Assembly (NCBI GenBank): GCA_017520825.1
Contig: JAFXEX010000014.1
Coordinates: 69,118 to 133,117 of the forward strand
DNA from: Clostridia bacterium
GTDB taxonomy: Bacteria > Bacillota > Clostridia > Oscillospirales > SIG627
Length of the DNA stretch: 64,000 nucleotides
Direction: 5' to 3'
Shown: piece by piece, positions 1-64,000 of the stretch
Layout of the letters: every line of letters begins with the position of its first letter
How positions within the stretch are numbered: position 1 is the stretch's first letter
Notes under the pieces: generated by a model
The model's input: the letters and a program-made list of their open reading frames with translations, nothing else
Told to the model about the DNA's origin: nothing
Databases searched by the model: none
Position numbers and translations under genes: made by a program

Positions 1-1844
1 AGCTTGAGGAAGAAAGGCTTCCTAAGGTGAAAGAGTATACAAAAAAGATAGCTGAAATAAAAGCTATTTTGCCTGATTATGACGAGCTAATTCAAAAGCA
101 AAAGACTTTTGACGATAATAAAGCATTCATTGATAGTAGCGGCGAAAACATTTCTGAAATTGAGAGAGGTATTCAAGCTTTAAGCGATGAAATAATTCTT
201 CTAACCGAAGAGAACAAAACTCTCGAAAAAAACGGCGAAGAAAAGCTGAAACTTGAAGCTGAAAAGCAAAAGCACGAAGAAGGAAGAAACAAACTTGAAG
301 ATTTAGACAAGAATATTGTGATTGCTTTCGACTATCATAAGGTATTCCTTGCTGCCAATGGTGATTATTTGGAGAAGGTCAAAGAGGCAGAAGAATTAGA
401 CTGTGAATACAAGACAATGACAAGGATTTATCTCGAAGCACAAGCAGGAATTTTGGCAGAAACTTTAGAAATAAATAAGCCTTGTCCTGTATGCGGTTCA
501 ACAACACATCCGCAAGTCGCAATTAAACCTGTTGATGTACCTACTAAGGATCAGCTTGATGACCTTCAGGATAAACTTAATATTGCCAATCAAACTGCAA
601 ATGAAGCAAGAACAGAGGCGGGCAAATTAAAGGGTGTGTCAGAAGAAAAAGAGATTACTGTAAAGAAGGATATAGTATTACTTTTGGGTGATGATGTATC
701 ATTTGACGAAGCACGGTCTGTAATTGCATCGAAAATATCTGACATTGATTCTTCGGTTAATGGTTTGAATTCACAGATAAAAGAAGTTCAGGACAAAATT
801 GAACGCAAAAAAGAACTTGATGAGCTTTTACCTGGAAAGAATTCTACTCTCGAAAAATCAAAAGAACAATTAACAGAAATTAAAGATAAGGTAAAAGTAA
901 GAACAGCAGAAAATATAGTTCTGGAAAAACGAATTTCCGAATTGTTGGAAAAGCTTATGTTTAAAACAAAAGCTGATGCGGAAAGCCAAATAACCGCCTT
1001 AGAAGATGAAGCAGAAGCTATTCAAAAAGCTTATGATGACTTGTTAAAAGAAGTGAATGATAACAAGGAAAAGCTTGCGTCACTAAAATCGGCAAAAGAT
1101 GAGATTTTAAAGCGCATTGGCAATGGCACGGATATTGACTTGGATAAAGAAAAAGAAAACAAACAATTTTTCGAAGAAAAGCAAGCTGTGCTTGACACAA
1201 ATTCAAAAATAGTACATAGTCGCAAAACATCTAACAAATCTTCTCTCGATAACATTTTGCAAAAGCTTGATGAAATTAAAATCGTTGAAGAAAAGTGGAC
1301 TTGGATGAAAACACTTTCCAATACTGCTAATGGAAACTTAAGTGGAAAAGAAAAGATAATGCTCGAAACTTATATTCAGATGACTTATTTTGACAGAATT
1401 ATAAATCGTGCCAACACAAGATTTATGGTTATGTCAGGCGGGCAGTATGAATTAAAGAGAAGAAAAGAAGCCGAAAATAACCGAAGTCAAAGTGGCCTTG
1501 AATTAGATGTTATAGACCATTACAACGGAACAGAAAGAAGCGTAAAAACCCTGTCTGGCGGTGAATCGTTTAAGGCATCTCTTTCTCTTGCTCTTGGCCT
1601 TTCCGATGAAATTCAATCATCTGCAGGCGGAATAAAGCTTGATACAATGTTTGTTGACGAAGGATTTGGATCTCTCGATGACGAATCCTTGGCACAAGCA
1701 ATAAAAGCCCTTTCATCGCTTGCTGAAGGAAACAGGCTTGTTGGTATCATTTCGCATGTAAACGAACTTAAAGACAAGATCGATAAACAGATAGTTGTAA
1801 AGAAAGAGAAAACAGGCGGAAGTAATGTTACTATTGTTGTATAA
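1..1844 (+). CDS. sbcC: SbcC/Rad50-family SMC-like ATPase, C-terminal ~610 codons (5' end outside the window)
   Basis: The frame is open from nt 3 through the listed GTG at 27, so the gene is cut by the window edge. It has a long K/E-rich coiled coil with a CPVCGS (CxxC, zinc-hook-like) motif, then the ABC signature LSGGESF, Walker B LDTMFVDEGFGSLD and H-loop GIISHV. Confidence 0.85.
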   Translation, partial: LEEERLPKVKEYTKKIAEIKAILPDYDELIQKQKTFDDNKAFIDSSGENISEIERGIQALSDEIILLTEENKTLEKNGEEKLKLEAEKQKHEEGRNKLEDLDKNIVIAFDYHKVFLAANGDYLEKVKEAEELDCEYKTMTRIYLEAQAGILAETLEINKPCPVCGSTTHPQVAIKPVDVPTKDQLDDLQDKLNIANQTANEARTEAGKLKGVSEEKEITVKKDIVLLLGDDVSFDEARSVIASKISDIDSSVNGLNSQIKEVQDKIERKKELDELLPGKNSTLEKSKEQLTEIKDKVKVRTAENIVLEKRISELLEKLMFKTKADAESQITALEDEAEAIQKAYDDLLKEVNDNKEKLASLKSAKDEILKRIGNGTDIDLDKEKENKQFFEEKQAVLDTNSKIVHSRKTSNKSSLDNILQKLDEIKIVEEKWTWMKTLSNTANGNLSGKEKIMLETYIQMTYFDRIINRANTRFMVMSGGQYELKRRKEAENNRSQSGLELDVIDHYNGTERSVKTLSGGESFKASLSLALGLSDEIQSSAGGIKLDTMFVDEGFGSLDDESLAQAIKALSSLAEGNRLVGIISHVNELKDKIDKQIVVKKEKTGGSNVTIVV

Positions 1845-1929
1845 ATTTTTTCTTGAATATTTAGTGTAATATTTGCAACGTTTTTTCTTTGATATAAGTC
1901 TCACAGTCCGTTTTATAGGACAGTTGATG

Positions 1930-1938
1930 TGATATAAT
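1930..1938 (+). promoter_or_regulatory. Extended -10 element TGaTATAAT upstream of the 1970 gene
   Basis: TGATATAAT was read directly, 32 nt upstream of the ATG at 1970. The -35 region is poor (GTTTTA). Confidence 0.4.
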
Positions 1939-1969
1939 TATATCAACAAAGGAAAGGTGGTAATAGAAT

Positions 1970-2554
1970 ATGGAAACAAAAGGTGAAATCAACATTTCTC
2001 CAAACTACAACAAAGATAGTTATCTTAACTTAAACCTCTCTTTGCAAAGTAGTGAGTCCGATTGGAATATGGCTGTTGCAATTTTGAAAGACAGAATTGA
2101 AGGCAGGTACTTTAATCAAATCGATTTACTTTCAAATGATGTTAATGCAAACGGATTCACTATAATGGCCTTGAATTGTTTGCTCATTGAAACATTGTTT
2201 CAGTTTAGAGATGGTGAAGAAGAAACCCCCCGTCCAAACAACAAGACCTACCCGGCGTTTCTATTACAGGAGTTTTCGTCCGTTTTTAGAGATCAAAAAA
2301 CAGCGAAAAGTTTTTATGCAAATATTCGTTGTGGTATTCTTCACTCTGCTCAAACAAAAAATGAATCGAGACTATCTGATAGAGAAGATGTTGTTGTGAC
2401 TTTTGAAGGAAACACTCTGGTCGTATCTGTAAAAGGCGTATCCTCATTGTTAAAGACGTATTTTGAACATTATTTGCAAAAACTTTCAAATCCAAAAGAA
2501 GTAACCTTGCGCAATAATTTCATAAATAAAATGAAATTTGTGTGCCGAAAGTGA
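1970..2554 (+). CDS. Hypothetical 194-aa protein with a HEPN-like R-x4-H motif (tentative)
   Basis: A GGAAAGGTGG RBS precedes the ATG. The protein contains NIRCGILHSAQ, which has the R-x4-H spacing of HEPN RNases, after a helix carrying an acidic residue (LLIETLFQF). The family call rests on motif spacing only. Confidence 0.6.
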   Translation: METKGEINISPNYNKDSYLNLNLSLQSSESDWNMAVAILKDRIEGRYFNQIDLLSNDVNANGFTIMALNCLLIETLFQFRDGEEETPRPNNKTYPAFLLQEFSSVFRDQKTAKSFYANIRCGILHSAQTKNESRLSDREDVVVTFEGNTLVVSVKGVSSLLKTYFEHYLQKLSNPKEVTLRNNFINKMKFVCRK

Positions 2555-2564
2555 GGAGATAAAC

Positions 2565-2774
2565 ATGTTTGAACCTTGGCAACTGGCAATGATTGATGAT
2601 GCCGGTTATAATGGTATTCGTGACGAGCACATTAACCGTGTATCAGAATCCTTGCTTTCAAGCGATTTAACTGGTATTGACCACAATACATTTGATTATC
2701 ACTGCCACAAATGTGGCATTGATCCAAATAATTTTACTAAACGCGATTTAGAAAAATTGTTCGAAAACATATAA
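2565..2774 (+). CDS. Small hypothetical protein (69 aa)
   Basis: The ORF track starts at 2538. However, GAGGAG lies 6 nt upstream of the ATG at 2565, which is 11 nt after the upstream stop, and the next gene follows 13 nt after this one's stop. The protein contains a CHKC pair. Confidence 0.5.
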   Translation: MFEPWQLAMIDDAGYNGIRDEHINRVSESLLSSDLTGIDHNTFDYHCHKCGIDPNNFTKRDLEKLFENI

Positions 2775-2786
2775 AAGGAGAGCGTT

Positions 2787-4097
2787 ATGAAATCAGTAGA
2801 TACAAAGGTTTACAAAATCACAGAAACTATAAGAGAAAAAGCCAACTTAGCAGATGAATTATACCAAAATAAAGCAAGCAAAGTTCACGAGGCGCTTTCT
2901 GACACTATATATCTTTCGCAAATCAATTCACTAAGACGGATTGTTGCAGATGCATTAAAGGCAGCCGAAGAATTATATTTAACATACGAAGCTCTGGTTC
3001 GTACCTTGGATTCTAAATGCAAAAGCATTATTGACGAGGGCGCTTCAGCAGACGCAGTAAAGGAAGTTTGTGACTTAATTGAATATCTAAACGCCGAATC
3101 ATCTTCTATTGATTGCAATTTTACTTTGTCAATCGAAATGATTGATATGGGTGACCTTGGTGGAATGAGCTTTATTGCCAGTGTTGAAGCTCAAGCAATA
3201 GAAGCTCTTTGGAAATCAAATTATTCTACTATGCCAGAAGTTATAGAGGCCGAAAAACAAAGTAAAATTATTGAAAATAAAGAAAAGGATGAATTAAAGA
3301 AAGCCTTAAAAGAGGTAGAAAAGAAAAAGAAAGAGAACGCAGAGCTTGCTAAAGAAATTGAATTAAAAAACCAAAAAGCAAAAGAGTATATGGATTCAAT
3401 AATACAAGAGTGCAAACAATGCATATCGGATTATAAAAATAGGCTAGAAGAAGAATTAGAGGCACAGATAAGTCAACTTGAAAAAAGCAAAGAAACTGAA
3501 ACTTTGGAAATCAAGAAAAAAATAAGTAAAAAACAAGATGAATTGTCAAACATGGGACTTTTTAACTTTTCACAAAAAAAGATCTTGAAAGACGAAATAA
3601 GAAATTTATCAATTGCTTTAGAAAAACTTAATACTTCAAACATAGTTTCACAAAAAAACAATTACTTCCGTGAATTGATTGACGGGACATTAAAAGATTA
3701 CAAAAAAACTATTGATGAATATTTGTCAAAAAGATTCCCAAAAACTGACGATGAGAAATCTTCAACTGTTGAACTTGAACCTGCTGATATCATTTTACAA
3801 GTCATGGATTCTGCGGATTCACTTATGACTATTAGTGATATCAAACTTGCTGATTATAGAATTCCGGACTCTAATCAAAAAGTTTCAGCCTTTGTTCGCC
3901 AATTGGTTGTAGAAGGTCTGTTAATGCGAAAGGAAATAAAGGAATGTGCATACTTTAAAATAACGCCAAAAGGTAGGTTGAAAATAGCTGAGAAAACTGA
4001 TCCTTTACCTGTAGAAAAATATCGTGAAAACCCAGAGTATGCTAACACTCCTATACCTGAATCACCAAGCGTGATGACAATTTTTAAACAAACATAA
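2787..4097 (+). CDS. 436-aa coiled-coil protein, paralog A (possible C-terminal winged-helix)
   Basis: An AAGGAGA RBS is present. The central region is a highly charged K/E coiled coil. The motif LSNMGLFNFSQKKILKDEIRNL and the C-terminal tail ...NTPIPESPSV are both shared with the 5238 gene. The C-terminal VSAFVRQLVVEGLLMRKE...ITPKGR segment looks wHTH-like. Confidence 0.8.
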   Translation: MKSVDTKVYKITETIREKANLADELYQNKASKVHEALSDTIYLSQINSLRRIVADALKAAEELYLTYEALVRTLDSKCKSIIDEGASADAVKEVCDLIEYLNAESSSIDCNFTLSIEMIDMGDLGGMSFIASVEAQAIEALWKSNYSTMPEVIEAEKQSKIIENKEKDELKKALKEVEKKKKENAELAKEIELKNQKAKEYMDSIIQECKQCISDYKNRLEEELEAQISQLEKSKETETLEIKKKISKKQDELSNMGLFNFSQKKILKDEIRNLSIALEKLNTSNIVSQKNNYFRELIDGTLKDYKKTIDEYLSKRFPKTDDEKSSTVELEPADIILQVMDSADSLMTISDIKLADYRIPDSNQKVSAFVRQLVVEGLLMRKEIKECAYFKITPKGRLKIAEKTDPLPVEKYRENPEYANTPIPESPSVMTIFKQT

Positions 4098-4141
4098 AGT
4101 TATTTGATATTTCTTAGTAGGATTTATAAGGTCATGAGCAA

Positions 4142-4192
4142 ATGGGACTTTTTGGTTACAAGAAACTTATTGATGTGATTTCCAGATTATAA
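4142..4192 (+). other. 16-codon mini-ORF or gene fragment (MGLFGYKKLIDVISRL) resembling the paralog motif
   Basis: It shares atgggacttttt with the 2787 gene at the nucleotide level. Its translation mimics the MGLFNFSQKKILKDEI motif and is bounded by TAA on both sides. It is likely a remnant of a third paralog. Confidence 0.3.
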
Positions 4193-4595
4193 TCAACGCG
4201 TTCCTTTCGGTAAGCCTTTATTTCCTGACTTCCGGCTATCTCGACATTTTTTTACCTATATGATCTGTGTAGTATGCGCAGATACCTATAACAAAAAAAT
4301 GTATTTCTTTGATCAAGAAGGTAAGGAACGAATACTTTGAGTTTGCTCCTTTGCGCAAAGCCGGAACGCAGAAAACACTTAACGGGACAAACCAATAATT
4401 AGGGGGGTGAAGAAATATACTAGGAATATCGTTACTTTGTCAGAGACAGTTCCCTATCATTTCTGAATAATACTTTACAGAAAATTGAACTGGAAGCATC
4501 TGATGACAAGTAGACAGTAAAAATAAAAACCACAATCGGAAGACAAAGAATATAATGCAGTCTAATTAAAAATATGAATTTAAAGGAGAACTATT

Positions 4596-5192
4596 ATGAA
4601 CGAATCAAAATACTTACAACAAACACACTTTTATGTTCCTGACGAATATGTTAGTGCCAAGGCACAGGAGGAAACAGATATAAACTTATCTTCTTTTGCG
4701 GGAGCGAATTTCACCTTTGATATTATTGAGTAACCATTTCATTGTGTAATTGCTTCTATTGAAGGTGCTATTGAGTTTAAGTTATATGTTCGCAGTGAAA
4801 TGGGAGCCTTTCTTGAAAACCCTGATCTCGGAGTGAAATTGTTCCGAGAACCTCGATAAGATGGAAAAGAGTTTGAGGTTACTGCAAATATAGGAAGAAT
4901 TGGAGATGTAGGACAAATTTTTGGTATTTTCCTCAATGTAGTTGGGGGGATAAGTATATTTGCGGAGGAAAAAGAGCTTGTAACTGAACTTTCAAATATT
5001 GACACTGAGTCTGAAGGTTTCCTTATCAAACTCGACGGTGATGAACTTCTGTTTAACAAGGTTGCTGGAAAGGCCCGCCCTGATATGGCTTGCACTACCT
5101 TGTTCGGAGGTGTCCAGATGATGCGCCCTTACCAGGACGAAATTATGGATAGCTGGATGGGCGAGATGATGTCGATTGAAGAAAAAAATTGA
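4596..5192 (+). pseudogene. About 199-codon reading frame interrupted by two in-frame TAA codons (4731, 4857)
   Basis: I translated it by hand. An AAAGGAGA RBS precedes an ATG at 4596, and a single frame runs to TGA at 5190 with TAA at 4731-4733 and 4857-4859. The amino-acid composition looks protein-like on this strand. The opposite-strand ORFs in the track look like antisense artefacts. Confidence 0.5.
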
Positions 5193-5237
5193 ACAGATAG
5201 TACAAAATTTCAAAGCATAAAATCCAGGAGGATAAAA

Positions 5238-6575
5238 ATGAATGCTCAAGAATATTATTCTTATGCGAAAGAAAAAATTTATAATTTTAAGAAAAGGTGG
5301 GAAGCTTTTACCATTGAAGCTCCCAACAAACTTTCTAACTTAATAGCAGAGGGGATTTCGTTTTCAAAAACGCTTGGTATTTCTGAAGATATACATACCG
5401 GAGAAATAAAACTCAAGACTGAGTATGAAATAAATTCAAATACAGATTTTGCTGAAGGGTATATTGGAGTTATAAAGTATCGGGTAGAAAAATATGCAGA
5501 AGAATTAATGGGAATAGTTGAAGATATCGATGTTAATTTATATACATTTGTTTTCGAAGGGCTTGATAACGATTTATTTAATGATTTTGTTGATATTATT
5601 GACGAATGCATCAAATATTTTTCCGATATATGCATAAATATTTCTAGCGGACGAATTGGTACAACTGTTCCTGATTCGGCGATATCAATACAAAAGAAAT
5701 GGGAAAATACTTTTCCTGATGAGGTCAGAAAAAACGAATCTGAAAGATTAGGCATTCCCATTGAAAATCTGGGTAAACATATAAAATACCTTGAAGCAAA
5801 AAAACTATTGAAAAATGCAACAACATCGACTGAGATAAATGATGCCAAGGAGATTTTTATCTTACTTAATGGATATTTAGACTCCTCAGGGCTTGTATCA
5901 TTATGTGATGAAAAAAATTTAGAGTTAGAGAAAAACAAAGTAGAAAAAATCATTAATATGAAGCAAAGAGCAGCGGAAGGAAGACGAAAAAGAGAGGAAG
6001 AATTACGGCAAAAGAGGGAGAAGGAAGAAAAGCAAGAGGCTGACTATTATGCAGTTCAAAACGAATGTGAACGCAATCTTGCTGAATTTAAAAATCAGTT
6101 AGAAGTACAGATTGAAATTGAAATTAACATTGCAAAAAAAGAAAACGAAGCGCTGTTGTTAGAAGCAAAAGAAGAATTTACAACAATGGAAAAAGAACTG
6201 TCATCACTTGGATTCTTTAAGTTTTCTGACAAGAATAGGCTAAAGAATGAAATCAACAATTTGCAAAACAAAATAGACTTTCTTTCTTCAGAGCAACAAG
6301 TTGCAGAACTCGAAAAACATTTAAAATCAAAAGCTATCAAGGTACAAAAGAAATATAAAAAACAACTTGAAGATTTTTTTGATGAGCTTTTTCCGTTTGA
6401 AAAGCAGTTTGACACTGCCAAAAAAGCTTATATTGATTCTAAAGGATATTATGACGAGAAGCGTGCTGAAGAATATGCATACCGAAAGGTTATAACCAAA
6501 GAATTTGAAAGAGCACCGGGAATGGAAAATGCAACAGTGCCTTCCATACCTAACGTCAAGGACGCATTAAAATAA
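5238..6575 (+). CDS. 445-aa coiled-coil protein, paralog B
   Basis: A CAGGAGGA RBS is present. It has a charged coiled coil (RRKREEELRQKREKEEKQE). The motif LSSLGFFKFSDKNRLKNEINNL and the tail NATVPSIPNV match the 2787 gene. Confidence 0.8.
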   Translation: MNAQEYYSYAKEKIYNFKKRWEAFTIEAPNKLSNLIAEGISFSKTLGISEDIHTGEIKLKTEYEINSNTDFAEGYIGVIKYRVEKYAEELMGIVEDIDVNLYTFVFEGLDNDLFNDFVDIIDECIKYFSDICINISSGRIGTTVPDSAISIQKKWENTFPDEVRKNESERLGIPIENLGKHIKYLEAKKLLKNATTSTEINDAKEIFILLNGYLDSSGLVSLCDEKNLELEKNKVEKIINMKQRAAEGRRKREEELRQKREKEEKQEADYYAVQNECERNLAEFKNQLEVQIEIEINIAKKENEALLLEAKEEFTTMEKELSSLGFFKFSDKNRLKNEINNLQNKIDFLSSEQQVAELEKHLKSKAIKVQKKYKKQLEDFFDELFPFEKQFDTAKKAYIDSKGYYDEKRAEEYAYRKVITKEFERAPGMENATVPSIPNVKDALK

Positions 6576-6632
6576 TCTTTTAAGAATTAGAAGGATATTA
6601 GAACATAAATAAAATGAAATAAACAGAAGGAG

Positions 6633-7718
6633 GTGGAAAAGTTGAAATACATAATTAACGATAAAAAATATCGTTTCAAATCGGCATTTGATACTGAAAC
6701 GGGTGCATATGTCCGTACCGGCGTGCTTGATGAAAACGACAAAGATACAGGTGTTGATCCCTTTATGGCATCCTATCCTCATCTAATTGACGTTGGCATT
6801 ATGGGTCACTGTATTCACGGTAAGACAGGACTTTGCGCCAAAGCAGGTATCGGATGCTATCAAAGCGGTATGCTTGTGGAACAACCTAATATGTCGGTTG
6901 AGGATTTCAGGTGGATTGCAGAACAATCTAAAGGAAAATGCAACCAATTTGCTCTCGGTGGCAGAGGTGATCCTGATCAGCACGAGCATTTTGAGGAAAT
7001 ACTAAAAATATGCCGAGAAAATGTGCTTGTACCCAATTTCACAACATCCGGTTATGGTATGACACCTGAAATTGCTAAACTGTGCAAGCAATATTGCGGT
7101 GCTGTGGCGGTAAGCTGGTATAGAAACGACTATACTTTGAAAGCTATTCAGATACTTCTTGATGCCGGTGTTAAAACCAACATTCATTATGTGCTCGGTA
7201 AAAATAGCATTGACGAAGCGATCGAACGTTTACAAAAGAATGACTTCCCACAAGGAATAAATGCAGTGATTTTTTTATTACATAAACCCGCAGGACAAGG
7301 CACGAAGGCAAATATGTTAGAGGCAATTGACCCAAGAGTTGCGGAATTTTTTGCACAGGTAGACAAGCAGCACCCCTTTAAGGTTGGTATGGATAGTTGT
7401 AATGTTCCCGGCGCCATCAATTTCTGCAAATCCATTTTGCCTGAATCCCTTGATACTTGCGAAGGTGGAAGATACAGCTGCTATATAGGTGCTGATATGA
7501 TTATGGTTCCTTGCAGTTTCGACCAAGAGAAGCGTTATGAGGTTTCACTGCGTAAAATGTCAATTACAGAAGGGTGGAATAGTGAACCCTTTGAGCGATT
7601 TCGCAACAAAATGCGTGGTGCTTGTCCTGATTGTGAAAAGAAAGAACTTTGTATGGGTGGATGCCCACTAATGCCCGAAATTGTTTTTTGTACAAGCAAA
7701 AGCAGAATAATATTATAA
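6633..7718 (+). CDS. Radical-SAM-fold / SPASM-domain protein lacking the canonical CX3CX2C motif
   Basis: The C-terminus CPDCEKKELCMGGC matches the SPASM signature C-x2-C-x5-C-x3-C, preceded by further Cys residues. GGRGDP and NFTTSGYG resemble the rSAM GGE and TNG motifs. The N-terminal Cys triad is GHCIHGKTGLCAKAGIGC (C-x7-C-x6-C). The start may instead be the TTG at 6642, because the GTG at 6633 lies inside the GGAGGTG SD. Confidence 0.8.
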   Translation: MEKLKYIINDKKYRFKSAFDTETGAYVRTGVLDENDKDTGVDPFMASYPHLIDVGIMGHCIHGKTGLCAKAGIGCYQSGMLVEQPNMSVEDFRWIAEQSKGKCNQFALGGRGDPDQHEHFEEILKICRENVLVPNFTTSGYGMTPEIAKLCKQYCGAVAVSWYRNDYTLKAIQILLDAGVKTNIHYVLGKNSIDEAIERLQKNDFPQGINAVIFLLHKPAGQGTKANMLEAIDPRVAEFFAQVDKQHPFKVGMDSCNVPGAINFCKSILPESLDTCEGGRYSCYIGADMIMVPCSFDQEKRYEVSLRKMSITEGWNSEPFERFRNKMRGACPDCEKKELCMGGCPLMPEIVFCTSKSRIIL

Positions 7719-7738
7719 GATGAAAGGAAGATTTAATT

Positions 7739-8464
7739 ATGAAAATTAGAACAGATTTTGTAACCAATTCAAGCTCCAGCAGCTTTTGTGTTGAGGTTCA
7801 AGTCAAAACAACAAGCGGTGCAAAATTCAAGACAAAGCTTTATGTTGGGGATGAAGATGGTATACTTGAAAGCGCAAATGTTATTGATTGTACTCCTACT
7901 GAAGTCCTCGAATGCGATAACATAAAGTCTTTGGCAGAACTTTTATATGAAGCGGTCGTACCGGAAGAAATAGACGAAGCACCAGAAGATTATTTTAAAA
8001 AAAGAGTTAAAAATTTCGTTAATAAAATTGGTAAAAATATATCAGATTTTAGCGACATAGAAACAATTACGTTTAGTGGGGAATGGGAAGCTTGGGGGCA
8101 GGCATCAAGTTGTTTTGGCGCAAATTTGGAATTTTATGCGAAAGAATTACCGGAGCTGGCAAGGAGAGTATGTGAATCTGATGGCGAAGAAAAAGAAAAA
8201 GCTAAAATTGATTTACAAAACTATTTGTCCAATTATGCTGGAAAAATCAAAGGAGATTGGGGCGGTAAATTCCCATCCGGTATGCTTGGAATGAACAAAG
8301 GAGCTATTGTGTGGGACAAAATTGCTAACAACATCGAGGAATTCGCCCAGATGGTTCTTGATGGTAACCTGCCTAATGATGACTATGCAGAGGAAACTGT
8401 TGTTATAAATATGAATACAAAGGAAATTACACAAAAAGCTGAGTATATTTTAAGAAACAATTAA
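7739..8464 (+). CDS. Acidic 241-aa hypothetical protein with N-terminal FVTNSSSSSFCVE motif
   Basis: An AAAGGAAG RBS is present, and the gene starts 20 nt after the rSAM stop. The protein is D/E-rich and contains no recognisable catalytic motif. Confidence 0.7.
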   Translation: MKIRTDFVTNSSSSSFCVEVQVKTTSGAKFKTKLYVGDEDGILESANVIDCTPTEVLECDNIKSLAELLYEAVVPEEIDEAPEDYFKKRVKNFVNKIGKNISDFSDIETITFSGEWEAWGQASSCFGANLEFYAKELPELARRVCESDGEEKEKAKIDLQNYLSNYAGKIKGDWGGKFPSGMLGMNKGAIVWDKIANNIEEFAQMVLDGNLPNDDYAEETVVINMNTKEITQKAEYILRNN

Positions 8465-8499
8465 ATTCTAAAATAAATATTAATAAAGGAGAAGTTGAT

Positions 8500-9459
8500 A
8501 TGTTATTAGCTGACAGCTTAGTAGAGGCATTGAGTTATACTGACTTGTATAATAAATTATCTGGAGTTAAGGTTTTTTGCGAAGAATCCGTTCGTGATGA
8601 GGCAAAGGGGTGTTTTTTAACCGAATTTGAAAAAGAGTGGCAAAATGCGTTAGAAAAAGCCGAAGAGGAATACGGAGAACTTGAAGAGGATGAGGAAAAT
8701 ATTCCATGTGAAATAATTGATAAAAATTATGGTTTTTTCATATCAACCGATGGTTTAGATATTCGACATTCTTATGGTGATTATTTCGCCCCTGATTATG
8801 GCATTGTCGCTTTTAATCAGGCACTAAAAAACTTAAAAAGTACTTATTCTCAAATTGAGTATGAAGGATATTTAGGATTTTTGTATTCTGATGTGTCTGC
8901 GGGAGAAGTGTATCAATGGGAGTTGTCTTCTAAAGAGAAAGATGACAAAAAAATATATGATTTTGTTGGTGAGATTTTAGGTGAAGTTTTTGCATCAGAC
9001 TTATATATCCCCGAAGAGCCACTGGATGCTGATGGATTGAATTTTGTAATAACAGGAAAATTGAATCATTTTGAAAACAGAGAAGAAATATCTGAATATA
9101 TTGAAGATTTAGGAGGAAGTGTTACAAGCGGTATCTCTAAAAACACTAATTATTTAATCAATAATGATATAAATTCCACTTCGTCAAAAAATATTAAAGC
9201 AACTGAGTTGGGTGTTCCTATTATTAGCGAAAGTGAATTTATAGCAATGTTTGGTGATCCAAGTGAATTTGATATAGAAGAATCAGACTTTTGGAGAAGT
9301 TTAGAAGAGAGTATTACGGGATATAATGATGATTCTGCAGAAGTAACGGAGAATCTATATGCATATTCAAATTGGATAAAAAAAGCTGATTTTGATAGGG
9401 CTATAAGATCAATTGCTCACATTGTAGGTGAAGAGGAAGATAACGATTGGGATGAATAG
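8500..9459 (+). CDS. Acidic protein with a BRCT domain (LigA-C-terminus-like)
   Basis: An AAGGAGAAG RBS is present. The segment GLNFVITGKLNHFENREEISEYIEDLGGSVTSGISKNTNYLI...ATELGVPIISESEFIAMF follows the bacterial BRCT pattern of NAD-ligase C-termini. The flanks are very acidic. Confidence 0.75.
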   Translation: MLLADSLVEALSYTDLYNKLSGVKVFCEESVRDEAKGCFLTEFEKEWQNALEKAEEEYGELEEDEENIPCEIIDKNYGFFISTDGLDIRHSYGDYFAPDYGIVAFNQALKNLKSTYSQIEYEGYLGFLYSDVSAGEVYQWELSSKEKDDKKIYDFVGEILGEVFASDLYIPEEPLDADGLNFVITGKLNHFENREEISEYIEDLGGSVTSGISKNTNYLINNDINSTSSKNIKATELGVPIISESEFIAMFGDPSEFDIEESDFWRSLEESITGYNDDSAEVTENLYAYSNWIKKADFDRAIRSIAHIVGEEEDNDWDE

Positions 9460-9540
9460 AAATATGTTCTAACATAATAATCTTATGAGTCCGTTGATTA
9501 TATCGATGAAATAAAGCACCACAAAATGAACATAGAAAAA

Positions 9541-9579
9541 CCTACCGCCTAAGCCGTTATGACTTAGGTGGTAGGTTTT
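9541..9579. terminator. Bidirectional rho-independent terminator at the island/tRNA junction
   Basis: The stem CCTACCGCCTAAG / CTTAGGTGGTAGG (one G.U pair) is flanked by AAAAA on the 5' side and TTTT on the 3' side. Confidence 0.7.
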
Positions 9580-9632
9580 CTGTAAATGCAAAGACATTCT
9601 TCACAATGTGCAAGGTTCGTCTTTGCGTGTTT

Positions 9633-9707
9633 TGGTGACCCGTACGGGAATCGAACCCATGATTCCACCTTGAGAGGGTGGCGTCTTAGCCGCTTGACCA
9701 ACAGGCC
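9633..9707 (-). tRNA. tRNA-Glu (anticodon CUC), CCA encoded
   Basis: The reverse complement GGCCTGTTGGTCAAGCGGCTAAGACGCCACCCTCTCAAGGTGGAATCATGGGTTCGATTCCCGTACGGGTCACCA folds as a cloverleaf. It has a 7-bp acceptor stem, anticodon stem CCACC/GGTGG, loop CTCTCAA and a GGTTCGATTCC T-loop. Confidence 0.9.
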
Positions 9708-9804
9708 TTATAGTGTGCCCTTCAGCACGCTATATATTATCATAAAATTTGTGAATTGTCAAGAGGGAATTTGAGAAAAGTTCTAATGTAGGAACCTTAT
9801 ATTT

Positions 9805-10145
9805 ATAAGGCGGGAGTTTTGGAGGGAAAATCGTCAATTGCGAAGCCGTCTCCGACTCACTACACCCTCACACACTGTTCGGGTTTCGTTCCCTGTATGG
9901 CTTGAATTTTTGCTCGATTCGCTAATTCGCTACTCGGCAAAAATCCTCCGCACAGCCGTACAAAGGTACGCCAGTGCGAGCAAGGGGCGAAGAAAATGAA
10001 ATTTTCACAGATGGGAGAAAGCGAAGCTTTCTACATTGGAAAACTTGCAACGCACGTGATGTGTGTCGCACCATACTTTAGTGAGAAACCTTGCAGAAAA
10101 TCATAAAACCTTTTCATTTTCGGTTTTCACCCAAAAGACACGCCA
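9805..10145 (+). mobile_element. L element copy 1 (MITE-like), carrying a nested N element
   Basis: It shares the ...GGCGGGAGTTTTGGAGGGAAAATCG... left end, the GAAGAAAATGAAATTTTCACAGATGG.AGAAAGCGAAGCTTTCTAC core and the TTTTCATTTTCGGTTTTCACCCAAAAGACACGCC right end with other copies. It ends 1 nt from the hemW stop codon. Confidence 0.8.
9850..9954 (+). repeat. N element copy 1 (~105 bp) inserted inside L copy 1
   Basis: It interrupts GAAGCCGT|AGCCGTAC of the L consensus. It is near-identical, in reverse complement, to 29547-29651. Confidence 0.8.
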
Positions 10146-11261
10146 TCAAAGAGCTTCAAAAATTTTCACAATTACAGAATTTGAAACGAAGAAGCCCTTA
10201 TGGGTAAGGGAAAGAACGCCGTTGTCATATTTGCAAAGCCCTGCGTCTACAAGCTCTCTTGCCGTTATTTCAAATTGGTGGGTAATTCTTACGCCGTATT
10301 CCTTTTCAAGCCGTTGAAGGTTCAGACCGTCACTCAGACGGAGGGACAGAAAGATAAACTCCTCGGCTCTGTCCTCGGGGGTATTGGTGTAGCTGTCAAG
10401 GCGCCTTGCCTCGTTACAAAAGGCTGAAATATCCGAGGGCATAGAATATCGCACGCCTTCAAAATAGGAATGAGCTGACGCACCTATCCCTATATATTCC
10501 TCTGCCTGCCAATACTTCATATTGTGTCGGGAACGGAAGCCGTCTTTTGCAAAATTTGATATTTCATAATGCTCGAAGCCTGCCTGCGAAAGCCTTTCGC
10601 AGGCCGAAAAATACATCTCTGCTTCAACGTCCTCGTCGGGAAGAAATAGATTTTCACCACGCCTTTGCTTTACGCCGAAAACGGTCTTGTCCTCTATGCT
10701 CAATGCATACGTGGAAATATGCTGTACTCCCAATGATAGGGCAGTGTCAAGCCCCTTGGTAAAGCTGTCAAGGGTCTGACGCGGGAGGGCGAACATAAGG
10801 TCTATTGAAATATTATCAAAGCCAGCCTCTTGCGCTCTTTTTACAGTGTCAACGGCATCTTGGGCAGTGTGTCCTCTGCCAAGCTCCTTAAGCTCGGTGT
10901 CCGAAAAGCTCTGAACACCAAGGCTGAGTCGGTTAATTCCTGCCGATTTAAAGGCTTTCAGCTTTTCGCCCTCGTTTACCGACATGGGATTTGCTTCAAG
11001 GGTTATTTCGGCGTTTTTGTCCACGTCAAAGGAAGTGTAGACGGCATCAAGCAGTTTTTCAAGCTCGCTCCCACTCATCAGGGAGGGGGTGCCACCACCG
11101 AAATAGACGGTATCAACAGATATTCCTTTATAAGCCTTTATTTCACGGCAGAGAGCGTCAATATACTCGCCCTTGCGTGAGCCGTCAGCCAGAGAATAAA
11201 AGTCACAGTAATTGCACTTCTTACGGCAAAAGGGGAAGTGGATATAGAGTCCCTTATTCAT
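10146..11261 (-). CDS. hemW: Radical SAM heme chaperone HemW / coproporphyrinogen-III-oxidase-like
   Basis: It contains the canonical [13 protein letters not shown] (CX3CX2C) motif and lies downstream of lepA, as in Bacillus. I place the start at the ATG at 11261 (MNKGLYIHF...), which overlaps the lepA stop (ATGAATAA). The longer listed ORF runs antisense-free through the lepA 3' end. Confidence 0.85.
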
Positions 11262-13062
11262 CGTCAAATTTAAGCACTGCCATAAACGCCTCGTGGGGCA
11301 CTTCAACGGTACCCAGTGAGCGCATCTTCTTTTTACCCTCTTTTTGCTTTTCAAGAAGCTTCTTCTTACGGGTAATGTCACCACCGTAGCACTTGGCAAG
11401 CACGTCTTTTCTCATTGCCTTTACGGTCTCTCTTGCAATAACCTTACCACCGATTGCTGCCTGAACGGGAATTTCAAAGAGCTGACGGGGAATGTTTTCC
11501 TTTAATTTTTCAACGATTTTACGGGCTCTGCCGTATGCCTTTTCCGTATGGACGATAAAGGAGAGAGCGTCCACCATGCTTCCGTTGAGAAGAATGTCAA
11601 GCTTTACAAGGCTGGACTTTTCATAGCCTGCAAGCTCGTAGTCAAGGGAAGCGTAGCCCTTGGTGCGAGATTTGAGAGCGTCGAAAAAGTCGTATATGAT
11701 TTCGTTAAGGGGAAGTGCGTAGTGAAGCTCGGCACGGTCCGAGGTAATGTACTTCATATCCTTGAATACACCTCGTCTCTCCTGACAAAGCTCCATTATA
11801 GTGCCTACGTAGTCAACGGGGGTGAAGATGGTCGCTTTTACGATAGGCTCGCAGGTTTCCTCTGCCTCGTCACCTGTAGGGAAGTTTTGTGGGTTGTCGA
11901 TGTATTTGACCTCGCCGTTCTTCATAACGATTTTATAAATAACGCCGGGTGCCGTGGTAATAAGGTCCAGATTGAACTCACGCTCAAGTCTGTCCTGAAT
12001 AACCTCCATATGCAGAAGTCCGAGAAATCCACATCTGAAGCCAAAGCCCAGAGCTATTGAGCTTTCTGCCTCAAACATAAGGGCAGCGTCGTTGAGCTGA
12101 AGCTTTTCAAGAGCGTCTCTCAAATCGCCGTATCTTGCGCCGTCGGCAGGGTAGATGCCACTGTAAACCATGGGGAGAGCCTTTTTGTAGCCGGGGAAGG
12201 CTTCCTCGGTTTGATTTTCTGCAAGGGTTACGGTGTCGCCAACGTCGGTTTCGGAAAGTGATTTTATGCTGGCTGTGACGTATGCAACCTCACCTGCCAT
12301 AACGCAGTCACGCTTTTCAAGACCGAAGGGGCGAAGATGTCCAACCTCCACCACGTCGAATTCTGCGCCCGTGTTCATCATACGGATTCTGTCTCCTGCC
12401 GAAAGCTTGCCGTCAAAAATTCTCACGTAAACTATAACGCCTCGGTAGGAGTCGTAAACGGCATCGAAGATAAGAGCCTTCAAGGGCTTGGTTATATCAG
12501 CCTTGGGGGCAGGAATATCCCTTACTACTGCCTTTAAAACGTCCTCTACGTTAAGTCCCGTCTTTGCTGAAATGCAGGGCGCATCCTCGGCAGGTATGCC
12601 GATAACGTCCTCGATTTCCTGCTTCACCTTGTCGGGCTGGGCAGAGGGCAGGTCGATTTTATTGATAACGGGGATAATTTCAAGGTCGTTGTCAAGGGCG
12701 AGGTAGGTGTTGGCAAGGGTTTGCGCTTCAATTCCCTGTGACGCGTCAACCACCAGCAGAGCGCCCTCGCAGGCAGACAGTGAGCGTGACACCTCGTAGT
12801 TAAAGTCAACGTGACCGGGGGTGTCGATAAGGTTGAGGGAATATACCTCACCGTCGTCAGCCGTATATTCAAGCTTAACGGCGCGCGCCTTGATGGTGAT
12901 GCCTCTCTCTCTTTCAAGCTCCATATTGTCCAGAAGCTGTTCCTCCATCTCACGATGGCTGACGGTACCCGTAGTCTCTAAAAGACGGTCTGCCAGAGTG
13001 CTTTTACCGTGGTCAATATGTGCGATTATTGAAAAATTCCTGATGTTTTCGGGTTTGTACAT
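11254..13062 (-). CDS. lepA: Elongation factor 4 (LepA)
   Basis: It has the [16 protein letters not shown]1 motif, DTPGHVDF, and a full-length 602-aa LepA-type sequence. Confidence 0.95.
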
Positions 13063-13101
13063 CTATTTTCCTCTATATAAATAAAATTAATTTTAAAATT
13101 C

Positions 13102-13129
13102 AAGGGGTGTCGCAAAAGCGTCACCCCTT
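13102..13129. terminator. Stem-loop terminator between the ferredoxin gene and lepA
   Basis: AAGGGGTGTCGC-AAAA-GCGTCACCCCTT is flanked by T/A runs on both sides. Confidence 0.6.
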
Positions 13130-13151
13130 TTATTTTCGGACGTGCCGAAAA

Positions 13152-13337
13152 TTACTCAGCCTTGGGAGCTTCAACAGGGCAAACGCCTGCGCAAGTACCG
13201 CAATCGATGCACTGATCTGCATCAATAACAGCCTTTCCGTCACCTTCGCTGATACATTCAACGGGGCACTCGCCGATGCAAGCACCGCAGTCGATGCAAT
13301 CGTCTGTGATTTTGTAAGCCATTGTAGTTACCTCCAT
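13152..13337 (-). CDS. 2x[4Fe-4S] ferredoxin (61 aa)
   Basis: It has two CxxCxxCxxxCP motifs (CIDCGACIGECP and CIDCGTCAGVCP). Confidence 0.9.
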   Translation of the reverse strand: MEVTTMAYKITDDCIDCGACIGECPVECISEGDGKAVIDADQCIDCGTCAGVCPVEAPKAE

Positions 13338-13422
13338 TTCTCTGTTTTCACACTATTGTAGCACATAAGTTTAATAATATAAATAGATTTTTGAAAAATT
13401 TTTCAATTTTTTCAAAAATTTA

Positions 13423-14337
13423 TTATTCAATTTCCTCGTCAAGCTCGTTTTCCTCCTGAGGAGAGGGCTTCTTGGCGCTGAGCACCTTAACCTGTTCACG
13501 AATGAACTGAACGGGGGAAGCGTCCTTGTTGGAGTCGAGACTGACCTTTATAATGCCTGCAAGGGGATTTGCATCAACAACCATACCCTTGCCCGAGGGT
13601 GTAGAAACGATAGAGCCGACGCGAGGCGTTTTTCTGATTTCCTCCTCGTAGGTGTCGTTTTCATATCTGAGACAGCACATAAGTCTTCCACAGGTGCCCG
13701 ATATTTTGGCAGAGTTAAGGCTGAGTCCCTGCTCCTTTGCCATCTTTATTGAAACCTGGTCGAAGTCGGACAGGAAGGAGTGGCAGCAGAATTCTCTTCC
13801 ACAGATACCAAGTCCACCAAGCTGCTTGGCTTCGTCACGAACACCTATCTGACGCAACTCAATTCTGGTTTTGAATACGGCTGCAAGGTCCTTTACAAAT
13901 TCTCTGAAATCAACTCTGCCCTCAGAGGTGAAATAGAAGAGGAGCTTTGAGTTGTCGAAGGTCATTTCGGCGTCAACCAAGTCCATTTCAAGCTTGTGCT
14001 GAACGCACTTTTCCTTAAAAATCGCCTTTGCGCGCTCGGCAACAGCCTCGTTTTCCACAAGCCTTCTGGTGTCGTCCTCGGTAGCCTTGCGCAATACCTT
14101 CTTAAGAGGCAGAACCACCTCGGAGGCAGGCACCGTCTTGTTGGCAACCAGCACGTGTCCGTATTCAACGCCACGTGAGGTTTCAACGATTGCCTTGTCG
14201 CCTACGGTAAAGGTAAGGGAGTTGGGGTCAAAATAATAGATTTTTCCCACTTCCTTAAATCTTATGCCGATTATTTCGTAGCTTTCCTTTACTTCTGCTA
14301 CTTCTGTATTCTCTACGTTTACGTTAGTGTTTTCCAT
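13423..14337 (-). CDS. ricT: PSP1-domain protein (RicT/YaaT family)
   Basis: It has a PSP1 C-terminal Cys-rich region (GICGREFCCHSF, GTCGRLMCCLRYE) and lies directly downstream of holB, as in B. subtilis. The start is set at MENTNVNV (14337) because the longer ORF overlaps holB. Confidence 0.8.
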   Translation of the reverse strand: MENTNVNVENTEVAEVKESYEIIGIRFKEVGKIYYFDPNSLTFTVGDKAIVETSRGVEYGHVLVANKTVPASEVVLPLKKVLRKATEDDTRRLVENEAVAERAKAIFKEKCVQHKLEMDLVDAEMTFDNSKLLFYFTSEGRVDFREFVKDLAAVFKTRIELRQIGVRDEAKQLGGLGICGREFCCHSFLSDFDQVSIKMAKEQGLSLNSAKISGTCGRLMCCLRYENDTYEEEIRKTPRVGSIVSTPSGKGMVVDANPLAGIIKVSLDSNKDASPVQFIREQVKVLSAKKPSPQEENELDEEIE

Positions 14338-14363
14338 TTGATTTATATCCTTTTTGAAAAAAT

Positions 14364-15320
14364 TCAAGCAAAATCCCCTGCAAGAGACATATTGACGCTG
14401 GAAAGAGCCAGCGATACGTTTATTTTCGACACGTCTCTCATTATACGACACACGGTTTCGTATGCCGAAAACAGCCTTTGTCTGTCCAGCCCCTGAGACA
14501 GCTCTTCAAGAAGGCTTCTGTCTGCAAAGAACATGGTTTTCTCGGTATATCCAACCGAAAAGGTCAATATATCACGAAGCGCCAGGGAAAAATAATTCAT
14601 TACAGAAAAGAGATAATTTCTGTCGTTTGAAACCGAAGGTGAAATAACCGAGGATAGCCTTGAAAAGCTTGCTCCCTCGTTCACTGCCGAAAAATAGCTT
14701 TTTACAAGGGTAACTGCCTTACGGCTTTTTTCGTCGTCGAGAAAGGCGAACGCCTTACCCAGAGCGCCGTCGGCTATAAGCACTGCTTCCTCAATGAGAG
14801 AGTGGGCGTCGGGATAACGCTTTTTAAGCTCCTCTCTTACGAAGGAATCGGGAAACTTTTCGGTTTTAAGGGTAACTGCCCTTGATTTAAGAGTTGAAAG
14901 GAGAAGATTTCTGTTGGTAACCAGCAGGAAAAACATCACGTTTTTCGGTGGCTCTTCAAATATCTGAAGCAGGGCGTTTTGCGCAGGGGGTACCATCTGT
15001 TGTGCGTTTTCTATTATAAAAATCTTCTTGTCGCACTCGGCAGGCTTTATATAAGCCTGAGAGATAATCTCTCTTATCTGGTCGATTTTTATGGTGGACG
15101 AGCCTTCCTCGCATCTCAATTCATATACGTCCTGATGAACGCCTGCCGTTATCTTGGGGGCGTGCTCTTTTCCTGCAAGGATTGAGGCTATTGCACGGGC
15201 GAGGGTAAGTCTTCCACTTCCCACAGCCCCCTCTATAATGTAGGCGTGGCTGAAGCGTCCCGTGTCGGCCACTGCTTCAAAGGCAGAAAGCACCGTCTTA
15301 TTGCCTAAAATAAAGCTCAT
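14364..15320 (-). CDS. holB: DNA polymerase III subunit delta'
   Basis: It shows the AAA+ clamp-loader pattern (HAYIIEGAVGSGRLTLA, ...NALLQIFEEPP) and the conserved darA-holB-ricT context. Confidence 0.85.
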   Translation of the reverse strand: MSFILGNKTVLSAFEAVADTGRFSHAYIIEGAVGSGRLTLARAIASILAGKEHAPKITAGVHQDVYELRCEEGSSTIKIDQIREIISQAYIKPAECDKKIFIIENAQQMVPPAQNALLQIFEEPPKNVMFFLLVTNRNLLLSTLKSRAVTLKTEKFPDSFVREELKKRYPDAHSLIEEAVLIADGALGKAFAFLDDEKSRKAVTLVKSYFSAVNEGASFSRLSSVISPSVSNDRNYLFSVMNYFSLALRDILTFSVGYTEKTMFFADRSLLEELSQGLDRQRLFSAYETVCRIMRDVSKINVSLALSSVNMSLAGDFA

Positions 15321-15646
15321 TATATTCTCTCAAATCTTTCAATGTTTGCAACGAATACCGTGGCGCCACCTATGGTTATCTGTATGGGCGCAACGCTTCC
15401 TCCAAGACTTGCGTCTGCCACTACGTCGGCAGAGGAGGAGTAGGTTCTCTTTTTGCTGTACTTTTTGATTATGTCGATAACCTTGTCAACCTCTTCATCT
15501 TCAACTGCCGTAATGAAGGTGTGGTTGCCTTTTTTGAGAAATCCACCTGTGGACGCCATTTTGGTTACGTGTATACCTGCCTTTATAAGCTGTGAGGATA
15601 CGATGGCGCCGTCATCGTTGTTGACGATAGCAAATATGAGTTTCAT
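15320..15646 (-). CDS. darA: PII-like cyclic-di-AMP receptor (DarA/PstA, YaaQ family)
   Basis: MKLIFAIV...VTKMASTGGFLKKGNHTF...GGATVFV closely follows the B. subtilis YaaQ pattern. Confidence 0.85.
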   Translation of the reverse strand: MKLIFAIVNNDDGAIVSSQLIKAGIHVTKMASTGGFLKKGNHTFITAVEDEEVDKVIDIIKKYSKKRTYSSSADVVADASLGGSVAPIQITIGGATVFVANIERFERI

Positions 15647-15707
15647 TTTTCTCTCCTGTATGTAAGTTTATGTAGGGGAGAATTTACAGAGTAAATCCTC
15701 CTATTGA

Positions 15708-17384
15708 CTATATATCCATAATTATGGGGAGTATCATGGGCTTGCGCTTGGTCTGTGAATAAAGAAGCTTTGTCAGGTCGTCACGAAGGTTGGATTTTAT
15801 GGAGTTGTAGTCGGACATTCCCGAATCAAGAGAGCGTTCTATGGAGGCAAGCGCTGCTGAGCGCACACCGTCCATAAGTCCCTCGGACTCCTTCACGTAG
15901 ACGAAGCCTCTTGATACGATGTCGGGACCCGACAGAATATATCCACCCTCGGTGTCAATCGCCACTACTACCACTATAAGTCCGTCCTGCGCCAGATGCT
16001 TTCTGTCACGGAGAACTACACTTCCAACGTCTCCCACACCCAAGCCGTCAACTAGCACCTTGCCCGAGGGCACGGTCTGTCCGTGCTTGATGGAGCGCGC
16101 GTCAATTTCTATGGTCTTTCCTATTTCGGGAAGGAGAATGTTTTCCTCGGGAATTCCCACCTGCTTTGCAAGCGCCTTATTGCTTGTCAGGTGCTTGTAC
16201 TCGCCGTGCATGGGAACGAAGAAGCGAGGCTTTACCAGCGCCGTAAGAAGCTTTATTTCCTCCTGGCAGGCGTGTCCCGAAACGTGAACGTCGGCAACCT
16301 GATTGTACACTACCTCAACGCCCTTGCGAAGAAGCTCGTTGATTATTCCACTGACAAGCTTTTCGTTGCCCGGAATGGGGGTAGCCGATATTACCACAAG
16401 GTCGTCCTTGCCAAGATTTATTTTAAATCTTTCGTGCTCCGAATAGGTCATTCGGTAGAGGGCGCTCATAGGCTCTCCCTGACTTCCCGTGGTTATGAGA
16501 GTAAGCTGGTCGGGTCGGTAACGCTTCATTTCCTCAATACCGATGAGCATACCCTCGGGTATCTTCATATAGCCCAGACTTACGGCAGCGTTTATGACGT
16601 TTATCATACTTCTGCCCGTAACGGCTATTTTTCTACCGAATTTCTGACTTGCGTTGATTATCTGCTGTACTCTGTGTACGTTAGAGGAGAAGGTTGCGAT
16701 TGTAACTCTCTTCTGCGTGTTTGCAAATATGGTGTCAAGACTGTCTCCAACCTTCTTTTCAGAGGGGGTAAAGCCCTGCCTTTCGGAGTTTGTGGACTCG
16801 CAGAAAAATGCGAGAACACCCTTTTTACCAAGCTCACCAAAGCGTGTCAGGTCGGTCATCTCTCCGTCGATGGGGGTTACGTCTATTTTAAAGTCGCCAC
16901 TGAATATTACCTTTCCCACGGGAGTGCCTATAGCGTACGCCACACTGTCGGCTATGGAGTGATTTACTCTTATTGCCTCAACGGTAAATACTCCTGCCTT
17001 GGCAATGGTACCCGCTTTTATACAATGGAGCTGAGCCACTCTCTCCAGATGATGCTCCTCAAGCTTTTGTGAAAGTATACCGAGAGTGAGCTGTGTAGCG
17101 TAGATGGGTACGTTTACGCTTCTCAGCACGTAGGGGATTGCGCCTATGTGGTCCTCGTGACCGTGAGTCAAAAAGATGGCGCGTATCTTTTCAACGTTTT
17201 TCTCAAGATAGGTTATATCGGGAATTACCAAATCAATTCCCAGCATATCGTCGTCGGGAAAGCCGAGACCACAGTCGATAATGATAATATCGTCGCCGTA
17301 TTCAACTACGGTCAGGTTTTTTCCCACCTCGCCGATTCCACCAAGTGGTGTGATTTTCAGCTTTTGCTTTTTTGTTTTAGCCAT
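15708..17384 (-). CDS. rnj: Ribonuclease J
   Basis: It has the metallo-beta-lactamase motif THGHEDHIGA and a beta-CASP architecture, at the length (558 aa) typical of RNase J. Confidence 0.9.
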   Translation of the reverse strand: MAKTKKQKLKITPLGGIGEVGKNLTVVEYGDDIIIIDCGLGFPDDDMLGIDLVIPDITYLEKNVEKIRAIFLTHGHEDHIGAIPYVLRSVNVPIYATQLTLGILSQKLEEHHLERVAQLHCIKAGTIAKAGVFTVEAIRVNHSIADSVAYAIGTPVGKVIFSGDFKIDVTPIDGEMTDLTRFGELGKKGVLAFFCESTNSERQGFTPSEKKVGDSLDTIFANTQKRVTIATFSSNVHRVQQIINASQKFGRKIAVTGRSMINVINAAVSLGYMKIPEGMLIGIEEMKRYRPDQLTLITTGSQGEPMSALYRMTYSEHERFKINLGKDDLVVISATPIPGNEKLVSGIINELLRKGVEVVYNQVADVHVSGHACQEEIKLLTALVKPRFFVPMHGEYKHLTSNKALAKQVGIPEENILLPEIGKTIEIDARSIKHGQTVPSGKVLVDGLGVGDVGSVVLRDRKHLAQDGLIVVVVAIDTEGGYILSGPDIVSRGFVYVKESEGLMDGVRSAALASIERSLDSGMSDYNSIKSNLRDDLTKLLYSQTKRKPMILPIIMDI

Positions 17385-17404
17385 TTCTGTCCTTTCTGAA
17401 AGGC

Positions 17405-18484
17405 TCAGGTCTCCTCAATCGACACCTGTGAGCCTGCCGTATCACCTGTGTACGAACAGCCCAAATGGTCGTATGCCGCCTTAGTTACGCACCTTCCCCG
17501 AGGGGTACGGGCAAGGAAGCCTATTTGCATCAGATAGGGCTCGTACACGTCTTCAATAGTAACTGCTTCTTCTCCGATGATTGCTGCCAGAGTCTCAAGT
17601 CCGACAGGACCACCGTTGAAGCTTTTGATGATAGACAGAAGCATTCTTCTGTCCGTGTTGTCAAGTCCCAGAGCATCAATTTCAAGCATATTTAGAGAGG
17701 CATCGGCAGTTTCTCTGTCGATAATTCCACCACCCTTAACCTGTGCCCAGTCACGCACACGCTTCAAAAGGCGATTTGCTATACGGGGAGTGCCTCTGCT
17801 TCTTCTTGCAATTTCCATTGCGCCGTCGTGAGTAGTCTCGATACCGAGAATTCCTGCGCTTCGCTCAACTATACCGCAAAGCTCCTCGTCGGTATACAGC
17901 TCGAGACGGTGAATTACGCCGAAACGGTCTCTGAGTGGCGCCGAAAGCTGACCAGCTCTCGTGGTGGCGCCGATAAGTGTAAAATGCTCCAAGGGTATTC
18001 TTATACTTCTTGCCGCAGGTCCCGAGCCTATAATAATGTCAAGAGCGTAGTCCTCCATTGCAGGATAGAGGATTTCCTCAATATTTCGGCTCAACCTGTG
18101 AATTTCGTCGATAAACAGCACGTCGCCCTTTCCGAGATTTGAAAGGAGCGCAGCAAGGTCGCCCTGCTTTTCGATAGCAGGACCCGAGGTGATTCTGAGA
18201 TTTACTCCCATTTCGTTTGCTATTATCGCCGAAAGGGTGGTCTTTCCAAGACCGGGAGGGCCATAGAGCAATATGTGGTCAAGCGCCTCCTCACGAAGCT
18301 TTGCAGCCTCGATGGAGATTTTAAGGCTTTCCTTCGCCTTTTCCTGCCCTATGTATTCTTCGAGAGTTTCGGGACGCAGAGAATTCTCACCGAGTGTACT
18401 GTCCTCCTCGGTTTCAGCAGTGGATATTAATCTGTAATCCTCGTAGCCGTTGTCCTCGGCACCGAAATCGTAATCTCTTTTCAT
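17405..18484 (-). CDS. ruvB: Holliday junction helicase RuvB
   Basis: It has Walker [10 protein letters not shown] and Walker B LFIDEIHR, and sits in a ruvC-ruvA-ruvB cluster. Confidence 0.95.
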
Positions 18485-18495
18485 TTTCGCCCTCG

Positions 18496-19095
18496 TTATT
18501 GTTTCGTAAGTCTTTTAAGTGAAAGTCTGATAAGCTCCTCAACCGATAGCTTTTCGCTTCCCTCGAAGCTCATAGCGCTCATTGCCTCGCTTCTGGAATA
18601 GCCAAGCGCCTCAAGAGACATAAGTGCGTCCTGAACGGCAGAGGTTTTTGCAGGAATACTTGACGTTCTTGTGGGAGTGGCAACGAAATCGTCCCGTCCA
18701 AGCTTGTCCTTAAGCTCGAGAATGATTTTCTGCGCCGTTCTCACGCCGATTCCCTGCGCCGAGGAGATTGCCTTTGCGTCCTCTGACATTATCGCCATAG
18801 TGAATTGGTCGGGGGAGAGCGCCGACAGAATTGCCATTGCTGCCTTCGGCCCTACTCCCGAAATTGAGATGAGCATTTCAAATATTCTTTTTTCTTCAAC
18901 GCTGTAAAAGCCGTAAAGCTCGTGAGCGTCTTCCTTGACGTGAAAATAGGTGTAAAGCCGAGCCTCGCCCTCGCTACCCTGAAGCCGTCCTGCCGTTTTG
19001 TCGCTGACGGTAAGCTCGTAGCCTATTCCGTTGTTGTCAATTACGGCAACGCCACGTCCCACAAGGACGAGCTTGCCCGAAACATAGTAATACAT
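18496..19095 (-). CDS. ruvA: Holliday junction DNA-binding protein RuvA
   Basis: It has HhH motifs ([25 protein letters not shown]) and lies adjacent to ruvB. Confidence 0.9.
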
Positions 19096-19097
19096 TA

Positions 19098-19622
19098 TCA
19101 GTTTCCACCTGTCTTTTTGGAATATTTCAAAGGATTAAGGTTTTTCATTTTACTGCTTCTTGAATGTCCGTGGCAGATTGCCAGCGCCAATGCGTCGGCA
19201 GCGTCGTCGGGCTTTGGCATTTTGTCAAGCTTGAGAAATACTCTCGTCATTTCCATAACCTGTTTTTTCTCGGCTCTGCCGTAGCCTACCATTGCCTGCT
19301 TTACCTGCAGTGGAGTGTATTCAAAAATGGGTATTCTGTTTTCCTCTGCCGTGAGGAGAAGAACTCCTCTCGCCTGAGCCACGTTTATAGCCGTCTTCTG
19401 ATTGTTGTTGAAGAACAGCTCTTCAATTGATATTTCGTCGGGTGTATAACGCTTGATAATGTCGGAGAGTGCCATATGTATGAGAAAAAGCCGTCTTTCC
19501 ACCCTCATACCTGACGGAGTCGTTATAGTGCCACAGTCAAGATATCTGAAGTTACCCTTTTCAAAGCTTACCACGCCCCAGCCCACCGTTGCGATACCCG
19601 GGTCTATACCTAATATTATCAT
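19098..19622 (-). CDS. ruvC: Holliday junction resolvase RuvC
   Basis: The N-terminus MIILGIDPGIATVGWG is typical of RuvC. The listed ORF start at 19706 adds an implausible 28-aa extension. Confidence 0.85.
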   Translation of the reverse strand: MIILGIDPGIATVGWGVVSFEKGNFRYLDCGTITTPSGMRVERRLFLIHMALSDIIKRYTPDEISIEELFFNNNQKTAINVAQARGVLLLTAEENRIPIFEYTPLQVKQAMVGYGRAEKKQVMEMTRVFLKLDKMPKPDDAADALALAICHGHSRSSKMKNLNPLKYSKKTGGN

Positions 19623-19802
19623 TTTTTTAAAACCGTATTCCAAAAAATATCTGAAATTTATATTACGTCTCATTATATAATATAAGACTTCATTATATAA
19701 TAACATAATTATTGTGAAAAGTCAACAGAAAACCCTTTAGGACAGACAAGAAAGCCCCTGCCTCCCAAGGTGGGGGCAGGGGTGGGCTTAAAAGCTTTTT
19801 CT

Positions 19803-20366
19803 TTAACGGCAACAGTTATCGTACTTTCCGTATCTGGTTACAATCCATATTCCACATTCACCCTGTTTTACAGGCTGACAAAGCTCGAATATCATACAAC
19901 CGGCGCAGGTTACGCCAAGCACCACGTAGGTCTTGTCGCAGCATCTGCAGCTTCCTGCAAGATAAGAGGGAAGTCCTCTGAAGCATTGGTCGATATAGCA
20001 GTTCTGCATAAAGCGTGCTGCAACTGCCACGGGGTCGGTGCGCCACACCTCGTAGCCGTTGTCTGCAAGGTCCTGAAGCTCCTGAAGTCTGCAGGGGCAG
20101 AATTCCTCGGGTGAGTTTTTAAATCTCACGCCACTAAGGTCCACGTTGTTTTCGTTACAGCGCGTCAGCATAGCCGAGCCACCGTTTTCGCAGCCTACGG
20201 GGGTGTTGTCTCCACAATAGGGAGAGTTACAACCACTGTTTCTGTTCCTTACAGTGTTGCAGGAATTGTCGGAGTTGCAACAGCCCGAGCCTTTGTTTCC
20301 CGACAGCTCGGGAATTATCAGGAGACCAAGTGCCAGAAGTATGGGCAAAAAGGTCGAAAAATCCAT
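19803..20366 (-). CDS. Cys-rich secreted or membrane-anchored hypothetical protein (187 aa)
   Basis: A GAAAGGAG RBS is present. It has an N-terminal hydrophobic segment and about twenty Cys residues, including CC pairs (GCCNSDNSC, SCRCC, DNCC). Confidence 0.6.
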   Translation of the reverse strand: MDFSTFLPILLALGLLIIPELSGNKGSGCCNSDNSCNTVRNRNSGCNSPYCGDNTPVGCENGGSAMLTRCNENNVDLSGVRFKNSPEEFCPCRLQELQDLADNGYEVWRTDPVAVAARFMQNCYIDQCFRGLPSYLAGSCRCCDKTYVVLGVTCAGCMIFELCQPVKQGECGIWIVTRYGKYDNCCR

Positions 20367-20568
20367 AAGGGTACTCCTTTCAAAGCATAGTTAAACGCTT
20401 TTGCGTTCCTTACATAATATTCTTCTTTCACCCAATATGATTATTGAAAACAAAAGCTATTGTTAACCGAAATTTAATACTTTTTGAATATTGCGCCAAG
20501 TTGTTTGTTAAAAGTGTGCAAAAATGAAAAAAAGTATTGTGCATTTGATAAAAACTTTAAAATTATCA

Positions 20569-20597
20569 TTGCAAAAAAAGAGGGTTTATGTTACAAT
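20569..20597 (+). promoter_or_regulatory. Sigma-A-type promoter (TTGCAA-17-TACAAT)
   Basis: Read directly, about 80 nt upstream of the 20677 ATG. Confidence 0.6.
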
Positions 20598-20676
20598 ATA
20601 CCATGAATTATTGCGTGAGTTCAAAGCAGACGGGGGTCTGACTTTGACGTAGCACTATCTTTTCAGGAGGAAAATT

Positions 20677-22428
20677 ATGAAGAAATTAGTATCCATCGTA
20701 CTTATGTGTCTGATGCTTCTCGGCGTTCTTTCGGGATGCGCAGTAGACAGCGAGGACAAGGGTGCTATAATCCCCGTTTCCATTTCCAAGGAAATGAAGG
20801 CTTATGACCCCGTTCCCATGATTTACGATGCAGAGCTTGTAATGAACACAGGTGTTCTTTATGAAGGTCTTACCGTGGTTAACGAAAACGGCAAGATTGA
20901 AAAAGGACTTGCAGAGGATTGGTATACCAAGATTGACGAGGAAAGAGGAGAATATTGGCTCTACTTCGAAATCGAGGAAGGAACGTCATGGGACGATGAA
21001 AGATACGTTCAGGCAGACGACTTCGTTTATGCCTGGAGAAGAATTCTTTCTCCCTCCACCTCAAGCCCTGCTGCGTGCTTGCTTTACGGCATAAAGAACG
21101 CTAAGGCTTACAAGGCGGGCGACGTTACTGCCGACGACCTTGGAGTATATGCAGAAAGCGACTCTCTTCTTAAGGTAGAGTTTGAAGGTCCCTTCGACCT
21201 TGACCTTTTCCTTGAGGCAGTTTCCAGCCCTGCTCTCGTTGCTCAGCGTGAGGACAACGTTGCAGGACGCGAGGATTCCTGGGCTGCATCTCTTGACCAC
21301 TACGCCGCAAACGGCGCCTTCACCATTAAGAATCTTGAAATGGGCGAGAGCGTGACCTTCCAGAGAAACGCCGTATACGGACGTGAAAAGACCAGCGATA
21401 CTGCCGTTTACAAGGTAGTTAAGCCCTGGAAGCTTACTCAGGACTTCACTCTTTCCATTGAGGAAAATATAGAGAAATTCAACAACGGCGAAATTTACTA
21501 TATCAGCCGTTTCGACAAGGAAACCTACGATGCATACGAAAAGAAGATTGATACTCAGGACCTTCTTTCAGTATATTCATATTTCTTCAATACAACCAAG
21601 GCACCCTTTGATAACCAGCTTGTAAGACAGGCTCTCAGCGTTGCTCTTGACAGAGAAGAAATTGCAGAGCTCAGCCTTGGTGGCAAGCCTGCAACAGGAC
21701 TTGTAACCTACGGCGTACACGACACCAAGACCTCAAAGTCATTCAGAAAGGTTGGCAAGGACCTTATTGATACCAACGCAAATCTTGAAAAGGCTAAGGA
21801 CCTTATCAAGCAGGCAGGTATCAAGGCTTCTGACTACACCATTAATATTTACACCCTTCGTGACGAGGCCGACGTGGCAATCGCAGAGTACACCAAGGAG
21901 GTTTGGGAAGGTCTCGGCTTCAAGGTTAAGCTCAGCTCAGGTGGTGGTCGTAACTACACCAACAAGCTTTATCTCGGCGACTTCGACGTAATCGGTATCG
22001 ACTACCAGGGACTTACCACAGACGCATTCTCATTCCTTGCACCCTTTGCAAAGGAATACAGTGGCGAGGCTATTGATATTACTGCAGAGGAAAGAACTGC
22101 TACACACGTTACGGGCTTTGACAACGAAGAGTACAACGCTCTTATCGACAAGGCGTTCAACACTCTTGACAACAAGGAAAGAGTATCACTCCTTCACGAT
22201 GCAGAGGAAATGCTTATCGACCTTTGCCCCGTTGCACCCCTTCACTTCAACGTTAATTCTTATATGAAGTCCAAGAAGCTTTCAAACCTTGAGTTCTCGG
22301 GCTACGGCTTCACAATCTTCACAGAAGCAAAGCTTAAGAATTACGAGGAGTCAAATGCAGTTATTATTGCAGAGGAAGAGGCTCGCAAGAAGGCTGAAAT
22401 CGAGGCTAACAAGAATAAGAACAAGTAA
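20677..22428 (+). CDS. ABC transporter substrate-binding lipoprotein, family 5 (peptide/nickel type), orphan
   Basis: It has a lipobox LSGCAV and the length and motifs typical of the OppA/DppA family. No permease or ATPase genes are adjacent. Confidence 0.8.
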   Translation: MKKLVSIVLMCLMLLGVLSGCAVDSEDKGAIIPVSISKEMKAYDPVPMIYDAELVMNTGVLYEGLTVVNENGKIEKGLAEDWYTKIDEERGEYWLYFEIEEGTSWDDERYVQADDFVYAWRRILSPSTSSPAACLLYGIKNAKAYKAGDVTADDLGVYAESDSLLKVEFEGPFDLDLFLEAVSSPALVAQREDNVAGREDSWAASLDHYAANGAFTIKNLEMGESVTFQRNAVYGREKTSDTAVYKVVKPWKLTQDFTLSIEENIEKFNNGEIYYISRFDKETYDAYEKKIDTQDLLSVYSYFFNTTKAPFDNQLVRQALSVALDREEIAELSLGGKPATGLVTYGVHDTKTSKSFRKVGKDLIDTNANLEKAKDLIKQAGIKASDYTINIYTLRDEADVAIAEYTKEVWEGLGFKVKLSSGGGRNYTNKLYLGDFDVIGIDYQGLTTDAFSFLAPFAKEYSGEAIDITAEERTATHVTGFDNEEYNALIDKAFNTLDNKERVSLLHDAEEMLIDLCPVAPLHFNVNSYMKSKKLSNLEFSGYGFTIFTEAKLKNYEESNAVIIAEEEARKKAEIEANKNKNK

Positions 22429-22474
22429 TTTTCATAAATTTTTGTTAAAAATTCATAAAAAAGTAAAATAAATA

Positions 22475-22503
22475 TTGACAAAAAGAAAAGCCGTATGTAT
22501 AAT
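22475..22503 (+). promoter_or_regulatory. Consensus sigma-A promoter (TTGACA-17-TATAAT) for yceD-rpmF
   Basis: Perfect hexamers with a 17-nt spacer, read directly. Confidence 0.75.
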
Positions 22504-22547
22504 AGACATTGTGGTTTTTCTCGAAAAGACTCATGAAAGAGGCTTTG

Positions 22548-23063
22548 ATGGAACAAACTGTAAACAATCGCTACTTGCTTGACGTTTCGGATTTGCTCCG
22601 AGGGGACAGGAGAGAGCTTGATGTTGACGCCACCGTTGAGGTCAGCGACGATATGGGTATCACCTTTATTGAATCCCCCCGAATAACAGGCAAGGCAGTA
22701 AATATGTCGGGATATATTGAGCTCTCGGCAAAGTTAATTGTTAAATACGAAACCGTTTGTGACAGATGTCTCAAGGAGCTTGAGCGTGAAATGGTGCTTG
22801 ATATTAAGTGCCCCATAGCCGAAAGCCTTGAGAATATGGACAACGATGAGTATCTCATTCCCGAAAACGGGCTCATTGATTTAAGTGAGCTTGCAAGGGA
22901 AAACATAATCCTTAATCTTCCCTTATCACACCTGTGCGATGAAAATTGCAAGGGGCTTTGCACCAAGTGTGGAGCCGACCTCAATCACGGCGATTGTGGT
23001 TGCGTGAGAGTGGAGAAGGACCCTCGTTGGAGTGCTTTGGAACACTTTTTCGACGAGGACTGA
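22548..23063 (+). CDS. yceD: YceD/DUF177 family protein
   Basis: It has a C-terminal Cys cluster (CDENCKGLCTKCGADLNHGDCGC) and lies upstream of rpmF. The start is set at the ATG at 22548, which has an AAAGAGG RBS, because the listed TTG at 22509 falls at the predicted transcription start. Confidence 0.8.
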   Translation: MEQTVNNRYLLDVSDLLRGDRRELDVDATVEVSDDMGITFIESPRITGKAVNMSGYIELSAKLIVKYETVCDRCLKELEREMVLDIKCPIAESLENMDNDEYLIPENGLIDLSELARENIILNLPLSHLCDENCKGLCTKCGADLNHGDCGCVRVEKDPRWSALEHFFDED

Positions 23064-23113
23064 AAAAGTATAAACTAATCTATTTATAGAAGAACGAGGA
23101 GGTGTCAAGTAAG

Positions 23114-23293
23114 ATGGCAGTACCGAAGAGAAAAGTATCAAGTCAGAGACAGAATAAGAGACGTTCAAGCGTTTGGAAGCTTAAGGTTCCCGGACTTTCA
23201 GTTTGCGCAAAGTGTGGAGAGTACAACCTTCCTCACAGAGTTTGTTCAAAGTGCGGTTCTTACAATGGCGAGGAAGTCATAAAGCAGAACTAA
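23114..23293 (+). CDS. rpmF: 50S ribosomal protein L32
   Basis: MAVPKRKVS...[18 protein letters not shown]. The listed GTG start at 23102 lies inside the GAGGAGGTG RBS. Confidence 0.95.
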
Positions 23294-23310
23294 TCAGAAC
23301 GGTAAAAATT

Positions 23311-23340
23311 ATGCCATACCGCCAGCGGTATGGCATTTTT
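23311..23340 (+). terminator. rpmF rho-independent terminator
   Basis: An 11-bp stem ATGCCATACCG-CCAG-CGGTATGGCAT is followed by a T run. Confidence 0.85.
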
Positions 23341-23379
23341 ACTTATAGGAAACTGCATAAAATCAGAATTGCCATTTAA

Positions 23380-23515
23380 GAAAATGCAAAATTAACAATT
23401 AACAGTGCACAGTTAATGATAATTTCGCTATGCGAAATTTTCTTTGATTGAAAATTTGCCAAGGGCAAATTAACGTTCATTCTGCATTGTGCATTGTGAA
23501 TTCTGCATTTAATTG
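23380..23515. repeat. Hairpin/heptad module (H)
   Basis: It contains AATTTCGC-TAT-GCGAAATT (23421-23439), AATTTGCC-AAG-GGCAAATT (23453-23471) and TGCATTG-type repeats (ctgcattgtgcattgtgaattctgcatt). Confidence 0.75.
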
Positions 23516-23554
23516 TGGTAGCACATCGTTTTTTACGGTGTAAAATGAGGTAAT

Positions 23555-24850
23555 ATGGTAGAAATTAAATCCGTTGTACCCGGCTCCTACGCCGACAAAA
23601 AGGGTATTCGGGCAGGGGAGAAGCTGATTTCGGTTAACTCCCACCCCATAAGAGATATACTTGACTATCGCTTCTACGTTTGCGAAAAGACGGTAACCCT
23701 CACCCTTGATACAAGAGAAATAACTATAAAAAAAGACGAATACGACGATATAGGTCTTGAATTTGAAACCTTCCTTATGGATAAGCAGGAGTCATGTCGG
23801 AACAAGTGTATTTTCTGCTTCATCGACCAGAACCCCCACGGAATGAGGGAGAGCATCTACTTCAAGGACGACGACACCCGTCTCGCCTTTCTTTTCGGCA
23901 ACTACGTCACACTGACCAACGTGCCCGACTCCGAGCTTGAAAGACTTGTGAAGATGCACATTTCACCGGTAAACGTGTCGGTTCAGGCGACCAATCCCCA
24001 GCTGAGAAAAATGATGCTCAACAATCGCTTTGCAGGCAGAGTGCTGGAGCAGATGAGAATACTTGCCGACGGTGGTATCGACCTCAACGCACAGATAGTG
24101 TTGTGCAAGGGAGTAAACGACGGCAGTGAGCTTGAGCGCAGTCTCTACGATCTGGAGGGGCTTGTTCCTGCCTTGAAGAGCGTTTCGGTAGTACCGGTGG
24201 GGCTTACCAAGTACAGAAAGGGACTTTATCCCCTTGAGCCGTTTAGTGAGGAAGAGTGCCGTCAGGTAGTGGAAACGGTGGAGCGCATTGGCTCAGACTT
24301 TTTGAAAAAGCACGGAACGAGGCTTGTTTTTGCTTCCGACGAGTTTTATATAAGGGCAGGGCTTCCCATTCCGTCAGCCGATTTTTACGAGGGCTATCCT
24401 CAGCTTGAAAACGGCGTTGGAATGATTGCCTCTCTTTGTGAGGATATAGACGACGAAATTGATTTTACCCTTGGCGAAGAGCCTGACACCCACATCTCAA
24501 GGCGTGTCAGCGTGGTTACGGGCAAGGCTTCTTATAAAACTATTGTAGAGCAGGTTGAAAAAATCTGTAAAATTTGGTATAATATAGATTGCAGAGTATA
24601 CGAAATCAGAAATGATTTCTACGGCGAGAACGTTACGGTTTCGGGATTACTGACGGGACAGGACATTATTGCGCAGCTCAAGGGCAAGGAGCTTGGAGAC
24701 CTTCTTCTCATACCTCGCAACGCATTGCGTCACCAGGGAGACTGCTTCCTCGACGGAGTGACTGTAGAGGAAATGGAAAGGGCTCTCGGGGTAAGCGTTT
24801 TACCCTCTGCCGACGGCTCGGAGCTTCTGCACGGAATAATCGGAGACTGA
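23555..24850 (+). CDS. PDZ + DUF512 radical-SAM-like protein
   Basis: It has an N-terminal PDZ-like segment and a canonical CRNKCIFC (CX3CX2C) motif, and lies upstream of der. Confidence 0.8.
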   Translation: MVEIKSVVPGSYADKKGIRAGEKLISVNSHPIRDILDYRFYVCEKTVTLTLDTREITIKKDEYDDIGLEFETFLMDKQESCRNKCIFCFIDQNPHGMRESIYFKDDDTRLAFLFGNYVTLTNVPDSELERLVKMHISPVNVSVQATNPQLRKMMLNNRFAGRVLEQMRILADGGIDLNAQIVLCKGVNDGSELERSLYDLEGLVPALKSVSVVPVGLTKYRKGLYPLEPFSEEECRQVVETVERIGSDFLKKHGTRLVFASDEFYIRAGLPIPSADFYEGYPQLENGVGMIASLCEDIDDEIDFTLGEEPDTHISRRVSVVTGKASYKTIVEQVEKICKIWYNIDCRVYEIRNDFYGENVTVSGLLTGQDIIAQLKGKELGDLLLIPRNALRHQGDCFLDGVTVEEMERALGVSVLPSADGSELLHGIIGD

Positions 24851-24864
24851 TAAAGGAGAATTGT

Positions 24865-26193
24865 ATGTCAAAACCCATTGTTGCCATTGTGGGCAGACCC
24901 AACGTGGGAAAAAGCACGTTTTTCAATAAAATAGTGGGCGAGAGAATATCAATAGTTCAGGACACCCCCGGCGTTACCAGAGACAGAATTTACTATGAAG
25001 CAGAATGGTGCTCCAGAAAAATGATGCTCATTGATACGGGTGGTATCGAGCCCAAGGCAGACGATATTATTTTAAAGCACATTCTTACCCAGGCGCAGAT
25101 TGCCATTGAGTCTGCCGACGTTATAATTATGCTGGTTGACGTTACCACGGGCGTTACTGCCTCCGACCGTGACGTTGCCTCAATGCTCAAGCGCTCCAAT
25201 AAGCCCGTGGTGTTAGCCGTAAACAAGTGCGACAGTGTGGGCGCACCTCCCATGGAGTTTTACGAGTTCTATGAGCTTGGCTTTGAAAACGACCCCATTG
25301 CCGTTTCCTCAATTCACGGAACGGGTACGGGCGACGTGCTTGACGAGGTGGTTTCCTATTTCCCCGACAGCGAAGCCGAGGAAGAGGACGACGACACCAT
25401 AAAGGTTGCCGTTATCGGTAAGCCCAATGCAGGAAAAAGCTCGCTGGTAAATAAAATTCTCGGTGAGGAAAGAGTTATAGTGTCCGACGTGGCAGGTACC
25501 ACCCGTGACGCTATCGACTCCTTCGTGGAAAACCAGCATGGCAAATATAACCTTATTGACACTGCAGGAATAAGACGAAACGCCAAGATAGAGGACTCCA
25601 TTGAAAAGTACAGCGTTTTAAGGGCTAACCTTGCTCTTGAAAGAAGTGACGTCTGCCTTATCATGATAGATGCAAACGAGGGCGTTACTGCTCAGGACGA
25701 GCGCATTGCAGGTCTTGCCCACGAGGCAGGAAAAGCGTCGGTTATCTGCGTTAATAAGTGGGACACCGTTGAAAAGGACAACTCCACCACCAAGAAGTTT
25801 ACCGAGCAGGTTTATCAGGCGCTGTCCTATATGACCTACGCCCCTCTGGTGTTTATTTCGGCTAAAACCGGTCAGAGAGTGGACACACTTTTCGAGCATA
25901 TAAACTACGTTAATCTTCAATCCAATCTCCGTGTATCAACGGGTATGCTCAACGATTTACTTGCCGAGGCGACAACCAGAGTCCAGCCTCCCTCGGACAA
26001 GGGCAAATTCCTGAAAATATACTATATGACACAGATAGGAGTAAAGCCTCCCACATTCGTTATCTTCTGTAACAAGGCAGAGCTTTTCCATTTCTCCTAT
26101 CAGCGATATATTGAAAACTGCCTGAGAACCACCTTCGGCTTCAAGGGCACACCCATCAAGCTTATTATCAGGGAGAAGGGGGAAGATAAATGA
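24865..26193 (+). CDS. der: Ribosome-associated GTPase Der (EngA)
   Basis: It has two tandem GTPase domains (GRPNVGKST and GKPNAGKSS) and a KH-like C-terminus. Confidence 0.95.
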   Translation: MSKPIVAIVGRPNVGKSTFFNKIVGERISIVQDTPGVTRDRIYYEAEWCSRKMMLIDTGGIEPKADDIILKHILTQAQIAIESADVIIMLVDVTTGVTASDRDVASMLKRSNKPVVLAVNKCDSVGAPPMEFYEFYELGFENDPIAVSSIHGTGTGDVLDEVVSYFPDSEAEEEDDDTIKVAVIGKPNAGKSSLVNKILGEERVIVSDVAGTTRDAIDSFVENQHGKYNLIDTAGIRRNAKIEDSIEKYSVLRANLALERSDVCLIMIDANEGVTAQDERIAGLAHEAGKASVICVNKWDTVEKDNSTTKKFTEQVYQALSYMTYAPLVFISAKTGQRVDTLFEHINYVNLQSNLRVSTGMLNDLLAEATTRVQPPSDKGKFLKIYYMTQIGVKPPTFVIFCNKAELFHFSYQRYIENCLRTTFGFKGTPIKLIIREKGEDK

Positions 26194-26948
26194 GCTTCTA
26201 TGAATTGAGAAAATTCGGTTATCTCTTTACCAGACTTTGTGGTGATTCGGTGCCCTACGGGGTAATGATAGAGGACACTCTCGTGCCCTTTAATTACGAT
26301 AATCGCTTCATCGCCCTTCTTGAAACCGAAAAGGGCTGGATTGCAGGCCTGGCGCTCCTTCTTTGCGCCGTTGTCTCCTATTTGATAGGTAGCCTTAACT
26401 TTGCCGTTATACTGTCCAGAGTATTCCACCACGACGATATAAGAAAGCACGGAAGTGGAAACGCAGGCGCTACCAATATGGTGCGCACCTACGGACGCGT
26501 ATGGGGAGTGCTTACCTTCGTTTGCGACGGATTAAAGGCTGTGGTTTCGGTGCTGGGCTCTATGCTTCTTATGGGCGAGGGTGGTGCGTATATAGGTGCG
26601 CTTTTCGCCATACTCGGACACATTTTCCCCGTCTATTATAAGTTTCAGGGTGGTAAGGGCGTTGCAGTGGCTTCCATTGCCATTCTCTGTCTCAATCCCC
26701 TTGTGTTTGTCATTCTGGCAGTGCTTTTCGTGGTAATCGTATACGTTTCCCGTTACATATCACTGGGCTCTGTCATCTGCGCCTTCTTTTATCCTATGCT
26801 TCTCAACGCCTTCAACACCGACAAGGGCTTTATTTCAACTACCGTTTCGGTGCTGGTAGCAGTAATCGTTATAGTTATGCACCGTTCAAACATCAAGCGT
26901 ATGATGAACAGAACGGAAAACAAGATTGGACAAAAAGAAAAGAAATGA
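26190..26948 (+). CDS. plsY: Glycerol-3-phosphate acyltransferase PlsY
   Basis: It has the GSGNAGATN motif and multiple TM segments. Its ATGA start overlaps the der stop. The ~50-aa N-terminal extension is unusual, so the true start may be internal. Confidence 0.8.
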   Translation: MSFYELRKFGYLFTRLCGDSVPYGVMIEDTLVPFNYDNRFIALLETEKGWIAGLALLLCAVVSYLIGSLNFAVILSRVFHHDDIRKHGSGNAGATNMVRTYGRVWGVLTFVCDGLKAVVSVLGSMLLMGEGGAYIGALFAILGHIFPVYYKFQGGKGVAVASIAILCLNPLVFVILAVLFVVIVYVSRYISLGSVICAFFYPMLLNAFNTDKGFISTTVSVLVAVIVIVMHRSNIKRMMNRTENKIGQKEKK

Positions 26949-27778
26949 AAGTGGAAAGAGATGCCTTTGCTAAAATAAATCTTACCCTTGAGGTAGGTGA
27001 CAAAAGGCGTGACGGATACCATTCTCTCACCTCGGTTATGGCGAGAATTACCCTTGCCGACAGAGTGACGGTTGAGGAAAATAGCGTGGGTAGTGTGCGT
27101 TTCTACACCGATACCCCCGGCATTGACAAGGAGGACAACCTTTGCATCCGTATGGCAAACGCCTATTTTAAGGCGAGGGGCATGAGTGGGCAGGGAGTGG
27201 ATATAACCCTTGTTACCAACATTCCCATAGCCTCGGGTATGGGTGGTGGCTCTGCCGATTGCGCCTCGGTGCTTGAATGTATGGAGGAGCTTTACGGAGG
27301 GCTTGAGGACGGAGTGCGACAGTCTATCGCGCGCTCGCTTGGTGCCGACGTGCCCTATTGCCTCAAAAAAAAGCCCTGCCTTTGTACAGGCATAGGCGAT
27401 GAGTGTCAGCCCATTGACTGCGCCTCTCTTGACGGTCTTTGGCTCACCGTTTCAAAGGTTGGCGAAAAGCTGTCCACGGGCAAGGTTTACTCCGACTTTG
27501 ACGCACTTCATAAGGACAATACGGAGTATAATCACAACGCCGTTGTAAAGGCGCTTGAAAAGGGTGATATATACGCCCTTGCCCACGGCGTATTCAACGA
27601 TTTTGAAAGGGTAGTGCTTCCTGCCTCCCCTGAGGTTGCCCGAGAGCGTGACAGACTTCTGTCCCTTGGCGCATTGAGGGTGGTAATGTCGGGCGCAGGT
27701 CCTACACTCGTGGCGTTTTTTGATGACGAGGAAAGAGCAAGACAATGCTCGAAGGAAGCATATAAGATTATGCAGTGA
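26945..27778 (+). CDS. ispE: 4-diphosphocytidyl-2-C-methyl-D-erythritol kinase
   Basis: It has the GHMP kinase motif PIASGMGGGSADCA, and its ATGA start overlaps the plsY stop. Confidence 0.9.
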   Translation: MKVERDAFAKINLTLEVGDKRRDGYHSLTSVMARITLADRVTVEENSVGSVRFYTDTPGIDKEDNLCIRMANAYFKARGMSGQGVDITLVTNIPIASGMGGGSADCASVLECMEELYGGLEDGVRQSIARSLGADVPYCLKKKPCLCTGIGDECQPIDCASLDGLWLTVSKVGEKLSTGKVYSDFDALHKDNTEYNHNAVVKALEKGDIYALAHGVFNDFERVVLPASPEVARERDRLLSLGALRVVMSGAGPTLVAFFDDEERARQCSKEAYKIMQ

Positions 27779-27794
27779 TATTCCCTTCGGGAGT

Positions 27795-27870
27795 TAAGGT
27801 TGATTTGCTTCGCAAATCTTCAATCGAAGAAAATTTCGCATAGCGAAATTTTCTTCGATTGTTCATTGTG
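27795..27870. repeat. Hairpin module (H) including a perfect 19-bp-stem hairpin
   Basis: It contains GATTTGC-TTC-GCAAATC (27802-27818) and CAATCGAAGAAAATTTCGC-ATA-GCGAAATTTTCTTCGATTG (27821-27861). Confidence 0.85.
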
Positions 27871-27880
27871 CATTAAAAAA

Positions 27881-27907
27881 GCAAGACGGTTTTCCGTCTT
27901 GCTTTTT
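27881..27907. terminator. Bidirectional terminator between ispE and SBP paralog 1
   Basis: AAAAAA-GCAAGACGG-TTTT-CCGTCTTGC-TTTTT. Confidence 0.85.
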
Positions 27908-27910
27908 GTT

Positions 27911-29389
27911 TTATCCCAGCTTGTCGAATGCGCGAAGTACCTTCTTGAGCTGAACTCTCGCATTTGGGTATTTCTTTGCGTAGAAAGATTCAAAGTTTTC
28001 AATCTTCTGGTCAATCATATTATTAACGGTGTAGCCGTAGCCGTGGAATCCGTCGTATATGAAGCCGAAGTCGAAGTAACGGTAGTCAAGAATTATATCC
28101 AGAACAACCTTTGATTCGGAGTCACGGAGATATCTTGTTTTAAGAGCCGTTTCATAAATGGTGGGAGTGATGGTCTTCCACGATTCATAAGCCAGCGCCT
28201 CGGTGCAGACACCGATAAATTCAAGGTCCTTAGCCGTCTTGGGCACGCAGGAAACTGTGTGCTCACCGTAAACGTGTGAGTAGTAATTTTTCTGATGCTC
28301 GTCCCACTTGGGATAGGGGAGAATTCCGTAATCGTCCTCAAAGTTACGAAGTCCGTTTGCCATAACGCTTCCAAGGAAAATAGGAGTTATAATGGACTGC
28401 TTGTTAAGGAACAGATAAATCTCCTCGGTGTCATCCTCACTTGCACCGATACCCGTGGTATTGTAGTAGAAGTCAAAGAGGGTCTGCATAATGTTATTGA
28501 TTTTATCGGTTTTGATTGAAAACTGAGGTACACCCTCCTCATCCTTTTGAATGATGGGGTTGTCGAATGCCCACAGCCATGCGTTTGCCTTACTGTTGGC
28601 TCCAAACAGACCACCGTAGAAGTCACCGTTTGAGCGTGTGCCCGAGCCGTCGGAATCGACGTAGATATCCTTGAGCATATCGTACATAGCGTCATAGGTC
28701 CACTTGCCGTCAAGAACCAGCTCGTAGAGGTTGCCAAGGTCGTATGCTGCTGCAAGATTCTTGTTGAATACCAGAGCGCAGGTAGAGGTGATAGAGTTTA
28801 CGTTGATATCTGAAATGGCAAGAATACATTTGCCGTCGTATGTAAGCTCGGTTGAGGTGGAAGCTGCCCACCAAGGCTTTGAAAAGTCAACGTGGGGGAT
28901 ATCGTACCAGTTAAGGAAAAGGTTTTTGGTCGTCAGGTTGGCGCAGGTCATAACGTGAGCGACGATAAGGTCGAATTCATCGGTACCCGAAAGAATAGAC
29001 TTTGACACGTATTCGCTCATGGTGTTGATGTCGGCAGCGTATGCAAGCTCAAGATTACAGTTGAGCTTTGCTTCAACGGCTTCGTTTCTCGTTGCCTTTG
29101 CGTCCTTAACAAGGTCACCCTTGTTTATATCTGCTTCTGCAGGGAACATTTCATATCCGTCGTTGTGGCATACAACTCGGAGTGTCTTGCCCTCAAAATC
29201 ATATTCGTCAAGTCCGTCGTCGGTAGCGGCACGCTCTGCAAAAATGTCGCCCTCCTGAAATACGGCTTCATTGTTATTGTTTGTAGGTTTTTTCGTGGTT
29301 GTTTCCTCTTCACCACACGAGGTGAGTGTCAGCATTATGCAGGAAAGCAACATAACGCACGCTAAAATCAGCGCAGTTAATCTCTTCAT
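27911..29389 (-). CDS. Extracellular solute-binding lipoprotein (large family-1-like), paralog 1, orphan
   Basis: It has a lipobox LTLTSCG and is 492 aa long. By eye, roughly nine in ten residues are identical to the 30028 gene. No transporter genes are adjacent. Confidence 0.8.
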   Translation of the reverse strand: MKRLTALILACVMLLSCIMLTLTSCGEEETTTKKPTNNNNEAVFQEGDIFAERAATDDGLDEYDFEGKTLRVVCHNDGYEMFPAEADINKGDLVKDAKATRNEAVEAKLNCNLELAYAADINTMSEYVSKSILSGTDEFDLIVAHVMTCANLTTKNLFLNWYDIPHVDFSKPWWAASTSTELTYDGKCILAISDINVNSITSTCALVFNKNLAAAYDLGNLYELVLDGKWTYDAMYDMLKDIYVDSDGSGTRSNGDFYGGLFGANSKANAWLWAFDNPIIQKDEEGVPQFSIKTDKINNIMQTLFDFYYNTTGIGASEDDTEEIYLFLNKQSIITPIFLGSVMANGLRNFEDDYGILPYPKWDEHQKNYYSHVYGEHTVSCVPKTAKDLEFIGVCTEALAYESWKTITPTIYETALKTRYLRDSESKVVLDIILDYRYFDFGFIYDGFHGYGYTVNNMIDQKIENFESFYAKKYPNARVQLKKVLRAFDKLG

Positions 29390-29426
29390 TTTTTTCTCCT
29401 TTTCTCATTACAATATTTATAAGAGT

Positions 29427-29455
29427 ATTGTAACACAAGCCCGTTTCTTTTTCAA
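29427..29455 (-). promoter_or_regulatory. Promoter of SBP paralog 1 (TTGAAA-17-TGtTACAAT)
   Basis: On the minus strand the sequence reads TTGAAA, then a 17-nt spacer, then an extended -10 TGTTACAAT. Confidence 0.65.
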
Positions 29456-29546
29456 CCGATTTTTATATTTTAAGCAAAAAAAGAACGGGCTTTATACTAA
29501 AAATGCACAATTAAAAGCCTTTTACTGATGCAAAATGCACAATGCA

Positions 29547-29651
29547 TGTGCGGGGGATTTTTGCCGAGTAGCGAATTAGCGAATCGAGCAAAAATTCAAG
29601 CCATACAGGGAACGAAACCCGAACAGTGTGTGAGGGTGTAGTGAGTCGGAG
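29547..29651 (-). repeat. N element copy 2
   Basis: It is the reverse complement of 9850-9954, with only one or two differences seen by eye. Confidence 0.8.
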
Positions 29652-29750
29652 AATTAAGGATAATTTCGTCGTGCGAAATTTACAATTAATGAAGATTTGC
29701 CAAAGGCAAATCAACCTTAATTGTGAATTGTATATTGTGCATTGTGCATT
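29652..29750. repeat. Hairpin/heptad module (H)
   Basis: It contains AATTTCG-TCGTG-CGAAATT (29662-29680) and GATTTGCC-AAA-GGCAAATC (29694-29712), followed by ttaattgtgaattgtatattgtgcattgtgcatt. Confidence 0.75.
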
Positions 29751-29756
29751 AAAAAA

Positions 29757-29780
29757 GCAAGAGGAAGTCCTCTTGCTTTT
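29757..29780. terminator. Bidirectional terminator (paralogous to 27881-27907)
   Basis: AAAAAA-GCAAGAGG-AAGT-CCTCTTGC-TTTT. It lies about 250 nt beyond the stop of SBP paralog 2, and that gap is occupied by L copy 2. Confidence 0.8.
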
Positions 29781-29784
29781 GTTT

Positions 29785-30023
29785 AAACGGCGCACAGATT
29801 TGGAGATAAAATCGTCAATTGCGAAGCCGTAGCCGTACTTACGTACGGCAGTGCAAGCAAGGGACGAAGAAAATGAAATTTTCACAGATGGAATAAAGCG
29901 AAGCTTTCTACCTAAAAAGTCTGTGGCAATGAAGAAGTGTGTTCACGCCTTGTGACAGTCGCGAACACACTATTTTAACTTTATTTATATTTTCATTTTC
30001 GCTTTTAGCCCAAATATGAAGCC
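29785..30023 (+). mobile_element. L element copy 2 (Lb subtype, GGCTTCATATTTGGGCT terminus)
   Basis: It has a full core, (G)AAGAAAATGAAATTTTCACAGATGGAATAAAGCGAAGCTTTCTAC, with termini AACGGCGCACAGATTTGG... and ...CCAAATATGAAGCCGTT. The equivalent site is absent downstream of paralog 1. Confidence 0.85.
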
Positions 30024-30027
30024 GTTA

Positions 30028-31518
30028 TTATCCCAGCTTGTCGAATGCGCGTATTACCTTCTTGAGCTGAACCCTTGCATCGGGGTATTGCTTTGCGTAG
30101 TATGACTCAAAGTTTTCAATTTTCTGCTCAAGCATATTCTTAACGGTGTAGCCGTAGCCGTGGAAGCCGTCGAATACAAAGCCGAAATCGAAGTAACGGT
30201 AGTCAAGAATTATATCGAGAACAACCTTTGATTCAGAGTCACGGAGATATCTCGTTTTAAGAGCCGTTTCGTAAATGGTGGGAGTGATAGTCTTCCACGA
30301 TTCGTAAGCCAACGCCTCGGCGCAGACACCGATAAATTCAAGGTCCTTGGCAGTCTTGGGTACGCAGGAAACTGTGTGCTCACCGTAAACGTGTGAGTAG
30401 TAATTTTTCTGATACTCGTCCCACTTGGGATAGGGGAGAATTCCGTACTCGTCCTCGAAGTTACGAAGTCCGTTGCCCATAACGCTTCCCAAAGTGATGG
30501 TGGTCATAATGGACTGCTTGTTAAGGAACATAGCAAATTCTTCGAAATCGTCATCGTCGGGGCTTGAGCCGATACCCGTGGTGTTGTAATAGAAGTCGAA
30601 GAGAGTCTGCATAATGTTGTTGATTTTGTCGGTCTTGATTGCAAATTGAGGGATACCCTCCTCGTCCTTCTGAACGATGGGGTTGTCGAACGCCCAGAGG
30701 AATGCATTTGCTCTGTTGTTGATTTCAAACGTACCACCGTAGAAGTCGCCGTTTGAGCGTGTACCCGAGCCGTCGGAGTCAATGTAAACGTCCTTGAGCA
30801 TATTGTACATAGTATCATAGGTCCACTTGCCGTCAAGAACCAGCTCGTAGAGGTTGCCAAGGTCGTACGCTGCCGCAAGATTCTTGTTGAAGGCAAGGGC
30901 GCAGGTAGAGGTAATAGCGTTTACGTTGATATCGGAGATGGCAAGAATACATTTGCCGTCGTAGGTAAGCTCAGTTGAGGTTGAAGCTGCCCACCAAGGC
31001 TTTGAAAAGTCTACGTGGGGGATTTCGTACCAGTTAAGGAAAAGGTTTTTGGTTGTAAGGTTTGCACAGGTCATAACGTGGGCTACCACAAGGTCGAACT
31101 CATCAGTACCCGAAAGAATAGATTTTGAAATGTATTCGCCCATTGTAGTAATGTCGGCAGCGTAAGCAAGCTCAAGATTACAGTTAAGCTTTTCTTCAAC
31201 TGCTTCGTTTCTCTTTGCCTTTGCATCTTTTACAAGGTCGCCCTTGTTTATATCAGCTTCTGCAGGGAACACCTCGTATCCGTCGTTGTGACAAACTACT
31301 CGGAGTGTTTTTCCCTCGAAGTCCCATTCGTCAAGTCCGTCGTCGGTAGCGGCACGCTCTGCAAAAATGTCGCCCTCCTGGAATACGGAGTCGTTGTTGT
31401 TATTATTGTTTGTAGGATTTTTCGTAGTTGTTTCCTCTTCACCGCATGAGGTGAGTGTCAGCATCATGCAGGAAAGCAACATAACGCACGCTAAAATCAG
31501 CGCAGTTAATCTCTTCAT
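30028..31518 (-). CDS. Extracellular solute-binding lipoprotein, paralog 2, orphan
   Basis: It has the same lipobox and architecture as 27911-29389, and is 496 aa long. Confidence 0.8.
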   Translation of the reverse strand: MKRLTALILACVMLLSCMMLTLTSCGEEETTTKNPTNNNNNNDSVFQEGDIFAERAATDDGLDEWDFEGKTLRVVCHNDGYEVFPAEADINKGDLVKDAKAKRNEAVEEKLNCNLELAYAADITTMGEYISKSILSGTDEFDLVVAHVMTCANLTTKNLFLNWYEIPHVDFSKPWWAASTSTELTYDGKCILAISDINVNAITSTCALAFNKNLAAAYDLGNLYELVLDGKWTYDTMYNMLKDVYIDSDGSGTRSNGDFYGGTFEINNRANAFLWAFDNPIVQKDEEGIPQFAIKTDKINNIMQTLFDFYYNTTGIGSSPDDDDFEEFAMFLNKQSIMTTITLGSVMGNGLRNFEDEYGILPYPKWDEYQKNYYSHVYGEHTVSCVPKTAKDLEFIGVCAEALAYESWKTITPTIYETALKTRYLRDSESKVVLDIILDYRYFDFGFVFDGFHGYGYTVKNMLEQKIENFESYYAKQYPDARVQLKKVIRAFDKLG

Positions 31519-31593
31519 TTTTTTCTCCTTTTCTCTTTATAAAGATTTATAAAAATATTGTAACACAAGCCTATTTTTTTTGCAACTGCCTTT

Positions 31594-31680
31594 TTGCAAA
31601 ATAACCATATTTTTGCCATTGCTTTGTTGCAATTTTACCATATTTCATTAATGGTTTTATTGCAATTTTCCCATATATTT
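31594..31680. promoter_or_regulatory. Three direct repeats TTGCAAnnTnnCCATATnT spaced 33 bp apart
   Basis: Copies start at 31594, 31627 and 31660. They lie upstream of a putative TTGCAA(31580-31585)-18-AACAAT promoter for SBP paralog 2. Confidence 0.5.
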
Positions 31681-31681
31681 T

Positions 31682-34600
31682 TTAAAACATGGTAATTTGG
31701 TTAGTTTCGGGCAGATTGTCCAGCACTCCGAACTCCTTCAAGGTGTCGATTACAGCCTTTGAAATGCCCGACCTTGTGCGAAGGTCCTCAACCGAGAGAA
31801 TGGGCTCTCCCGTGTGCATAGCCTCGTAAATGCTGTCTGCAGCTGAGTCTCCCACACCTGCAAGGGTTGAGAAGGGAAGGCGTATTCCGTTGCCCTCGGG
31901 AAGAAAGTCGTGTGAATGGGATTTTTCCAGATCAATGGGCAGGAAGGGGATACCTCTGCACATACATTCGTTTGCAAGCTGAAGGGTGGGAATGAGTGAA
32001 AGGTCCTTCTGGCTTGCCTCGTGTCCCTTTGCCTTTACGTCGGCAATGTATCTTACCACGCCCGAGCGACCACCTGCAACTATTCCCGCATCAAAGCCAC
32101 CCGGCGCTGCCGTGAAGAAGCCTGCGTAAAAGGCAGTGGGCATATAGATTTTATACCAGCCTATACGGATAGCAGACATTACGTATGCTGCTGCGTGAGC
32201 CTTGGGGAACATATACTTTATCTTTTTGCAGGAAGCTATGTACCAATCGGGTACGTTTTTCTCCCTCATTGCCGCTTCGTGCTCGGGGGAGAGCCCCTTT
32301 CCTTTTCTTACCTTTTCCATTATGTCGAAGGAAAGCTTGTTTTCAAGTCCGTAGTTGATAAGGTCAAGCATAATACCGTCACGGGTTCCTATAACCTTGG
32401 AAATGTCGCATACGCCTTCGTTGATAAGGTCCTGCGCGTTTCCAAGCCATACGTCCGTGCCGTGGGTAAGTCCCGAAACCTGCAACAAATCGGCGAAGTT
32501 CTTGGGCTTTGCTTCAACGAGAACCTGCTGAACGAAGCTTGTGGAAAGCTCGGGAAGTCCCAGAGTACCAAGAGGACAGCCGATGTCGTCGGGGGTGACG
32601 CCAAGAGGCTCTGTGGAACGGAAAAGCTCGTACACCTTGGGGTCGTTCATGGGAACGTCAAGTATGTTGGTGTTTGAATACTTTTCTATCATTTTATACT
32701 TGGTGGGAATATCGTGTCCCAGCTCGTCAAGCTTTAGAATGGTATCGTGAAGGTATGAGAAAGCAAAGTGGGTAGTAATTATATCAGAATTGGGGTCGTC
32801 GGCAGGGTGCTGAACGGGAGTGAATTCGTAAACGCTGTTCTCCTTGGGAACAACGATAATTCCACCCGGGTGCTGACCGGTTGTACGCTTCACGCCTACG
32901 CAACCGTTTGCAAGTCTGTTCATCTCTGCCTTGGGCATAGTCAGATTTCTGCCCTCAAGATATTTCAGAACGAAGCCGTAAGCCGTCTTTTCGGCAAGGG
33001 TACCAAGAGTTCCTGCACGGAATACGTTCTCGCTTCCGAAAAGCTCTTCGGTGTACTTATGTACTCTGCCCTGCACCATACCCGAGAAGTTAAGGTCGAT
33101 ATCGGGGGACTTGTCTCCGTAGAAGCCGAGGAAGGTTTCAAAGGGGATATCGTGTCCGTCACCCTTCATATCTGCCTGACACTTGGGGCACTTTTTGTCG
33201 GGAAGGTCAAAGCCCGAGCCAACCGAGCCATCGGTGATAAATTCACTGTGCTTACAGTTTGGGCAATAGTAGTGAGGTGGCAGGGGATTTACCTCCGAAA
33301 TACTTGCCATAGAGGCTACGAAGGAGGAGCCAACCGAGCCTCGTGAGCCTACCAGATAGCCCTGACTCTCGCTGTAATGCACAAGCTTCTGGGCAATGAT
33401 ATACAGTACGGCGTAGCCGTTGTTGATGATTGAGGTAAGCTCCTTGTCAAGACGCTTATACACTATTTCGGGCAGGGGGTCACCGTAGATGCTCTTTGCC
33501 TTTTCCCAGCACATTCTCTGCAGGTCCTCCTCTGCGCCCTCAAGATTGGGGGTGAAGGTGCCCTTGGGAATGGGACGGATGCCCTCCTCTACCATATCTG
33601 CAATGAGATTGGTGTTGGTTACGACTATTTCTTTCGCCGTTTCGGGTGAAAGGTAGGTAAACTCATTGAGCATTTCCTCGGTAGTTCTGAAATAAAGGGG
33701 ATTGGGACGGTCTGCGTCGCTGAACTTTGCCGAAACCAGAATACGTCGGTAAATTTCGTCCTGCTTGTTGAGGAAATGGGCGTCGCAGGTGGCAACTACG
33801 GGCTTATTTGCCTTTTTGCCAAGTCTTATGATTTCCTTGTTTATTTCAATGAGCTTGTCCATATCGGGAACGGTGCCGTTTTCTATCATAAAGGCGTTGT
33901 TGGACAAAGGCTGAATTTCAAGATAGTCGTAGAAGGAGGCGATTTTCAGCAGGTCGCCCATATTCTTGCCCGACAGAACTGCCTGATAAAGCTCACCTGC
34001 CTCGCAGGCAGAGCCTATAATAAGTCCGTCACGGTAGCGTTCAAGGAGCGTTTTGGGAATTCTGGGCTGACGGTTGAAGTAGGTCAGATAGGATTCCGAA
34101 ACTATTCTGTAAAGATTCATCATACCAGTCTGATTTTTCACCAGAATTATCATATGGTAGGGACGAAGCTTTTTGGGGTCGGTCTTTTCAGACATGGAAA
34201 GCACCATATCCGAAATATTTGCAACGCCCTCCTTTTTCAGCTTGTGACACATACACTCGAATATCTTGGAAAGCATTTCTGCATCGTCGCAGGCACGGTG
34301 ATGATTGAAGGCTTCAAGACCGAAATACTCTTGAAGAGTGTCAAGCTTGTGCTTCTTCAAATCGGTGTTGAGATGCCTTGAGAGCGCAAGGGTGTCAAGG
34401 TAGGGGTTGTTGAATTTTATGGAATGGTCCTCGCACGCCTTCTTGATAAAGCCCATATCGAAGTTGGCGTTATGGGCTACCAGCACAAAGTCCTCGCAGA
34501 AGTCCACGAAGGACTGTACTGCCGTTTTGGCGTCGGGCGCATCCTTAACCATATCGTCGGTAATGCCCGTCAGCTGAACGATGTTTTCTGGAATGGGCAT

Positions 34601-36037
34601 CTGTGGGTTTACAAAGGTGGAGAACCGATCAATCACCCTTCCACCACAGTATTTTACTGCACCTATTTCGGTTATTCCACAGGTGAGGGGAGAAAGTCCC
34701 GTTGTTTCTATATCGAAAATTATAAAGGTGTCCCTTTCAAAGCTTGCGTTGGAGTCTCCGTATATAGCTCTCGCCGTATCGTCAACGAAGTACGCCTCCA
34801 AGCCGTATATCACCTTCATACCAAGCTTTTCTGCCGTCAGCATTGCATCGGGGAAGCCCTGCACGTTTCCGTGGTCGGTTATGGCAACTGCACGGTGTCC
34901 CCAGGCGTGAGCCTGCTCTACAATCTGAGAGGGGGGGATAACTGCATCCATCTGGGAAAGTGTGGAGTGAATGTGAAGCTCCACTCTTTTTTCCTCGGCG
35001 TCGTCACGGCGCTTTTTACAGGATATTTTATATACCGTGGTGGGCTTTATTACAAAATCGTTTTCGTATTTGTCAAAGTCAGCTTGACCTATTACCTGCA
35101 CTACAGTGCCCGGCTTAAGATTGCCCTTCGATTCCTTCCATACTTCTGTTGAGCAGAAGAACTTCACCGACACCGACGAGCTTTCGTCGGTTATCTGTAC
35201 TGTGGCAATGGTCTTGTCTCCCGAGCGTGTCTCGTGCTCGTCAACGAAGAAGATTTTTCCACAGACTGCAAATATTTTTTTAGGCTCAATGCCGAAAACT
35301 CTCTTTATGGGTATGAGGGGAGTGTCCTTCTTTCTGTCCTTGCCGTAGACTACGGCCTTTTCACTCAGGTCGAAGTCCATATAGCCTGCGTGGTAGCTTT
35401 CCTCCTCTGCCGTCTCACCGTCGTCGGCTTCTCCGTCGTCCATAAGAGAATACACCTGATTTACAGGGGCCTCCTCAACCACGGGGGGCAGGGTAACCGT
35501 CATAGTGCGCTCTGCTTGAGCAATGTATGACGACATATCAAAGGGGGGGGAGTCGTCTATGACTACCCGAAGACTTAAATCAAATTCACTTTTTATAATG
35601 TCTGCAAGTATTCTTGCACACTCGGCGTCATGGGGAAGCTTGCCAAGACCACCGTCAAGCTTAAAGGTAAGCGCATCGCCCTCAAGCTCCATTTTACCAC
35701 CGTCAAAAAAGCCGTTGGCAAGCGAGGTGTTACGCTTAAGCTCGGCAATAAGCTCCGAGTAGTAGCCCTCATTGAACAGCTCACCGGGGTAGTGGGGGAA
35801 GAGGAAGCAGGCAGTAAGCTGGTAGGCTTCCTTTATTTCTCTTTCTATTTCGTAAAGCAGGGACTTCTGAATAAGCTTTTCAAGTCCCATATGTATGGCT
35901 ATTGAGCGTTTTTCCTTATTAACTCCACACTTGTAGGTAAAAATACCTTCAAGCAAGGACCTTTTTATGCCCTCGGGCTTATACTTTGACAGCTTTTCGG
36001 CAAGGGATATTCCGTTCTTTTCTATTTCCAATTTCAA
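31682..36037 (-). CDS. polC: DNA polymerase III alpha subunit, PolC type
   Basis: It is 1451 aa, with an internal DEDD exonuclease (FDIETTGL), a PHP domain and a zinc motif (CPNCKHSE...CPKC). Confidence 0.97.
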   Translation of the reverse strand: MKLEIEKNGISLAEKLSKYKPEGIKRSLLEGIFTYKCGVNKEKRSIAIHMGLEKLIQKSLLYEIEREIKEAYQLTACFLFPHYPGELFNEGYYSELIAELKRNTSLANGFFDGGKMELEGDALTFKLDGGLGKLPHDAECARILADIIKSEFDLSLRVVIDDSPPFDMSSYIAQAERTMTVTLPPVVEEAPVNQVYSLMDDGEADDGETAEEESYHAGYMDFDLSEKAVVYGKDRKKDTPLIPIKRVFGIEPKKIFAVCGKIFFVDEHETRSGDKTIATVQITDESSSVSVKFFCSTEVWKESKGNLKPGTVVQVIGQADFDKYENDFVIKPTTVYKISCKKRRDDAEEKRVELHIHSTLSQMDAVIPPSQIVEQAHAWGHRAVAITDHGNVQGFPDAMLTAEKLGMKVIYGLEAYFVDDTARAIYGDSNASFERDTFIIFDIETTGLSPLTCGITEIGAVKYCGGRVIDRFSTFVNPQMPIPENIVQLTGITDDMVKDAPDAKTAVQSFVDFCEDFVLVAHNANFDMGFIKKACEDHSIKFNNPYLDTLALSRHLNTDLKKHKLDTLQEYFGLEAFNHHRACDDAEMLSKIFECMCHKLKKEGVANISDMVLSMSEKTDPKKLRPYHMIILVKNQTGMMNLYRIVSESYLTYFNRQPRIPKTLLERYRDGLIIGSACEAGELYQAVLSGKNMGDLLKIASFYDYLEIQPLSNNAFMIENGTVPDMDKLIEINKEIIRLGKKANKPVVATCDAHFLNKQDEIYRRILVSAKFSDADRPNPLYFRTTEEMLNEFTYLSPETAKEIVVTNTNLIADMVEEGIRPIPKGTFTPNLEGAEEDLQRMCWEKAKSIYGDPLPEIVYKRLDKELTSIINNGYAVLYIIAQKLVHYSESQGYLVGSRGSVGSSFVASMASISEVNPLPPHYYCPNCKHSEFITDGSVGSGFDLPDKKCPKCQADMKGDGHDIPFETFLGFYGDKSPDIDLNFSGMVQGRVHKYTEELFGSENVFRAGTLGTLAEKTAYGFVLKYLEGRNLTMPKAEMNRLANGCVGVKRTTGQHPGGIIVVPKENSVYEFTPVQHPADDPNSDIITTHFAFSYLHDTILKLDELGHDIPTKYKMIEKYSNTNILDVPMNDPKVYELFRSTEPLGVTPDDIGCPLGTLGLPELSTSFVQQVLVEAKPKNFADLLQVSGLTHGTDVWLGNAQDLINEGVCDISKVIGTRDGIMLDLINYGLENKLSFDIMEKVRKGKGLSPEHEAAMREKNVPDWYIASCKKIKYMFPKAHAAAYVMSAIRIGWYKIYMPTAFYAGFFTAAPGGFDAGIVAGGRSGVVRYIADVKAKGHEASQKDLSLIPTLQLANECMCRGIPFLPIDLEKSHSHDFLPEGNGIRLPFSTLAGVGDSAADSIYEAMHTGEPILSVEDLRTRSGISKAVIDTLKEFGVLDNLPETNQITMF

Positions 36038-37119
36038 GTCCTCATTTTTTCTATTTCTTCAAGTAAAACTTCAACTATTTTTTCCTCGGGCACCTTGGCA
36101 ACGGGGACGCCCTTTTTAAAGAGCAACGCTTCCCCAACGCCACCTGCTATACCAACGTCGGCTTCTCTTGCCTCCCCCGGTCCGTTTACAACGCATCCCA
36201 TAACTGCAACTCTTATCTTTCGGTTTTCAATGGGTGGGATTGCTTCAAGGGCAGATTCTACCTTTTTGGCTATATCCACAAGATTTATTTTCGTTCTTCC
36301 ACAGGTGGGACAGGAGGTGAGGTCAAAGGAGCCCCTTTTATAAAGTCCCAGCGAGGAGAGGATTTCTCTGCCTGCAATTACCTCCTCAATTACGTCGTCG
36401 GTAATGGATACGCGAATAGTATCTCCAATGCCCTCGGACAAAAGAGTACCGATACCGATTGAGGATTTTATAAGGCTCTTTTTCAGCGTTCCCGCCTCGG
36501 TAACGCCCAGATGTAAGGGACAGTCGGTGAGGGAGGACAGCTTTCTGTAGGCTTCAATCATAGTGACAACGTCGGAGGATTTAACCGACACGGCAATGTC
36601 GTTGAAATCAAAGCGCTGAAGCGCCTCAATTTCCTTCAGAGCCGATTCGGTCAGCGCATCGGCAGTGGGGGCGCCGTATTTTTCAAGAAGCCCCTTTTCA
36701 AGAGAGCCACTGTTTACGCCTATTCTTATGGGTATATGCCTTTCACGGCAGGCGTCGGCAACTGCCTTTACTCTTGATTCGTCGCCGATGTTACCGGGAT
36801 TTATTCTTATTTTATCAATGCCAAGCTGTGAGGCACGGAGAGCCACACGGTAGTCGAAATGCACGTCTGCCACCAGGGCAGTGCTTTTGCCCTTGATAGC
36901 CTCTTTGTAGTAGGGGATATTTTCAGCCGATTCACAGTCGGGAAGCGTAAAGCGCACAAGGTCACAGCCTGCCTCGGCAAGCCTTACAATATCACGGGCG
37001 CACGCCTCTCTGTCGTGAGGGTCTGCCGTTATCATGGACTGTACGGAAATTGGCGCGTCACCACCTATTTCAACAGGTCCCACCGTTATTTTACGGGTAA
37101 ATTTTCTCATTTTTATCAC
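36034..37119 (-). CDS. ispG: 4-hydroxy-3-methylbut-2-enyl diphosphate synthase
   Basis: It is a GcpE family member (SCPTCGRT...GCVVNGPGE), and its stop overlaps the polC start. Confidence 0.92.
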   Translation of the reverse strand: MIKMRKFTRKITVGPVEIGGDAPISVQSMITADPHDREACARDIVRLAEAGCDLVRFTLPDCESAENIPYYKEAIKGKSTALVADVHFDYRVALRASQLGIDKIRINPGNIGDESRVKAVADACRERHIPIRIGVNSGSLEKGLLEKYGAPTADALTESALKEIEALQRFDFNDIAVSVKSSDVVTMIEAYRKLSSLTDCPLHLGVTEAGTLKKSLIKSSIGIGTLLSEGIGDTIRVSITDDVIEEVIAGREILSSLGLYKRGSFDLTSCPTCGRTKINLVDIAKKVESALEAIPPIENRKIRVAVMGCVVNGPGEAREADVGIAGGVGEALLFKKGVPVAKVPEEKIVEVLLEEIEKMRT

Positions 37120-38160
37120 CTACGCCAGTTTTATTATATCGTTCACCATTACTACTGCCATAAACAAAAGCAACAGCACCATTCCAACGGCGTGAACTAT
37201 TCCCTCGTGCTGAGGCTTAATGGGCTTTCCTCTTATTGCTTCAATCAGCACGAAAACGATTCTTCCACCGTCAAGGGCAGGTATGGGGAGCAGATTGAAC
37301 ACTCCCAGATTCATACTTACGAAAACGAAGAGATAGAGCAACGGCTTAAAGCCCTGACTTACGCTTTCGGCAATGACCTCAACCGTTCCAACGGGTCCCG
37401 ATACTGCTTCAAGTCCGTATCTGCCGGTTATCAGGTCGGTGAGGGAGGAAAGTATCATCTTTACAGTTGAAAAGGATTGGAAAACTGCCTCACGCATCAG
37501 GGTACCCACGCTTCGCTTGACGTAAAGGGGGGAAAAGTCAACCACTCCACACAAAAGCCCCTCAACCTCCTGGGTGTTGAAGCTCACGTCCTCAAGGAGT
37601 ATTTCTTCTCCGTCCCGTTCTATTACAATATCAAGTGGCTCCGTTCCGTCCATCATAATCTTGTAGGAAACGTCCTGCCACACGTTCATTTTTTCACCGT
37701 TGATTTTAACTATTTTGTCCCCGTCCTGAACGCCGTAATCGGACAGCACCGAGTCCTCGATTACCGAATAGCCCTCTCGGTCTGCAATATAGGTGGTGGG
37801 GTAGTAGGGGGATAGTGAGAGCAATATGAACATAGCCACCACTGCCGTGAGAATATTCATAAAGGAGCCTGCAAGCAGAATTATAAATCTCTGCCACCAG
37901 GGCTTTTTCGTCAGAGCGTCGTCTCTGTCACTTTCCTCGTCCTCACCCACAAGGCTTACGAAGCCTCCTATGGGCAGGGCGCGTATTGAGTAAGCAGTTC
38001 CCGATTTTTTGCTTTTACGGGAAATGATTTTGGGTCCCATACCTATGGCAAACTCGTTGACGCCCACCTTAAAAAGACGAGCCGTGATAAAGTGACCGAA
38101 TTCGTGAGACAGTATCATAAAGCCGAAGAATAAAAGAGCGATTATTATTTTCCAGACCAT
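37120..38160 (-). CDS. rseP: RIP metalloprotease RseP/RasP
   Basis: It has the HEFGHF zinc motif, a PDZ region, and a C-terminal NLLPIPALDGG motif. The start is set at the ATG at 38160 with an AGGAGA RBS, because the longer ORF (to 38259) runs into the repeat module. Confidence 0.88.
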   Translation of the reverse strand: MVWKIIIALLFFGFMILSHEFGHFITARLFKVGVNEFAIGMGPKIISRKSKKSGTAYSIRALPIGGFVSLVGEDEESDRDDALTKKPWWQRFIILLAGSFMNILTAVVAMFILLSLSPYYPTTYIADREGYSVIEDSVLSDYGVQDGDKIVKINGEKMNVWQDVSYKIMMDGTEPLDIVIERDGEEILLEDVSFNTQEVEGLLCGVVDFSPLYVKRSVGTLMREAVFQSFSTVKMILSSLTDLITGRYGLEAVSGPVGTVEVIAESVSQGFKPLLYLFVFVSMNLGVFNLLPIPALDGGRIVFVLIEAIRGKPIKPQHEGIVHAVGMVLLLLFMAVVMVNDIIKLA

Positions 38161-38173
38161 AAAGTTCTCCTGA

Positions 38174-38335
38174 GGCTTCATATTTGGGCTAAAAGAAGCA
38201 ATTGATAATTGAAAATTGAAAGTTGAAAATTCAGGTTGATTTGCTTCGCAAATCTTCAATCAAAGAAAATTTCGCACGGCGAAATTGTCCTTAATTGTGC
38301 ATTGTGCATTGTTAATTGTTAATTGTTAATTAGCG
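38174..38335. repeat. Composite repeat: Lb terminus fragment + 7-nt tandem repeats + hairpins + 7-nt tandem repeats
   Basis: The order is GGCTTCATATTTGGGCTAAAAG, then AATTGAT/AATTGAA/AATTGAA/AGTTGAA/AATTCAG, then GATTTGC-TTC-GCAAATC, then AATTTCGC-ACG-GCGAAATT, then ATTGTGC/ATTGTGC/ATTGTTA/ATTGTTA/ATTGTTA/ATTAG. The last repeats run into the dxr 3' end. Confidence 0.85.
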
Positions 38336-39470
38336 AAGCTACGGCTTCGCGTGCCAACAGGTCGTCCTCTTCCAGATTGTCAAGCGTAACTACGTCTCTG
38401 TGAGGCACTGTGTTTACTGCTTGTTCAACCAGAGTGAATATATCGGTGAAGCGTATTTTCTCCTTCAAAAAGAGTGCTACTGCCTCCTCGTTGGCGCTGT
38501 TCATTACGGCAGGGGCGTTCCCCCCTAAGGTAACGGCTTTTTTGGCGAGAGGGAGCAGGGTAAAGGTGTCCTCGTCGGGGGTGTCAAAGGTAAGTGAAAA
38601 CGCCTTTGTAAAGTCGAGAGGGGTACACAGAGAGGGTTGTCTCTCGGGGTAGGTGAGGGCAAAGGCAATGCAATGCTTCATATTGGGATTTCCCATTTGA
38701 GCTAAAATTGAGGAATCCACGAACTCTACCATAGAGTGAACGATGCTCTGTCGGTGTACCGTTACGTCTATTTTATGTGCAGGCACGCCGAAAAGACGTA
38801 CTGCTTCTATTATTTCCAAGCCTTTATTCATTAATGTTGCCGAATCAACGGTAATTTTTGCACCCATTGACCAGGTGGGATGCTTCAATGCGTCGGCAAG
38901 GGTTACCTTTTCAAGCTGGGCGCGACTCATTCCAAAGAAGGGACCACCCGATGCAGTGATGATAAGCCTTTTTATAAACTCGGGAGAGTTATGCTCACCG
39001 TCTAGGCATTGAAATATTGCCGAATGCTCACTGTCAACGGGGAGAAGCTTTACTCCTGCCCTTTTTACCTCGTCAAGTATTATGTCACCTGCTGCAACAA
39101 GGGGCTCCTTGTTCGCCATGGCAATATCCTTGCCCGAGCGTATTGCAGCAACGGTGGGTCTTATTCCACATCTGCCCATAAGGGAATTGAGAAGTATATC
39201 TGCGTCCGAGCTCTCTGCCACCTCGGTAACGGCATTCTCACCGATAAGCACCTTGGTGTCGGTGTCTGAAACCTTTATCTTCAATTCCTTGCCTGCATCC
39301 TCGTCAACTACTGCTACAAGCTTGGGGTTAAATTCCCTTATCTGTTCTTCAAGGAGCTTGATGTTTGAGTATGCGGCAAGGGCAGTAATGGGTATATTCT
39401 TTTCACGGGCAACCTCAACCGTCTGCGTACCGATTGAGCCCGTTGAGCCAAGCAACGCTAATTTTTTCAT
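38319..39470 (-). CDS. dxr: 1-deoxy-D-xylulose 5-phosphate reductoisomerase
   Basis: It has an N-terminal GSTGSIG motif and a full-length Dxr pattern. The last codons (LINN-stop) are encoded by the ATTGTTA heptad repeats. Confidence 0.93.
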   Translation of the reverse strand: MKKLALLGSTGSIGTQTVEVAREKNIPITALAAYSNIKLLEEQIREFNPKLVAVVDEDAGKELKIKVSDTDTKVLIGENAVTEVAESSDADILLNSLMGRCGIRPTVAAIRSGKDIAMANKEPLVAAGDIILDEVKRAGVKLLPVDSEHSAIFQCLDGEHNSPEFIKRLIITASGGPFFGMSRAQLEKVTLADALKHPTWSMGAKITVDSATLMNKGLEIIEAVRLFGVPAHKIDVTVHRQSIVHSMVEFVDSSILAQMGNPNMKHCIAFALTYPERQPSLCTPLDFTKAFSLTFDTPDEDTFTLLPLAKKAVTLGGNAPAVMNSANEEAVALFLKEKIRFTDIFTLVEQAVNTVPHRDVVTLDNLEEDDLLAREAVASLINN

Positions 39471-39483
39471 AATCCTTTTCCAA

Positions 39484-40284
39484 TCAGAATTTTACAAAAA
39501 GTGAAACTACATACAAAAATGCCGATACGGCTAAAATACTGTCAAATCGGTCAAGCACACCACCGTGTCCCGGGAAGAGGTTTCCGTAGTCCTTAATGCC
39601 GTAGTGTCTTTTGATAAGTGACGCCGAAAGGTCACCAAGCTGTGAAACCACGCTTGCTACAAGTCCCACGATAGTGAGAATTAGGGTGAGCTTCAGGTCG
39701 TGAGTCATAAACCAGCCGTATACGCCGTAGGTGATTGTGGTGGCAAGGCTTCCGCCTATTGCACCCTCAACAGTTTTCTTGGGGCTGACTGCAGGAATAA
39801 GCTTGTGCTTGCCGAGAAAATAGCCTGAAAAATAGGCAAAGGTATCGGTCACCCAAGCGCCCACGAATACCAGAGGGAATAAAAGCGTGCCTTTCGTGAA
39901 CAGTACCGTCAGTGAACCGAAGGATGCCGTTACGTAAAAGGTAAGAGCAAATGCTACGAGAACCTTATCTGCAGTGATTTTAGAGTTGTTTAAAACTCCC
40001 GTGAAGAGAAGATAAAAAACCAGCACGATAAACGTGGGAGTATATGCGCCGAGATGAGAAGCGTTAAGGAGAGGCAAGGCGAATGCAACTGCGTAAACGG
40101 GAGCGAAAAACAAGTTTTTTTCTTCCCCCGTGCATTTTACGGCTTCAAAAGCTCCGACGGCAGACAGAACTGCCATTGCTAAGCTGAAAAGCGTTATAGG
40201 TCCCACGAGAGTCAGCTCTCCGAAGATGAGAATGGGAATAAAGATTAAAAGGGCAACTATTGCCGTTATTATTCTTGTTTTCAT
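39484..40284 (-). CDS. cdsA: Phosphatidate cytidylyltransferase
   Basis: It has the C-terminal signature SLIKRHYGIKDYGNLFPGHGGVLDRFDS and is multi-TM. Confidence 0.9.
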   Translation of the reverse strand: MKTRIITAIVALLIFIPILIFGELTLVGPITLFSLAMAVLSAVGAFEAVKCTGEEKNLFFAPVYAVAFALPLLNASHLGAYTPTFIVLVFYLLFTGVLNNSKITADKVLVAFALTFYVTASFGSLTVLFTKGTLLFPLVFVGAWVTDTFAYFSGYFLGKHKLIPAVSPKKTVEGAIGGSLATTITYGVYGWFMTHDLKLTLILTIVGLVASVVSQLGDLSASLIKRHYGIKDYGNLFPGHGGVLDRFDSILAVSAFLYVVSLFVKF

Positions 40285-40304
40285 AGCATTTTTCCTTTGT
40301 CGGT

Positions 40305-41033
40305 TTATTTTACGGCTCCGAATCTGCGCTGACGGGTTGCGAAAAACTCCAACGCCTCGTCAACGTCTCTGTATATCATATCGGGCCAGAGGGTTTTTGT
40401 AAAATACAGCTCGGAATAGGTGGATTGCCAGGTTAAGAAGTTGGACAGACGCCACTCGCCACCCGTTCTCACGATAAGGTCGGGGTCGGGCTGTCCCATG
40501 GTGTAAAGGCGTGAGGAGATATCCTCCTCGGTCACCTCCGTCTTACCCTCGGAAATAAGGGTGTTGACTGCGTGTACTATATCGTCTCTTCCTCCGTAGT
40601 TTATGGCAACGTTGAGAGTGTGAGGGTAGTCGTGAGCATCCTGGGTGACCTCCTTCATAAGCCTTTGTATTTCGGGGGAAAAGCGTGTGGTATCACCTAA
40701 AAAGCGAACGTTGAATTTGTTGCCGTCGTGGTTGTCAAGCCACTCCTGCATATAGTCCATAAGAAGCTTCATTATGCCGTCAACCTCACTTTGAGGACGC
40801 TTCCAGTTTTCGGTTGAAAAGGCGTAGACGGTTACAAGCTGGATATTTCTGTTGAAGCAGTATTCCACAACTCTGCGAAAGGCTTCTGCCCCTGCTTTAT
40901 GTCCCATTTCTCTGGGGAGTCCTCGGGAATTTGCCCATCTGCCGTTACCGTCCATAATGAAGGCTATATGACGAAGCGGCGGTTGAGTGCCGCCGCTTTT
41001 AACGTCTTTCTTTTTCAATGAGAAAAGTCTCAT
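40305..41033 (-). CDS. uppS: Undecaprenyl diphosphate synthase
   Basis: HIAFIMDGNGRWA and ...RTGGEWRLSNFLTWQ. Confidence 0.93.
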   Translation of the reverse strand: MRLFSLKKKDVKSGGTQPPLRHIAFIMDGNGRWANSRGLPREMGHKAGAEAFRRVVEYCFNRNIQLVTVYAFSTENWKRPQSEVDGIMKLLMDYMQEWLDNHDGNKFNVRFLGDTTRFSPEIQRLMKEVTQDAHDYPHTLNVAINYGGRDDIVHAVNTLISEGKTEVTEEDISSRLYTMGQPDPDLIVRTGGEWRLSNFLTWQSTYSELYFTKTLWPDMIYRDVDEALEFFATRQRRFGAVK

Positions 41034-41587
41034 TATATTTCCATTACCTCTTTTGTCTTTGCGGCAACCAGAGCGTCAATATTCTTAACGTACTTATCGG
41101 TGAGGTCCTGCGCGTCCTTTTCTCCCGACTTTACGTCGTCCTCTGTGAGAGTTCCTGCCTTCTTTTCGTTCTTGAGATAGTCGTTTGCTTCACGGCGAAT
41201 GTTACGGATTGCAACCTTTGCATCCTCGCCACACTTTGAAACCTGCTTTGAAACCTCTTTTCTACGCTCCTCTGTAAGAGAGGGGAAGGTGAGACGGATT
41301 ACCTTACCGTCGTTCTGAGGGTTAATGCCAAGGTCGGAAGCAAGTATTGCCTTTTCAATTTCCTTTACCGTGGAAGCATCCCAAGGTGTAATCACAAGGG
41401 TTCTTGCATCGGTGGTGGAGATTGCCGCAATCTGATTTATGGGAGTGGGAGAGCCGTAGTAGTCAACGGTAATCTTATCAAGCACTGCTGCGCTTGCGCG
41501 TCCTACTCTTATTGATTTCAGCTCGCTTTCAAGAGCTGAGCAGGATTTTTGCATTTTAGCTTCAAAATCTTTAAGGTTAGCTTTCAT
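41033..41587 (-). CDS. frr: Ribosome recycling factor
   Basis: It is a 184-aa Frr pattern located between pyrH and uppS. Confidence 0.93.
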   Translation of the reverse strand: MKANLKDFEAKMQKSCSALESELKSIRVGRASAAVLDKITVDYYGSPTPINQIAAISTTDARTLVITPWDASTVKEIEKAILASDLGINPQNDGKVIRLTFPSLTEERRKEVSKQVSKCGEDAKVAIRNIRREANDYLKNEKKAGTLTEDDVKSGEKDAQDLTDKYVKNIDALVAAKTKEVMEI

Positions 41588-41609
41588 ATTGTTGTTTCCT
41601 TTCAGTATA

Positions 41610-42392
41610 TCAGTTTAATTTTTCTACTATAGTTCCCGTTTCGCCACCACAGATGGCAGTAACGATGTTTTCGGGGTTATCAAGACCGAAGAGAAGAAGG
41701 GGCATACCGTTTTCCATAGCGTAGGCAGTTGCCGTAGCGTCGATTGCCTTCAGTCCCTTTGCAAGAATTTCACTGTAATCAAGCTTGGGAATTCTCACGG
41801 CTGTGGGGTCAATTCTGGGGTCTGCCGTATATATGGCGTCAATGTTCTTGGCAAGCATTACCACGTCGGCGTCAATTTCAACACCTCTTAAAACCGAGGT
41901 TGTGTCGGTGGTCATATGAGAGATACCAGAGCCTCCTGCAAAGATAACCACACGCTTCTTTTCAAGGTGGCTTACTGCTTTTGACTTTATGTAGTTTTCG
42001 GCAAATTGAGGCATTTCAACCGAGGACATTACTCTCGTTTCAACACCCAGCTTTTCAAGCGTTTCTGAAAGGGCAATGGAGTTTATCACGGTAGCAAGCA
42101 TTCCCATATGGTCTGCTCTCGTACGGTCAAAGCCCTCGCCCAGTCTACCTCCTCGCCAGATGTTTCCTCCACCGATAACGATACCTACCTCAACGCCAAG
42201 CTCGGTGACTCTTTTGATTTCAGCACCGATTCTGTCCAGCTTTGCTCTGTCGATAATCGGTACGCTTTTAACTACCTTTTCGCCGTTTTTGTCGGTGGTG
42301 TATTCGGCAAGCTCATTGCCGTATACTGCTTCTCCCGACAGCTTAATCAGAACTCTTTTGAATTTCGCTCCCATTTTCTTCTTCCTCGCCAC
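41610..42392 (-). CDS. pyrH: UMP kinase
   Basis: It has KRVLIKLSGEA and is an amino-acid-kinase family member. The start may instead be the internal MGAKF. Confidence 0.92.
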   Translation of the reverse strand: MARKKKMGAKFKRVLIKLSGEAVYGNELAEYTTDKNGEKVVKSVPIIDRAKLDRIGAEIKRVTELGVEVGIVIGGGNIWRGGRLGEGFDRTRADHMGMLATVINSIALSETLEKLGVETRVMSSVEMPQFAENYIKSKAVSHLEKKRVVIFAGGSGISHMTTDTTSVLRGVEIDADVVMLAKNIDAIYTADPRIDPTAVRIPKLDYSEILAKGLKAIDATATAYAMENGMPLLLFGLDNPENIVTAICGGETGTIVEKLN

Positions 42393-42445
42393 TTTTTTAC
42401 TATTTAATATTGTAACCTAAAAATTGTAATTTGTAAAGTGCTAAT

Positions 42446-44263
42446 TTAAATAATCTTGAAGGATTTACCCTCAATTTTCACTCTGCCCGATACAATGGGG
42501 GTGTCGGTGAGGTTGAGGTATACCGTCAGGGTGTCCTTACCACCTTTTCTTCGGTATATTACAAGGTCGCCGTCACACCTTAAAAACTCAAAGCCGCCGT
42601 CCTTAAGGCAGGGGTGCTTTTCCCTTAATTTTCCAAGCATTTTATAGTGTGAAATAAGCTCCTTGTCCTCTCGTCCCCAGGGGTATGGCATACGGCAGAA
42701 GGGGTCGTGATAGCCCTCCACTCCTGCCTCGTCTCCGTAGTATACCGAGGGGAAGCCGAAAATAGTGTATTGAATTACCGAGGCAAGCTTCAAAAGCTTT
42801 TTCGCCTCTGCTCTTTTTTCGGACGACAGCCTTAACACCGAAAGCTCGGCGTTGGTCTTGTCCTCGCCTGCCGTTGGGTCACCCAGAAGAGTGAGTATGC
42901 GCTCGGTATCGTGGGTGGATATTATGTTCATAAGGGAGTCAAGCACGGGCTTTGGATAGGATGAATAAAGCTCGGTAACGGTGTTGTAGAAGCCCTCTGC
43001 GTCACGGTGACTCAAAAGAGAGATAATAGCGTTACGAAGAGGGTAGTTCATAACGCTATCAAGCTGAGCGCCGTGAAAATAGCGCCGTCTCTTGCCGTAG
43101 GAGGTCTTGGTTACGCCGTTTTCCCATACCTCGCCTAAAACGAAGGCGTCCTTTACGCCCTTTGCCGTGGCGTTCAGCTCGTCGAGAAACTCGTCTGAGA
43201 GCTCGTCGGCAACGTCAAGTCGCCAGCCGTCAGCACCACGTCCCAGCCAACGCTCAACTATTCCACCCTCGCTTGTAAAATAGCGTCGGCAGTCATCAGC
43301 TCCGTGCTTCAGTCGGGGCATTATTTCAATGCCCCACCACGCCTCGTAGGAATTGGGAAATTCCGTAAAATTGAACCAATTGGCGTAGGGGGAGTCCTCT
43401 GACTGATATGCGCCAACCTCGGCGTAGCTTCCACGCTTGTTGAAGTAACGGCTATCGTCACCCGTGTGGTTGAACACGCCGTCTAAAATTACCTTCATCC
43501 CTCTTGCGTGAGCCTTTTCAATAAGGTTGTCAAACGCCTCGTCACCACCCAGAAGGGAGTCGATTTTTTCATAGTCACCCGTATCGTAACGGTGATTTGA
43601 CACCGACTCAAAGACAGGGGACAGATATATTATGTTTACGCCAAGGGAGGCAAGGTAGTCAAGCTTTTCGGCAACGCCCCACAGATTACCTCCGAAGAAA
43701 ACGTCGTTGGACAAGGGGTCGCCTACCTTTTCGGCGTATTGTGGAATACCCTTTTCCCAATCCTCGTTGATAACGCCGTGAGGGGATACCTCGCCCTCTC
43801 CACGCTTGAATCGGTCAACGAAAATATGGTACATTATACCACCCTTTACCCAATGGGGCGTGTTAAAGCCCTTTTGGTAAAAAAGAAGGGTGAACTTGCT
43901 CTCCGAACTGTCGGTGAGAACGAAGTCAAGGTTGTTAACGCTTGACACAAACAGAGTATCAAAGCCACGAAGAAGCAGTATTTCGTAGAAATAAAGCCCC
44001 TTTTCACCCTTGATTTTCACTTGGTAGCAGTCGCTTCCACCCTCAAGAGAGGTGTAGTCAAAGGGAACGTCCTGCGCCTCTTCGCCGTCACGGTTAATCC
44101 TTAGCACCACTCCCGACGCACCGAGACGGCGAGGAAGGGTAACGGAAAGGGTCAAGACTGTGCCCTCTTCAAAGGCGCCAAGTCGGGTAGCCTTACCCTT
44201 TACAACTCTTTTTATATCAATATTTGCGTTCTTTTCAAGATTTGTGTGGTTTTTTATAAGCAT
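42446..44263 (-). CDS. GH13 alpha-amylase-family enzyme (neopullulanase/maltogenic-amylase-like)
   Basis: GH13 conserved regions are present: VILDGVFNHTG, GADGWRLDVADE, LGEVWE, IISTHDTER. Confidence 0.85.
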   Translation of the reverse strand: MLIKNHTNLEKNANIDIKRVVKGKATRLGAFEEGTVLTLSVTLPRRLGASGVVLRINRDGEEAQDVPFDYTSLEGGSDCYQVKIKGEKGLYFYEILLLRGFDTLFVSSVNNLDFVLTDSSESKFTLLFYQKGFNTPHWVKGGIMYHIFVDRFKRGEGEVSPHGVINEDWEKGIPQYAEKVGDPLSNDVFFGGNLWGVAEKLDYLASLGVNIIYLSPVFESVSNHRYDTGDYEKIDSLLGGDEAFDNLIEKAHARGMKVILDGVFNHTGDDSRYFNKRGSYAEVGAYQSEDSPYANWFNFTEFPNSYEAWWGIEIMPRLKHGADDCRRYFTSEGGIVERWLGRGADGWRLDVADELSDEFLDELNATAKGVKDAFVLGEVWENGVTKTSYGKRRRYFHGAQLDSVMNYPLRNAIISLLSHRDAEGFYNTVTELYSSYPKPVLDSLMNIISTHDTERILTLLGDPTAGEDKTNAELSVLRLSSEKRAEAKKLLKLASVIQYTIFGFPSVYYGDEAGVEGYHDPFCRMPYPWGREDKELISHYKMLGKLREKHPCLKDGGFEFLRCDGDLVIYRRKGGKDTLTVYLNLTDTPIVSGRVKIEGKSFKII

Positions 44264-44287
44264 ATAAACACCGTTACTTTATTTTTG

Positions 44288-44317
44288 AACGACCTGACAG
44301 AAGGCTGTCAGGTCGTT
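44288..44317. terminator. 13-bp stem-loop between glgP and the GH13 gene (no clear U-tract on the transcribed strand)
   Basis: AACGACCTGACAG-AAGG-CTGTCAGGTCGTT. Confidence 0.4.
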
Positions 44318-44321
44318 GTAA

Positions 44322-46751
44322 TTACTTTACTTTTTTAAGATTCCAGAAGCGTGTCGCATATTCCTCAATACATCTGTCAGATGCAAAATAGCCTGCCCCT
44401 GCAATATTGATAAGCGACATACGGCTCCAGCCTTCACGGTCACGGTAAGCCTCGGTCATAGCCTTGTGAGTAGAATGGTAGGACTCAAAATCTGCCAGAC
44501 ACATATAGGGGTCTGCAACGCCGTGTGCGTTGAGCAGATAGGAGGCAATATCGGCAAAGGATTCACCTGCAAAGCCTTGGGAAAGAGCGTTGATTATCTT
44601 TGCAAGGCGTGGGTTGGTGGTGTAGTAGCTTGCCGAATTGTAGCCTCTCAGCCAAAGGTCCTCAACCTCCTTGGCAGTAAGACCGAATATAAACATATTC
44701 TCCTTGCCCGTCGCCTCCTGCATCTCAACGTTTGCGCCGTCAAGAGTACCGATGGTCAGAGCGCCGTTTATCATCAGCTTCATACAACCCGTACCACTCG
44801 CCTCCTTGCCTGCAAGGGAGATTTGCTCACTTACTTCGGCAGAGGGTATAAGTGCCTCGGCAAGACTTACGTTGTAGTCCTCAAGGAACACAACTGCAAG
44901 CTTTTCACGGATTTTGGGGTTGGGATTCTGGTCAATATCTCTGCCCAGACAACACAGAAGCTTGATTATTCTCTTAGCCATATCGTAGCCGGGCGCAGCC
45001 TTTGCGCCGAAGAAAAACGTCTGTGGCTGTACTTCAAGGTCAGGATTTTCCTTAAGGTCGAGATAGAGACCTATAATGTTAAGGGCATTGAGAAGCTGTC
45101 TCTTGTACTCGTGAAGTCTCTTTATCTGCACGTCGAATATGGAGTGAGTGTTCAGCTTCTTGCCCGTCTTTTTGTATATCAGGTTGGCAAAGTCGATTTT
45201 GTTGTCGTGCTTTATGCCACGAAGTCTTTCAAGCACCTCTTTGTCGTCGGCAAACTTTTTCAGCTGGGACAACTGCTCGGGCTGATGACGGTAGCCGTCG
45301 CCGATGCAGTCCTCAATAAGAGAAGCAAGTCGGGGGTTTGAGTAGCACAGCCATCTTCTGTGGGCAATGCCGTTGGTAACGTTGTCAAAGCGCTCGGGGT
45401 ACATCTTGTAGAAGTCCTTGAAGGTGGAGTCCTTCAAAATGCCGGAGTGAAGCTTTGATACGCCGTTTACCGAGTGTGAGGCAATAACCGAAAGGTTTGC
45501 CATTCTCACCTGGGAGTTGGCAATGATGCTCAATTTCGATATAGTGTCCCAATTGCCGGGGAAGGCGTCCCACGCCTCACGGCAGAAGCGCTCGTTGATT
45601 TCCTTGATAATAGAATGAATTCTGGGAAGCTTGAGGGCAAACAAATCCTCGTTCCAGGTTTCAAGAGCCTCGGGCATAACCGTGTGGTTAGTGTAGGAAA
45701 CGGTCTTTGAAACGATGTCCCAAGCTCTTTCCCAAGAGTAAAAATAGTCGTCAATGAGTATTCTCATCAGCTCGGGCACGCAAAGGGCAGGGTGGGTGTC
45801 GTTGATGTGTATTGCTACCTTGTCGCTTAAATTGTCAAGGGTTTTATATACTGCCATATGGTCACGGATAATGCTCTGTACCGAGGCAGAAACAAGGAAA
45901 TACTGCTGTGTCAGACGGAGAAGCTTGCCCTCGGTGTGATTGTCCGAGGGGTAAAGCACCTTTGAAATGATTTCGGCATTGGTGCTTTCTTCAAGAGCCT
46001 TGGTGTACTGTCCCTGAGTGAAAAGACCCATATTGAAATTCTGAATATCCCTTGCCTTCCACAGTCTCAGCTGGCTTACTGCAGAGGAGTCAGCGCCCGA
46101 AATCATCATATCGTAGGGAACTGCCTCTATTTCCTCGGCGTTTTCGTAAAGTATTTCGCAATGGCCGTCCTTCCAGTTTTCAATTACCTTACCACCGAAC
46201 TTTACCTTGTAAACTCTGTCGGTACGGGGGATGAGCCAAACCTCACCACCGGGAAGCCATACGTCGGGAAGCTCTACCTGCATACCGTCAACTATCATCT
46301 GACGGAAAAGACCGTACTCGTAGCAGATTGAAAAGCCTGTGGCAGGGTAGTCAAGGCTGGAAAGAGAGTCCATAAAGCAGGCTGCAAGTCTTCCGAGACC
46401 ACCGTTGCCAAGTCCTGCGTCCGACTCGCACTCGTAAAGCTCGTCAAGATTGAAGCCAAGAGAGTCAAGAGCCTCGGCATAAGCCTTGTCAAGACCTAAG
46501 TTGCATAAATTGGTTTTAAGGCTTCTGCCAAGCAGAAACTCCATACACATATAGTAAACTCGCTTTGCTCCTGCTTCGTTTACTTTTTTCTTATATTTGG
46601 AGCGCTTGTCGCTGAGAATGTTCTTGACGGTAATCGCCGCCGCCTTGTACATCTGCTCCCGTGACGCATCCTCGGCAGTACAGCCGAAGTGACGGAGCAG
46701 AACTGTTTCGAGCAGTGATTTTACTTCTTCTTTGTTTGGGGAATAGTTCAT
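44322..46751 (-). CDS. glgP: Glycogen/starch phosphorylase
   Basis: It is 809 aa, with the PLP-site region EASGTGCMKLMINGALTIGTLDGANVE. Confidence 0.95.
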   Translation of the reverse strand: MNYSPNKEEVKSLLETVLLRHFGCTAEDASREQMYKAAAITVKNILSDKRSKYKKKVNEAGAKRVYYMCMEFLLGRSLKTNLCNLGLDKAYAEALDSLGFNLDELYECESDAGLGNGGLGRLAACFMDSLSSLDYPATGFSICYEYGLFRQMIVDGMQVELPDVWLPGGEVWLIPRTDRVYKVKFGGKVIENWKDGHCEILYENAEEIEAVPYDMMISGADSSAVSQLRLWKARDIQNFNMGLFTQGQYTKALEESTNAEIISKVLYPSDNHTEGKLLRLTQQYFLVSASVQSIIRDHMAVYKTLDNLSDKVAIHINDTHPALCVPELMRILIDDYFYSWERAWDIVSKTVSYTNHTVMPEALETWNEDLFALKLPRIHSIIKEINERFCREAWDAFPGNWDTISKLSIIANSQVRMANLSVIASHSVNGVSKLHSGILKDSTFKDFYKMYPERFDNVTNGIAHRRWLCYSNPRLASLIEDCIGDGYRHQPEQLSQLKKFADDKEVLERLRGIKHDNKIDFANLIYKKTGKKLNTHSIFDVQIKRLHEYKRQLLNALNIIGLYLDLKENPDLEVQPQTFFFGAKAAPGYDMAKRIIKLLCCLGRDIDQNPNPKIREKLAVVFLEDYNVSLAEALIPSAEVSEQISLAGKEASGTGCMKLMINGALTIGTLDGANVEMQEATGKENMFIFGLTAKEVEDLWLRGYNSASYYTTNPRLAKIINALSQGFAGESFADIASYLLNAHGVADPYMCLADFESYHSTHKAMTEAYRDREGWSRMSLINIAGAGYFASDRCIEEYATRFWNLKKVK

Positions 46752-46774
46752 ATGGTATCCTTTCTGTTTTGCGG

Positions 46775-46860
46775 GAAAGTTGAAAATTGAGAATTGAAAG
46801 TTGAAAATTAAGGAAAATTTGCCAAAGGCAAATTCACCTTAATTCTGCATTCTGCATTTA
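46775..46860. repeat. Heptad + hairpin module (H) between glgA and glgP
   Basis: gaaagttgaaaattgagaattgaaagttgaaaatt is followed by AATTTGCC-AAA-GGCAAATT (46816-46834), then ttaattctgcattctgcatt. Confidence 0.8.
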
Positions 46861-46861
46861 T

Positions 46862-48307
46862 TTAACCCAAAAGACCTGCCGTAAGCTCATATAACTTTAT
46901 ATAGCTATTAGCCGATGACTTCCACGAGAAGTCGGTTCTCATTATCTTATAAACGAGTCTGCGTCTCAGCTCCTCATTTTTGTAGAGCGTGAGCGCTGCC
47001 TCTGTTCGTTCTTTAAGCTCGCCTGCGTTGTAGCCTGCAAAGGTAAAGCCGTTTCCGTTGATTTTGTTATCCTTTATCCAGAAGGGCTTGATAGAGTCGT
47101 AGAGACCACCCGTTTCACGCACTACGGGGATTGCGCCGTAGCGTGAGGCTATCATCTGCGACAGACCACAGGGCTCACTCTTTGAGGGCATAAGGAATAT
47201 ATCGGTAGCCGAATATATTCTCTTTGACAAATCTCTGTCGTAGGTTATGAGAGCTCTTACCTTTTGAGGAAAACGCTCCTGAAGGTAGGTAAAGAACTGC
47301 TCGTAGCGTTCTTCTCCCTTGCCGAGAATAACCAGCTGAATATCGTGGCTTGCTACAATATCATAAATGCAACCTTCAATTATGTCAAGTCCCTTGTGAG
47401 ATGCAAGTCGTGAAATTATTGAAAGAAGGGGCACGTCAGCCCTCTCGTCAAGACCAAGCTCACGCTGAAGAGCCGATTTGCACACTGCTTTTCCGTCGGT
47501 GTTTACCGATGAGAAGGTCTCAGCAATGGAAGGGTCTGATTTGGGGTCGTAATATTTGTAGTCAATGCCGTTGAGTATGCCCGAAAGCTTGTGGGCGTTG
47601 TTGTTAAGGCAGGTGTGCAGACCGTGGGCGTATTCGGGGGTCCGTATCTCCTCGGCATAGCGAGGACTGACCGTGGTAACTCTGTCTGCTTCCTCAATAG
47701 CGCCCTTCATCAGATTTATACATCCGTCGTATTCCATAAGGGAATATTCGTTTTCCGAAAGGGCGAACACGTCACCGAGAATGGAGAAGTCGTACTTTCC
47801 CTGATACTCTATATTGTGTATGGTGAATACGGATTTAATGCCCTGATATTCGGGGCGTTTTTTATATATACGGTTCAGGTATACTACAGTAAGTGCCGTC
47901 TGCCAATCGTGTGCGTGGAGAATATCGGGGTAGAAATCAAGCGCCGACATAGCCTCCATAACTGCCATTGAAAAATAAGCGTAGCGTTCACCGTCGTCGA
48001 AAAAGCCGTAAAGAGACTCTCTCTTGAAGTAGTATTCGTTGTCTATAAAATAGTAGGTGACTCCGTTCTTTTTCAGACTGTATATACCACAGTATTGTTT
48101 TCTCCAGGCAAGGGGAACGGAGATTATTGCCTCTTCATGCATCTCCTTGCGATATTCTTCCTTGATTGCAGAATAAAGGGGAATAATTACTCTTACGTCA
48201 AGGTCATGGCTTTTCGCCAGGGCAGACGGAAGTGAGCCGAGAACGTCACCCAGTCCTCCCGTTGCAGCGAAGGGCATTGCCTCGGCGCCTGCAAATAATA
48301 GTTTCAT
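46862..48307 (-). CDS. glgA: Glycogen synthase
   Basis: It has the N-terminus MKLLFAGAEAMPFAATGGLGDV. The last 8 codons plus the stop (ELTAGLLG*) are encoded by TTAACCCAAAAGACCTGCCGT, a near copy of the La element terminus. Confidence 0.93.
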   Translation of the reverse strand: MKLLFAGAEAMPFAATGGLGDVLGSLPSALAKSHDLDVRVIIPLYSAIKEEYRKEMHEEAIISVPLAWRKQYCGIYSLKKNGVTYYFIDNEYYFKRESLYGFFDDGERYAYFSMAVMEAMSALDFYPDILHAHDWQTALTVVYLNRIYKKRPEYQGIKSVFTIHNIEYQGKYDFSILGDVFALSENEYSLMEYDGCINLMKGAIEEADRVTTVSPRYAEEIRTPEYAHGLHTCLNNNAHKLSGILNGIDYKYYDPKSDPSIAETFSSVNTDGKAVCKSALQRELGLDERADVPLLSIISRLASHKGLDIIEGCIYDIVASHDIQLVILGKGEERYEQFFTYLQERFPQKVRALITYDRDLSKRIYSATDIFLMPSKSEPCGLSQMIASRYGAIPVVRETGGLYDSIKPFWIKDNKINGNGFTFAGYNAGELKERTEAALTLYKNEELRRRLVYKIMRTDFSWKSSANSYIKLYELTAGLLG

Positions 48308-48320
48308 ATAGTATCTCCTG

Positions 48321-48562
48321 ACGGCGTGTCTTTTGGGTTAAAACCGAAAATGAAAAGGTTATAAAACCTTTTACAATAGTTCTCCCAAGAAGTAAAGTGC
48401 GAACACACCACACCTTTGTTATTAGTTTTTGATGTAGAAAGCTTCGCTTTCTTCCATCTGTGAAAATTTCATTTTCTTCGCGTGTTGCTCGGACTGGCGT
48501 ACCCTTGTACGCCTACGCCTTCGCACTCCGCGATTTTCCCTCCAAAACTCCCGCCTTTTACG
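48321..48562 (-). mobile_element. L element copy 3 (La subtype, ACGGCGTGTCTTTTGGGT terminus)
   Basis: Its terminus starts 13 nt upstream of the glgA ATG and directly abuts the glgA RBS (CAGGAG). The full core is present. Confidence 0.85.
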
Positions 48563-48602
48563 GCAGTGTATGGAGAGTTGCGTTGGTTACAAAAATTTAA
48601 TT

Positions 48603-48734
48603 GGAAATTTCCGAAGGAAATTGTCCATAACGTTGACGAAGTCAACATATCGCGTGCGAAGCACATATCGCGTTTGCAAAGCAAACATATCACTCGTCGA
48701 AGACGAATATCACTGCAGAATGCACGGCATTCTG
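48603..48734. repeat. Tandem array of diverse mini-hairpins with GAA/AAA/ACG triloops separated by a constant 7-nt spacer ATATC(G/A)C
   Basis: AATTTCC-GAA-GGAAATT; GTTGAC-GAA-GTCAAC; atatcgc GTGC-GAA-GCAC; atatcgc GTTTGC-AAA-GCAAAC; atatcac TCGTC-GAA-GACGA; atatcac TGCAGAATGC-ACG-GCATTCTG(ta); tatcac. The array ends 2 nt from the glgD stop codon. Confidence 0.85.
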
Positions 48735-48736
48735 TA

Positions 48737-49870
48737 TCACACCATGCTTCCCTTTGAGATAAAGAAGGGCATAGTTTCGTGTCCCGAAAGATTGCGTGAA
48801 TCCTTTATCATTACGTTTTTGTCGGTTATGGTGCAGTTTACCGTGGCGTTATTTCCAACGTAGGTGTCCTGCAAAAGCACGCTGTTGCGTACCACTGCGC
48901 CCTTGCCAACGTGAACGCCTCTGAAGAGAATTGAATTTTCCACGGTTCCCTCAATTACGCAACCGTCTGCTATAAGGGAATTGGTAACCTTTGCCTCGTC
49001 ACTGTATTTGGTGGGGGCAGAGTTACGGAGCTTGGTGTATATACGGCGATTACGGTCACCCCAAAGTCCCTCACGGGCTTCCTCGGTGAGCAGTCTCATA
49101 GAAACGCTGAAATAGCTTTCCAGCGAGGATATATAGGCATACCAGCCGTCATACTTATAGGTGCGTATAAGCTTCTTCTTAAGGTTGCGCTTGATTACGT
49201 CCTTCATAAAGTCGGTGTAGCCGTGAGATACGGAATCGTCTATTATGGCTTCCAGATCCTTGCGTGAAATAACCATAATATTGGTGCTTATTTCCACTAC
49301 TCCGTTTTTGGGCTTATAGCTTGCAATATCTGTCAGAGCGTTGTTTTCACCCACGCTTACAACCTTGACGTTGGAGTCGAAGTGACGCTCGGCAGTATTT
49401 ACCTTTTTGGTAACTATGGTCATATAAGCACCGGAATTCACGTGGTCCTCGATTACTTTACCAAGGTCAATATTGAGAATTACGTCGCAGTCGGACAGCA
49501 CCACGTAGTCGGCGTTACAACGGCTTACGAAGCTCTTTGCGTTTATTATAGCTTCAAGACGGCTTTCGTAAAGTCGGTTTGCCACAGCGTTTTCATAGGC
49601 AGTAACGTAGGGGGGCAAAATCTTGATACCACCCGAACGGCGTGCCAAATCCCAGTCCTTGCCCGTGCCGATATGGTCAAGCAGGGAACGGTAGTTGTAG
49701 TGAGTTATAATGCCTATATTGGTAATATTTGAGTTCACCATATTTGAAAGGGCGAAGTCAACCAGACGGTATCTGCAACCGAAGGGAATACTTGCCATAG
49801 TTCTGAATCTGGTCATTTCGGGAATACAGCCGTCGTGTATGTTTGAAAATATAAGTCCTGCAACAGTCAT
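48737..49870 (-). CDS. glgD: Glucose-1-phosphate adenylyltransferase, GlgD subunit
   Basis: It is a GlgC paralog that lacks the N-terminal GGxGxRL motif, and it occupies the glgC-glgD-glgA position as in Bacillus. Confidence 0.88.
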   Translation of the reverse strand: MTVAGLIFSNIHDGCIPEMTRFRTMASIPFGCRYRLVDFALSNMVNSNITNIGIITHYNYRSLLDHIGTGKDWDLARRSGGIKILPPYVTAYENAVANRLYESRLEAIINAKSFVSRCNADYVVLSDCDVILNIDLGKVIEDHVNSGAYMTIVTKKVNTAERHFDSNVKVVSVGENNALTDIASYKPKNGVVEISTNIMVISRKDLEAIIDDSVSHGYTDFMKDVIKRNLKKKLIRTYKYDGWYAYISSLESYFSVSMRLLTEEAREGLWGDRNRRIYTKLRNSAPTKYSDEAKVTNSLIADGCVIEGTVENSILFRGVHVGKGAVVRNSVLLQDTYVGNNATVNCTITDKNVMIKDSRNLSGHETMPFFISKGSMV

Positions 49871-49883
49871 TATTTTTTCCCCC

Positions 49884-51062
49884 TTATTCCGATATCATAC
49901 TTCCTGCCTCAACGGTCTCGCCGTCGGGCAGAGTCACGTCTGCGCCTATTACTGCAATGCTCTCGGGTGAGCCGTCAATGCCGATCCTTGCGCCACAGCC
50001 TACCTTCACTCCCGAATCGAGAATGGAATAGTTAACTCTTGCGCCTGCGCCCACCGTAACGTTATCCATAATAACGCTGTTTTCCACTATTGCGCCTGCG
50101 CCGATAGTTACGTTCTGACCAAGCACGCTGTTCTTGACGGTGCCGAAAATTTCACACCCTGCAGTCATTGTACTGTTGATTACCTGTCCCATCTCGCCCA
50201 CGTATTGAGGAGCAGAGGCAGACTGACGGGAGTATATTCTCCAGCTCTCGTCGTCGAGGACAAGCTCGGGCTTCTCTCCCAGCAGGTCCATATTGGCTTC
50301 CCAAAGGGACGAAATAGTTCCAACGTCCTTCCAATAGCCCTCAAAGGAGTAGGAGAACATCTTCTCTCCTGCGTTCAGCATGGCAGGAATAACGTTCTTT
50401 CCGAAGTCGTTGGAGCTTTCGGGGTCAAGACTGTCGGCCTTGAGATATTCCTCAAGCTTTTTCTTGTTGAACACGTAAATGCCCATAGACGCCTTGGTAC
50501 TGTCGGGGTTCTTGGGCTTTTCGGTAAACTTATATATTGAGCCGTCGGGGTTTGTGGACATTATACCGAAACGGCTCGCCTCTTCAATGGGCACGTCTAT
50601 TACGGCTATGGTACAGTCGGCGCCAGTTTTCTTATGGTAGTCTATCATTTTTGCGTAGTCCATCTTGTAGATATGGTCGCCCGACAGAACCAGCACCAGA
50701 TCTGCATCGTATTGGTTGATAAACTCCATATTCTGCCATATGGCGTTTGCCGTTCCCTTGTACCAATCAGAGCCGTCCTGACGCTGATAAGGGGGCAATA
50801 TCTTCACGCCTCCAAAGGTACGGTCAAGGTCCCAGGGCAGACCCGTTCCCACGTAGTCGTTGAGGTAAAGGGGCTGATACTGAGTGAGTACACCCACCGT
50901 GTCAAGTCCCGAATTCGTACAGTTTGAGAGGGGAAAATCAATAATTCTGTATTTTCCACCGTAGGAAACCGACGGCTTTGCGGTTTTTTTCGTCAATGCG
51001 TACAGACGGCTACCCTGACCACCTGCAAGAAGCATTACGACGCACTCTTTTTTCTTGTACAT
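49884..51062 (-). CDS. glgC: Glucose-1-phosphate adenylyltransferase
   Basis: It has LAGGQGSRL, a left-handed beta-helix C-terminus, and sits in glg operon context. Confidence 0.93.
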
Positions 51063-51089
51063 TATGCTTTCCTCCTAATATATAGCCTT

Positions 51090-51335
51090 ACGGCGTGTCT
51101 TTTGGGTGAAAACCGAAAATGAAAGTTTTTTAATTCTTTACATTGTCTCTCCCAAAAGTTAAGCGCGAACACACAACACGAGTGTTGCAAATTTTCTAAT
51201 GTAGAAAGCTTCGCTTTCTTCCATTTGTAAAAATTTCATTTTCTTCGCCCCTCCCTCGCACTGCCGTACAGGTGTACGGCGACGGCTTCGGGATTGACAA
51301 ATCTCCCGCCAAACCTGCTACCTTTTGTAGCGTGT
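51090..51335 (-). mobile_element. L element copy 4 (La subtype)
   Basis: The terminus ACGGCGTGTCTTTTGGGTGAAAACCGAAAATGAAA lies about 28 nt upstream of the glgC ATG, just beyond its GGAGG RBS. Confidence 0.85.
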
Positions 51336-51416
51336 GGTTAGGAATTACTCTTTGCCACAAAAACTTTAACGGGGAATTTCCGAAGGAAATTGTCCTTAAT
51401 TGTGCATTGTGCATTG
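51336..51416. repeat. Hairpin/heptad module (H)
   Basis: AATTTCC-GAA-GGAAATT (51375-51391) is followed by gtccttaattgtgcattgtgcattgttaatt, which ends at the glgB stop codon. Confidence 0.8.
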
Positions 51417-53300
51417 TTAATTTTTAACTTGTTTAAACACTACTGCCGACAAGGGTGGCAGATGTATGCGTATTGCCTTGGAATAGCCACGAAGCATACA
51501 GTCCTCGGTCTTTTTTATACCCTTATTCAGTTTGTTTCCACCACCGAAGTCCTCGCTGTCACTGTTCAGCACCTCTTTCCAGCGTCCCTCGGGTACGCCT
51601 AAAAGAAAGTCGGGATAGTCCACGGGGGTGAAGTTGATTATTACGGCAAGCTCCTTGCCCTTTTTGTCAATTCTCCGATAGGATGCAATGCTCTGCTGGG
51701 CGTTGTCGGCGTCTATCCACTCAAAGCCGTCCCACGTGCCGTCCTGCTCCCATAGGGCAGGGCTTTCAAGATAAAAGGAATTCAGTCGGGCAACGTACTC
51801 CTGAAGCTGAGCGTGCCTTTCATAATCGGTGAGAAACCACTCGATAGCGCCCTCGTAGTCCCATTCCCTGAACTGACCGATTTCGCATCCCATAAAGAGA
51901 AGCTTTTTGCCGGGGTGGGTCATCATATAGGTGAGAAAGGCTCTCGTGCCTGCAAATTTATTTTCATATTCACCTGGCATTCTGTCCAGAAGAGATTTCT
52001 TGCCATGCACCACCTCGTCGTGAGAAATGGGCAACAGATACCTTTCGGAAAAGGCGTAGGACAGTGAAAAATTGATTTTGTTGTGGTGGTACTTTCTGAA
52101 AAGTGGGTCCTCCTCGGCATAGGCGAGGGTATCGTTCATCCACCCCATATTCCATTTAAGAGTAAAGCCAAGGCCACCGTTTTCAAAGCCCGTAACGTTG
52201 GCAAAGGCTGTAGACTCCTCGGCTATGGTCATAACGTCGGGGAAGTCCCTGGCAAGACATCCGTTAAGCTTACCGAAGAACGCCATAGCCTCAAGGCACT
52301 TGTTATCTCCGTAAACGTTGGGCACCCATTCACCCGGGCGCTTGTCGTAGTCAAGGTAGAGCATAGACGCCACGGCGTCAACCCGAAGTCCGTCTATATG
52401 ATATTTTTCTATCCAATAATAAGCGTTTGAAACGAGAAAGCTCTGTACCTCCTCCCGTCCCACGTCAAAGCGTCTCGTACCCCAGCCCTCGTGCTCCATT
52501 CGGTCAATGCCCTGATACTCGTAGAGAGGCTGACCGTCAAACTCGTAAAGTCCGTGAGCGTCCTTGGGAAAGTGGGCAGGAACCCAATCGAGAATGACAC
52601 CGATGCCTGCCTCGTGCATCTTGTCCACGAAATACATAAAGTCCTCGGGCGTGCCAAAGCGTGAGGTGGGGGCGTAATAACCACACACCTGATATCCCCA
52701 GGAGCCGTCAAAGGGATGCTCTGCAATGGGCATCAGCTCAACGTGGGTGTAGCCCATCTGCTTTGCGTACACCGAAAGGTCGTCGGCAAGCTCACGGTAG
52801 GTGAGGTAGGAGCCGTCCTCGTGCTTTTTCCATGAGGCAGGATGCACCTCGTAGATATTGAGAGGGGAGGACATTACCTTGTCTCTGGTATAGCGTTTTT
52901 TTCTGTATTTCAGAAAGGATGCGTCATGCCAAGTATATTCGGGAATGGGAAATATAATACTTGCAGTTTCGGGAGGAGTCTCGGCATAGGTCCCGTAGGG
53001 GTCTGCCTTGAAAAGCTCCTTGTAGCCGTTTTTGATAAAATATTTGTATTTCTGATTGACCGTGGCGCTGTCGCTTACAGCCTCCCATATGCCTGCCTCG
53101 GTTATTCGGGTCATAGGAAGGGCGTAGCAGTCCCATCCGTTAAAGTCGCCTGCAACGGATACGAAGTCTGCGTTGGGCGCCCATACCCTGAAGCAGAATT
53201 TTCCGTTTTCAAGGTGACATCCCAGATAGTCGAAGGCGTGAGTACTCGTTCCCTGGTGAAAGTAGTAGGGAGCAAGGCTTGTGGAATTCTGAGCCGTCAT
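51417..53300 (-). CDS. glgB: 1,4-alpha-glucan branching enzyme
   Basis: It is a GH13 branching-enzyme pattern (GLRVDAVASMLY, MTIAEEST), 627 aa long, and the first gene of the glg cluster. Confidence 0.93.
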   Translation of the reverse strand: MTAQNSTSLAPYYFHQGTSTHAFDYLGCHLENGKFCFRVWAPNADFVSVAGDFNGWDCYALPMTRITEAGIWEAVSDSATVNQKYKYFIKNGYKELFKADPYGTYAETPPETASIIFPIPEYTWHDASFLKYRKKRYTRDKVMSSPLNIYEVHPASWKKHEDGSYLTYRELADDLSVYAKQMGYTHVELMPIAEHPFDGSWGYQVCGYYAPTSRFGTPEDFMYFVDKMHEAGIGVILDWVPAHFPKDAHGLYEFDGQPLYEYQGIDRMEHEGWGTRRFDVGREEVQSFLVSNAYYWIEKYHIDGLRVDAVASMLYLDYDKRPGEWVPNVYGDNKCLEAMAFFGKLNGCLARDFPDVMTIAEESTAFANVTGFENGGLGFTLKWNMGWMNDTLAYAEEDPLFRKYHHNKINFSLSYAFSERYLLPISHDEVVHGKKSLLDRMPGEYENKFAGTRAFLTYMMTHPGKKLLFMGCEIGQFREWDYEGAIEWFLTDYERHAQLQEYVARLNSFYLESPALWEQDGTWDGFEWIDADNAQQSIASYRRIDKKGKELAVIINFTPVDYPDFLLGVPEGRWKEVLNSDSEDFGGGNKLNKGIKKTEDCMLRGYSKAIRIHLPPLSAVVFKQVKN

Positions 53301-53347
53301 ATTATCACACCTCCAAAAGCAGAATACAAATTTTTCCTATTGTAAAT

Positions 53348-53375
53348 ATTATAGCACATAATACAATTTTTTCAA
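53348..53375 (-). promoter_or_regulatory. Putative glg operon promoter (TTGAAA-16-TATAAT)
   Basis: On the minus strand the sequence reads gTTGAAAaaattgtattatgtgcTATAAT, about 47 nt upstream of the glgB ATG. Confidence 0.55.
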
Positions 53376-53704
53376 CACTCCTGTAAATATTTTTGTTCAG
53401 CTTTTTTAAAAATATAGCAATTTTAACAAAGGAAGCGAGAAATATTTCACGAAATTCGCCGTGAATTTATGCTTTTTTAAAAAACCTCAAAAATTTGTCA
53501 CAAAAGCCTCTCTTTTTTGCAAATCAGGGTTAACAAAAATATTTTTTGAAATATATGAAAACAAAGAAAATATTTTGGCAAAATGTCAAAAAAGCACCTT
53601 GATTATTCGGCAACAAAGTTGTAGAATATGTGAAGCAAAGCTTTGGCAATTGAAAATTAAAAATTTACAATCATTACGTATCAAAAGTAATCCTCAATCC
53701 ACGC

Positions 53705-53947
53705 TATAAAAGGCGAGAATTTTGGAGGTAAAATCGTGGAGTGCGAAGGCGTAGGCGTACAATGGTACGCCAGTCCGAGCAACACGCGAAGAAAATGAAA
53801 TTTTCAAAATGGAAGAAAGCGAAGCTTTCAACATCAGAAAAACTTATAACAAGGATGTGGTGTGTTCTCACTTTGCTTCTTGGGAGAGAAAATGCAAAAG
53901 GGTATAAAGCCTTTTCATTTTCGGTTTTAACCCAAAAGACACGCCGT
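53705..53947 (+). mobile_element. L element copy 5 (La subtype)
   Basis: It has a full core. Its right terminus ...CCCAAAAGACACGCCGT is immediately followed by AAGGAG, the RBS of the YitT-family gene. Confidence 0.85.
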
Positions 53948-53958
53948 AAGGAGAATAT

Positions 53959-54792
53959 ATGAAACTTAAATCTATTATACTAACGCTTGTCGGCTCGTTC
54001 ATTACTGCCATAGGCGTATCAATGTTTTACCTGCCTGCAAAGATAGTAAGTGGGGGAGTGTCGGGTGTTGCAACCGTATGCTTTCACTCCTTTGGTATTG
54101 CGCCGGGTCTCACCTACGGTGTGCTTAACGTAGTTCTGCTTGTTTTGGCGGTCTTCGTTCTCGGAAAGGACTTTGTGGCAAAAACTCTTCTCGGCGCAGG
54201 AAGCCTCTCCCTTTTCGTTCAGCTTCTTTCCTATCTGCCACCCGTTACATCAGAGCCCGTGCTTGCAACGGTTTTCGGCTCGGTTTTCTACGGCTTCGGC
54301 ATAGGTACGACCCTTTTGGCAGGTGCGTCTACGGGTGGTACCGATATAGTTGCAAGACTTTTTCAGCACTTTAAGCCCTCTATAGCCATCGGCAGACTTC
54401 TTATGGTGGTTGACGGCATCATCATCTTTCTTTCGCTTGTGGCGTTCAGACAGATAGACCTGTCTCTCTACGGCATTATTGCCCTCGCCATTTCCACCTT
54501 TGCCGTTGATTTTCTCATCTCCAAAATGAATATATCAAAGCTTGCCTTTATAATTACCTCAAAGGGTGAAGAGCTTTCCAGACTTCTCGTCTCCACCTCA
54601 CCCCGAGGCGTAACTCTCATTGACGGCAAGGGATGCTACACCGGGGAGGACAGACAACTGCTTATTTGCGCCTTGAAAAATTCCGAAATTCCCGCCTTTC
54701 AGAAGAAGGTAGAGGACTTTGACCCGGGAGTGTTCATCATCTATTCCGAGTCCCAGCAGATTGTGGGTAACGGATTCTACGTATACCGTTAA
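53959..54792 (+). CDS. YitT-family membrane protein (DUF2179 C-terminal domain)
   Basis: It has a multi-TM N-terminus and a C-terminal GVTLIDGKGCYTGE...IIYSESQQIVGNGF pattern typical of YitT/DUF2179. Confidence 0.8.
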   Translation: MKLKSIILTLVGSFITAIGVSMFYLPAKIVSGGVSGVATVCFHSFGIAPGLTYGVLNVVLLVLAVFVLGKDFVAKTLLGAGSLSLFVQLLSYLPPVTSEPVLATVFGSVFYGFGIGTTLLAGASTGGTDIVARLFQHFKPSIAIGRLLMVVDGIIIFLSLVAFRQIDLSLYGIIALAISTFAVDFLISKMNISKLAFIITSKGEELSRLLVSTSPRGVTLIDGKGCYTGEDRQLLICALKNSEIPAFQKKVEDFDPGVFIIYSESQQIVGNGFYVYR

Positions 54793-54798
54793 TAGTAA

Positions 54799-55042
54799 GG
54801 CTTCATATTTGGGCTAAAACCGAAAATGAAATGATAATTATATTTTGACGATAGTGTGTTCGCGAGTGCAATAAAGCGTGAACACACTTCTTCATTGTTA
54901 CAAACTTTTCAAGGTAGAAAGCTTCGCTTTCTTTCATCTGTGAAAATTTCATTTTCTTCGCCCTTTGCTCGCACTGCCGTACACTTGTACGGCTACGGCT
55001 TCGCAATTGACGATTTTATCTCCAAATCTGCGCGCCTTTACG
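54799..55042 (-). mobile_element. L element copy 6 (Lb subtype)
   Basis: It starts 7 nt after the YitT-family stop. It is nearly identical to copy 7 and is followed by another GGCTTCATATTTG fragment (55042-55053). Confidence 0.85.
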
Positions 55043-55100
55043 GCTTCATATTTGAGAATGCACAATGCACTGTGCATTGATAAAAATACGCTTCGTAACC

Positions 55101-55129
55101 TTGATTTTAAAATTAATATATGTTAAAAT
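55101..55129 (+). promoter_or_regulatory. Promoter of the LRR gene (TTGATT-17-TGtTAAAAT)
   Basis: Read directly. It is followed by the 5'-UTR hairpin TCGAAAAGA-GTAG-TCTTTTCGA (55132-55153). Confidence 0.55.
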
Positions 55130-55177
55130 AGTCGAAAAGAGTAGTCTTTTCGATTATTTTTTACAAGGAGTGACTTT

Positions 55178-57925
55178 ATGAAAAAGTTTACTGTTTTAGT
55201 TTTACTTATACTTTCTCTCGTTATGACGGCGTGTGCGCCCTCTGAAAGCGTTTCGGGAGGAAACCAAGACTCTGAGGCAACCGACGTTCAGGGCGAGCAA
55301 GAGGGGGAAGAGCTTGTGGTTCCCGAGGAGCCCGTAGCTTCGGAAGAGCCTGAAATTTATGAAGATTTACCCGTTCCCGAGGAGCCAAAGTATCTTCTCA
55401 CCGTAGAGGGAGTTACCCTTGAAAACGGCGAGAGCTTAAAGGCTTTTGAATTCGGCGAGAGCGTTACCCTCGTTGCCCAGGATAAGGAGAACGCAGTTTT
55501 CCTTTATTGGCAGGAAAATGGAAGCATACTCACAAACGCCAAGACTCTGTCGGTGACGGTGGAAAGCGACAGATTTATAAAAGCCGTATACGCTGAAAAA
55601 TCACAGGGTGAGCTTGAATTCAACACCGAGGACGGCAAGACCTATTACGTTGCAGGTATTGGAAGCGTTTCGGGAGATACCCTTATTATCCCCGATACCT
55701 ATAACTCCAAGCCCGTTACAAAAATTGCAATGACTGCATTTAAGGATAATACGCAGATTAAGACGGTTGTTATCCCCGATACCGTTACAAGCATTGGCAA
55801 GAATGCTTTTTCGGGATGCACCTCACTTGAATATATAAGCATTCCGTCATCGGTGGAGAAGATAGAGGCAAACGAGCTTTCGGACTGCACCTCTCTTAAA
55901 ACCGTAGCCCTTGGAATTAATATGGATATACCCCTTGGCATTAATTCCGTACAGACCGTTTTCATTACCGAAGGAGTTGAGAAAATCAACTTTGAAGGTC
56001 TGAAAAACGTCAAGGCAGTATTCCTGCCCGAAAGCGTTAAGGAAATAGATGACAACGCCTTTAAAAACTGTGCCTCTCTCATTAAGGTTAATATTCCCGA
56101 GGGCATTGAGAGTATCGGCGATATGGCATTCTACGGCTGTCACTCGCTGGGAAATATAGATTTCCCCAAATCACTTAAAACGATAGGCGAATACGCATTT
56201 TTCCAATGCCGTTCAATGACGGAGCTGAACCTGCCCCAGCTTTTATCAATGGGTGACGGCGCATTTGAAGCCTGCAAGGGAATAACTTCTCTCACACTTC
56301 CCGACAGTCTTTTGACTCTGCCCGAATACGCATTTACGGGCTGTGTCGGACTTAATCGCGTTACTCTTGGCAGAAACGCTACGGAGATTGGAAAGAGCGC
56401 CTTCAAAAATTGTGAAAGACTTACTGAAATAGCGCTTCCCGATACTCTTATGGTTATCGGTGGTGACGCCTTTAAGGGATGCGTTGCCCTTTCGGATATT
56501 TCACTTCCCCATAACGTTACTGAAATGGGAGCAGGCGTGTTCGAGGACTGTAGCGCTTTGACCAAGATTTCTTTGCCCGAAAGACTCTACAAAATCAGTG
56601 AATACTCATTCAGAAGCTGTACCTCGCTCAGAGAGATAACCGTTTGCGTCAACACCAAGAAAGCCGAAATGGGAGCGTTTAACGGCGTTGATAAATTCAA
56701 CGCAACGGTGTACTATAACGGTACTCAGAGCGAGTGGGAGAAGAGCTTTGCAGGGGCGTCTGCCTTTGAAGAAATGGTAATGAAATTCCAGGCGAACACC
56801 CACTATGATTTTGACAGTGGACTCAGATATACCTCAAACGGCGACGGTACCTGTCACGTAGGCAGAATAGACGGCGCAGAGCTTACCGTGTCAGAGCTGA
56901 TTATCCCCGAAAAGAGCCCCAAGGGTGATATAATTACCCATATAGACAAGGACACCTTTAACTCTAACCAGAATATCAAGACGCTGGTTATAGAAGCGCC
57001 TCTTGAGTATATTCCTACAGGCGCATTTTCAAACTGCCTTGAACTTGTCAGCGTTACCTTGCCCGAGACGGTTGAAATAATTGATGATACTGCCTTTGCA
57101 AACTGCTATTCTCTTACCTCAATCAATCTTCCCGAGGGTGTGAGAATTATCGGGGACCGAGCATTTGATTACTGTCAAAGCATAGAAAGCCTGGTACTCC
57201 CCACAGGACTTGAAGTAATAGGGGAGAGCGCCTTTACGGGCTGTAAGTCCCTTAAGGAAGTAACCTTTGGTGAAAACGTAAAAAGCGTGGACAGATACGC
57301 ATTCTCCTTCTGTCAGTCGCTTGAAAAAATCAATATGAACTGTGTTGATACCGTGTTCGGCTCAAGCGTCTTTACCACCAATTCCAATGCGTCGGTATAC
57401 TACGGAAAGGGACTGGATGGTTGGCTCTCACTTGATATGAAGTTCGGCTTGCTTTCAAACGGCATGAAGCTCTTTATTGACGGAGCAGAGCTGACTGAGG
57501 TGGTTATACCCGAAAGCGTTACCGAGATAAAGGAATACGCATTTTCAAACGTTAAGAGCCTTAAAAAAGTAGTTTTCCACGATGGCGTTAAGAAGGTCGG
57601 TGGAGGTGCGTTTTACTACTGCTCGGGACTTGAGGAAATTCTTCTTCCCGAAGGATTGACCGAGATTGAGACAGGATCTTTTGCATATTGTGACAGAGTT
57701 TCACGTCTTGTAATCCCTGCAAGCGTTACCTATATGAGCGAGTCCGCCTTCACGGGTACGGGCTTTGACGAAATTTACTACAACGGAACCAGAGACGATT
57801 GGTATTCCGTAAACAGCCTTAAAAAGTCCGGTCTGGGCTATACTGTCATCTGGTACAGTGAGGAACAGCCAACTGCCAAGGGCTATTATTGGCGTTGGGT
57901 GGATTCCCAGCGAGTTAAGTGGTGA
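55178..57925 (+). CDS. BspA-type leucine-rich-repeat surface lipoprotein (915 aa)
   Basis: It has a lipobox LVMTACAP, an acidic linker, and many repeats of the AF..C..L..I.IP.SV..IG..AF type. Confidence 0.85.
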   Translation: MKKFTVLVLLILSLVMTACAPSESVSGGNQDSEATDVQGEQEGEELVVPEEPVASEEPEIYEDLPVPEEPKYLLTVEGVTLENGESLKAFEFGESVTLVAQDKENAVFLYWQENGSILTNAKTLSVTVESDRFIKAVYAEKSQGELEFNTEDGKTYYVAGIGSVSGDTLIIPDTYNSKPVTKIAMTAFKDNTQIKTVVIPDTVTSIGKNAFSGCTSLEYISIPSSVEKIEANELSDCTSLKTVALGINMDIPLGINSVQTVFITEGVEKINFEGLKNVKAVFLPESVKEIDDNAFKNCASLIKVNIPEGIESIGDMAFYGCHSLGNIDFPKSLKTIGEYAFFQCRSMTELNLPQLLSMGDGAFEACKGITSLTLPDSLLTLPEYAFTGCVGLNRVTLGRNATEIGKSAFKNCERLTEIALPDTLMVIGGDAFKGCVALSDISLPHNVTEMGAGVFEDCSALTKISLPERLYKISEYSFRSCTSLREITVCVNTKKAEMGAFNGVDKFNATVYYNGTQSEWEKSFAGASAFEEMVMKFQANTHYDFDSGLRYTSNGDGTCHVGRIDGAELTVSELIIPEKSPKGDIITHIDKDTFNSNQNIKTLVIEAPLEYIPTGAFSNCLELVSVTLPETVEIIDDTAFANCYSLTSINLPEGVRIIGDRAFDYCQSIESLVLPTGLEVIGESAFTGCKSLKEVTFGENVKSVDRYAFSFCQSLEKINMNCVDTVFGSSVFTTNSNASVYYGKGLDGWLSLDMKFGLLSNGMKLFIDGAELTEVVIPESVTEIKEYAFSNVKSLKKVVFHDGVKKVGGGAFYYCSGLEEILLPEGLTEIETGSFAYCDRVSRLVIPASVTYMSESAFTGTGFDEIYYNGTRDDWYSVNSLKKSGLGYTVIWYSEEQPTAKGYYWRWVDSQRVKW

Positions 57926-57926
57926 C

Positions 57927-58169
57927 GGCTTCATATTTGGGCTAAAACCGAAAATGAAATGATAATTATATTTTGACGATAGGATGTTCGCGACTGTTAG
58001 AAAGCGTGAACACACTTCTTCATTGTCACAGACCTTTTAAGGTAGAAAGCTTCGCTTTCTTTCATCTGTGAAAATTTCATTTTCTTCGCCCCTTGCTTGT
58101 ACTGCCGTACACTTGTACGGCTACGGCTTCGCAATTGACGATTTTATCTCCAAATCTGCGCGCCTTTAC
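57927..58169 (-). mobile_element. L element copy 7 (Lb subtype)
   Basis: It starts 2 nt after the LRR stop codon, in the same orientation as copy 6, and differs from copy 6 at only scattered positions. Confidence 0.85.
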
Positions 58170-58265
58170 AGCTTCATATTTGCGATAAAACCGAAAATGA
58201 AAATATAAATAAAGTTAAAGTAGTGTGTTTGCGTTTGCAATAAAGCGTGAACACATCACTTTTTG
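58170..58265 (-). repeat. L element copy 8, terminal fragment only
   Basis: AGCTTCATATTTGCGATAAAACCGAAAATGAAAATATAAATAAAGTTAAAGTAGTGTGTTTGCG...GCGTGAACACA matches the terminal ~95 bp of Lb copies 2 and 9. Confidence 0.7.
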
Positions 58266-58504
58266 TTACAGGCTTTCCTCAACCCTTAACCTCTCCAAGT
58301 GTAATAGGTACGTGCGTGCCTATCTACTCTATCTGTTCTATCTATATTATCTATTATATCTATATTTGTGTCATTCTGTTGTTTTTTTGTTGTCGTTCTG
58401 TTGTCATTTTGTTGTCATTCTGTTGTCAGAATTTTTAATGATGATGCTTAAAAGCCCTTTATATACAGAGGCTTTTGAGGTGTTTTTTGTTGTTGGATTT
58501 TGTG

Positions 58505-58590
58505 AAATTTTTAATCATTGAAAATTTGCCAACGGCAAATTAACATTAATTGTGAATTGTGCATTGTTAATTGGCAAAGCGTTGTGCATT
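58505..58590. repeat. Hairpin/heptad module (H)
   Basis: AATTTGCC-AAC-GGCAAATT (58523-58541) is followed by ttaattgtgaattgtgcattgttaattg. Confidence 0.75.
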
Positions 58591-58671
58591 TATCTACTTA
58601 TATTATACATATCCACACACTGACATACAATGACATCTTACTGACAACTTTCTAAAAAAAACGCTTTTTTA

Positions 58672-58700
58672 TTGACAAAAGGCTATAAATGTGTTAGAAT
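58672..58700 (+). promoter_or_regulatory. Strong sigma-A promoter (TTGACA-17-TAGAAT) for the metY-metA leader
   Basis: Read directly, with the hexamers at 58672-58677 and 58695-58700. Confidence 0.75.
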
Positions 58701-58731
58701 TCAATAAACATAGGAAAGAGAGGTAAATGAA

Positions 58732-58794
58732 ATGATGCGAATGTGTAACTGCAAAGAATTTCTTTCTGCCTGCTCTATGCCCTTTGGGGCATAA
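58732..58794 (+). CDS. Candidate 20-codon Met/Cys-rich leader peptide MMRMCNCKEFLSACSMPFGA
   Basis: GAGAGG lies about 9 nt upstream of the ATG. Seven of the 20 codons are Met or Cys (4 Met, 3 Cys). It lies between the promoter and a terminator upstream of methionine-biosynthesis genes. Confidence 0.45.
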   Translation: MMRMCNCKEFLSACSMPFGA

Positions 58795-58807
58795 TATAGC
58801 GTTTTTC

Positions 58808-58831
58808 GGCAGAGAGAGTCTCTGCCTTTTT
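58808..58831 (+). terminator. Leader terminator (attenuator) upstream of metY
   Basis: GGCAGAGA-GAG-TCTCTGCC is followed by TTTTT and lies 37 nt before the metY ATG. Confidence 0.7.
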
Positions 58832-58867
58832 CTTTTAATTTATTAAGGATTTTCGGAGGATAATAAA

Positions 58868-60157
58868 ATGGAAAATTTAAAAATTGAAACTAAATGTATT
58901 CAGTCGGGCTACGTGCCCGGAAACGGCGAGCCCAGACAGATACCCATTATTCAAAGCACCACCTTCAAGTATGATACCAGTGAGGATATGGGTAAGCTCT
59001 TTGACCTTGAGGCAAGTGGTTATTTCTACACCAGACTGCAGAACCCCACCAACGACTACGTTGCAGCAAAGCTTGCAGCCCTTGAAGGAGGTACGGCAGG
59101 TATGCTTACCTCGTCGGGTCAGGCAGCTAACTTCTATTCAATCTTCAACATTGCTTCCTGTGGCGACCACGTTGTAGCTGCATCTACCATTTACGGTGGC
59201 ACCTTCAACCTCTTCTCGGTTACTATGAAGCGTATGGGCATTGACTTTACCTTCGTTTCGCCCTATTGCACGGACGAGGAGCTTGAAGCAGCATTCCGTC
59301 CTAACACAAAGGCAGTTTTCGGTGAAACTATTGCCAACCCTGCCCTTGTAGTTCTTGACATTGAACGCTTTGCAAAGGCTGCTCACGCACACGGCGTACC
59401 TCTTATTATAGACAACACCTTTGCCACACCCTTCCTTTGCCGTCCCTTTGAGTTCGGTGCCGACATCGTTACCCACTCTACTACAAAATATCTTGACGGT
59501 CACGGCTCGGGCGTTGGTGGTTGTATTATTGACAGTGGTAAATTCGATTGGACCAAGTATCCCGACAGGTTCCCCGGTCTCTGCACTCCCGACGAAAGCT
59601 ATCACGGAGTAACCTACACCGAGCGCTTCGGTCTTGCAGGCGCGTTCATCACCAAGGCTACTGCACAGCTTATGCGTGACTTCGGCTCTATTCAGTCACC
59701 TCAGAACGCATACCTTCTCAATCTGGGTATCGAAAGCCTCCACGTAAGAATGGAGCGCCATTGCTACAACGGTCAGAAGGTTGCCGAATACCTTGAAAAG
59801 AACCCCAACGTTGCTTGGGTGAAATACAGTGGACTTCCCTCGGACAGAGACTACGCTCTTGCGCAGAAATATCTTCCTCTCGGCTCTTGTGGAGTTGTAA
59901 GCTTTGGCGTAAAGGGTGGCAGAAAGGCAGCCGAAAGATTTATGAAGAATCTGAAGCTTGCAAGCATCGAAACCCACGTTGCCGATGCTAAAACCTGTTG
60001 TCTGCATCCTGCATCTGCAACTCACCGTCAGATGAACGACACAGAGCTTGAGGCTGCAGGCGTTTCTCCCGACCTTGTAAGACTGTCGGTTGGTATCGAA
60101 AACGTTGACGACCTTATTGCAGACCTTGCACAAGCCCTTGAAAAGGCGGGTGAATAA
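58868..60157 (+). CDS. metY: O-acetylhomoserine sulfhydrylase (PLP-dependent)
   Basis: It is a Cys/Met-metabolism PLP family member with the [11 protein letters not shown] lysine motif, 429 aa long. Confidence 0.9.
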
Positions 60158-60159
60158 TA

Positions 60160-61074
60160 ATGCCCATCAGAATACCCAACTCTTTGCCTGCAACTCAGAC
60201 GCTGATTGACGAAAACATATTCGTTATGACCGAGACGAGGGCTTTGACACAGGATATTCGACCCCTACAGATACTCCTTCTCAATCTTATGCCCACGAAA
60301 ATAGTTACCGAAACCCAATTTGCAAGGCTTCTCGGTAACACGCCCCTGCAGGTTGAGCTTGATTTCTTGCAGACGGCGACACACAAGGCGACTCACATCT
60401 CCTCCGATCATCTTCTTGCCTTCTACAAGGTGTTTGACGAAATAAAGCACAAAAAGTACGACGGAATGATAATTACGGGCGCTCCCGTAGAGCTTATGCC
60501 CTTCGAGGAGGTCAACTATTGGAATGAGCTTTGCGAGATAATGGAGTGGTCAAAGACCCACGTCACAAGCACCATGCATATCTGCTGGGGCGCGCAGGCA
60601 GGACTTTATTATCACTTTGGAATTGACAAAAAGCCTCTCCCCGAAAAGATGTTCGGTGTGTTTCCTCATAAGGTGGTACACAAGAATTCAATTCTTTTCC
60701 GTGGCGTTGACGACCTGTTCTACGTTCCTCATTCAAGGCATACCACCGTTGACGTTGAGGACGTGCGCAAGGTTCCTGCACTGAAAATTCTTACCCTTTC
60801 CGACAAGGCAGGGCTTCATTGCTGTATGACCGAGGGGGGACGTCAGATATTCGTGACGGGACATTCGGAATACGATGCCGATACCCTTAAAAACGAATAC
60901 CTGCGTGACAAAAATCAGGGACTTGACATAAAGGTTCCCGAAAACTATTTCCCTCACGACGACGATACCCTTGAGCCCGTGGTAAAGTGGCGCGCTCACG
61001 CTAATTTACTGTTCTCCAATTGGCTCAATTACTTCGTATATCAGACAACGCCATACGATATAAACGAAATATAG
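60160..61074 (+). CDS. metA: Homoserine O-acyltransferase, MetA family
   Basis: It has MPIRIP...LLNLMPTK...ICWGAQA motifs typical of MetA and begins 2 nt after the metY stop. Confidence 0.92.
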
Positions 61075-61100
61075 TGAAGCATTGCTTCACTATATTTTTG
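61071..61100 (+). terminator. metA rho-independent terminator
   Basis: ATAGTGAAGC-ATT-GCTTCACTAT is followed by a T run. The stem overlaps the TAG stop. Confidence 0.85.
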
Positions 61101-61104
61101 TTTA

Positions 61105-61295
61105 TGGTTAAATTTGCCCTGACGGACAGGTTAAATTGCCATAGGCAGTTAAATATCGGCTTTGCCGATGGGATATTTTTCAAACAAGGGTTGAAAAGTT
61201 ATGGTTAATTTGCTTTGCAAATCTTCAATGATTGTAAATTTCGCAAAGCGAAATTGTCCTTAATTGTGCATTGTTAATTGTGAACTGTGTATTTA
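61105..61295. repeat. Extended hairpin module (H)
   Basis: It contains ATCGGC-TTT-GCCGAT, ATTTGC-TTT-GCAAAT and AATTTCGC-AAA-GCGAAATT, then gtccttaattgtgcattgttaattgtgaactg. Confidence 0.8.
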
Positions 61296-61324
61296 TTTTC
61301 GTTCTCACCCAAAAGACACGCCGT
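61296..61324 (+). repeat. La terminus fragment
   Basis: TTTTCGTTCTCACCCAAAAGACACGCCGT. Confidence 0.65.
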
Positions 61325-61377
61325 AAACACTAAATGTTGTATAGTTTTTTAAAAAAAATTGGAATATTATACCATAC

Positions 61378-61384
61378 TTCGACA
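61378..61384 (-). promoter_or_regulatory. Possible Spo0A box (TGTCGAA) upstream of spoIIE
   Basis: The minus strand reads TGTCGAA, about 80 nt upstream of the spoIIE ATG. In Bacillus, spoIIE is Spo0A-activated. This is a single 7-mer match only. Confidence 0.3.
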
Positions 61385-61459
61385 TAAGATATTATCTTTT
61401 AATGATATGCTAAAGGCAACCGAAAAAGAACGGTACAAATTAAAAGAAAGGAATTCTTT

Positions 61460-63946
61460 ATGTGGAAAATCCGTGAAACTGAAAGGACGGATAAAAAAAC
61501 GCCTGACTTCGAAAAGGAGTCAAGGCTTAAGGACGAGACGCGAAGCTTTTTCGTGTCAGCTAAAGGGTACGTAGCAAAGAGTGTGGCTCTTTACTCGGGA
61601 CTTTTAAAAAAGCTTTTTGATAAGGCGTCGGATATGCTGTCGGAGGAGCTGGGGGAGGAGGGGGCAGACTACAAAAAGCGCACCAAGACCTTTTTACTGT
61701 CTTTGCTTTTCGTGGCAGTTGGCTTTATCGTGTCCTCTACTGCCTTTGTTGAGGGCGCTTATCCACTGTCTATTGCAATCGTTTCGTCGGCAGGAAGCCG
61801 TGTAAAAAAAGGCTCAAGGTTTACACCCCGTCTGATTATGGGACTTGCTTTCTTTTCGGTCATTCTGTCCACTCTCAGAATGGGTGGTAACGGTCTGTTG
61901 TATTTTACGGTAATCTTTACGGTTTTCGTGTTGAGAAGCGTGGTAACCTCGGGTGAATTTAACGAGGGAATAGTTTACAGAACCCTCACCTCATTTTTCG
62001 CATCCCTGGTGCTTTCTGCCTGCATTTCGGTAATTGATTCCTTCAGCATTGACTCGGTGTTCACGGGGGTCAGCGTTGCCGTAACGGCGCCTATTTTTAC
62101 TTATATGCTTTCGGGCTTCTTCGTTACTCTCGGAGAGCCAATGTTTGAGTCGGGAATGAAAATGAGGGCAGAGGTGGGTATTGCAGCCATATTTTTTGCC
62201 TTCGTGCTTGCTCTGTCCGATTTTGCCATATTCGGCTTTTCTCTCGCTGCAACCGTTGCCTTTGCCGTAACCTGTATGGTGGCAAAGACTCTTGGCTCGA
62301 TGCACGGGGGAGTGTTCGGAATGCTGGGTGGCATTGCTGCAGGGGGTGGGCTTTTTGCCTCCTCCTTCGGTGTAATCGGCGTTGTGTCGGCAGTATTCTT
62401 CGCCGTGTCCGACCTCCTTGCCCTTTCCGTAGCCGTACTTATTTCAAGCGCAGTTTCCATTTACGTGGGTGGCTTTGAGGGCTTGATAACCACTCTTCCC
62501 GAGGTACTTTTCGGCAGTCTGGTTATTTACCCCATATTGAAGGCTATGCCCATTGCAGAGGAGAAAATAAGCCTTATTTCCAACACCGTAAAGACCTCGG
62601 AGAAGCACGAAAGAGAGAGCGTGGAAAGAGGGCTTGAAAAGCTGTCGGGCACCTTTGCCTCTCTTTCGGAGGTGTTTTTTGCAGTGACCGATACTATGAA
62701 AACGCCAACTGTTGAGGACGTTACCTCGGCTGTGAACAAGGCGTACAACAAGGTGTGCGCCACCTGCTCTATGTCGGGAATGTGCTGGAGTAAGCACTAT
62801 ACTGACAGTAACGATGCTAAAAACAGTATTGCCCAAAGGATTATCGCCTCGGGCAGAGCAACGAAAAACGATTTTCCTCAACCCTTTGCAGAAAGGTGCA
62901 TAAAGCTGGACGGTATTCTGGACTGCATAAATAAGAGGTATGCAAGCCTTTGCTATACTGCCAGTGACGTTACCCACGCCAATCTGATAGCAGGGGAGTA
63001 CCACACCGTTTCCAAGCTTTTTCAAAGCACGGCGCAGGGCTTTCGTGACTCAGAGGCAGAGAATATGGAGCTTGCCGGCAAGGCGTTCCGTGCAATGCGT
63101 GAGCTTGCCACTCCCTTTGGAAGAATTGAGGCGTGGGGCAGACGCAGAAGCGTAATTGACGTATTCGGCGTTCAGCCCGAGAGAATAGAGCGTTCTACGG
63201 CAGAAATACTTGCTGCCTTTGAAACCGAATGCTCAATGCTCTTTGAGGAGCCTGAATTTATAAAGCTGGAAACCACCACGGCGCTCCGTATGAAAAGGCG
63301 CGCGCCCATAACCCTTGAATGCGCCAAAAAAAGTATGAGTAAGAAGGGGGAGAGGGTGAACGGTGACAGTATCTCCTTTTTCGAGAAGGACGACGGTCAC
63401 TTTTACGCCCTTATATGCGACGGAATGGGAAGTGGCAGGAGCGCTGCACTTACCTCACGTCTTGCCTCGGTTTTTCTTGAAAAGCTTCTGACCTGTACCG
63501 ACGATAAGAGGGTAACTCTTGAAATGCTTAATTCAATGCTTATGGCAAAAAAGGACGAGTGCTTCACTACGCTGGATCTGGTGGAAATAGACCTTTTTGA
63601 AATGAAGGCAAGCTTTATGAAGGCAGGAGCGTCACCCTCTTTCGTCATAAGAGAGGATAAGGTGTATAAGGTGAATTCGGCAACAATGCCTGCCGGAATA
63701 ATCTCAAAGCTATCTGCCGAGGAAACGAAAATAAGCGTAAAGAAGGGCGACCTTATCGTTATGCTATCCGACGGAATAATCGCTTCAAACGAAATTTCCG
63801 ACGAGGAAAATCCTTGGCTTGTGGAGTTGCTTGACTGCAACCGTGACAAATGCCCGTCTGAGCTTTGTGACCTTTTACTCAACGACGCTCTGTCACGCTT
63901 TGGGGCGTCAGACGATATGTCTGTAGCTTGTGTATGCGTTAAATAA
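61460..63946 (+). CDS. spoIIE: Stage II sporulation protein E (PP2C phosphatase)
   Basis: It has about 10 TM segments N-terminally and a C-terminal PP2C domain (ALICDGMGSG...DDMSVACV), 828 aa in total. Confidence 0.9.
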   Translation: MWKIRETERTDKKTPDFEKESRLKDETRSFFVSAKGYVAKSVALYSGLLKKLFDKASDMLSEELGEEGADYKKRTKTFLLSLLFVAVGFIVSSTAFVEGAYPLSIAIVSSAGSRVKKGSRFTPRLIMGLAFFSVILSTLRMGGNGLLYFTVIFTVFVLRSVVTSGEFNEGIVYRTLTSFFASLVLSACISVIDSFSIDSVFTGVSVAVTAPIFTYMLSGFFVTLGEPMFESGMKMRAEVGIAAIFFAFVLALSDFAIFGFSLAATVAFAVTCMVAKTLGSMHGGVFGMLGGIAAGGGLFASSFGVIGVVSAVFFAVSDLLALSVAVLISSAVSIYVGGFEGLITTLPEVLFGSLVIYPILKAMPIAEEKISLISNTVKTSEKHERESVERGLEKLSGTFASLSEVFFAVTDTMKTPTVEDVTSAVNKAYNKVCATCSMSGMCWSKHYTDSNDAKNSIAQRIIASGRATKNDFPQPFAERCIKLDGILDCINKRYASLCYTASDVTHANLIAGEYHTVSKLFQSTAQGFRDSEAENMELAGKAFRAMRELATPFGRIEAWGRRRSVIDVFGVQPERIERSTAEILAAFETECSMLFEEPEFIKLETTTALRMKRRAPITLECAKKSMSKKGERVNGDSISFFEKDDGHFYALICDGMGSGRSAALTSRLASVFLEKLLTCTDDKRVTLEMLNSMLMAKKDECFTTLDLVEIDLFEMKASFMKAGASPSFVIREDKVYKVNSATMPAGIISKLSAEETKISVKKGDLIVMLSDGIIASNEISDEENPWLVELLDCNRDKCPSELCDLLLNDALSRFGASDDMSVACVCVK

Positions 63947-63954
63947 TATATTTC

Positions 63955-64000
63955 GGCTTCATATTTGGGCTAAAACCGAAAATGAAAAACAAATAAAGTT
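63955..64000 (-). mobile_element. L element copy 9 (Lb subtype), truncated by the window end
   Basis: GGCTTCATATTTGGGCTAAAACCGAAAATGAAAAACAAATAAAGTT starts 9 nt after the spoIIE stop. Confidence 0.75.

Follow-up and report, generated by a model that had tools for sequence, protein, structure and literature searches.

HEPN RNases carry an R-x4-6-H-type motif that ends a helix, with a polar residue after the arginine, and the placement described for these domains is at the helix end before an insert (PMC3710099). RloC unites in one protein a Rad50-like zinc-hook ATPase and a HEPN anticodon nuclease, the RNase being turned on by the ATPase in response to DNA (PMC3458546; PMC3710099). The HEPN RNase of AbiV is neutralised by a small adjacent partner gene, which the system needs (bioRxiv 10.1101/2024.05.05.592566). 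ApeA is a HEPN RNase activated by deoxydinucleotides arising from DNA breakdown (bioRxiv 10.64898/2026.01.26.701840), which suggests a route by which a HEPN protein may be tied to nucleases.

The locus considered here lies at the left end of a 64,000-nt stretch of DNA (the window). The initial annotation had described it as an SbcC/Rad50-like ATPase followed by a tight trio of genes, the first of them HEPN-like, and had seen in it the pairing of an ATPase with a nuclease effector. Our analysis indicates that these are probably two neighbouring conflict modules and not one ATPase-plus-nuclease machine, and that the 194-residue protein encoded 3' of sbcC looks like an unannotated HEPN-type RNA-cutting toxin.

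Results

The AT-rich island and the sbcDC operon

Positions 1–10,000 of the window have a G+C content of 32–38% versus about 47% in the rest, and the GC3 of the island genes, sbcC included, is 0.23–0.35 versus 0.49–0.55 in the core genes lepA, hemW and the RNase J gene. The AT-rich block starts exactly at sbcD and extends to a BRCT-domain gene adjoining a tRNA-Glu (CTC) gene (9633–9707, minus strand; ARAGORN), which marks its right border, with its 3' end toward the island; the composition step on this side is at about 10 kb. A direct repeat of the tRNA-Glu end was searched for at the left island border and none was found. Both measures agree that all these genes share an AT-rich composition unlike that of the core, as the initial annotation had stated, and that the whole block is compositionally foreign. 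The other sequence-level statements of that annotation, on open reading frames, motifs and the gaps of 125, 10 and 12 nt between the genes, were also correct on re-check.

The open reading frame in frame 3, which continues leftward beyond the window and has its stop codon at 1844 (1–1844, plus strand), is the 3' two-thirds of sbcC (residues about 310–922 of 922). Its translation contains the zinc hook KPCPVCGST, the signature LSGGE, the Walker B motif DEGFG and the H-loop SHV, and matches the Pfam model SbcC_Walker_B with 40.8 bits (cut-off 27). In the full-length protein, available from an identical contig (L001), Walker A is at position 35, CPVC at 470 of 922 (the midpoint), LSGGE at 826, DEGFG at 861 and SHV at 893; the protein is a genuine SbcC/Rad50-type ATPase with a zinc hook, as had been proposed. 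Outside the window, in the identical contigs L001–L003, a 379-aa sbcD lies directly 5' of the 922-aa sbcC with a 4-nt overlap. SbcD has the Metallophos and SbcD_C domains with the motifs DLH, GD, GNHD and GHIH, and passes the TIGR00619 cut-off (161.5 bits vs 77.65); SbcC, with 244 bits, is under that of TIGR00618 (478.5).

Because sbcD lies directly upstream in this overlapping arrangement and its product passes TIGR00619, we assign the ATPase to an sbcDC operon of ordinary appearance; it is no orphan awaiting an effector. An sbcD gene in this position, together with the absence of any other sbcCD locus from the genome, had been named in advance as the sign of a housekeeping role; the sbcD gene is there, yet the composition of sbcDC is island-like (GC3 of sbcC, 0.29) and not that of the core. 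The 921-aa SbcC type is very common in metagenome-assembled genomes of Oscillospiraceae and Clostridia, and its relatives form more than 120 clusters along a smooth gradient from 78% to 57% identity, all of about 921 aa. The sbcDC–p194 block has differing chromosomal surroundings in three genomes, with AbiEi/AbiEii or TnpV genes adjoining it in two.

The p194 family

The gene p194 (1970–2554, plus strand) starts 125 nt after sbcC and encodes a candidate HEPN-like RNase of 194 aa (R120-C-G-I-L-H125, E74, R42) from a large unannotated family, for which we found 287 homologues and 2,321 clusters at 50% identity (E ≤ 1e-3). The sequence NIRCGILH, in which the R-x4-H of HEPN RNases had been recognised, is present at residues 118–125; an R-x4-H string by itself is not rare by chance. 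The invariance of these two residues in homologues, which had been put forward as a check, is complete: R120 and H125 are found in all 230 aligned relatives, the most distant of which have about 30% identity, and position 74 is E or D in the same 230/230. Position 121 is C, N or S, with Cys usual and Asn in about 5% of relatives; in HEPN proteins N, D or H is usual after the arginine. In a profile search made without the motif, R and H were kept in 142 of 147 cluster representatives. Such strict conservation of R, H and the acidic residue across 230 sequences points to catalysis and not to a purely structural role.

In the AlphaFold model (pLDDT 96.4) the motif lies at the C-terminal end of helix 109–126, after which come a beta insert and another helix, and a single 53-residue helix (29–81) takes the place of the canonical HEPN helix hairpin. 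The hallmarks supported by alignment and model at the level of the motif are thus an invariant R-x4-H, a small polar residue after the arginine, an invariant upstream E/D and a predicted helix-ending position. None of the HEPN models of Pfam, PADLOC (including ApeA) and NCBIfam matches any of 113 family members, no Pfam, NCBIfam, PADLOC or PHROG model matches the family, and the family profile found nothing among PDB sequences. Foldseek of the p194 model against the PDB gave no solved HEPN structure and no match of any kind at E < 1; two of the 14 top matches are HEPN proteins (AbiV and AF0298), at non-significant E values of 3–7. The HEPN reading of the initial annotation is supported at the level of the motif, with no significant fold or profile match. 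One family member is named 'Apea-like HEPN domain-containing protein' by UniProt. In some relatives the C-terminus carries an AIG2/GGACT domain, an unusual companion for HEPN.

The p194–p69 cassette and p436

The 125-nt gap before p194 contains a leader (1904–1969, plus strand) composed of a palindrome, GTCCGTTTTATAGGAC (1906–1921), over the −35 position, the extended −10 element TGATATAAT (TGnTATAAT; 1930–1938) and the ribosome-binding site GGAAAGGTGG (1951–1960). The same leader precedes p194 in six of ten island variants, whatever the upstream gene; the −10 element, already noticed in the initial annotation, is kept in these six related islands, and we infer from its sequence that the leader is the promoter and operator of the cassette.

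Ten nucleotides after p194 follows p69 (2565–2774, plus strand; 69 aa from its ATG), a small acidic partner with a conserved C-x2-C and a pI of 4.7 versus the near-neutral 7.7 of p194; no antitoxin-type DNA-binding domain was detected in it. Copies 78%, 68% and 36% identical lie directly 3' of p194 in L088, L086 and L008. Its association with p194 is confined to the close clade: L092, L099 and L107 have none beside p194, nor do any of the relatives with 58% identity or lower, with no copy near the more distant relatives in the neighbourhoods examined. Between L001 and each of L086, L105, L008 and L102, DNA homology is limited to one segment, which begins about 65 nt 5' of the p194 start codon and stops close to the 3' end of p69. 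The p194 copies of L001 and L086 are 89% identical beside unrelated upstream genes; conversely, L086 and L092 have uvrD genes with 95% identity but p194 copies with 63%. As judged from these alignments, p194 and p69 are shown to be exchanged as a unit together with the conserved 65-nt promoter leader; the recombination breakpoints lie exactly between the upstream pair and the cassette. In each island examined p194 is AT-richer than its neighbouring genes.

The third gene, p436 (2787–4097, plus strand; 436 aa), starts 12 nt after p69. A search of 5.8 billion proteins found only p436 itself. The coiled-coil character ascribed to it is borne out by a central helix (156–254, pLDDT 60–90) in a model of overall low confidence. 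The possible C-terminal winged helix was not confirmed: the pLDDT there is below 40, and the best matches among PDB sequences, to AspA, a winged-helix protein, are not significant (E 0.6). A weak paralogue of 445 aa lies at 5238–6575; the E values, from a search of a small database, are about 1e-12 to 1e-13. We conclude that p436 is a lineage-specific coiled-coil orphan. The trio is not a single conserved unit, p194 and p69 being swapped separately under their own promoter and p436 having no relative among the 5.8 billion proteins.

Genomic context of p194 relatives

The clade at 61% identity or more comprises ten distinct island variants, which are related mosaic elements and not independent observations; in every one of them a nuclease-plus-motor pair is found upstream of p194 on the same strand. 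The pair directly adjoins p194 in nine; in L102 it is separated from p194 by seven other genes and a gap of 426 nt. It is SbcDC in three variants (L001, L088, L096), a DEDD-exonuclease/UvrD pair in five (L086, L092, L099, L105, L107) and an Mre11-like/SMC-like pair in two (L008, L102), the two SbcCD-like pairs showing no detectable homology to each other. Four variants have no separate promoter, p194 beginning 35–37 nt after uvrD, which suggests co-transcription of the two genes. The pair types are interleaved along the p194 identity scale, and therefore the adjacency has survived several swaps. AbiEi/AbiEii, TnpV or integrase genes flank these close variants, with AbiE adjoining L088 and L096.

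Among relatives at 58% identity or less, about 60 loci have no such pair, with the exception of a 47%-identical relative that follows HamA-HamB (Hachiman) in Clostridium beijerinckii. Most p194 relatives have no SbcCD nearby, which weakens the proposed pairing of ATPase and nuclease effector; an association with defence islands and mobile elements is supported. The more distant relatives are found on their own, in defence islands and on plasmids: one is at a prophage end in Romboutsia, one shares its operon with genes for an SNF2 helicase, a DUF1156 methylase and a Piwi protein, and others are beside CBASS cyclases, resolvases and Ymh-type HEPN genes. Copies on Bacillus and Rhizobiaceae plasmids lie amid arrays of small hypothetical genes, which are typical of accessory or establishment regions.

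Discussion

The explanation that we prefer is that a mosaic island of some 12 kb, whose modules are swapped separately, was acquired horizontally and that the region forms its left part, and that sbcDC and the p194 cassette, with p194 as a HEPN-like Abi effector, are adjacent independent modules in it; taken jointly, these propositions have in our estimate an even chance of being right. The first module is a complete, intact sbcDC operon, coding for a bacterial enzyme of the Mre11/Rad50 type, which cleaves hairpins and ends of DNA; it would act alone and not as the dedicated ATPase of the genes 3' of sbcC. The second would be a self-contained two-gene cassette under its own extended −10 promoter. 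Its p194 product is predicted to be a small HEPN-like, metal-independent RNase, probably a dimer by analogy with other HEPN enzymes, with R120 and H125 at the helix end plus E74 as the proposed catalytic residues. We infer that, once triggered, this abortive-infection or toxin effector would cleave the cell's tRNA or rRNA and arrest growth, and that p69 may serve in the close clade as its inhibitor or trigger adaptor. The third module, the lineage-specific p436, would be read through from the p194–p69 cassette.

The looser idea of an ATPase working with an effector stays alive as a rival because a nuclease-plus-motor pair of one kind or another precedes p194 throughout the close clade. According to this idea p194 (with p69) would be the effector of the upstream DNA-end-processing machine, by a 'split RloC' or ApeA-like logic in trans: SbcCD, DEDD-exonuclease/UvrD, Mre11-like/SMC-like or HamAB proteins would attack or sense foreign DNA, and DNA ends or degradation products would trigger RNA cutting by p194. 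The occurrence of a pair in ten of ten variants is more regular than loose defence-island clustering predicts and counts against the independence of the modules. The nine directly adjoining pairs, the adjacency kept through several swaps and with two SbcCD-like pairs that have no detectable homology to each other, the HamA-HamB neighbour, the closely spaced uvrD variants and the precedents of RloC (PMC3458546) and ApeA (bioRxiv 10.64898/2026.01.26.701840) all argue for coupling. We nevertheless consider it unlikely, given the roughly 60 more distant loci without a pair, breakpoints placed precisely between pair and cassette, the cassette's own conserved promoter in six of ten variants, the intervening genes in L102, the relatedness of the ten mosaic elements and the fact that nuclease-plus-helicase pairs are common defence cargo anyway.

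A similarly small probability attaches to sbcDC being a normal repair nuclease with unrelated hitch-hikers, p194 then being no HEPN RNase but a protein that might, for example, bind nucleic acids or a ligand, counter defences or help to maintain the element. The canonical form of the operon, its intact motifs and the SbcC identity gradient, which looks like vertical inheritance, fit such a view, as do the failure of p194 to match any HEPN profile or structure statistically, its plasmid copies amid small hypothetical genes and the AIG2/GGACT domain of some relatives; however, the island-like GC3 of sbcC, the start of the AT-rich block at sbcD and the changing surroundings of the sbcDC–p194 block with its AbiE or TnpV neighbours speak against it, and so does the invariance of the presumed catalytic residues. 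Quite improbable, in our opinion, is a plain toxin–antitoxin role of p194–p69 in stabilising the island or its carrier element, without phage defence. The tight spacing of the two genes, their differing pI values, the movement of the cassette as a unit between elements, the AbiE-type toxin–antitoxin genes adjoining two variants and the small neutralising gene needed by AbiV (bioRxiv 10.1101/2024.05.05.592566) would agree with addiction, but p194 can be kept without p69, because most family members have none, the order of putative toxin first and small partner second is unusual, and p69 has no detected antitoxin-type DNA-binding domain.

Comparison with known systems

Lamassu (LmuB and LmuA) likewise has an SMC/Rad50-like ATPase with a nearby effector gene, and PADLOC LmuB models match the SbcC head and coiled coil weakly. 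These matches reflect generic ATPase-head and coiled-coil similarity, however; no LmuA was found here, the sole LmuC match is a weak, non-significant one to p436 (E 0.005), and the ATPase, which carries a zinc hook, is partnered by a genuine SbcD. With ApeA (PF18739, a single-gene HEPN defence) p194 shares its nature as a stand-alone HEPN-motif protein of defence islands, an insertion between helices 3 and 4 and the UniProt name of one relative. ApeA, however, has about 580 aa versus 194, with N-terminal and Mid domains forming a ligand pocket and ring oligomers, and neither the Pfam Apea HEPN model nor any PADLOC model matches p194.

RloC and PrrC resemble the locus in combining a zinc-hook, coiled-coil Rad50/SbcC-type ATPase with an R-x4-H protein. 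In the present locus, however, ATPase and R-x4-H protein are encoded by different genes with 125 nt and a promoter between them. The ATPase is provided with an SbcD nuclease, recombination moves the p194 cassette independently, and p194 matches neither PrrC nor RloC models. AbiV, the Lactococcus HEPN RNase Abi system (PDB 9bj7), is close to p194 in size (about 200 aa), in its mostly helical make-up with a beta-hairpin insert and an R-x4-6-H motif, and in its reliance on a small adjacent partner gene, and it was third in the Foldseek search of the PDB. That match is not significant (E = 3, TM about 0.33) and there is no sequence similarity; moreover, the abiV2 partner lies upstream and acts as RNA, whereas p69 lies downstream and looks like a conserved protein.

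With SbcCD the sbcDC genes share the sbcD–sbcC operon form and its 4-nt overlap, the SbcD domains and motifs, and the SbcC set from Walker A to the H-loop. At 922 aa this SbcC is, however, shorter than the curated SbcC models (1,007–1,130 positions) and scores under the NCBIfam SbcC cut-offs, and the operon differs further in a composition foreign to the host core and in the AbiE and TnpV genes that adjoin it in relatives.

Composition and Gene Content of the Island

The first 4.1 kb of the window contain four ORFs in the same direction, namely a truncated sbcC, open at the left end of the window and with its stop codon at 1844, and the genes of p194 (1970–2554, 194 aa), p69 (2565–2774, 69 aa) and p436 (2787–4097, 436 aa). 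The gaps between them are 125, 10 and 12 nt, as described in the initial annotation, which had interpreted the ATPase and the three genes behind it as a single defence design. The AT-rich composition that had been set apart there from the core genome was borne out: the G+C content is 32–38% in window positions 1–10,000 versus about 47% in the remaining window, and the GC3 of all island genes, sbcC included, is 0.23–0.35 versus 0.49–0.55 for hemW, lepA and the RNase J gene. The AT-rich block starts exactly at sbcD, the two genes to the left of which have 47–48% G+C, and ends after a BRCT-domain gene beside tRNA-Glu(CTC) (9633–9707, minus strand), the 3' end of which faces the island at its right edge. 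No integrase gene was found within the island, and comparison of the tRNA-Glu end with the left island border for an att-type direct repeat gave no common word of 10 nt or longer. The low-GC patches at about 53.5, 58.5 and 61.2 kb, considered as further islands, were rejected because they are short stretches without an ORF of at least 120 aa.

The 1.1-kb 'gap' 4098–5237 contains two gene relics, the last third of a 200-aa protein (4177–4389) and the first 27 residues of a 196-aa protein (4424–4504), intact and adjacent versions of which are present in the related island L105 (56–59% identity). These relics mark the island as mosaic or in decay and mean that the gap does not represent a regulatory region. 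The second block of the island begins with the gene of a 445-aa coiled-coil protein without a family match (5238–6575). The product of 6633–7718 is a radical-SAM-like protein with a SPASM domain that lacks the canonical CxxxCxxC and has C-x8-C-x6-C at residues 60–75; its PHROG match is to phrog_7293, the function of which is unknown. In the island L092 the gene directly 3' of p194 encodes a protein 90% identical to it, and L099 and L102 also contain relatives, which makes it a recurrent companion of p194 islands. The very acidic (pI 4.1) 319-aa protein encoded at 8500–9459 carries a C-terminal BRCT domain resembling that of NAD-dependent DNA ligase; its PADLOC matches are to the defence candidate PDC-S48 (E = 1e-11) and, at a weak level, to GapS2.

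A Complete sbcDC Operon Upstream of p194

The truncated ORF carries KPCPVCGST, LSGGE, DEGFG and SHV, scores 40.8 bits against Pfam SbcC_Walker_B (PF13558; cut-off 27) and is matched by the NCBIfam SbcC and Rad50 models. Nine public contigs contain a sequence identical to p194. Three of them (L001–L003) reach further left, and the upstream extension advised in the initial annotation revealed sbcD (379 aa, Metallophos and SbcD_C domains) directly upstream of sbcC (922 aa), overlapping it by 4 nt. SbcD scores 161.5 bits against NCBIfam TIGR00619, above the cut-off of 77.65, and its phosphoesterase motifs are complete. SbcC falls below the cut-offs of TIGR00618 (244.4 bits; cut-off 478.5) and of sbcc_Staph (329 bits; cut-off 920) and is, as judged from its sequence, a divergent, shorter SbcC. 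The full protein has Walker A at residue 35, the CPVC zinc hook at residue 470 of 922, that is, at the midpoint, LSGGE at 826, DEGFG at 861 and the H-loop SHV at 893. The presence of sbcD and the intact motifs make the ATPase one half of a complete, intact sbcDC operon. The hook, ABC signature, Walker B and H-loop ascribed to the ATPase from the sequence were read correctly, while comparison with related islands does not bear out its assignment to one machine with the effector trio. Weak PADLOC matches to LmuB and mad3 suggested Lamassu and MADS readings of the ATPase, which were rejected on account of the genuine SbcD partner and the zinc hook.

The sbcDC operon itself is compositionally foreign. 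SbcC proteins of 921 aa form more than 120 clusters at 57–78% identity in Oscillospiraceae and Clostridia genomes, which indicates that this type of SbcC is common in the wider lineage.

The p194 Family and Its Possible Relation to HEPN Proteins

For p194, 287 word-indexed homologues were retrieved, and the profile search with the family yielded 2,321 clusters (50% identity) at E ≤ 1e-3 and 1,199 at E ≤ 1e-10, originating from Firmicutes, Rhizobiaceae plasmids, Verrucomicrobiota and Acidobacteriota. No model in Pfam, PADLOC, NCBIfam or PHROGs matches p194, and the same collections gave nothing usable for p69 and p436. Pfam searches with 44 and then 113 diverse family members, run at E values as high as 10, produced only scattered noise, the Pfam HEPN models matching 0 of the 113. 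Plasmid copies are named 'hypothetical protein' in RefSeq. UniRef lists one member as 'Apea-like HEPN domain-containing protein', a label that we take as automatic because the Pfam Apea model does not match that member. A scan of viral contigs and tblastn against phage genomes detected no p194 relatives. In some members (P0207, P0234, P0250 and P0264) the p194-like domain is joined to a C-terminal AIG2/GGACT domain, which is gamma-glutamyl cyclotransferase-like; our literature search found no paper treating this fusion, the one paper naming both AIG2 and HEPN being a reverse-transcriptase classification.

The motif NIRCGILH occupies residues 118–125 of p194, and the invariance of its R and H, proposed earlier as a check, was confirmed, R120 and H125 being present in 230 of 230 aligned sequences. 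R42 is conserved in 229 of these and G122 in 225. Position 74 is always acidic (215 E, 15 D), and position 121 is mostly C (217), with N in 12 sequences and S in one. The R-x4-H was also retained in 142 of 147 representatives found by the profile search. The conserved cysteines C70, C121 and C192 were considered as a metal site or disulfide, which is unlikely because they do not co-vary among the 230 sequences.

HEPN domains are recognised by an R-x4-6-H at the close of helix 3 that extends into the loop before helix 4. The R is followed by a polar residue, in most cases N, D or H (RN being the classic form), an acidic residue lies upstream in a helix, typically in E-x3-[KR], and inserts are frequent (PMC3710099). 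The AlphaFold model of p194 (pLDDT 96.4, pTM 0.92) consists of a long helix 29–81, helix 90–101, helix 109–126 closed by the R-x4-H, a beta insert 134–153 and helices 154–173 and 178–191. The conserved R-x4-6-H, the upstream acidic residue 74 and the position of the motif at a helix end thus agree with the HEPN description. Cys, the main residue after R, is atypical for HEPN (the classic N stands there in 12 of 230), the context of residue 74 is E-x3-Q (Q78 in 215 of 230) and not E-x3-K/R, and the model has a single 53-residue helix where the four-helix up-down HEPN bundle should have a hairpin. Family profiles gave zero matches to PDB sequences, and Foldseek of the model against the PDB found no chain at E < 1; two HEPN proteins, AbiV (E = 3) and AF0298 (E = 6.6), were among its top 14 PDB matches, and two uncharacterised phage proteins were matched in BFVD at E of about 0.01. 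An hhalign comparison of the family profile with 66 neighbouring proteins, tried because two of them are Ymh-type HEPN proteins, gave no signal. At the level of motif and modelled topology p194 fits the HEPN features; the profile and fold searches gave no significant match, and we therefore call the protein HEPN-like, a candidate member of the superfamily. The suspicion raised in the initial annotation was reasonable.

The p194–p69 Cassette and Its Neighbours

When L001, one of the contigs with the exact p194 sequence, was compared by blastn with the related islands L086, L105, L008 and L102, the homology was limited to p194–p69, reaching about 65 nt upstream of p194 in three of these islands. 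The modules differ in how far they have diverged: p194 of L001 and L086 share 89% identity despite unrelated upstream genes, L086 and L092 have UvrD proteins of 95% identity and p194 proteins of 63%, and for L001 and L088 the values are 58% for SbcC and 81% for p194. The p194 gene is richer in A+T than its neighbours in every island. The leader in front of it comprises the palindrome GTCCGTTTTATAGGAC, a TGnTATAAT element and a ribosome-binding site. The extended -10 element noted at the outset in the 125-nt gap is indeed there (TGATATAAT, 1930–1938), and the perfect palindrome GTCC-GTTTTATA-GGAC (1906–1921) overlaps the -35 position of the putative p194 promoter. This palindrome may serve as an operator or mark where the cassette recombines on its left side. 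This leader is kept in six variants irrespective of what precedes it (SbcC, UvrD, an SMC-like gene or non-coding DNA); it is missing from four UvrD variants, which have 35–37 nt between uvrD and p194. The confined homology, discordant divergence and conserved leader indicate that p194–p69 is a discrete mobile cassette, usually with its own putative promoter.

In the close clade (61–89% identity to p194), a nuclease-plus-motor pair lies upstream of p194 on the same strand in all ten readable distinct variants and directly adjoins it in nine; in L102 the pair is separated from p194 by seven further genes and a gap of 426 nt. The pair is SbcD–SbcC in L001, L088 and L096, a 418–425-aa DEDD-type exonuclease with a UvrD-like helicase in L086, L092, L099, L105 and L107, and an Mre11-like phosphoesterase with a 788–793-aa SMC-like ATPase in L008 and L102. 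The SMC-like ATPase, as looked at in L008, has no zinc hook, and phmmer detected no relation between the L008 pair and the window SbcCD. In L088 and L096 the pair is itself preceded by AbiEi/AbiEii. The DEDD (DnaQ-like) domain is C-terminal in the 418–425-aa protein, the partner of which is a UvrD/GajB-like helicase of about 700 aa; an HTH gene precedes this pair in L086 and L092, and the L086 exonuclease weakly matches a PDC-S48 model. The pair, not described in PADLOC, may be a candidate defence system in its own right. Downstream of p194 in six islands (L086, L088, L092, L105, L107 and L008) large BspA-type LRR_5 proteins and a DUF2201 (VWA-like) and AAA_5 (MoxR-like) gene pair recur, together with DUF4132, Sel1 repeats and a 163-aa protein; this cargo looks like a stock of conflict-system cassettes shared by Clostridia of the rumen and gut.

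Beyond this clade the setting varies. The neighbourhood survey covered 85 loci retrieved via the p194 family motif, and near the relatives of 58% identity or less it found no homologue of the window SbcC, SbcD, p69 or p436. The genes around these relatives differ from locus to locus and are of kinds typical for conflict regions: a relative lies near Hachiman HamA/HamB in Clostridium beijerinckii and another at a prophage end in Romboutsia, one shares an operon with an SNF2 helicase, a DUF1156 methylase and a Piwi protein, and others are found near CBASS cyclases, resolvases, ResIII helicases and Ymh-type HEPN genes, with plain housekeeping neighbours occasionally (as in L013).

Homologues of p69 (78%, 68% and 36% identity) follow p194 in the close clade only. 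The protein is acidic (pI 4.7) with a conserved C-x2-C, and no domain was detected in it. For p436, a search of 5.8 billion proteins returned only itself, and its sole detectable relative is the 445-aa protein of the same island (5238–6575), a weak paralogue matching across the coiled coil (28% identity over 144 residues). The coiled coil attributed to it finds support in the central helix 156–254 of a single-sequence AlphaFold model that is otherwise poor (pLDDT 49). The predicted winged helix is plausible but unproven, the C-terminal segment QKVSAFVRQLVVEGLLMRKEIKECAYFKITPKGR aligning to the recognition helix and wing of the winged-helix AspA at E = 0.6.

Interpretation

The comparative data do not point to a single system of an ATPase plus an effector trio; p194–p69 is a discrete exchangeable cassette. 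The simplest account is that of a mosaic imported island in which sbcDC and p194–p69 are neighbouring independent modules, p194 being a stand-alone HEPN-like RNase effector of abortive infection; on the sequence evidence we consider the chances of this account to be about even. The invariant R/H/acidic triad and the defence-island and mobile-element addresses make p194 a good candidate for such an effector. That the operon is an ordinary sbcCD and p194 a non-HEPN passenger appears unlikely; sbcC has an island-like composition, yet the 921-aa SbcC lineage is widespread in related genomes. We regard a pure addiction module as very improbable: p69 follows p194 closely in the cassette, but a type II toxin–antitoxin pair would be constant across the family, its antitoxin bearing a DNA-binding or neutralising domain, and p69 is limited to the close clade and has no detected domain.

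The regular placement of p194 behind three unrelated kinds of nuclease-plus-motor pair is incompletely explained by independent modules. It leaves room for an alternative in which p194 would be licensed by DNA-end processing, for which there are precedents in RloC, where a Rad50-like switch licenses the nuclease (PMC3458546), and in ApeA, which is activated by deoxydinucleotides from DNA degradation (bioRxiv 10.64898/2026.01.26.701840). We consider this coupling unlikely, about as probable as the reading with a non-HEPN passenger. In its extended form, which we consider more speculative still, p194 would represent a new widespread minimal HEPN-type effector family plugging in behind interchangeable DNA-end-processing machines (SbcCD, the Mre11-like/SMC-like pair, DEDD exonuclease/UvrD and Hachiman). 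The nuclease–motor pair would detect or degrade invading DNA, and its products or state would license the p194 RNase in trans, as a modular, split RloC switch or an ApeA-type dinucleotide sensing. If this were true, a canonical-looking SbcCD could act as the sensor arm of an abortive-infection system.

What is new is a large unannotated family with a catalytic-looking triad and a clade-specific docking behind DNA-processing pairs. None of Pfam, NCBIfam, PADLOC and PHROGs has a name for the family, which comprises more than 2,300 clusters, and a family model for p194 would improve defence-system annotation. In the rumen and gut Clostridia clade one could examine whether DNA-end processing is connected with RNA-targeting suicide, as RloC and ApeA suggest. 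The locus also calls for caution, since an SbcC-like ATPase at a window edge may belong to an ordinary sbcDC operon, even inside an island.

Comparison with Known Systems

The operon agrees with SbcCD in the pairing of sbcD and sbcC and in an ABC head split by a coiled coil with the CxxC hook at its apex. Lamassu differs in that no LmuA is present here; the LmuB matches are weak and concern a generic ATPase with a coiled coil, LmuC weakly matches p436 alone (E = 0.005), and the partner is SbcD instead. In RloC and PrrC the ABC ATPase and the HEPN nuclease reside in one polypeptide, whereas here they would be separate genes with a 125-nt gap between them that bears the putative promoter. ApeA, at about 580 aa, combines N-terminal and Mid domains with HEPN_Apea and forms ring oligomers with a ligand pocket, whereas p194 has 194 aa and no PF18739 or PADLOC match. 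The nearest analogue of the p194 cassette in size and layout is AbiV, a 201-aa HEPN RNase restrained by a small adjacent partner (bioRxiv 10.1101/2024.05.05.592566).

Follow-up and report, generated by a model that had tools for sequence, protein, structure and literature searches.

Genomic islands and integrative mobilizable elements associated with tRNA genes are bordered by a tRNA 3' end, are foreign in composition and codon usage, and are absent from the corresponding site of related species. The AT-rich block described here, which lies in a window of 64,000 nucleotides from an uncultured gut Clostridia bacterium (GCA_017520825.1 JAFXEX010000014.1:69118-133117), shares these properties and also carries cargo common to integrase-bearing elements. 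Unlike such islands, for example that at tRNA-Lys in locus L097 and the classical pathogenicity islands, it lacks an integrase, a direct repeat of the tRNA end and the means of excision, and the position next to the tRNA is taken by the final cargo gene as opposed to an integrase. Defence islands and hotspots flanked by core genes likewise hold variable AT-rich accessory cargo between conserved core genes; hotspots of this type with variable defence cargo are described for Pseudomonas (PMC10250203). The block also resembles defence islands in that relatives of its cargo occur elsewhere near AbiE, the Druantia DruE helicase and WYL regulators. PADLOC 2.0 identified no complete known defence system in the block. 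Its weak single-protein matches were those of SbcC to mad3 (3e-9) and LmuB (3e-7), and of the BRCT domain of p319 to the candidate PDC-S48 (1e-11).

SPASM radical-SAM enzymes encoded beside their substrates are known from the HxsB/HxsC-HxsA system and from anSME with its sulfatases, and the block may represent a similar arrangement. The HXS antiphage system (HxsABCD) is reported to consist of a pair of radical-SAM enzymes together with HxsD and an effector that bears His-Xaa-Ser repeats, a SPASM-domain radical-SAM enzyme maturing the protein effector for phage defence (PMC13128918). As in HXS so described, the enzyme is encoded beside proteins with a common short Ser-rich motif. However, the block has a single radical-SAM gene and no HxS repeats in its translations, and identification as HXS was rejected on these grounds. 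The tag also differs from the HXS repeats as outlined there, being one 16-residue N-terminal motif on unrelated proteins, often in tandem arrays on phage-like contigs.

A further parallel is found in bacteriophage T4, whose internal proteins have an N-terminal capsid-targeting sequence in common. Both cases involve arrays of small, diverse phage proteins with a short conserved N-terminal sequence. In contrast to the T4 proteins, the present tag is always accompanied by a radical-SAM enzyme, shows no evident protease site and is also known from bacterial islands and a plasmid, in stretches that hold no capsid genes over the length examined.

Composition, borders and extent of the block

The GC content was 0.350 in positions 1-9580 of the window and 0.467 in 9633-64000. 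No 9.58 kb window in the remainder fell below 0.442 (mean 0.467, sd 0.009), and the block is therefore approximately 13 sd low in GC. A reading of the sequence alone had placed an abrupt change in composition at 9.58-9.63 kb, with AT-rich codon usage to its left. Computation confirmed the discontinuity, with a maximum likelihood change point of 9540 and a third-codon-position GC (GC3) of 0.22-0.35 in eight block genes versus 0.49-0.56 in nine flanking core genes. Codon choice in block and flank differed in the same manner for TTA (0.30 versus 0.02), CCC (0.18 versus 0.67), ACC (0.14 versus 0.52) and AAA (0.70 versus 0.34). Several families of interspersed intergenic repeats are present throughout 9.8-64 kb, with one copy (9815-10149) adjoining the tRNA gene. 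The lack of these core repeats from the island, also proposed by the sequence-only reading and taken there as consistent with recent arrival, was borne out, as only low-complexity AT matches were found in 1-9632.

Table 1. Features of the block and its right border, in window coordinates.
Feature	Position	Strand	Basis
sbcC, C-terminal 605 codons	1..1844	+	Pfam SbcC_Walker_B 40.8 bits
p194, large unannotated family, HEPN-like R-x4-H motif	1970..2554	+	family alignment
p69, small conserved protein	2565..2774	+	homologues at radical-SAM or SbcCD loci
p436, coiled-coil, p445 paralogue	2787..4097	+	BLASTP
Pseudogene or split gene, ~198 codons	4596..5192	+	one frame, two internal stops
p445, coiled-coil, p436 paralogue	5238..6575	+	BLASTP versus p436
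Radical-SAM/SPASM enzyme, 358 aa	6642..7718	+	Pfam SPASM PF13186 28.1 bits (cut-off 21.5)
p241, tagged partner protein, starts MKIRTDFVTNSSSSSF	7739..8464	+	alignment A1
p319, N-terminal domain of unknown type and LigA-type BRCT (residues 179-250)	8500..9459	+	Pfam BRCT 3.5e-11
Bidirectional intrinsic terminator hairpin, closes block	9540..9578		folding; flanking A5 and T4 runs
tRNA-Glu(CUC), core gene, right border of block	9633..9707	-	ARAGORN; Rfam tRNA 58.6 bits

The tRNA-Glu(CUC) gene points its 3' end toward the block and is kept with its HemW and LepA neighbours in L005, the closest available species. The hairpin before it is stable on either strand (folding energy -29.4 kcal/mol with z -7.3, and -29.0 kcal/mol with z -7.9), with 0 of 200 shuffles equally stable, and is assigned as a bidirectional terminator because of the A-run and T-run at its sides. 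The junction had been proposed to consist of such a terminator followed by the CCA end of a minus-strand tRNA-Glu. Both elements are present; the CCA, however, is not encoded, the 3' end reading ...GGTCACCA and then AAAC.

The left end of the block lies outside the window and was taken from the independent assemblies L002 and L003, with upstream genes from L001-L003; the assemblies used exhibited one mismatch to the window in 6.9 kb. The whole block measures approximately 12.0 kb and starts about 2,391 bp before window position 1, the AT-rich stretch in the window being its right-hand 9.6 kb. The left flank comprises a GDSL lipase gene and a PHP-family gene of normal GC, followed by the sbcD-sbcC pair of the block, whose border falls directly after the start codon of the PHP-family gene. 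The block fills exactly the interval that separates this core gene from the tRNA-Glu(CUC) 3' end. It is organised as one string of ten co-oriented, tightly spaced genes closed by one strong terminator, in the order SbcD, SbcC, p194, p69, p436, pseudogene, p445, radical-SAM/SPASM enzyme, p241 and p319 (BRCT).

No integrase was found in 1-9632, as had been noted for the visible 9.6 kb. The recombination module then predicted at the far end failed to appear: in L002 and L003 sbcD-sbcC runs straight into the PHP gene, and the upstream search proposed for an integrase and a direct repeat of tRNA-Glu recovered neither. Searches of ORFs from all 12 kb against Pfam, NCBIfam and PHROG revealed no integrase or recombinase remnant, and tblastn of five integrases or recombinases against the 12 kb block had a best E value of 0.23. 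Between the tRNA region and the left flank the longest shared stretch was 9 bp, a length expected by chance, and matches between the two borders were all ≤8 bp, with no att-like direct repeat. Since integrase, recombinase remnant and att repeat are all lacking, site-specific integration is only putative. As to a prophage, the PHROG search detected no structural, packaging or lysis genes in the block, its only matches being SbcC, SbcD, the ligase-type BRCT and a single functionally uncharacterised family. The block is cargo only and in its present form is incapable of autonomous excision or movement.

The radical-SAM enzyme and its tagged partners

In addition to its SPASM domain, the enzyme matched TIGR04085 at 26.3 bits, marginally under the cut-off of 27. 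Its cluster motif is C-x7-C-x6-C, whereas an Agrobacterium homologue of 37% identity has the canonical CxxxCxxC. C57 and C72 are invariant in a five-sequence alignment (A2), as are Cys253, 273, 291, 328, 331 and 337 of the SPASM region. The Pfam Radical_SAM model does not match the block enzyme but is given for some close homologues, and a Foldseek search with a low-confidence model of the enzyme returned nothing beyond generic radical-SAM folds (viperin, anSME, CteB, SuiB and PqqE). Homologues number 4,493, with 84-93% identity among the matches listed.

The gene that follows, p241, begins with the 14 residues MKIRTDFVTNSSSS, 13 of which are invariant in all 39 sequences of alignment A1, with K2 conserved in at least 90%; outside this tag, members of the family are 27-57% identical. 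The consensus of the 16-residue N-terminal tag is M-K-[IVFL]-R-x-D-[FY]-V-T-N-S-S-S-S-S-[FY]. An AF2 model of p241 (pLDDT 89.8) has no structural match in PDB or BFVD, and the tag is disordered in the prediction. Some homologues possess a C-terminal BRCT domain (P0133 and P0175), fusions that connect p241 to the next gene, p319.

Tagged proteins range from 80 to 665 aa and are otherwise unrelated, with the tag at the extreme N-terminus. Tagged genes were present in 68 of 74 enzyme-bearing loci (1.34 Mb), at one to six per locus and 173 ORFs altogether, compared with 0 tagged ORFs in 1.36 Mb of control loci. The pairing persists even with the 37% identical enzyme of an Agrobacterium plasmid. 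Large gut phage-like contigs have as many as six tagged genes arrayed behind the enzyme, often two to six in tandem; in bacterial islands and on the Agrobacterium plasmid its neighbours are DNA-end proteins, namely Mre11/Rad50-type pairs, BRCT and RNase T, along with WYL regulators or defence genes. The pairing matched no model in the family libraries searched and nothing in the literature searched. It is tentatively suggested that the block carries one copy of an apparently undescribed, phyla-spanning protein-maturation system of the mobilome, in which a SPASM radical-SAM enzyme is coupled to proteins that share the tag only. The likeliest function has two parts. The enzyme would recognise one or more partner proteins by their flexible N-terminal tag and modify that tag post-translationally. 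The matured proteins would then work with DNA-end-binding or processing proteins against phages or other mobile DNA, in defence or counter-defence, or in the handling of DNA breaks. If the enzyme does modify the tag, an entire effector family in phage-host conflicts would be armed or addressed by a novel route.

SbcCD and the remaining cargo

The complete SbcC has 922 aa and its gene starts 924 bp left of the window, preceded by sbcD (379 aa) with a 4 bp overlap. Full-length SbcC, taken from L002, matched NCBIfam sbcc_Staph (5e-98) and TIGR00618 (2e-72), and exhibits an AAA_23 head, coiled coil, CPVC zinc hook and SbcC Walker B motif. SbcD matched TIGR00619 at 161 bits (cut-off 77.65) and contains metallophosphoesterase and SbcD_C domains. 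With both sets of domains present and the genes adjacent, the pair is identified as an SbcCD nuclease, resembling SbcCD and Mre11-Rad50 in domains, zinc hook, Walker B and the 4 bp gene overlap. It departs from the usual SbcCD in residing on acquired DNA with an unusual gene set downstream, and its scores are under the NCBIfam equivalog cut-offs. Related Clostridia very commonly have SbcD relatives of 78-89% identity, placed both in ordinary-looking chromosomal surroundings and on mobile elements (L177 and L180). SbcCD may therefore be a housekeeping gene carried along with the block. At sister loci the position of SbcCD is occupied by a non-homologous Mre11/Rad50-like pair, those of L175 and L107 having no detectable homology to the block SbcCD.

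The p194 family comprises 1,123 representative clusters at E<=1e-3. Across 38 sequences, residues R42, R46, R120 and H125 do not vary, giving the motif R120-x4-H125; HEPN-domain nucleases have a conserved R-x4-6-H motif within an all-helical domain. For p194, no match was found in Pfam (including the HEPN models), NCBIfam, PADLOC or PDB. Homologues of p69, 46-71% identical, precede the radical-SAM gene or adjoin SbcCD (L093-L097, L175 and L176). The paralogues p436 and p445 are 28% identical over 144 aa (E 4e-15) and share the motif LSxxGxFxFSxK; p436 had no family match in searches of family models that included Pfam, NCBIfam and PHROG. The pseudogene contains in-frame TAA stops at 4731-4733 and 4857-4859, identical in the other five assemblies covering the region, and is without a Pfam or Rfam match; no ORF reaches 60 aa in the preceding 498 bp (4098-4595). 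The N-terminal domain of p319 is homologous to a 243 aa protein in L107 (28% identity, E ~2e-13).

Relatives of the cargo and origin of the block

Relatives of the cargo were frequently located on mobile DNA. The order in L097 is tRNA-Lys, integrase, WYL/HTH/RNase_T, p69 homologue, radical-SAM gene and tagged protein. In L093-L096 the module adjoins a tyrosine integrase and a serine recombinase, in L100 it lies inside a siphovirus-like prophage, and 69 IMG/VR contigs carry the enzyme. SbcD and SbcC of 89% and 77% identity occur within an integrase-relaxase-NikA-TnpV element with AbiE (L176; locus 34.5% GC). The architecture of the block is matched in L175 (Mre11-like, Rad50-like, ~190 aa protein, p69, radical-SAM and p241 homologue), with a looser version in L107 beside the Druantia DruE helicase. 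The genomic context of the homologues differs in every genome examined, and genes for integrases, relaxases or phage functions are often adjacent. The make-up of the cargo is non-random: SbcCD, p69, the enzyme with its tagged protein, the BRCT protein and the R-x4-H protein form a neighbourhood that recurs on mobile elements and large phage-like contigs. The function of the block is probably conflict- or DNA-end-related.

In L005 the corresponding region reads LepA-HemW-tRNA-Glu(CUC)-0.74 kb-PHP-GDSL, and the block is missing; the 0.74 kb segment is low in GC, is unrelated to the block and carries a different small gene. Homology between L005 and the window extends to 9631 from the tRNA side and to the start codon of the PHP gene from the opposite side, the flanks being conserved and the difference confined to the interval. 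A deletion or replacement in the L005 lineage could also account for this, because the sole near-empty site belongs to a species that is rather distant (LepA 94% aa, HemW 64% aa, 77% nt over the core). The proposed comparison with relatives accordingly gave absence at the syntenic site of L005 but no same-species assembly lacking the block, which is present in all that span either junction.

The window is metagenome-derived and several assemblies break inside or beside the tRNA, as might be expected if the DNA of two organisms had been joined by mis-assembly at a common tRNA sequence. Such an artefact is scarcely credible, given that the left junction is reproduced in L002 and L003 and the right junction in L086 and L090, at 99.98-100% identity to the window and from different samples; evidence for both junctions from separate assemblies includes an NCBI MAG holding P0121 and P0187.

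Within the species the block is nearly invariant, with one SNP, at 4477. Its apparent fixation in all sampled assemblies would agree with a native, vertically inherited block whose composition reflects Lys/Glu-rich coiled coils or local mutation bias, and which the sister species lost or replaced; so would the lack of mobility genes and att sites, the usual housekeeping role of SbcCD with its close SbcD relatives widespread in related Clostridia, and the L005 interval, which is not truly empty and has another low-GC gene. Vertical inheritance is nevertheless improbable, as GC3, the measure least dependent on protein sequence, is halved in all eight genes, enzymes included, and both borders are sharp and fall where homology to L005 stops. 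The varying contexts of the cargo homologues, often by integrases, relaxases and phage genes, and the missing intergenic repeat families of the genome also argue against it.

The most likely explanation is that the block is horizontally acquired cargo, now immobile, with the two-part function proposed above being the likeliest. An integrative or prophage-like element from a lower-GC (~35-40%) pool of gut Clostridia would have brought it to the tRNA flank, the recombination module and distal att site being deleted afterwards. The cargo could instead have been swapped into a recombination hotspot by homologous recombination through the flanks (tRNA-Glu/hemW and PHP/GDSL) after transformation, transduction or conjugation. 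This route, which requires no integrase, is the less likely one but deserves consideration: integrase and att sites are indeed lacking, the borders are the exact ends of both flanking core genes, the L005 interval holds different low-GC content, and core-gene-flanked defence hotspots are described in Pseudomonas (PMC10250203). A separate scaffold for the block in one metagenome, overlapping the core scaffold by 55 bp, points the same way, although assembly breaks at tRNA genes are commonly trivial. Moreover, the site has just two known alternative occupants, no polymorphism was seen among the assemblies of the species, and in L097 the same cargo module is delivered at a tRNA by an integrase.

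In the metagenome concerned, the block scaffold extends from window position -2396 to 9682 and the core scaffold ends at 9628. An overlap of this type is typical of a branching assembly graph, and the breaks at the two borders are suggestive at most. As regards a recent arrival, the composition of the block has not been ameliorated, but the sampled assemblies of the species are essentially identical in it and it already contains a pseudogene.

Composition and borders of the AT-rich block

The GC content was 0.350 over positions 1-9580 and 0.467 over 9633-64000, so the compositional break noticed by eye in the sequence-only reading is real. Values in 1-kb windows lay between 0.32 and 0.39 across the first 9.6 kb and at approximately 0.42-0.52 to the right of it, save for three windows at 0.36-0.40, which coincide with repeat-rich intergenic regions and do not amount to gene-sized islands. 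The minimum among 9.58-kb windows elsewhere in the sequence was 0.442 (mean 0.467, sd 0.009), placing the block approximately 13 sd out, and a two-segment likelihood fit set the change point at 9540. The contrast was greatest at third codon positions, GC3 being 0.22-0.35 in eight block genes versus 0.49-0.56 in nine flanking core genes, and synonymous codon choice was strongly shifted between the two sets.

The final block gene stops at 9459 and is followed by a hairpin with A- and T-runs on its sides (approximately -29 kcal/mol on each strand, z approximately -7.5) and then by a minus-strand tRNA-Glu(CUC), the 3' end of which faces the block. The junction had been described in the same terms, as a terminator followed by this tRNA. 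A search of positions 1-14000 against Rfam gave no match besides the tRNA.

The left end of the block was recovered through an exact-protein look-up of p194, which led to independent assemblies of the same species (L001-L003) that reach further left and differ from the window by a single mismatch across 6.9 kb. Beyond the left edge of the window lie the remainder of sbcC (922 aa), sbcD (379 aa), an AT-rich spacer of 330 bp and two genes in divergent orientation whose composition is normal, one for a PHP-family metallohydrolase of 335 aa, the other for a GDSL lipase. The left change point falls approximately 2,430 bp to the left of window position 1, and the block is therefore approximately 12.0 kb in length, of which 9.6 kb lie in the window. 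The sole difference within the block, at position 4477 (A in the window, G in all five other assemblies), sits in an ORF-less stretch ahead of the putative pseudogene. It is very unlikely that mis-assembly produced the junctions, since each of them is reproduced by several assemblies from different samples.

A recombination module, if any, had been predicted at the far end. This prediction is refuted, since sbcD-sbcC and then the PHP and GDSL genes are found there and no integrase. Domain searches of the ORFs identified no integrase, recombinase or transposase in the approximately 12.0-kb block, and a tblastn comparison of the block with five integrases or recombinases from related elements gave a best E of 0.23. 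A direct repeat of the tRNA-Glu 3' end, suggested as a check, was not found at the left border, and comparison of the two borders yielded no repeat longer than 8 bp.

Features of the block, its right junction and the core region (window positions; p-numbers give protein length in aa)
Feature	Position	Strand	Description
SbcD / SbcC	ends at 1844	+	canonical domains, zinc hook, 4-bp gene overlap
p194	1970-2554	+	family of 1,123 clusters; R-x4-H invariant; annotation found nowhere
p69	2565-2774	+	small, conserved
p436	2787-4097	+	coiled-coil, paralogue of p445
Putative pseudogene	4596-5192	+	approximately 198 codons, two in-frame TAA stops, shared with the other five covering assemblies
p445	5238-6575	+	coiled-coil, paralogue of p436
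Radical-SAM/SPASM enzyme	6642-7718	+	SPASM domain, conserved Cys pattern
p241	7739-8464	+	N-terminal tag, invariant
p319	8500-9459	+	BRCT domain, LigA-type
Hairpin	9540-9578		terminator
tRNA-Glu(CUC)	9633-9707	-	
MITE-like repeat	9815-10149, 29796-30025, 53718-53950		
Second repeat family	23431-23502, 27810-27881, 29672-29743, 38246-38317, 46794-46865, 51386-51427, 58501-58572, 61215-61286		
Segmental duplication	27911-28739 / 30028-30862; 29271-29413 / 31400-31542		86-94% identity
D1, D2, D8, D10 segments	48316-48564, 51085-51344, 54792-55057, 57920-58233, 63948-63987		
Recurring 42-nt unit	56027-57550		at multiples of 69 nt
Low-GC core windows	53001-54000, 58001-59000, 61001-62000		

Occupancy of the site and mode of the probable acquisition

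A HemW scan using one genome per species yielded 80 loci, among which local synteny was kept only in L005, the closest available species (LepA 94% and HemW 64% identical in amino acids, core DNA 77% in nucleotides). For the PHP protein and HemW, identity with the L005 orthologues reaches only 64-66%. L005 has the order LepA-HemW-tRNA-Glu(CUC)-PHP-x-GDSL, x standing for an additional gene of approximately 1 kb. DNA homology to the window extends on the tRNA side until 9631 and resumes from the PHP start codon; the interval between measures 0.74 kb in L005 and contains a terminator of its own and a single small gene, whereas the window genome has the 12-kb block. The small gene (approximately 11300-11850 of L005, minus strand, 0.30-0.38 GC) looks like a lipoprotein gene, judging by a signal-peptide-like start and a Cys. 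Since the L005 interval has a low-GC gene of its own, the site varies in both lineages.

The block is thus absent from the syntenic site of L005, but every same-species assembly spanning a junction carries it. When LepA, HemW and p319, the BRCT protein, were used for exact-protein look-ups, the only contexts returned were those in which the block is present or the sequence breaks off at one of its borders, and a metagenome scan for empty-site strains with the PHP flank protein gave one distant match, which was uninformative. In one metagenome the block forms a separate scaffold of 12,079 bp (window -2396 to 9682) and the core scaffold ends at 9628, the two overlapping by 55 bp inside the tRNA. 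Such a separate scaffold fits a branching assembly graph with co-existing variants; breaks at a tRNA can also be trivial, and the observation is a hint only.

Of the tRNA-integrated island proposed in the sequence-only reading, the foreign composition at the tRNA-Glu flank stands; an integrase and a repeat of the tRNA 3' end were not found. Because these two defining features of the classical integrase-type tRNA island are missing, the block is classed as a variant of that type and not as a member. Horizontal acquisition itself is quite probable, and the block is best described as acquired cargo at a tRNA flank, without integration machinery. It may have entered site-specifically and lost its integrase afterwards, or the interval may have been replaced through homology of its flanks. 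As a genomic island it is ordinary; it would represent a clean case of acquired tRNA-flank DNA that lost, or never had, integration machinery, in which the expectation of an integrase at the far end fails.

Cargo genes and the pairing of a radical-SAM enzyme with an N-terminal tag

The value of the block lies in its cargo, in which a DNA-end nuclease is linked to a radical-SAM enzyme and an N-terminally tagged protein family, and chiefly in the pairing of enzyme and tag. All genes are on the plus strand with spacers of 10-125 bp, save for one 1.1-kb stretch. This gap (4098-5237) was considered as a non-coding RNA or repeat, for which no similarity was found among the sequences compared, and reads best as a pseudogene. 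Assignment of p194 to a known HEPN family had no Pfam or PDB support, and p69, p241 and the small tagged proteins have no model in Pfam, NCBIfam, PHROG or PADLOC. The subfamily of the radical-SAM enzyme could not be assigned because its predicted model is of low confidence (pLDDT 57) and matches the generic radical-SAM fold only.

SbcD and SbcC relatives (89% and 77% identical, respectively) occur in L176 within an integrase-relaxase-NikA-TnpV element with AbiE, at a locus of 34.5% GC, in line with the composition of the block; further relatives occupy ordinary chromosomal contexts in genomes of 38-40% GC. A source in the gene pool of lower-GC gut Clostridia is therefore plausible. A phage origin of SbcCD, suggested by unverified GenBank 'Bacteriophage sp.' contigs, was rejected at 61% GC and approximately 50% amino acid identity, and these contigs are most likely bacterial. 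Comparison of the block with isolate phages and plasmids by blastn gave nothing beyond the conserved SbcC ATPase tail.

Similar gene sets were found at two other loci. In L175 the order is Mre11-like, Rad50-like, a protein of approximately 190 aa, p69 at 71% identity, a zinc ribbon, then the radical-SAM enzyme at 91% and a p241 homologue at 55%. The L107 set comprises a WYL regulator, Mre11-like and Rad50-like proteins, the radical-SAM enzyme, a p241 homologue and a homologue of the p319 N-terminal domain, and a Druantia DruE helicase adjoins this module. BRCT is fused to some p241 homologues. The Mre11/Rad50-like pairs of L175 and L107 are mutually homologous, with no detectable homology to the SbcCD of the block. 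To judge from these gene orders the gene set of the block is coherent, the role recurring and not the orthologue. A literature search for radical-SAM enzymes with SbcCD, HEPN and BRCT returned nothing relevant.

The enzyme is very widespread: it has 4,493 homologous clusters, with 84-93% identity among the matches listed, compared with the 64-66% noted above for HemW and the PHP protein in L005. Its neighbourhood changes from genome to genome, and the contexts are those of mobile-element cargo. It lies in an element with WYL, HIRAN, RNase_T, LRR_5, a tyrosine integrase and a serine recombinase adjoining nusB/xseA (L093-L096), in an island that starts with tRNA-Lys followed by an integrase (L097), within a siphovirus-like prophage (L100) and on an Agrobacterium plasmid, with a SMEK-domain protein and an integrase as neighbours. 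It is also present on 69 IMG/VR contigs, of which many measure 90-250 kb; the genes around it there are, by eye from ORF N-termini, those of replication and nucleotide metabolism. The GC content of the gene is 0.41 in the window versus 0.32-0.36 for the remainder of the block. In L107 the enzyme gene and everything downstream (8914-20738) are at approximately 0.41-0.46 and the upstream genes (1-8900) at 0.49-0.59. The gene for the enzyme apparently retains a base composition of its own in different hosts.

The tag is a conserved N-terminal segment of 16 residues. Of the first 14 residues (MKIRTDFVTNSSSS) in the p241 family, 13 do not vary among 39 sequences and K2 is kept in at least 90%, and outside these 14 residues identity is only 27-57%. 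The same start is carried by unrelated proteins encoded next to the enzyme, among them LRR_5 proteins (458-665 aa) and small proteins (80-260 aa); on the Agrobacterium plasmid, a 131-aa ORF directly upstream of a 37%-identical enzyme starts MKIKLDFVSNSSSTSF. Phage-like contigs have 2-6 tandem tagged genes after the enzyme, the first often 3-50 bp past its stop codon. When one regular expression was applied throughout, 173 tagged ORFs (median 145 aa) were counted in 68 of the 74 enzyme loci (1.34 Mb), none in control loci (1.36 Mb) and one, p241, in the 64-kb window. Enzyme and tag are tightly associated in Clostridia, in phage-like contigs of Clostridia and on an alphaproteobacterial plasmid, from which a directly testable hypothesis follows.

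On the model of SPASM enzymes whose peptide or protein substrates are encoded adjacently, the enzyme may modify the tag; the HxsB/HxsC-HxsA antiphage system (PMC13128918) is a recently described case. In the predicted p241 model (pLDDT 89.8), which had no match with E <0.03 in PDB or BFVD, the tag is the sole disordered part. The tag may equally serve as a docking or targeting signal. Modification of the 16-residue tag would be a post-translational step of a new kind among mobile elements. A literature search for the tag sequence gave nothing relevant, and the radical-SAM/tag pairing looks undescribed. Distant radical-SAM homologues (25%) of KP15-like Klebsiella phages were placed outside the pairing, as tagged proteins are absent near them.

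A large phage-like group of IMG/VR contigs (L116, L117, L110) has Gly for Asp at position 6 of the tag (MKLRIGFVTNSSSSSF, MKIRKGFVTNSSSSSF). These tagged genes are non-adjacent, lying approximately 3.7-5 kb downstream of the enzyme, which is flanked by a tandem family of approximately 95-aa proteins starting MK.GQKY.V.SW. The DUF6273/LRR_5 protein beside SbcCD in L176 (14482-16332) starts MIGFILKIAIDLKNG, the post-tag sequence of its relatives, the tag itself being missing; no radical-SAM gene was found within the 10 kb examined. This is possibly a loss of the tag together with the enzyme (n = 1).

Repeats and duplications in the core

Interspersed intergenic repeats do occur, as first read, and none lies in the block; one copy of a MITE-like repeat is directly to the right of the tRNA. 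This family (approximately 230-335 bp) has conserved ends, TTTGGAGG.AAAATCGT... and ...TTTTCATTTTCGGTTTTAACCCAAAAGACACGCC. The copy adjoining the tRNA has a 104-bp insertion and accounts for the length of the hemW-tRNA spacer, 439 bp versus 69 bp in L005. A second intergenic family of approximately 40-100 nt, with seven or eight copies, every one outside the block, contains an inner palindrome, AAATTTGCCAA.GGCAAATT or AAATTTCGCA..GCGAAATT, after which come short tandem units of the ATTGTGCATTGTG type.

Repeated segments of 140-260 nt (families D1, D2, D8 and D10), approximately 3 kb apart, may represent upstream sequence that successive paralogous genes have in common, and the recurring 42-nt unit may reflect a gene for a repeat-domain protein. 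A segmental duplication with a period of approximately 2.1 kb suggests tandem paralogous genes in the core region.

What the first reader, a model, noticed from the sequence alone, without database searches (positions are those of the whole stretch)
6633..7718. Radical-SAM/SPASM protein with C-x7-C-x6-C instead of CX3CX2C
Where the SAM-cluster motif should lie, after the first beta strand, the sequence is IMGHCIHGKTGLCAKAGIGCYQ. The GGE-like (GGRGDP) and SPASM auxiliary-cluster motifs are intact. Two other rSAM proteins in the same window, HemW (CRKKCNYC) and DUF512 (CRNKCIFC), carry the canonical motif, so this is not a property of the organism. The protein is either a non-canonical cluster binder or a pseudo-rSAM that keeps only its auxiliary clusters.
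Basis: seen in the sequence. Interest (0 to 1): 0.55.

Follow-up and report, generated by a model that had tools for sequence, protein, structure and literature searches.

The report
Stretched-loop radical SAM enzyme with tagged partners
This gene encodes a mobile-element and phage radical SAM/SPASM enzyme whose three iron-sulfur cysteines sit on an unusually stretched loop, and it is nearly always followed by genes for very different proteins that share one 16-residue N-terminus, which suggests an undescribed protein-modification system.

Summary
ORF 6633..7718 (+) encodes a radical SAM/SPASM protein with C60-x7-C68-x6-C75 (nt 6810-6857) just after strand beta1. The GGE-like motif and a full SPASM cysteine set are present.

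It is not an error or a dead enzyme. All three Cys are invariant in a 43-sequence family alignment. Spacings form a graded series: CX3CX2C, CX4/5CX2C, CX5CX3C, CX5CX6C, CX7CX6C, CX7CX8C. A family profile places the triad on the SAM-cluster motif of SuiB, SkfB and anSME. Inteins have inserted at the third Cys and at the GGE motif. The AF2 model (pLDDT 94) matches peptide- and protein-modifying SPASM maturases.

The larger result lies just outside the given coordinates. The next gene (7739..8464) begins MKIRTDFVTNSSSSSF. That N-terminus starts the gene directly after the rSAM in 56 of 72 genome loci from several phyla. Conversely, 65 of 75 tag-centred viral loci carry this rSAM family upstream, usually before arrays of 2-8 tagged genes. 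One phage fuses tag domain and rSAM. Cultured Klebsiella phage KP15 encodes both.

Best reading: an active maturase acting on the shared tag. The chemistry is unknown. No paper, Pfam, NCBIfam or PADLOC entry describes the pair.

The parts
6633..7718 (+). Radical SAM/SPASM gene. The ORF from GTG 6633 gives 361 aa. The probable real start is TTG 6642, giving 358 aa.
   Evidence: AF2 model pLDDT 94.2, pTM 0.92. Foldseek matches SuiB, anSME and PqqE. Profile hits to SuiB at 5e-15, SkfB and anSME. A 358-aa gene is called on another assembly of the same locus.
6629..6633 (+). Shine-Dalgarno GGAGG, 8 nt upstream of TTG 6642.
   Evidence: Read from the sequence.
6810..6857 (+). Expanded SAM-cluster loop C60-x7-C68-x6-C75, followed by the invariant Y76.
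6951..6974 (+). GGE-like SAM-binding motif ALGGRGDP (residues 107-114). A107, G109, G110 and G112 are invariant.
7398..7691 (+). SPASM region with eight Cys (C256, C276, C294, C331, C334, C340, C344, C353), enough for two auxiliary [4Fe-4S] clusters.
   Evidence: PF13186 at 2.4e-6. Conservation. Alignment to SuiB and anSME.
7739..8464 (+). Partner gene, 241 aa, beginning MKIRTDFVTNSSSSSF. It starts 21 nt after the rSAM stop codon.
   Evidence: AF2 pLDDT is 90 overall but 52 for residues 1-10. No fold match in PDB or BFVD.
7739..7786 (+). The 16 codons that encode the invariant N-terminal tag.
   Evidence: Invariant columns. Synonymous codons vary freely. DNA similarity to other loci ends at about 7786-7793.
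8500..9459 (+). BRCT-domain protein, 319 aa, without the tag. In relatives a BRCT domain is fused to the tagged protein. Its membership of the unit is tentative.
   Evidence: PF00533. P0299 and P0341 carry BRCT. BRCT occurs in 3 of 52 tagged proteins.

Best explanation
The gene encodes a working radical SAM/SPASM enzyve of a phage and mobile-element family.

The cluster loop. The loop that carries the three ligands of the SAM-binding [4Fe-4S] cluster has been lengthened by insertions in both spacers. C60, C68 and C75 correspond to Cys1, Cys2 and Cys3 of CX3CX2C. The enzyme would bind SAM at the free iron, with help from the retained GGE-like motif, and generate a 5'-deoxyadenosyl radical. The two SPASM clusters would handle electron transfer, as in anSME and the RiPP maturases.

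The substrate. Its most likely substrate is the invariant, flexible N-terminal segment M-K-[IVF]-[RK]-x-D-F-V-T-N-S-S-S-S-S-F of the protein or proteins encoded directly downstream. Apart from this segment those proteins are unrelated to each other: small phage proteins, or LRR, BRCT, HIRAN and TIR fusions. The pair therefore works like a leader-and-maturase system in which the substrate is a whole protein.

Shown: the motif and its conservation, the fold, the family continuum, the gene linkage in both directions, one natural fusion, and selection acting on the peptide rather than the DNA.

Inferred: cluster binding, SAM cleavage, and the tag being the substrate.

Unknown: which residue is modified, how it is modified, and what the tagged proteins do.
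For: Cys triad.
- C60, C68, C75 and Y76 are invariant in 43 diverse family members.
- Spacings form a graded series from CX3CX2C to CX7CX8C.
- In an NJ tree built with the loop masked, the expanded forms fall in one derived clade.
- The family profile aligns the triad, the GGE motif and the SPASM motif to SuiB (5e-15), SkfB and anSME.

Fold. AF2 gives pLDDT 94.2. The best PDB matches are SuiB, anSME, PqqE, TigE, ChlB, SkfB and CteB.

Inteins. One is inserted at the third Cys (P0216) and others at the ALGG motif (P0138, P0141, P0191, L132).

Precedent. Longer first spacers are tolerated in known radical SAM enzymes: CX4-11CX2C clusters (PMC9477430) and QueE CX14CX2C (PMC4389238).

Link to the tag.
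- A tagged gene starts within about -80..+150 nt of the rSAM stop in 48 of 72 genome loci. Eight more loci have slightly divergent tags.
- 65 of 75 viral loci found through the tag alone carry the rSAM within 8 kb upstream on the same strand.
- No other neighbouring gene family is conserved.
- DNA similarity between loci stops after tag codon 16-18.
- Synonymous codons vary while the peptide stays invariant.
- Tag residues 1-10 have pLDDT 52 in an otherwise confident model.
- Tags with K at position 4 accompany canonical rSAMs (25 of 27). Tags with R at position 4 accompany expanded ones (139 of 139).
- Salmonella phage Arash gp146c fuses a tag-like N-terminal domain to an rSAM of this kind.
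- Phage KP15 encodes both partners.
Against: - There is no biochemical evidence for a cluster, for SAM cleavage or for any modification.
- The aromatic residue that normally precedes Cys3 (CxxxCx-aromatic-C) and contacts SAM is missing in the expanded forms (IG-C, VD-C, VG-C).
- H59 and H62 lie in the loop and could alter ligation.
- Pfam Radical_SAM does not hit the query.
- About a fifth of genome loci have no tagged gene beside the rSAM, for example L005 and L006, where it follows an AraC-family gene.
- In KP15 the two genes lie about 20 kb apart.
- The K/R co-variation could reflect shared ancestry rather than direct contact.
- One tagged subfamily (phrog_7397) has conserved acidic and His motifs. 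It could be an enzyme in which the Ser-rich segment is part of an active site rather than a substrate.
Confidence: 0.6

Rival explanations
1. Pseudo-radical-SAM. The N-terminal cluster site is dead. The protein keeps only its SPASM clusters and acts as a redox or scaffold partner of the tagged proteins.
For: Pfam Radical_SAM gives no hit. The aromatic residue before Cys3 is lost. A few family representatives lack the Cys triad (P0136, P0140, P0148, P0149, P0154). NCBIfam contains named pseudo-rSAM/SPASM families (own knowledge).
Against: The three Cys, Y76 and the GGE motif are invariant across the family. Canonical and expanded members keep the same partner and the same gene order. Inteins sit at the cluster and GGE motifs. 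The triad aligns onto the cluster motif of solved enzymes.
Confidence: 0.1
2. Active radical SAM enzyme, but the tag is not its substrate. It acts on a small molecule, nucleic acid or host protein. The tagged proteins are regulators, targeting subunits or merely co-transferred cargo.
For: Some loci have the rSAM alone. The two genes are about 20 kb apart in KP15. The tagged proteins carry ligand- or DNA-binding domains (LRR, BRCT, HIRAN, TIR), which would suit an adaptor role. The family has no RRE domain.
Against: The linkage holds in both directions and across phyla and phages. The genes often overlap at stop and start. One natural fusion exists. Only the 16 N-terminal residues are shared, they always begin at Met1, and they are predicted to be flexible. 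The closest solved folds are all peptide or protein maturases.
Confidence: 0.2
3. The Cys triad binds a different metal centre that does not cleave SAM. Candidates are a fully ligated cluster using H59 or H62, a [2Fe-2S] cluster, or Zn.
For: The GHCxHG context places two His beside Cys1. The CX7CX6C spacing is otherwise known from CCCH zinc fingers.
Against: There is no His at +4 after C75 (the sequence is CYQSG), so the CCCH pattern is not met. H62 is absent from other expanded forms such as CKNAHLCDVGC and CVCAHKCNVDC. The GGE and ribose-region motifs are retained.
Confidence: 0.08
4. Sequencing, assembly or frame artefact that hides a canonical CX3CX2C.
For: None found.
Against: The same motif occurs in about 75 independently assembled genome loci and in every close homologue read. 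The ORF is uninterrupted. The protein folds with pLDDT 94.
Confidence: 0.01

Closest known systems
Anaerobic sulfatase-maturating enzyme (anSME; PDB 4K36-4K39)
   Same: Radical SAM core plus a SPASM domain with two auxiliary clusters. It has no RRE domain. Its substrate is a short conserved motif in whole proteins, Ser or Cys near the N-terminal part of sulfatases (own knowledge). It is a Foldseek hit at E 4e-10 and a profile hit at 1.5e-8.
   Different: anSME has canonical CX3CX2C. Against TIGR03942 the query scores 12.8 bits where the cut-off is 349. The substrate motif (C/S-x-P-x-R) is absent from the tag. anSME is a housekeeping gene, not a phage or mobile-element gene.
SuiB (streptide) and other RiPP rSAM/SPASM maturases (SkfB, CteB, PqqE, TigE, ChlB)
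   Same: These are the best structural and profile matches: SuiB at Foldseek 2.7e-11 with TM 0.64, and profile 5e-15. The gene logic is also the same: a maturase followed by one or several substrate genes that share a conserved N-terminal part and have variable remainders.
   Different: Those enzymes use an RRE domain and act on short peptides. Here there is only a beta-rich N-terminal extension of about 45 residues. The partners are proteins of 90 to more than 1000 aa, and the conserved segment is only 16 residues long and starts at Met1.
Radical SAM enzymes with known non-canonical cluster motifs (QueE CX14CX2C, HmdB/HcgA CX5CX2C, RadicalSAM.org clusters CX4-11CX2C, ThiC CX2CX4C)
   Same: The three-Cys site tolerates loop insertions. 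The position after beta1 is kept, as in QueE (PMC4389238; PMC9477430).
   Different: All of the listed N-terminal variants keep the CX2C half. Here the second spacer is also expanded, to X3, X6 or X8, within a single family. ThiC differs in the second spacer too, but its site is in a C-terminal domain with a different architecture.
PHROG families phrog_7293 and phrog_7397
   Same: phrog_7293 is the KP15_135-type rSAM. The query hits it at 6.8e-15 and KP15_135 at 3e-270. phrog_7397 is the KP15_102-type tagged protein.
   Different: Both are listed as 'unknown function'. Nothing in the library links them to each other.

Membership tests
Radical SAM superfamily | Three-Cys motif CX3CX2C after strand beta1 | tested here: not met
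   The spacing is X7/X6. The three Cys are nevertheless present, invariant, and aligned with the canonical triad of relatives and of SuiB, SkfB and anSME.
Radical SAM superfamily | Match to Pfam PF04055 above its threshold | tested here: not met
   No hit at E<=1 for the query. Some 85%-identical homologues carry precomputed PF04055 hits. Canonical relatives and phage Arash gp146c do hit the model.
Radical SAM superfamily | GGE-type SAM-binding motif and a partial (beta/alpha)6 barrel | tested here: met
   ALGGRGDP, with A107, G109, G110 and G112 invariant. It aligns to the G-GEP of SuiB and anSME. The AF2 fold matches radical SAM structures.
Radical SAM superfamily | Reductive cleavage of SAM at a site-differentiated [4Fe-4S] cluster | not testable with these tools
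   This needs anaerobic biochemistry.
SPASM subfamily | C-terminal 7-8 Cys motif including CX2CX5CX3C | tested here: met
   PF13186 scores 28.1 bits against a cut-off of 21.5. The motif is C331-x2-C334-x5-C340-x3-C344, plus C256, C276, C294 and C353. TIGR04085 scores 26.3, just under its cut-off of 27.
Named NCBIfam rSAM/SPASM equivalogs (W-cofactor maturase, ScmF, MftC, NirJ2, AhbD, PqqE, anSME) | Score above the curated cut-off | tested here: not met
   The best is TIGR04317 at 33.3 bits against 380. All others are far below their cut-offs.
RiPP maturases with a recognition element | N-terminal RRE (PqqD-like) domain | tested here: not met
   No Pfam hit N-terminal to the core. Only about 45 residues with three short strands precede beta1.
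CCCH zinc finger (CX7CX6CX3H) | His three residues after the third Cys | tested here: not met
   The sequence is C75-YQS-G79. The spacing match is coincidental.
Known anti-phage defence systems (PADLOC) | Match to a PADLOC model | tested here: not met
   No hit for the rSAM. The tagged protein gives only a weak hit, judged spurious.

The most novel reading that the evidence does not exclude
Phages and mobile elements of many bacterial phyla carry a two-part system that has not been described. One radical SAM/SPASM enzyme installs a post-translational modification on a universal 16-residue N-terminal tag. The tag is shared by dozens of otherwise unrelated proteins: small phage proteins and LRR, BRCT, HIRAN or TIR fusions. 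The modification would be a common activation, targeting or protection mark for a polymorphic set of conflict proteins. The enzyme family would also show that both spacers of the radical SAM cluster motif can be lengthened without loss of function.
Probability: 0.4. Interest if true: 0.85.

Novelty: new variant of a known kind. Interest (0 to 1): 0.7.

Why it matters
For radical SAM enzymology. This single family samples many spacings of the cluster motif, including lengthened second spacers. The published lists I read report only CXnCX2C variants. The family is therefore a natural test set for how much geometry the SAM-binding cluster loop tolerates. It also shows that motif- or Pfam-based censuses miss such members.

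For phage and mobile-element biology. The enzyme is very abundant: 4677 clusters at 90% identity hit in metagenomes. It is tied to a large family of proteins that share only an invariant N-terminus. This looks like a leader-and-maturase system acting on whole proteins, and no database or paper that I could search describes it.

It is directly testable. Cultured Klebsiella phages (KP15, Miro and relatives) encode both partners.

Tried and rejected
- PDB sequence search with the single protein found nothing useful. The family profile was needed.
- A profile of the first 40 tag residues against the 5.8-billion-protein set returned only 16 short fragments, so one capped search was wasted.
- Fold searches with the tagged-protein model found no significant match in PDB or BFVD.
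- Pfam, NCBIfam and PHROG scans of 52 tagged proteins found no model for the tag, only C-terminal LRR, BRCT, HIRAN and TIR domains.
- PADLOC gave no hit for the rSAM.
- Literature searches found nothing relevant. I searched for the tag string, for phage radical SAM/SPASM, for KP15/Slopekvirus together with radical SAM, and for CX7CX6C.
- I looked for a strict link between the one-residue insertion in the GGE loop (ALGGxG) and the expanded Cys loops. It fails: canonical CX3CX2C members also carry ALGGxG.
- I considered the tag being conserved at the DNA level, as a recombination or regulatory site. Synonymous codons vary freely, including TCN and AGY serine codons, so this is rejected.
- I considered a CCCH zinc finger. 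There is no His at the required position, so this is rejected.
- Thiol-to-thiol distances could not be measured, because model coordinates are not exposed.
- The invariance of T9, N10 and S11-13 in the regex-collected tag sets is partly circular. The independent support comes from homology-based alignment A4 and from the looser first regex.

Full report
**1. The observation**

The ORF 6633..7718 (+) is real and uninterrupted. It encodes IMGHCIHGKTGLCAKAGIGCYQ, with Cys codons at 6810-6812, 6834-6836 and 6855-6857. That gives C60-x7-C68-x6-C75. In the AF2 model the motif follows strand E51-57.

Pfam finds only the SPASM domain (28.1 bits, cut-off 21.5) and no Radical_SAM hit at E<=1. NCBIfam gives only weak, sub-threshold similarity to several rSAM/SPASM maturases.

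The start codon is probably TTG 6642 rather than GTG 6633. The TTG lies 8 nt after the GGAGG at 6629-6633. Homologues begin M(K/R)YII. The same locus on another assembly is called as a 358-aa gene.

**2. Is the motif conserved, and what does it correspond to?**

The protein has 4677 hits at E<=1e-3 in the 90%-clustered protein set. The best 120 are 84-93% identical, and all 11 that I read carry the same motif. A search of 50%-identity representatives found 1528 relatives.

Aligning diverse full-length members gives a clear result. C60, C68, C75 and Y76 are invariant, but the spacers vary:
- Distant members are canonical, for example CTKGCPYCYQ.
- Others are CX4CX2C, CX5CX2C, CX7CX2C or CX9CX2C.
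- Others are CX5CX3C or CxCX3CX3C.
- The most expanded are CX5CX6C, CX7CX6C and CX7CX8C.

C60, C68 and C75 are therefore Cys1, Cys2 and Cys3 of the classical motif, with insertions in both spacers.

In a neighbour-joining tree built with the loop columns masked, canonical forms occupy the basal clades. The expanded forms fall in one derived clade (DIGIMG...ALGGxG[DN]P), inside which the loop has been remodelled repeatedly.

A profile of the family places the triad on the cluster motif of SuiB (YCDLK-CGFCF), SkfB and anSME. It also places ALGG-G-P on their GGE motif and the C-terminal Cys on their SPASM motif.

Also invariant or nearly so are A107, G109, G110, G112, T137, S161, K218, and C256, C276, C294, C331, C334 and C344.

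**3. Fold**

With a 43-sequence alignment, AF2 gives pLDDT 94.2 and pTM 0.92. The loop region scores 83-85. The best PDB matches are all peptide- or protein-modifying rSAM/SPASM enzymes: SuiB (E 2.7e-11, TM 0.64), anSME, PqqE, TigE, ChlB, SkfB and CteB. Coordinates are not exposed, so I could not measure whether the three thiols converge.

**4. Inteins**

Several family members are interrupted by inteins:
- In P0216 a mini-intein sits exactly before the third Cys: ...KCSHACKY | C...VHN | CYQ... . Splicing would restore CX3CX2C.
- In P0138, P0141, P0191 and the L132 ORF, a LAGLIDADG intein sits just before ALGGRGDP.

By general knowledge, inteins settle in the most constrained catalytic motifs. 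This argues that both motifs matter, including in the clade that has the expanded loop.

**5. Precedent**

RadicalSAM.org reports clusters with CX4CX2C through CX11CX2C (PMC9477430). QueE has CX14CX2C with a canonical site and one extended loop. HmdB has CX5CX2C. ThiC has CX2CX4C in a different architecture (PMC4389238).

All of the N-terminal variants listed there keep the CX2C half. I found no radical SAM paper with a lengthened second spacer at the canonical position. CX7CX6C appears in the searchable literature only as part of CCCH zinc fingers, and the His that pattern requires is absent here.

One caveat applies. The aromatic residue that normally precedes Cys3 is lost in the expanded forms, although the invariant Y76 follows Cys3.

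**6. Genomic setting**

Window positions 1 to about 9600 have 30-39% GC, against 44-52% for the rest. The rSAM lies in this low-GC block. The block holds SbcD and SbcC (phage-like), three unknown proteins, the rSAM, a 241-aa unknown protein and a BRCT protein. It abuts the housekeeping genes hemW and lepA.

Relatives at 64-94% identity occur in Clostridia, Bacteroidales, Eggerthellaceae, Anaerolineae and Erysipelotrichaceae MAGs. Some sit next to integrases and recombinases. This points to horizontal spread.

DNA similarity between the window and these loci covers only the rSAM gene plus the first 50-55 nt of the next gene.

**7. The partner family**

The next gene (7739..8464) begins MKIRTDFVTNSSSSSF. 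The same N-terminus begins genes flanking the rSAM in unrelated contigs.

*Genome loci.* Among 72 loci with at least 200 nt downstream, 48 have such a gene starting within -80..+150 nt of the rSAM stop. Eight more have slightly divergent tags, such as ...NSSDSSF or ...SSSSNF. Often 2-4 tagged genes follow in tandem.

*What is shared.* In an alignment of 52 tagged proteins, only the first 16 residues are conserved. The rest ranges from about 130 to more than 1000 aa and includes LRR_5 (9 proteins), BRCT (3), HIRAN, TIR and beta-propeller domains. No Pfam, NCBIfam or PADLOC model covers the tag. No other neighbouring gene family is conserved; the next-largest clusters are antisense shadow ORFs.

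*Selection on the peptide.* Synonymous sites in the 16 codons vary freely, including both serine codon families, so selection acts on the peptide.

*The reverse test.* Scanning IMG/VR for DFVTNSSS gave 359 stretches and 75 loci. Of these, 65 carry a member of this rSAM family within 8 kb upstream on the same strand. The loci hold arrays of up to 8 tagged genes. In total there are 199 distinct proteins of 89-262 aa, falling into at least 36 unrelated C-terminal groups. The motif nearly always lies at a fixed distance from the nearest upstream Met, so the tag starts at Met1.

*Same partner for both enzyme types.* The rSAMs in these viral loci include canonical and expanded types, so both kinds keep the same partner. 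Tags with K at position 4 go with canonical enzymes (25 of 27). Tags with R at position 4 go with expanded ones (139 of 139).

*A fusion and a cultured example.* Salmonella phage Arash gp146c is annotated as a methyltransferase. It is a fusion of a tag-like N-terminus (MYLTQIRYGFATNSSSSHS), a domain of about 150-190 aa, and an rSAM of this kind. Cultured Klebsiella phage KP15 has both KP15_135 (an rSAM with CX7CX2C, phrog_7293) and KP15_102 (MKIRSGFVSNSSSSSF..., phrog_7397), about 20 kb apart. Both PHROG families are listed as unknown function.

*Structure of the window's tagged protein.* The AF2 model is confident overall (pLDDT 90) except for residues 1-10 (pLDDT 52). The fold has no match in PDB or BFVD.

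**8. Interpretation**

The simplest reading is a maturase and its substrates. The enzyve is a radical SAM/SPASM enzyme with a lengthened cluster loop. It recognises and modifies the flexible, invariant N-terminal tag of whatever protein follows it.

This resembles anSME, which modifies a short motif in whole proteins and has no RRE domain. It also resembles RiPP systems, which have a conserved leader, variable cores and several precursors next to the maturase.

I cannot say which residue is modified or how. Candidates by analogy are Ser oxidation, cross-linking that involves F7 or F16, and epimerisation. Nothing here discriminates between them.

Rival readings cannot be excluded without experiments:
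- The tagged proteins are adaptors rather than substrates.
- The N-terminal site is inactive.
- The site holds a different metal centre.

A sequencing artefact is excluded.

**9. Verdict**

- The motif is a new variant within a known superfamily.
- The conserved pairing with an N-terminally tagged, polymorphic protein family in phages and mobile elements appears undescribed and is readily testable.

Noticed in passing
window 7739..8464, and the genes after the rSAM in L007-L086 and L089-L163: A large protein family is defined only by the invariant N-terminus MK[IVF][RK]xDFVTNSSSSS[FY]. It is encoded directly after this rSAM family, singly or in arrays of up to 8. No Pfam, NCBIfam or PADLOC model covers the tag.
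   Followed up: yes
P0216 (residues about 74-206); P0138, P0141, P0191; L132:3261-5606: Inteins interrupt family members at two sites. A mini-intein sits immediately before the third cluster Cys. LAGLIDADG inteins sit immediately before the ALGG (GGE) motif.
   Followed up: partly
window 6629..6644: The annotated GTG 6633 overlaps the Shine-Dalgarno GGAGG. TTG 6642 is the more likely start (358 aa), which matches homologues and the gene call on another assembly.
   Followed up: yes
window 1..9600: A low-GC block (about 0.30-0.39, against 0.44-0.52 for the rest) ends next to hemW and lepA. It holds the 3' part of a phage-like sbcC (sbcD lies upstream in L167), three unknown ORFs including a 445-aa coiled-coil protein, the rSAM, the tagged gene and a BRCT gene. 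It is probably a horizontally acquired island. Its left boundary lies outside the window.
   Followed up: partly
window 8500..9459: A BRCT-domain protein without the tag follows the tagged gene. In relatives (P0299, P0341) a BRCT domain is fused to the C-terminus of the tagged protein, so the two window genes may be a split version of one protein.
   Followed up: partly
L165:4551-5981 (Salmonella phage Arash gp146c, OQ632216.1): A gene annotated as 'methyltransferase' is a fusion of a tag-like N-terminal domain (IRYGFATNSSSSHS) with a canonical-motif rSAM domain. Its SPASM region looks truncated.
   Followed up: partly
L164:4848-6050 and L166:3001-3516 (Klebsiella phage KP15, NC_014036.1): Cultured T4-like phages (KP15, Miro, RB16 and more than 90 others) carry a distant rSAM homologue with CX7CX2C (KP15_135). 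They also carry a tagged protein, KP15_102, about 20 kb away. Both are annotated as hypothetical.
   Followed up: partly
L142:8001-8522, L147:8001-8501, L103:2749-3270, L166:3001-3516: One tagged subfamily (phrog_7397) has a conserved C-terminal pattern, Y-[GA]-D-E-[DC]-G-E ... E-H-G ... [SK]-H-H. This looks like a metal or active site, so this subfamily may be an enzyme.
   Followed up: no
P0136, P0140, P0148, P0149, P0154: A few 50%-identity representatives of the rSAM family lack one or more of the three Cys. These could be degenerate members or alignment and fragment effects.
   Followed up: no
L005:10001-11083, L006: In some genomes the rSAM (85% identical, same CX7CX6C motif) stands alone after an AraC-family regulator among sugar-metabolism genes, with no tagged gene within 10 kb.
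   Followed up: no
L046:5421-5980 compared with window 1286..1844: In L046 the 3' end of a homologous sbcC-like gene lies directly upstream of the rSAM. In the window it lies 4.8 kb away. This is the only flanking synteny seen.
   Followed up: no
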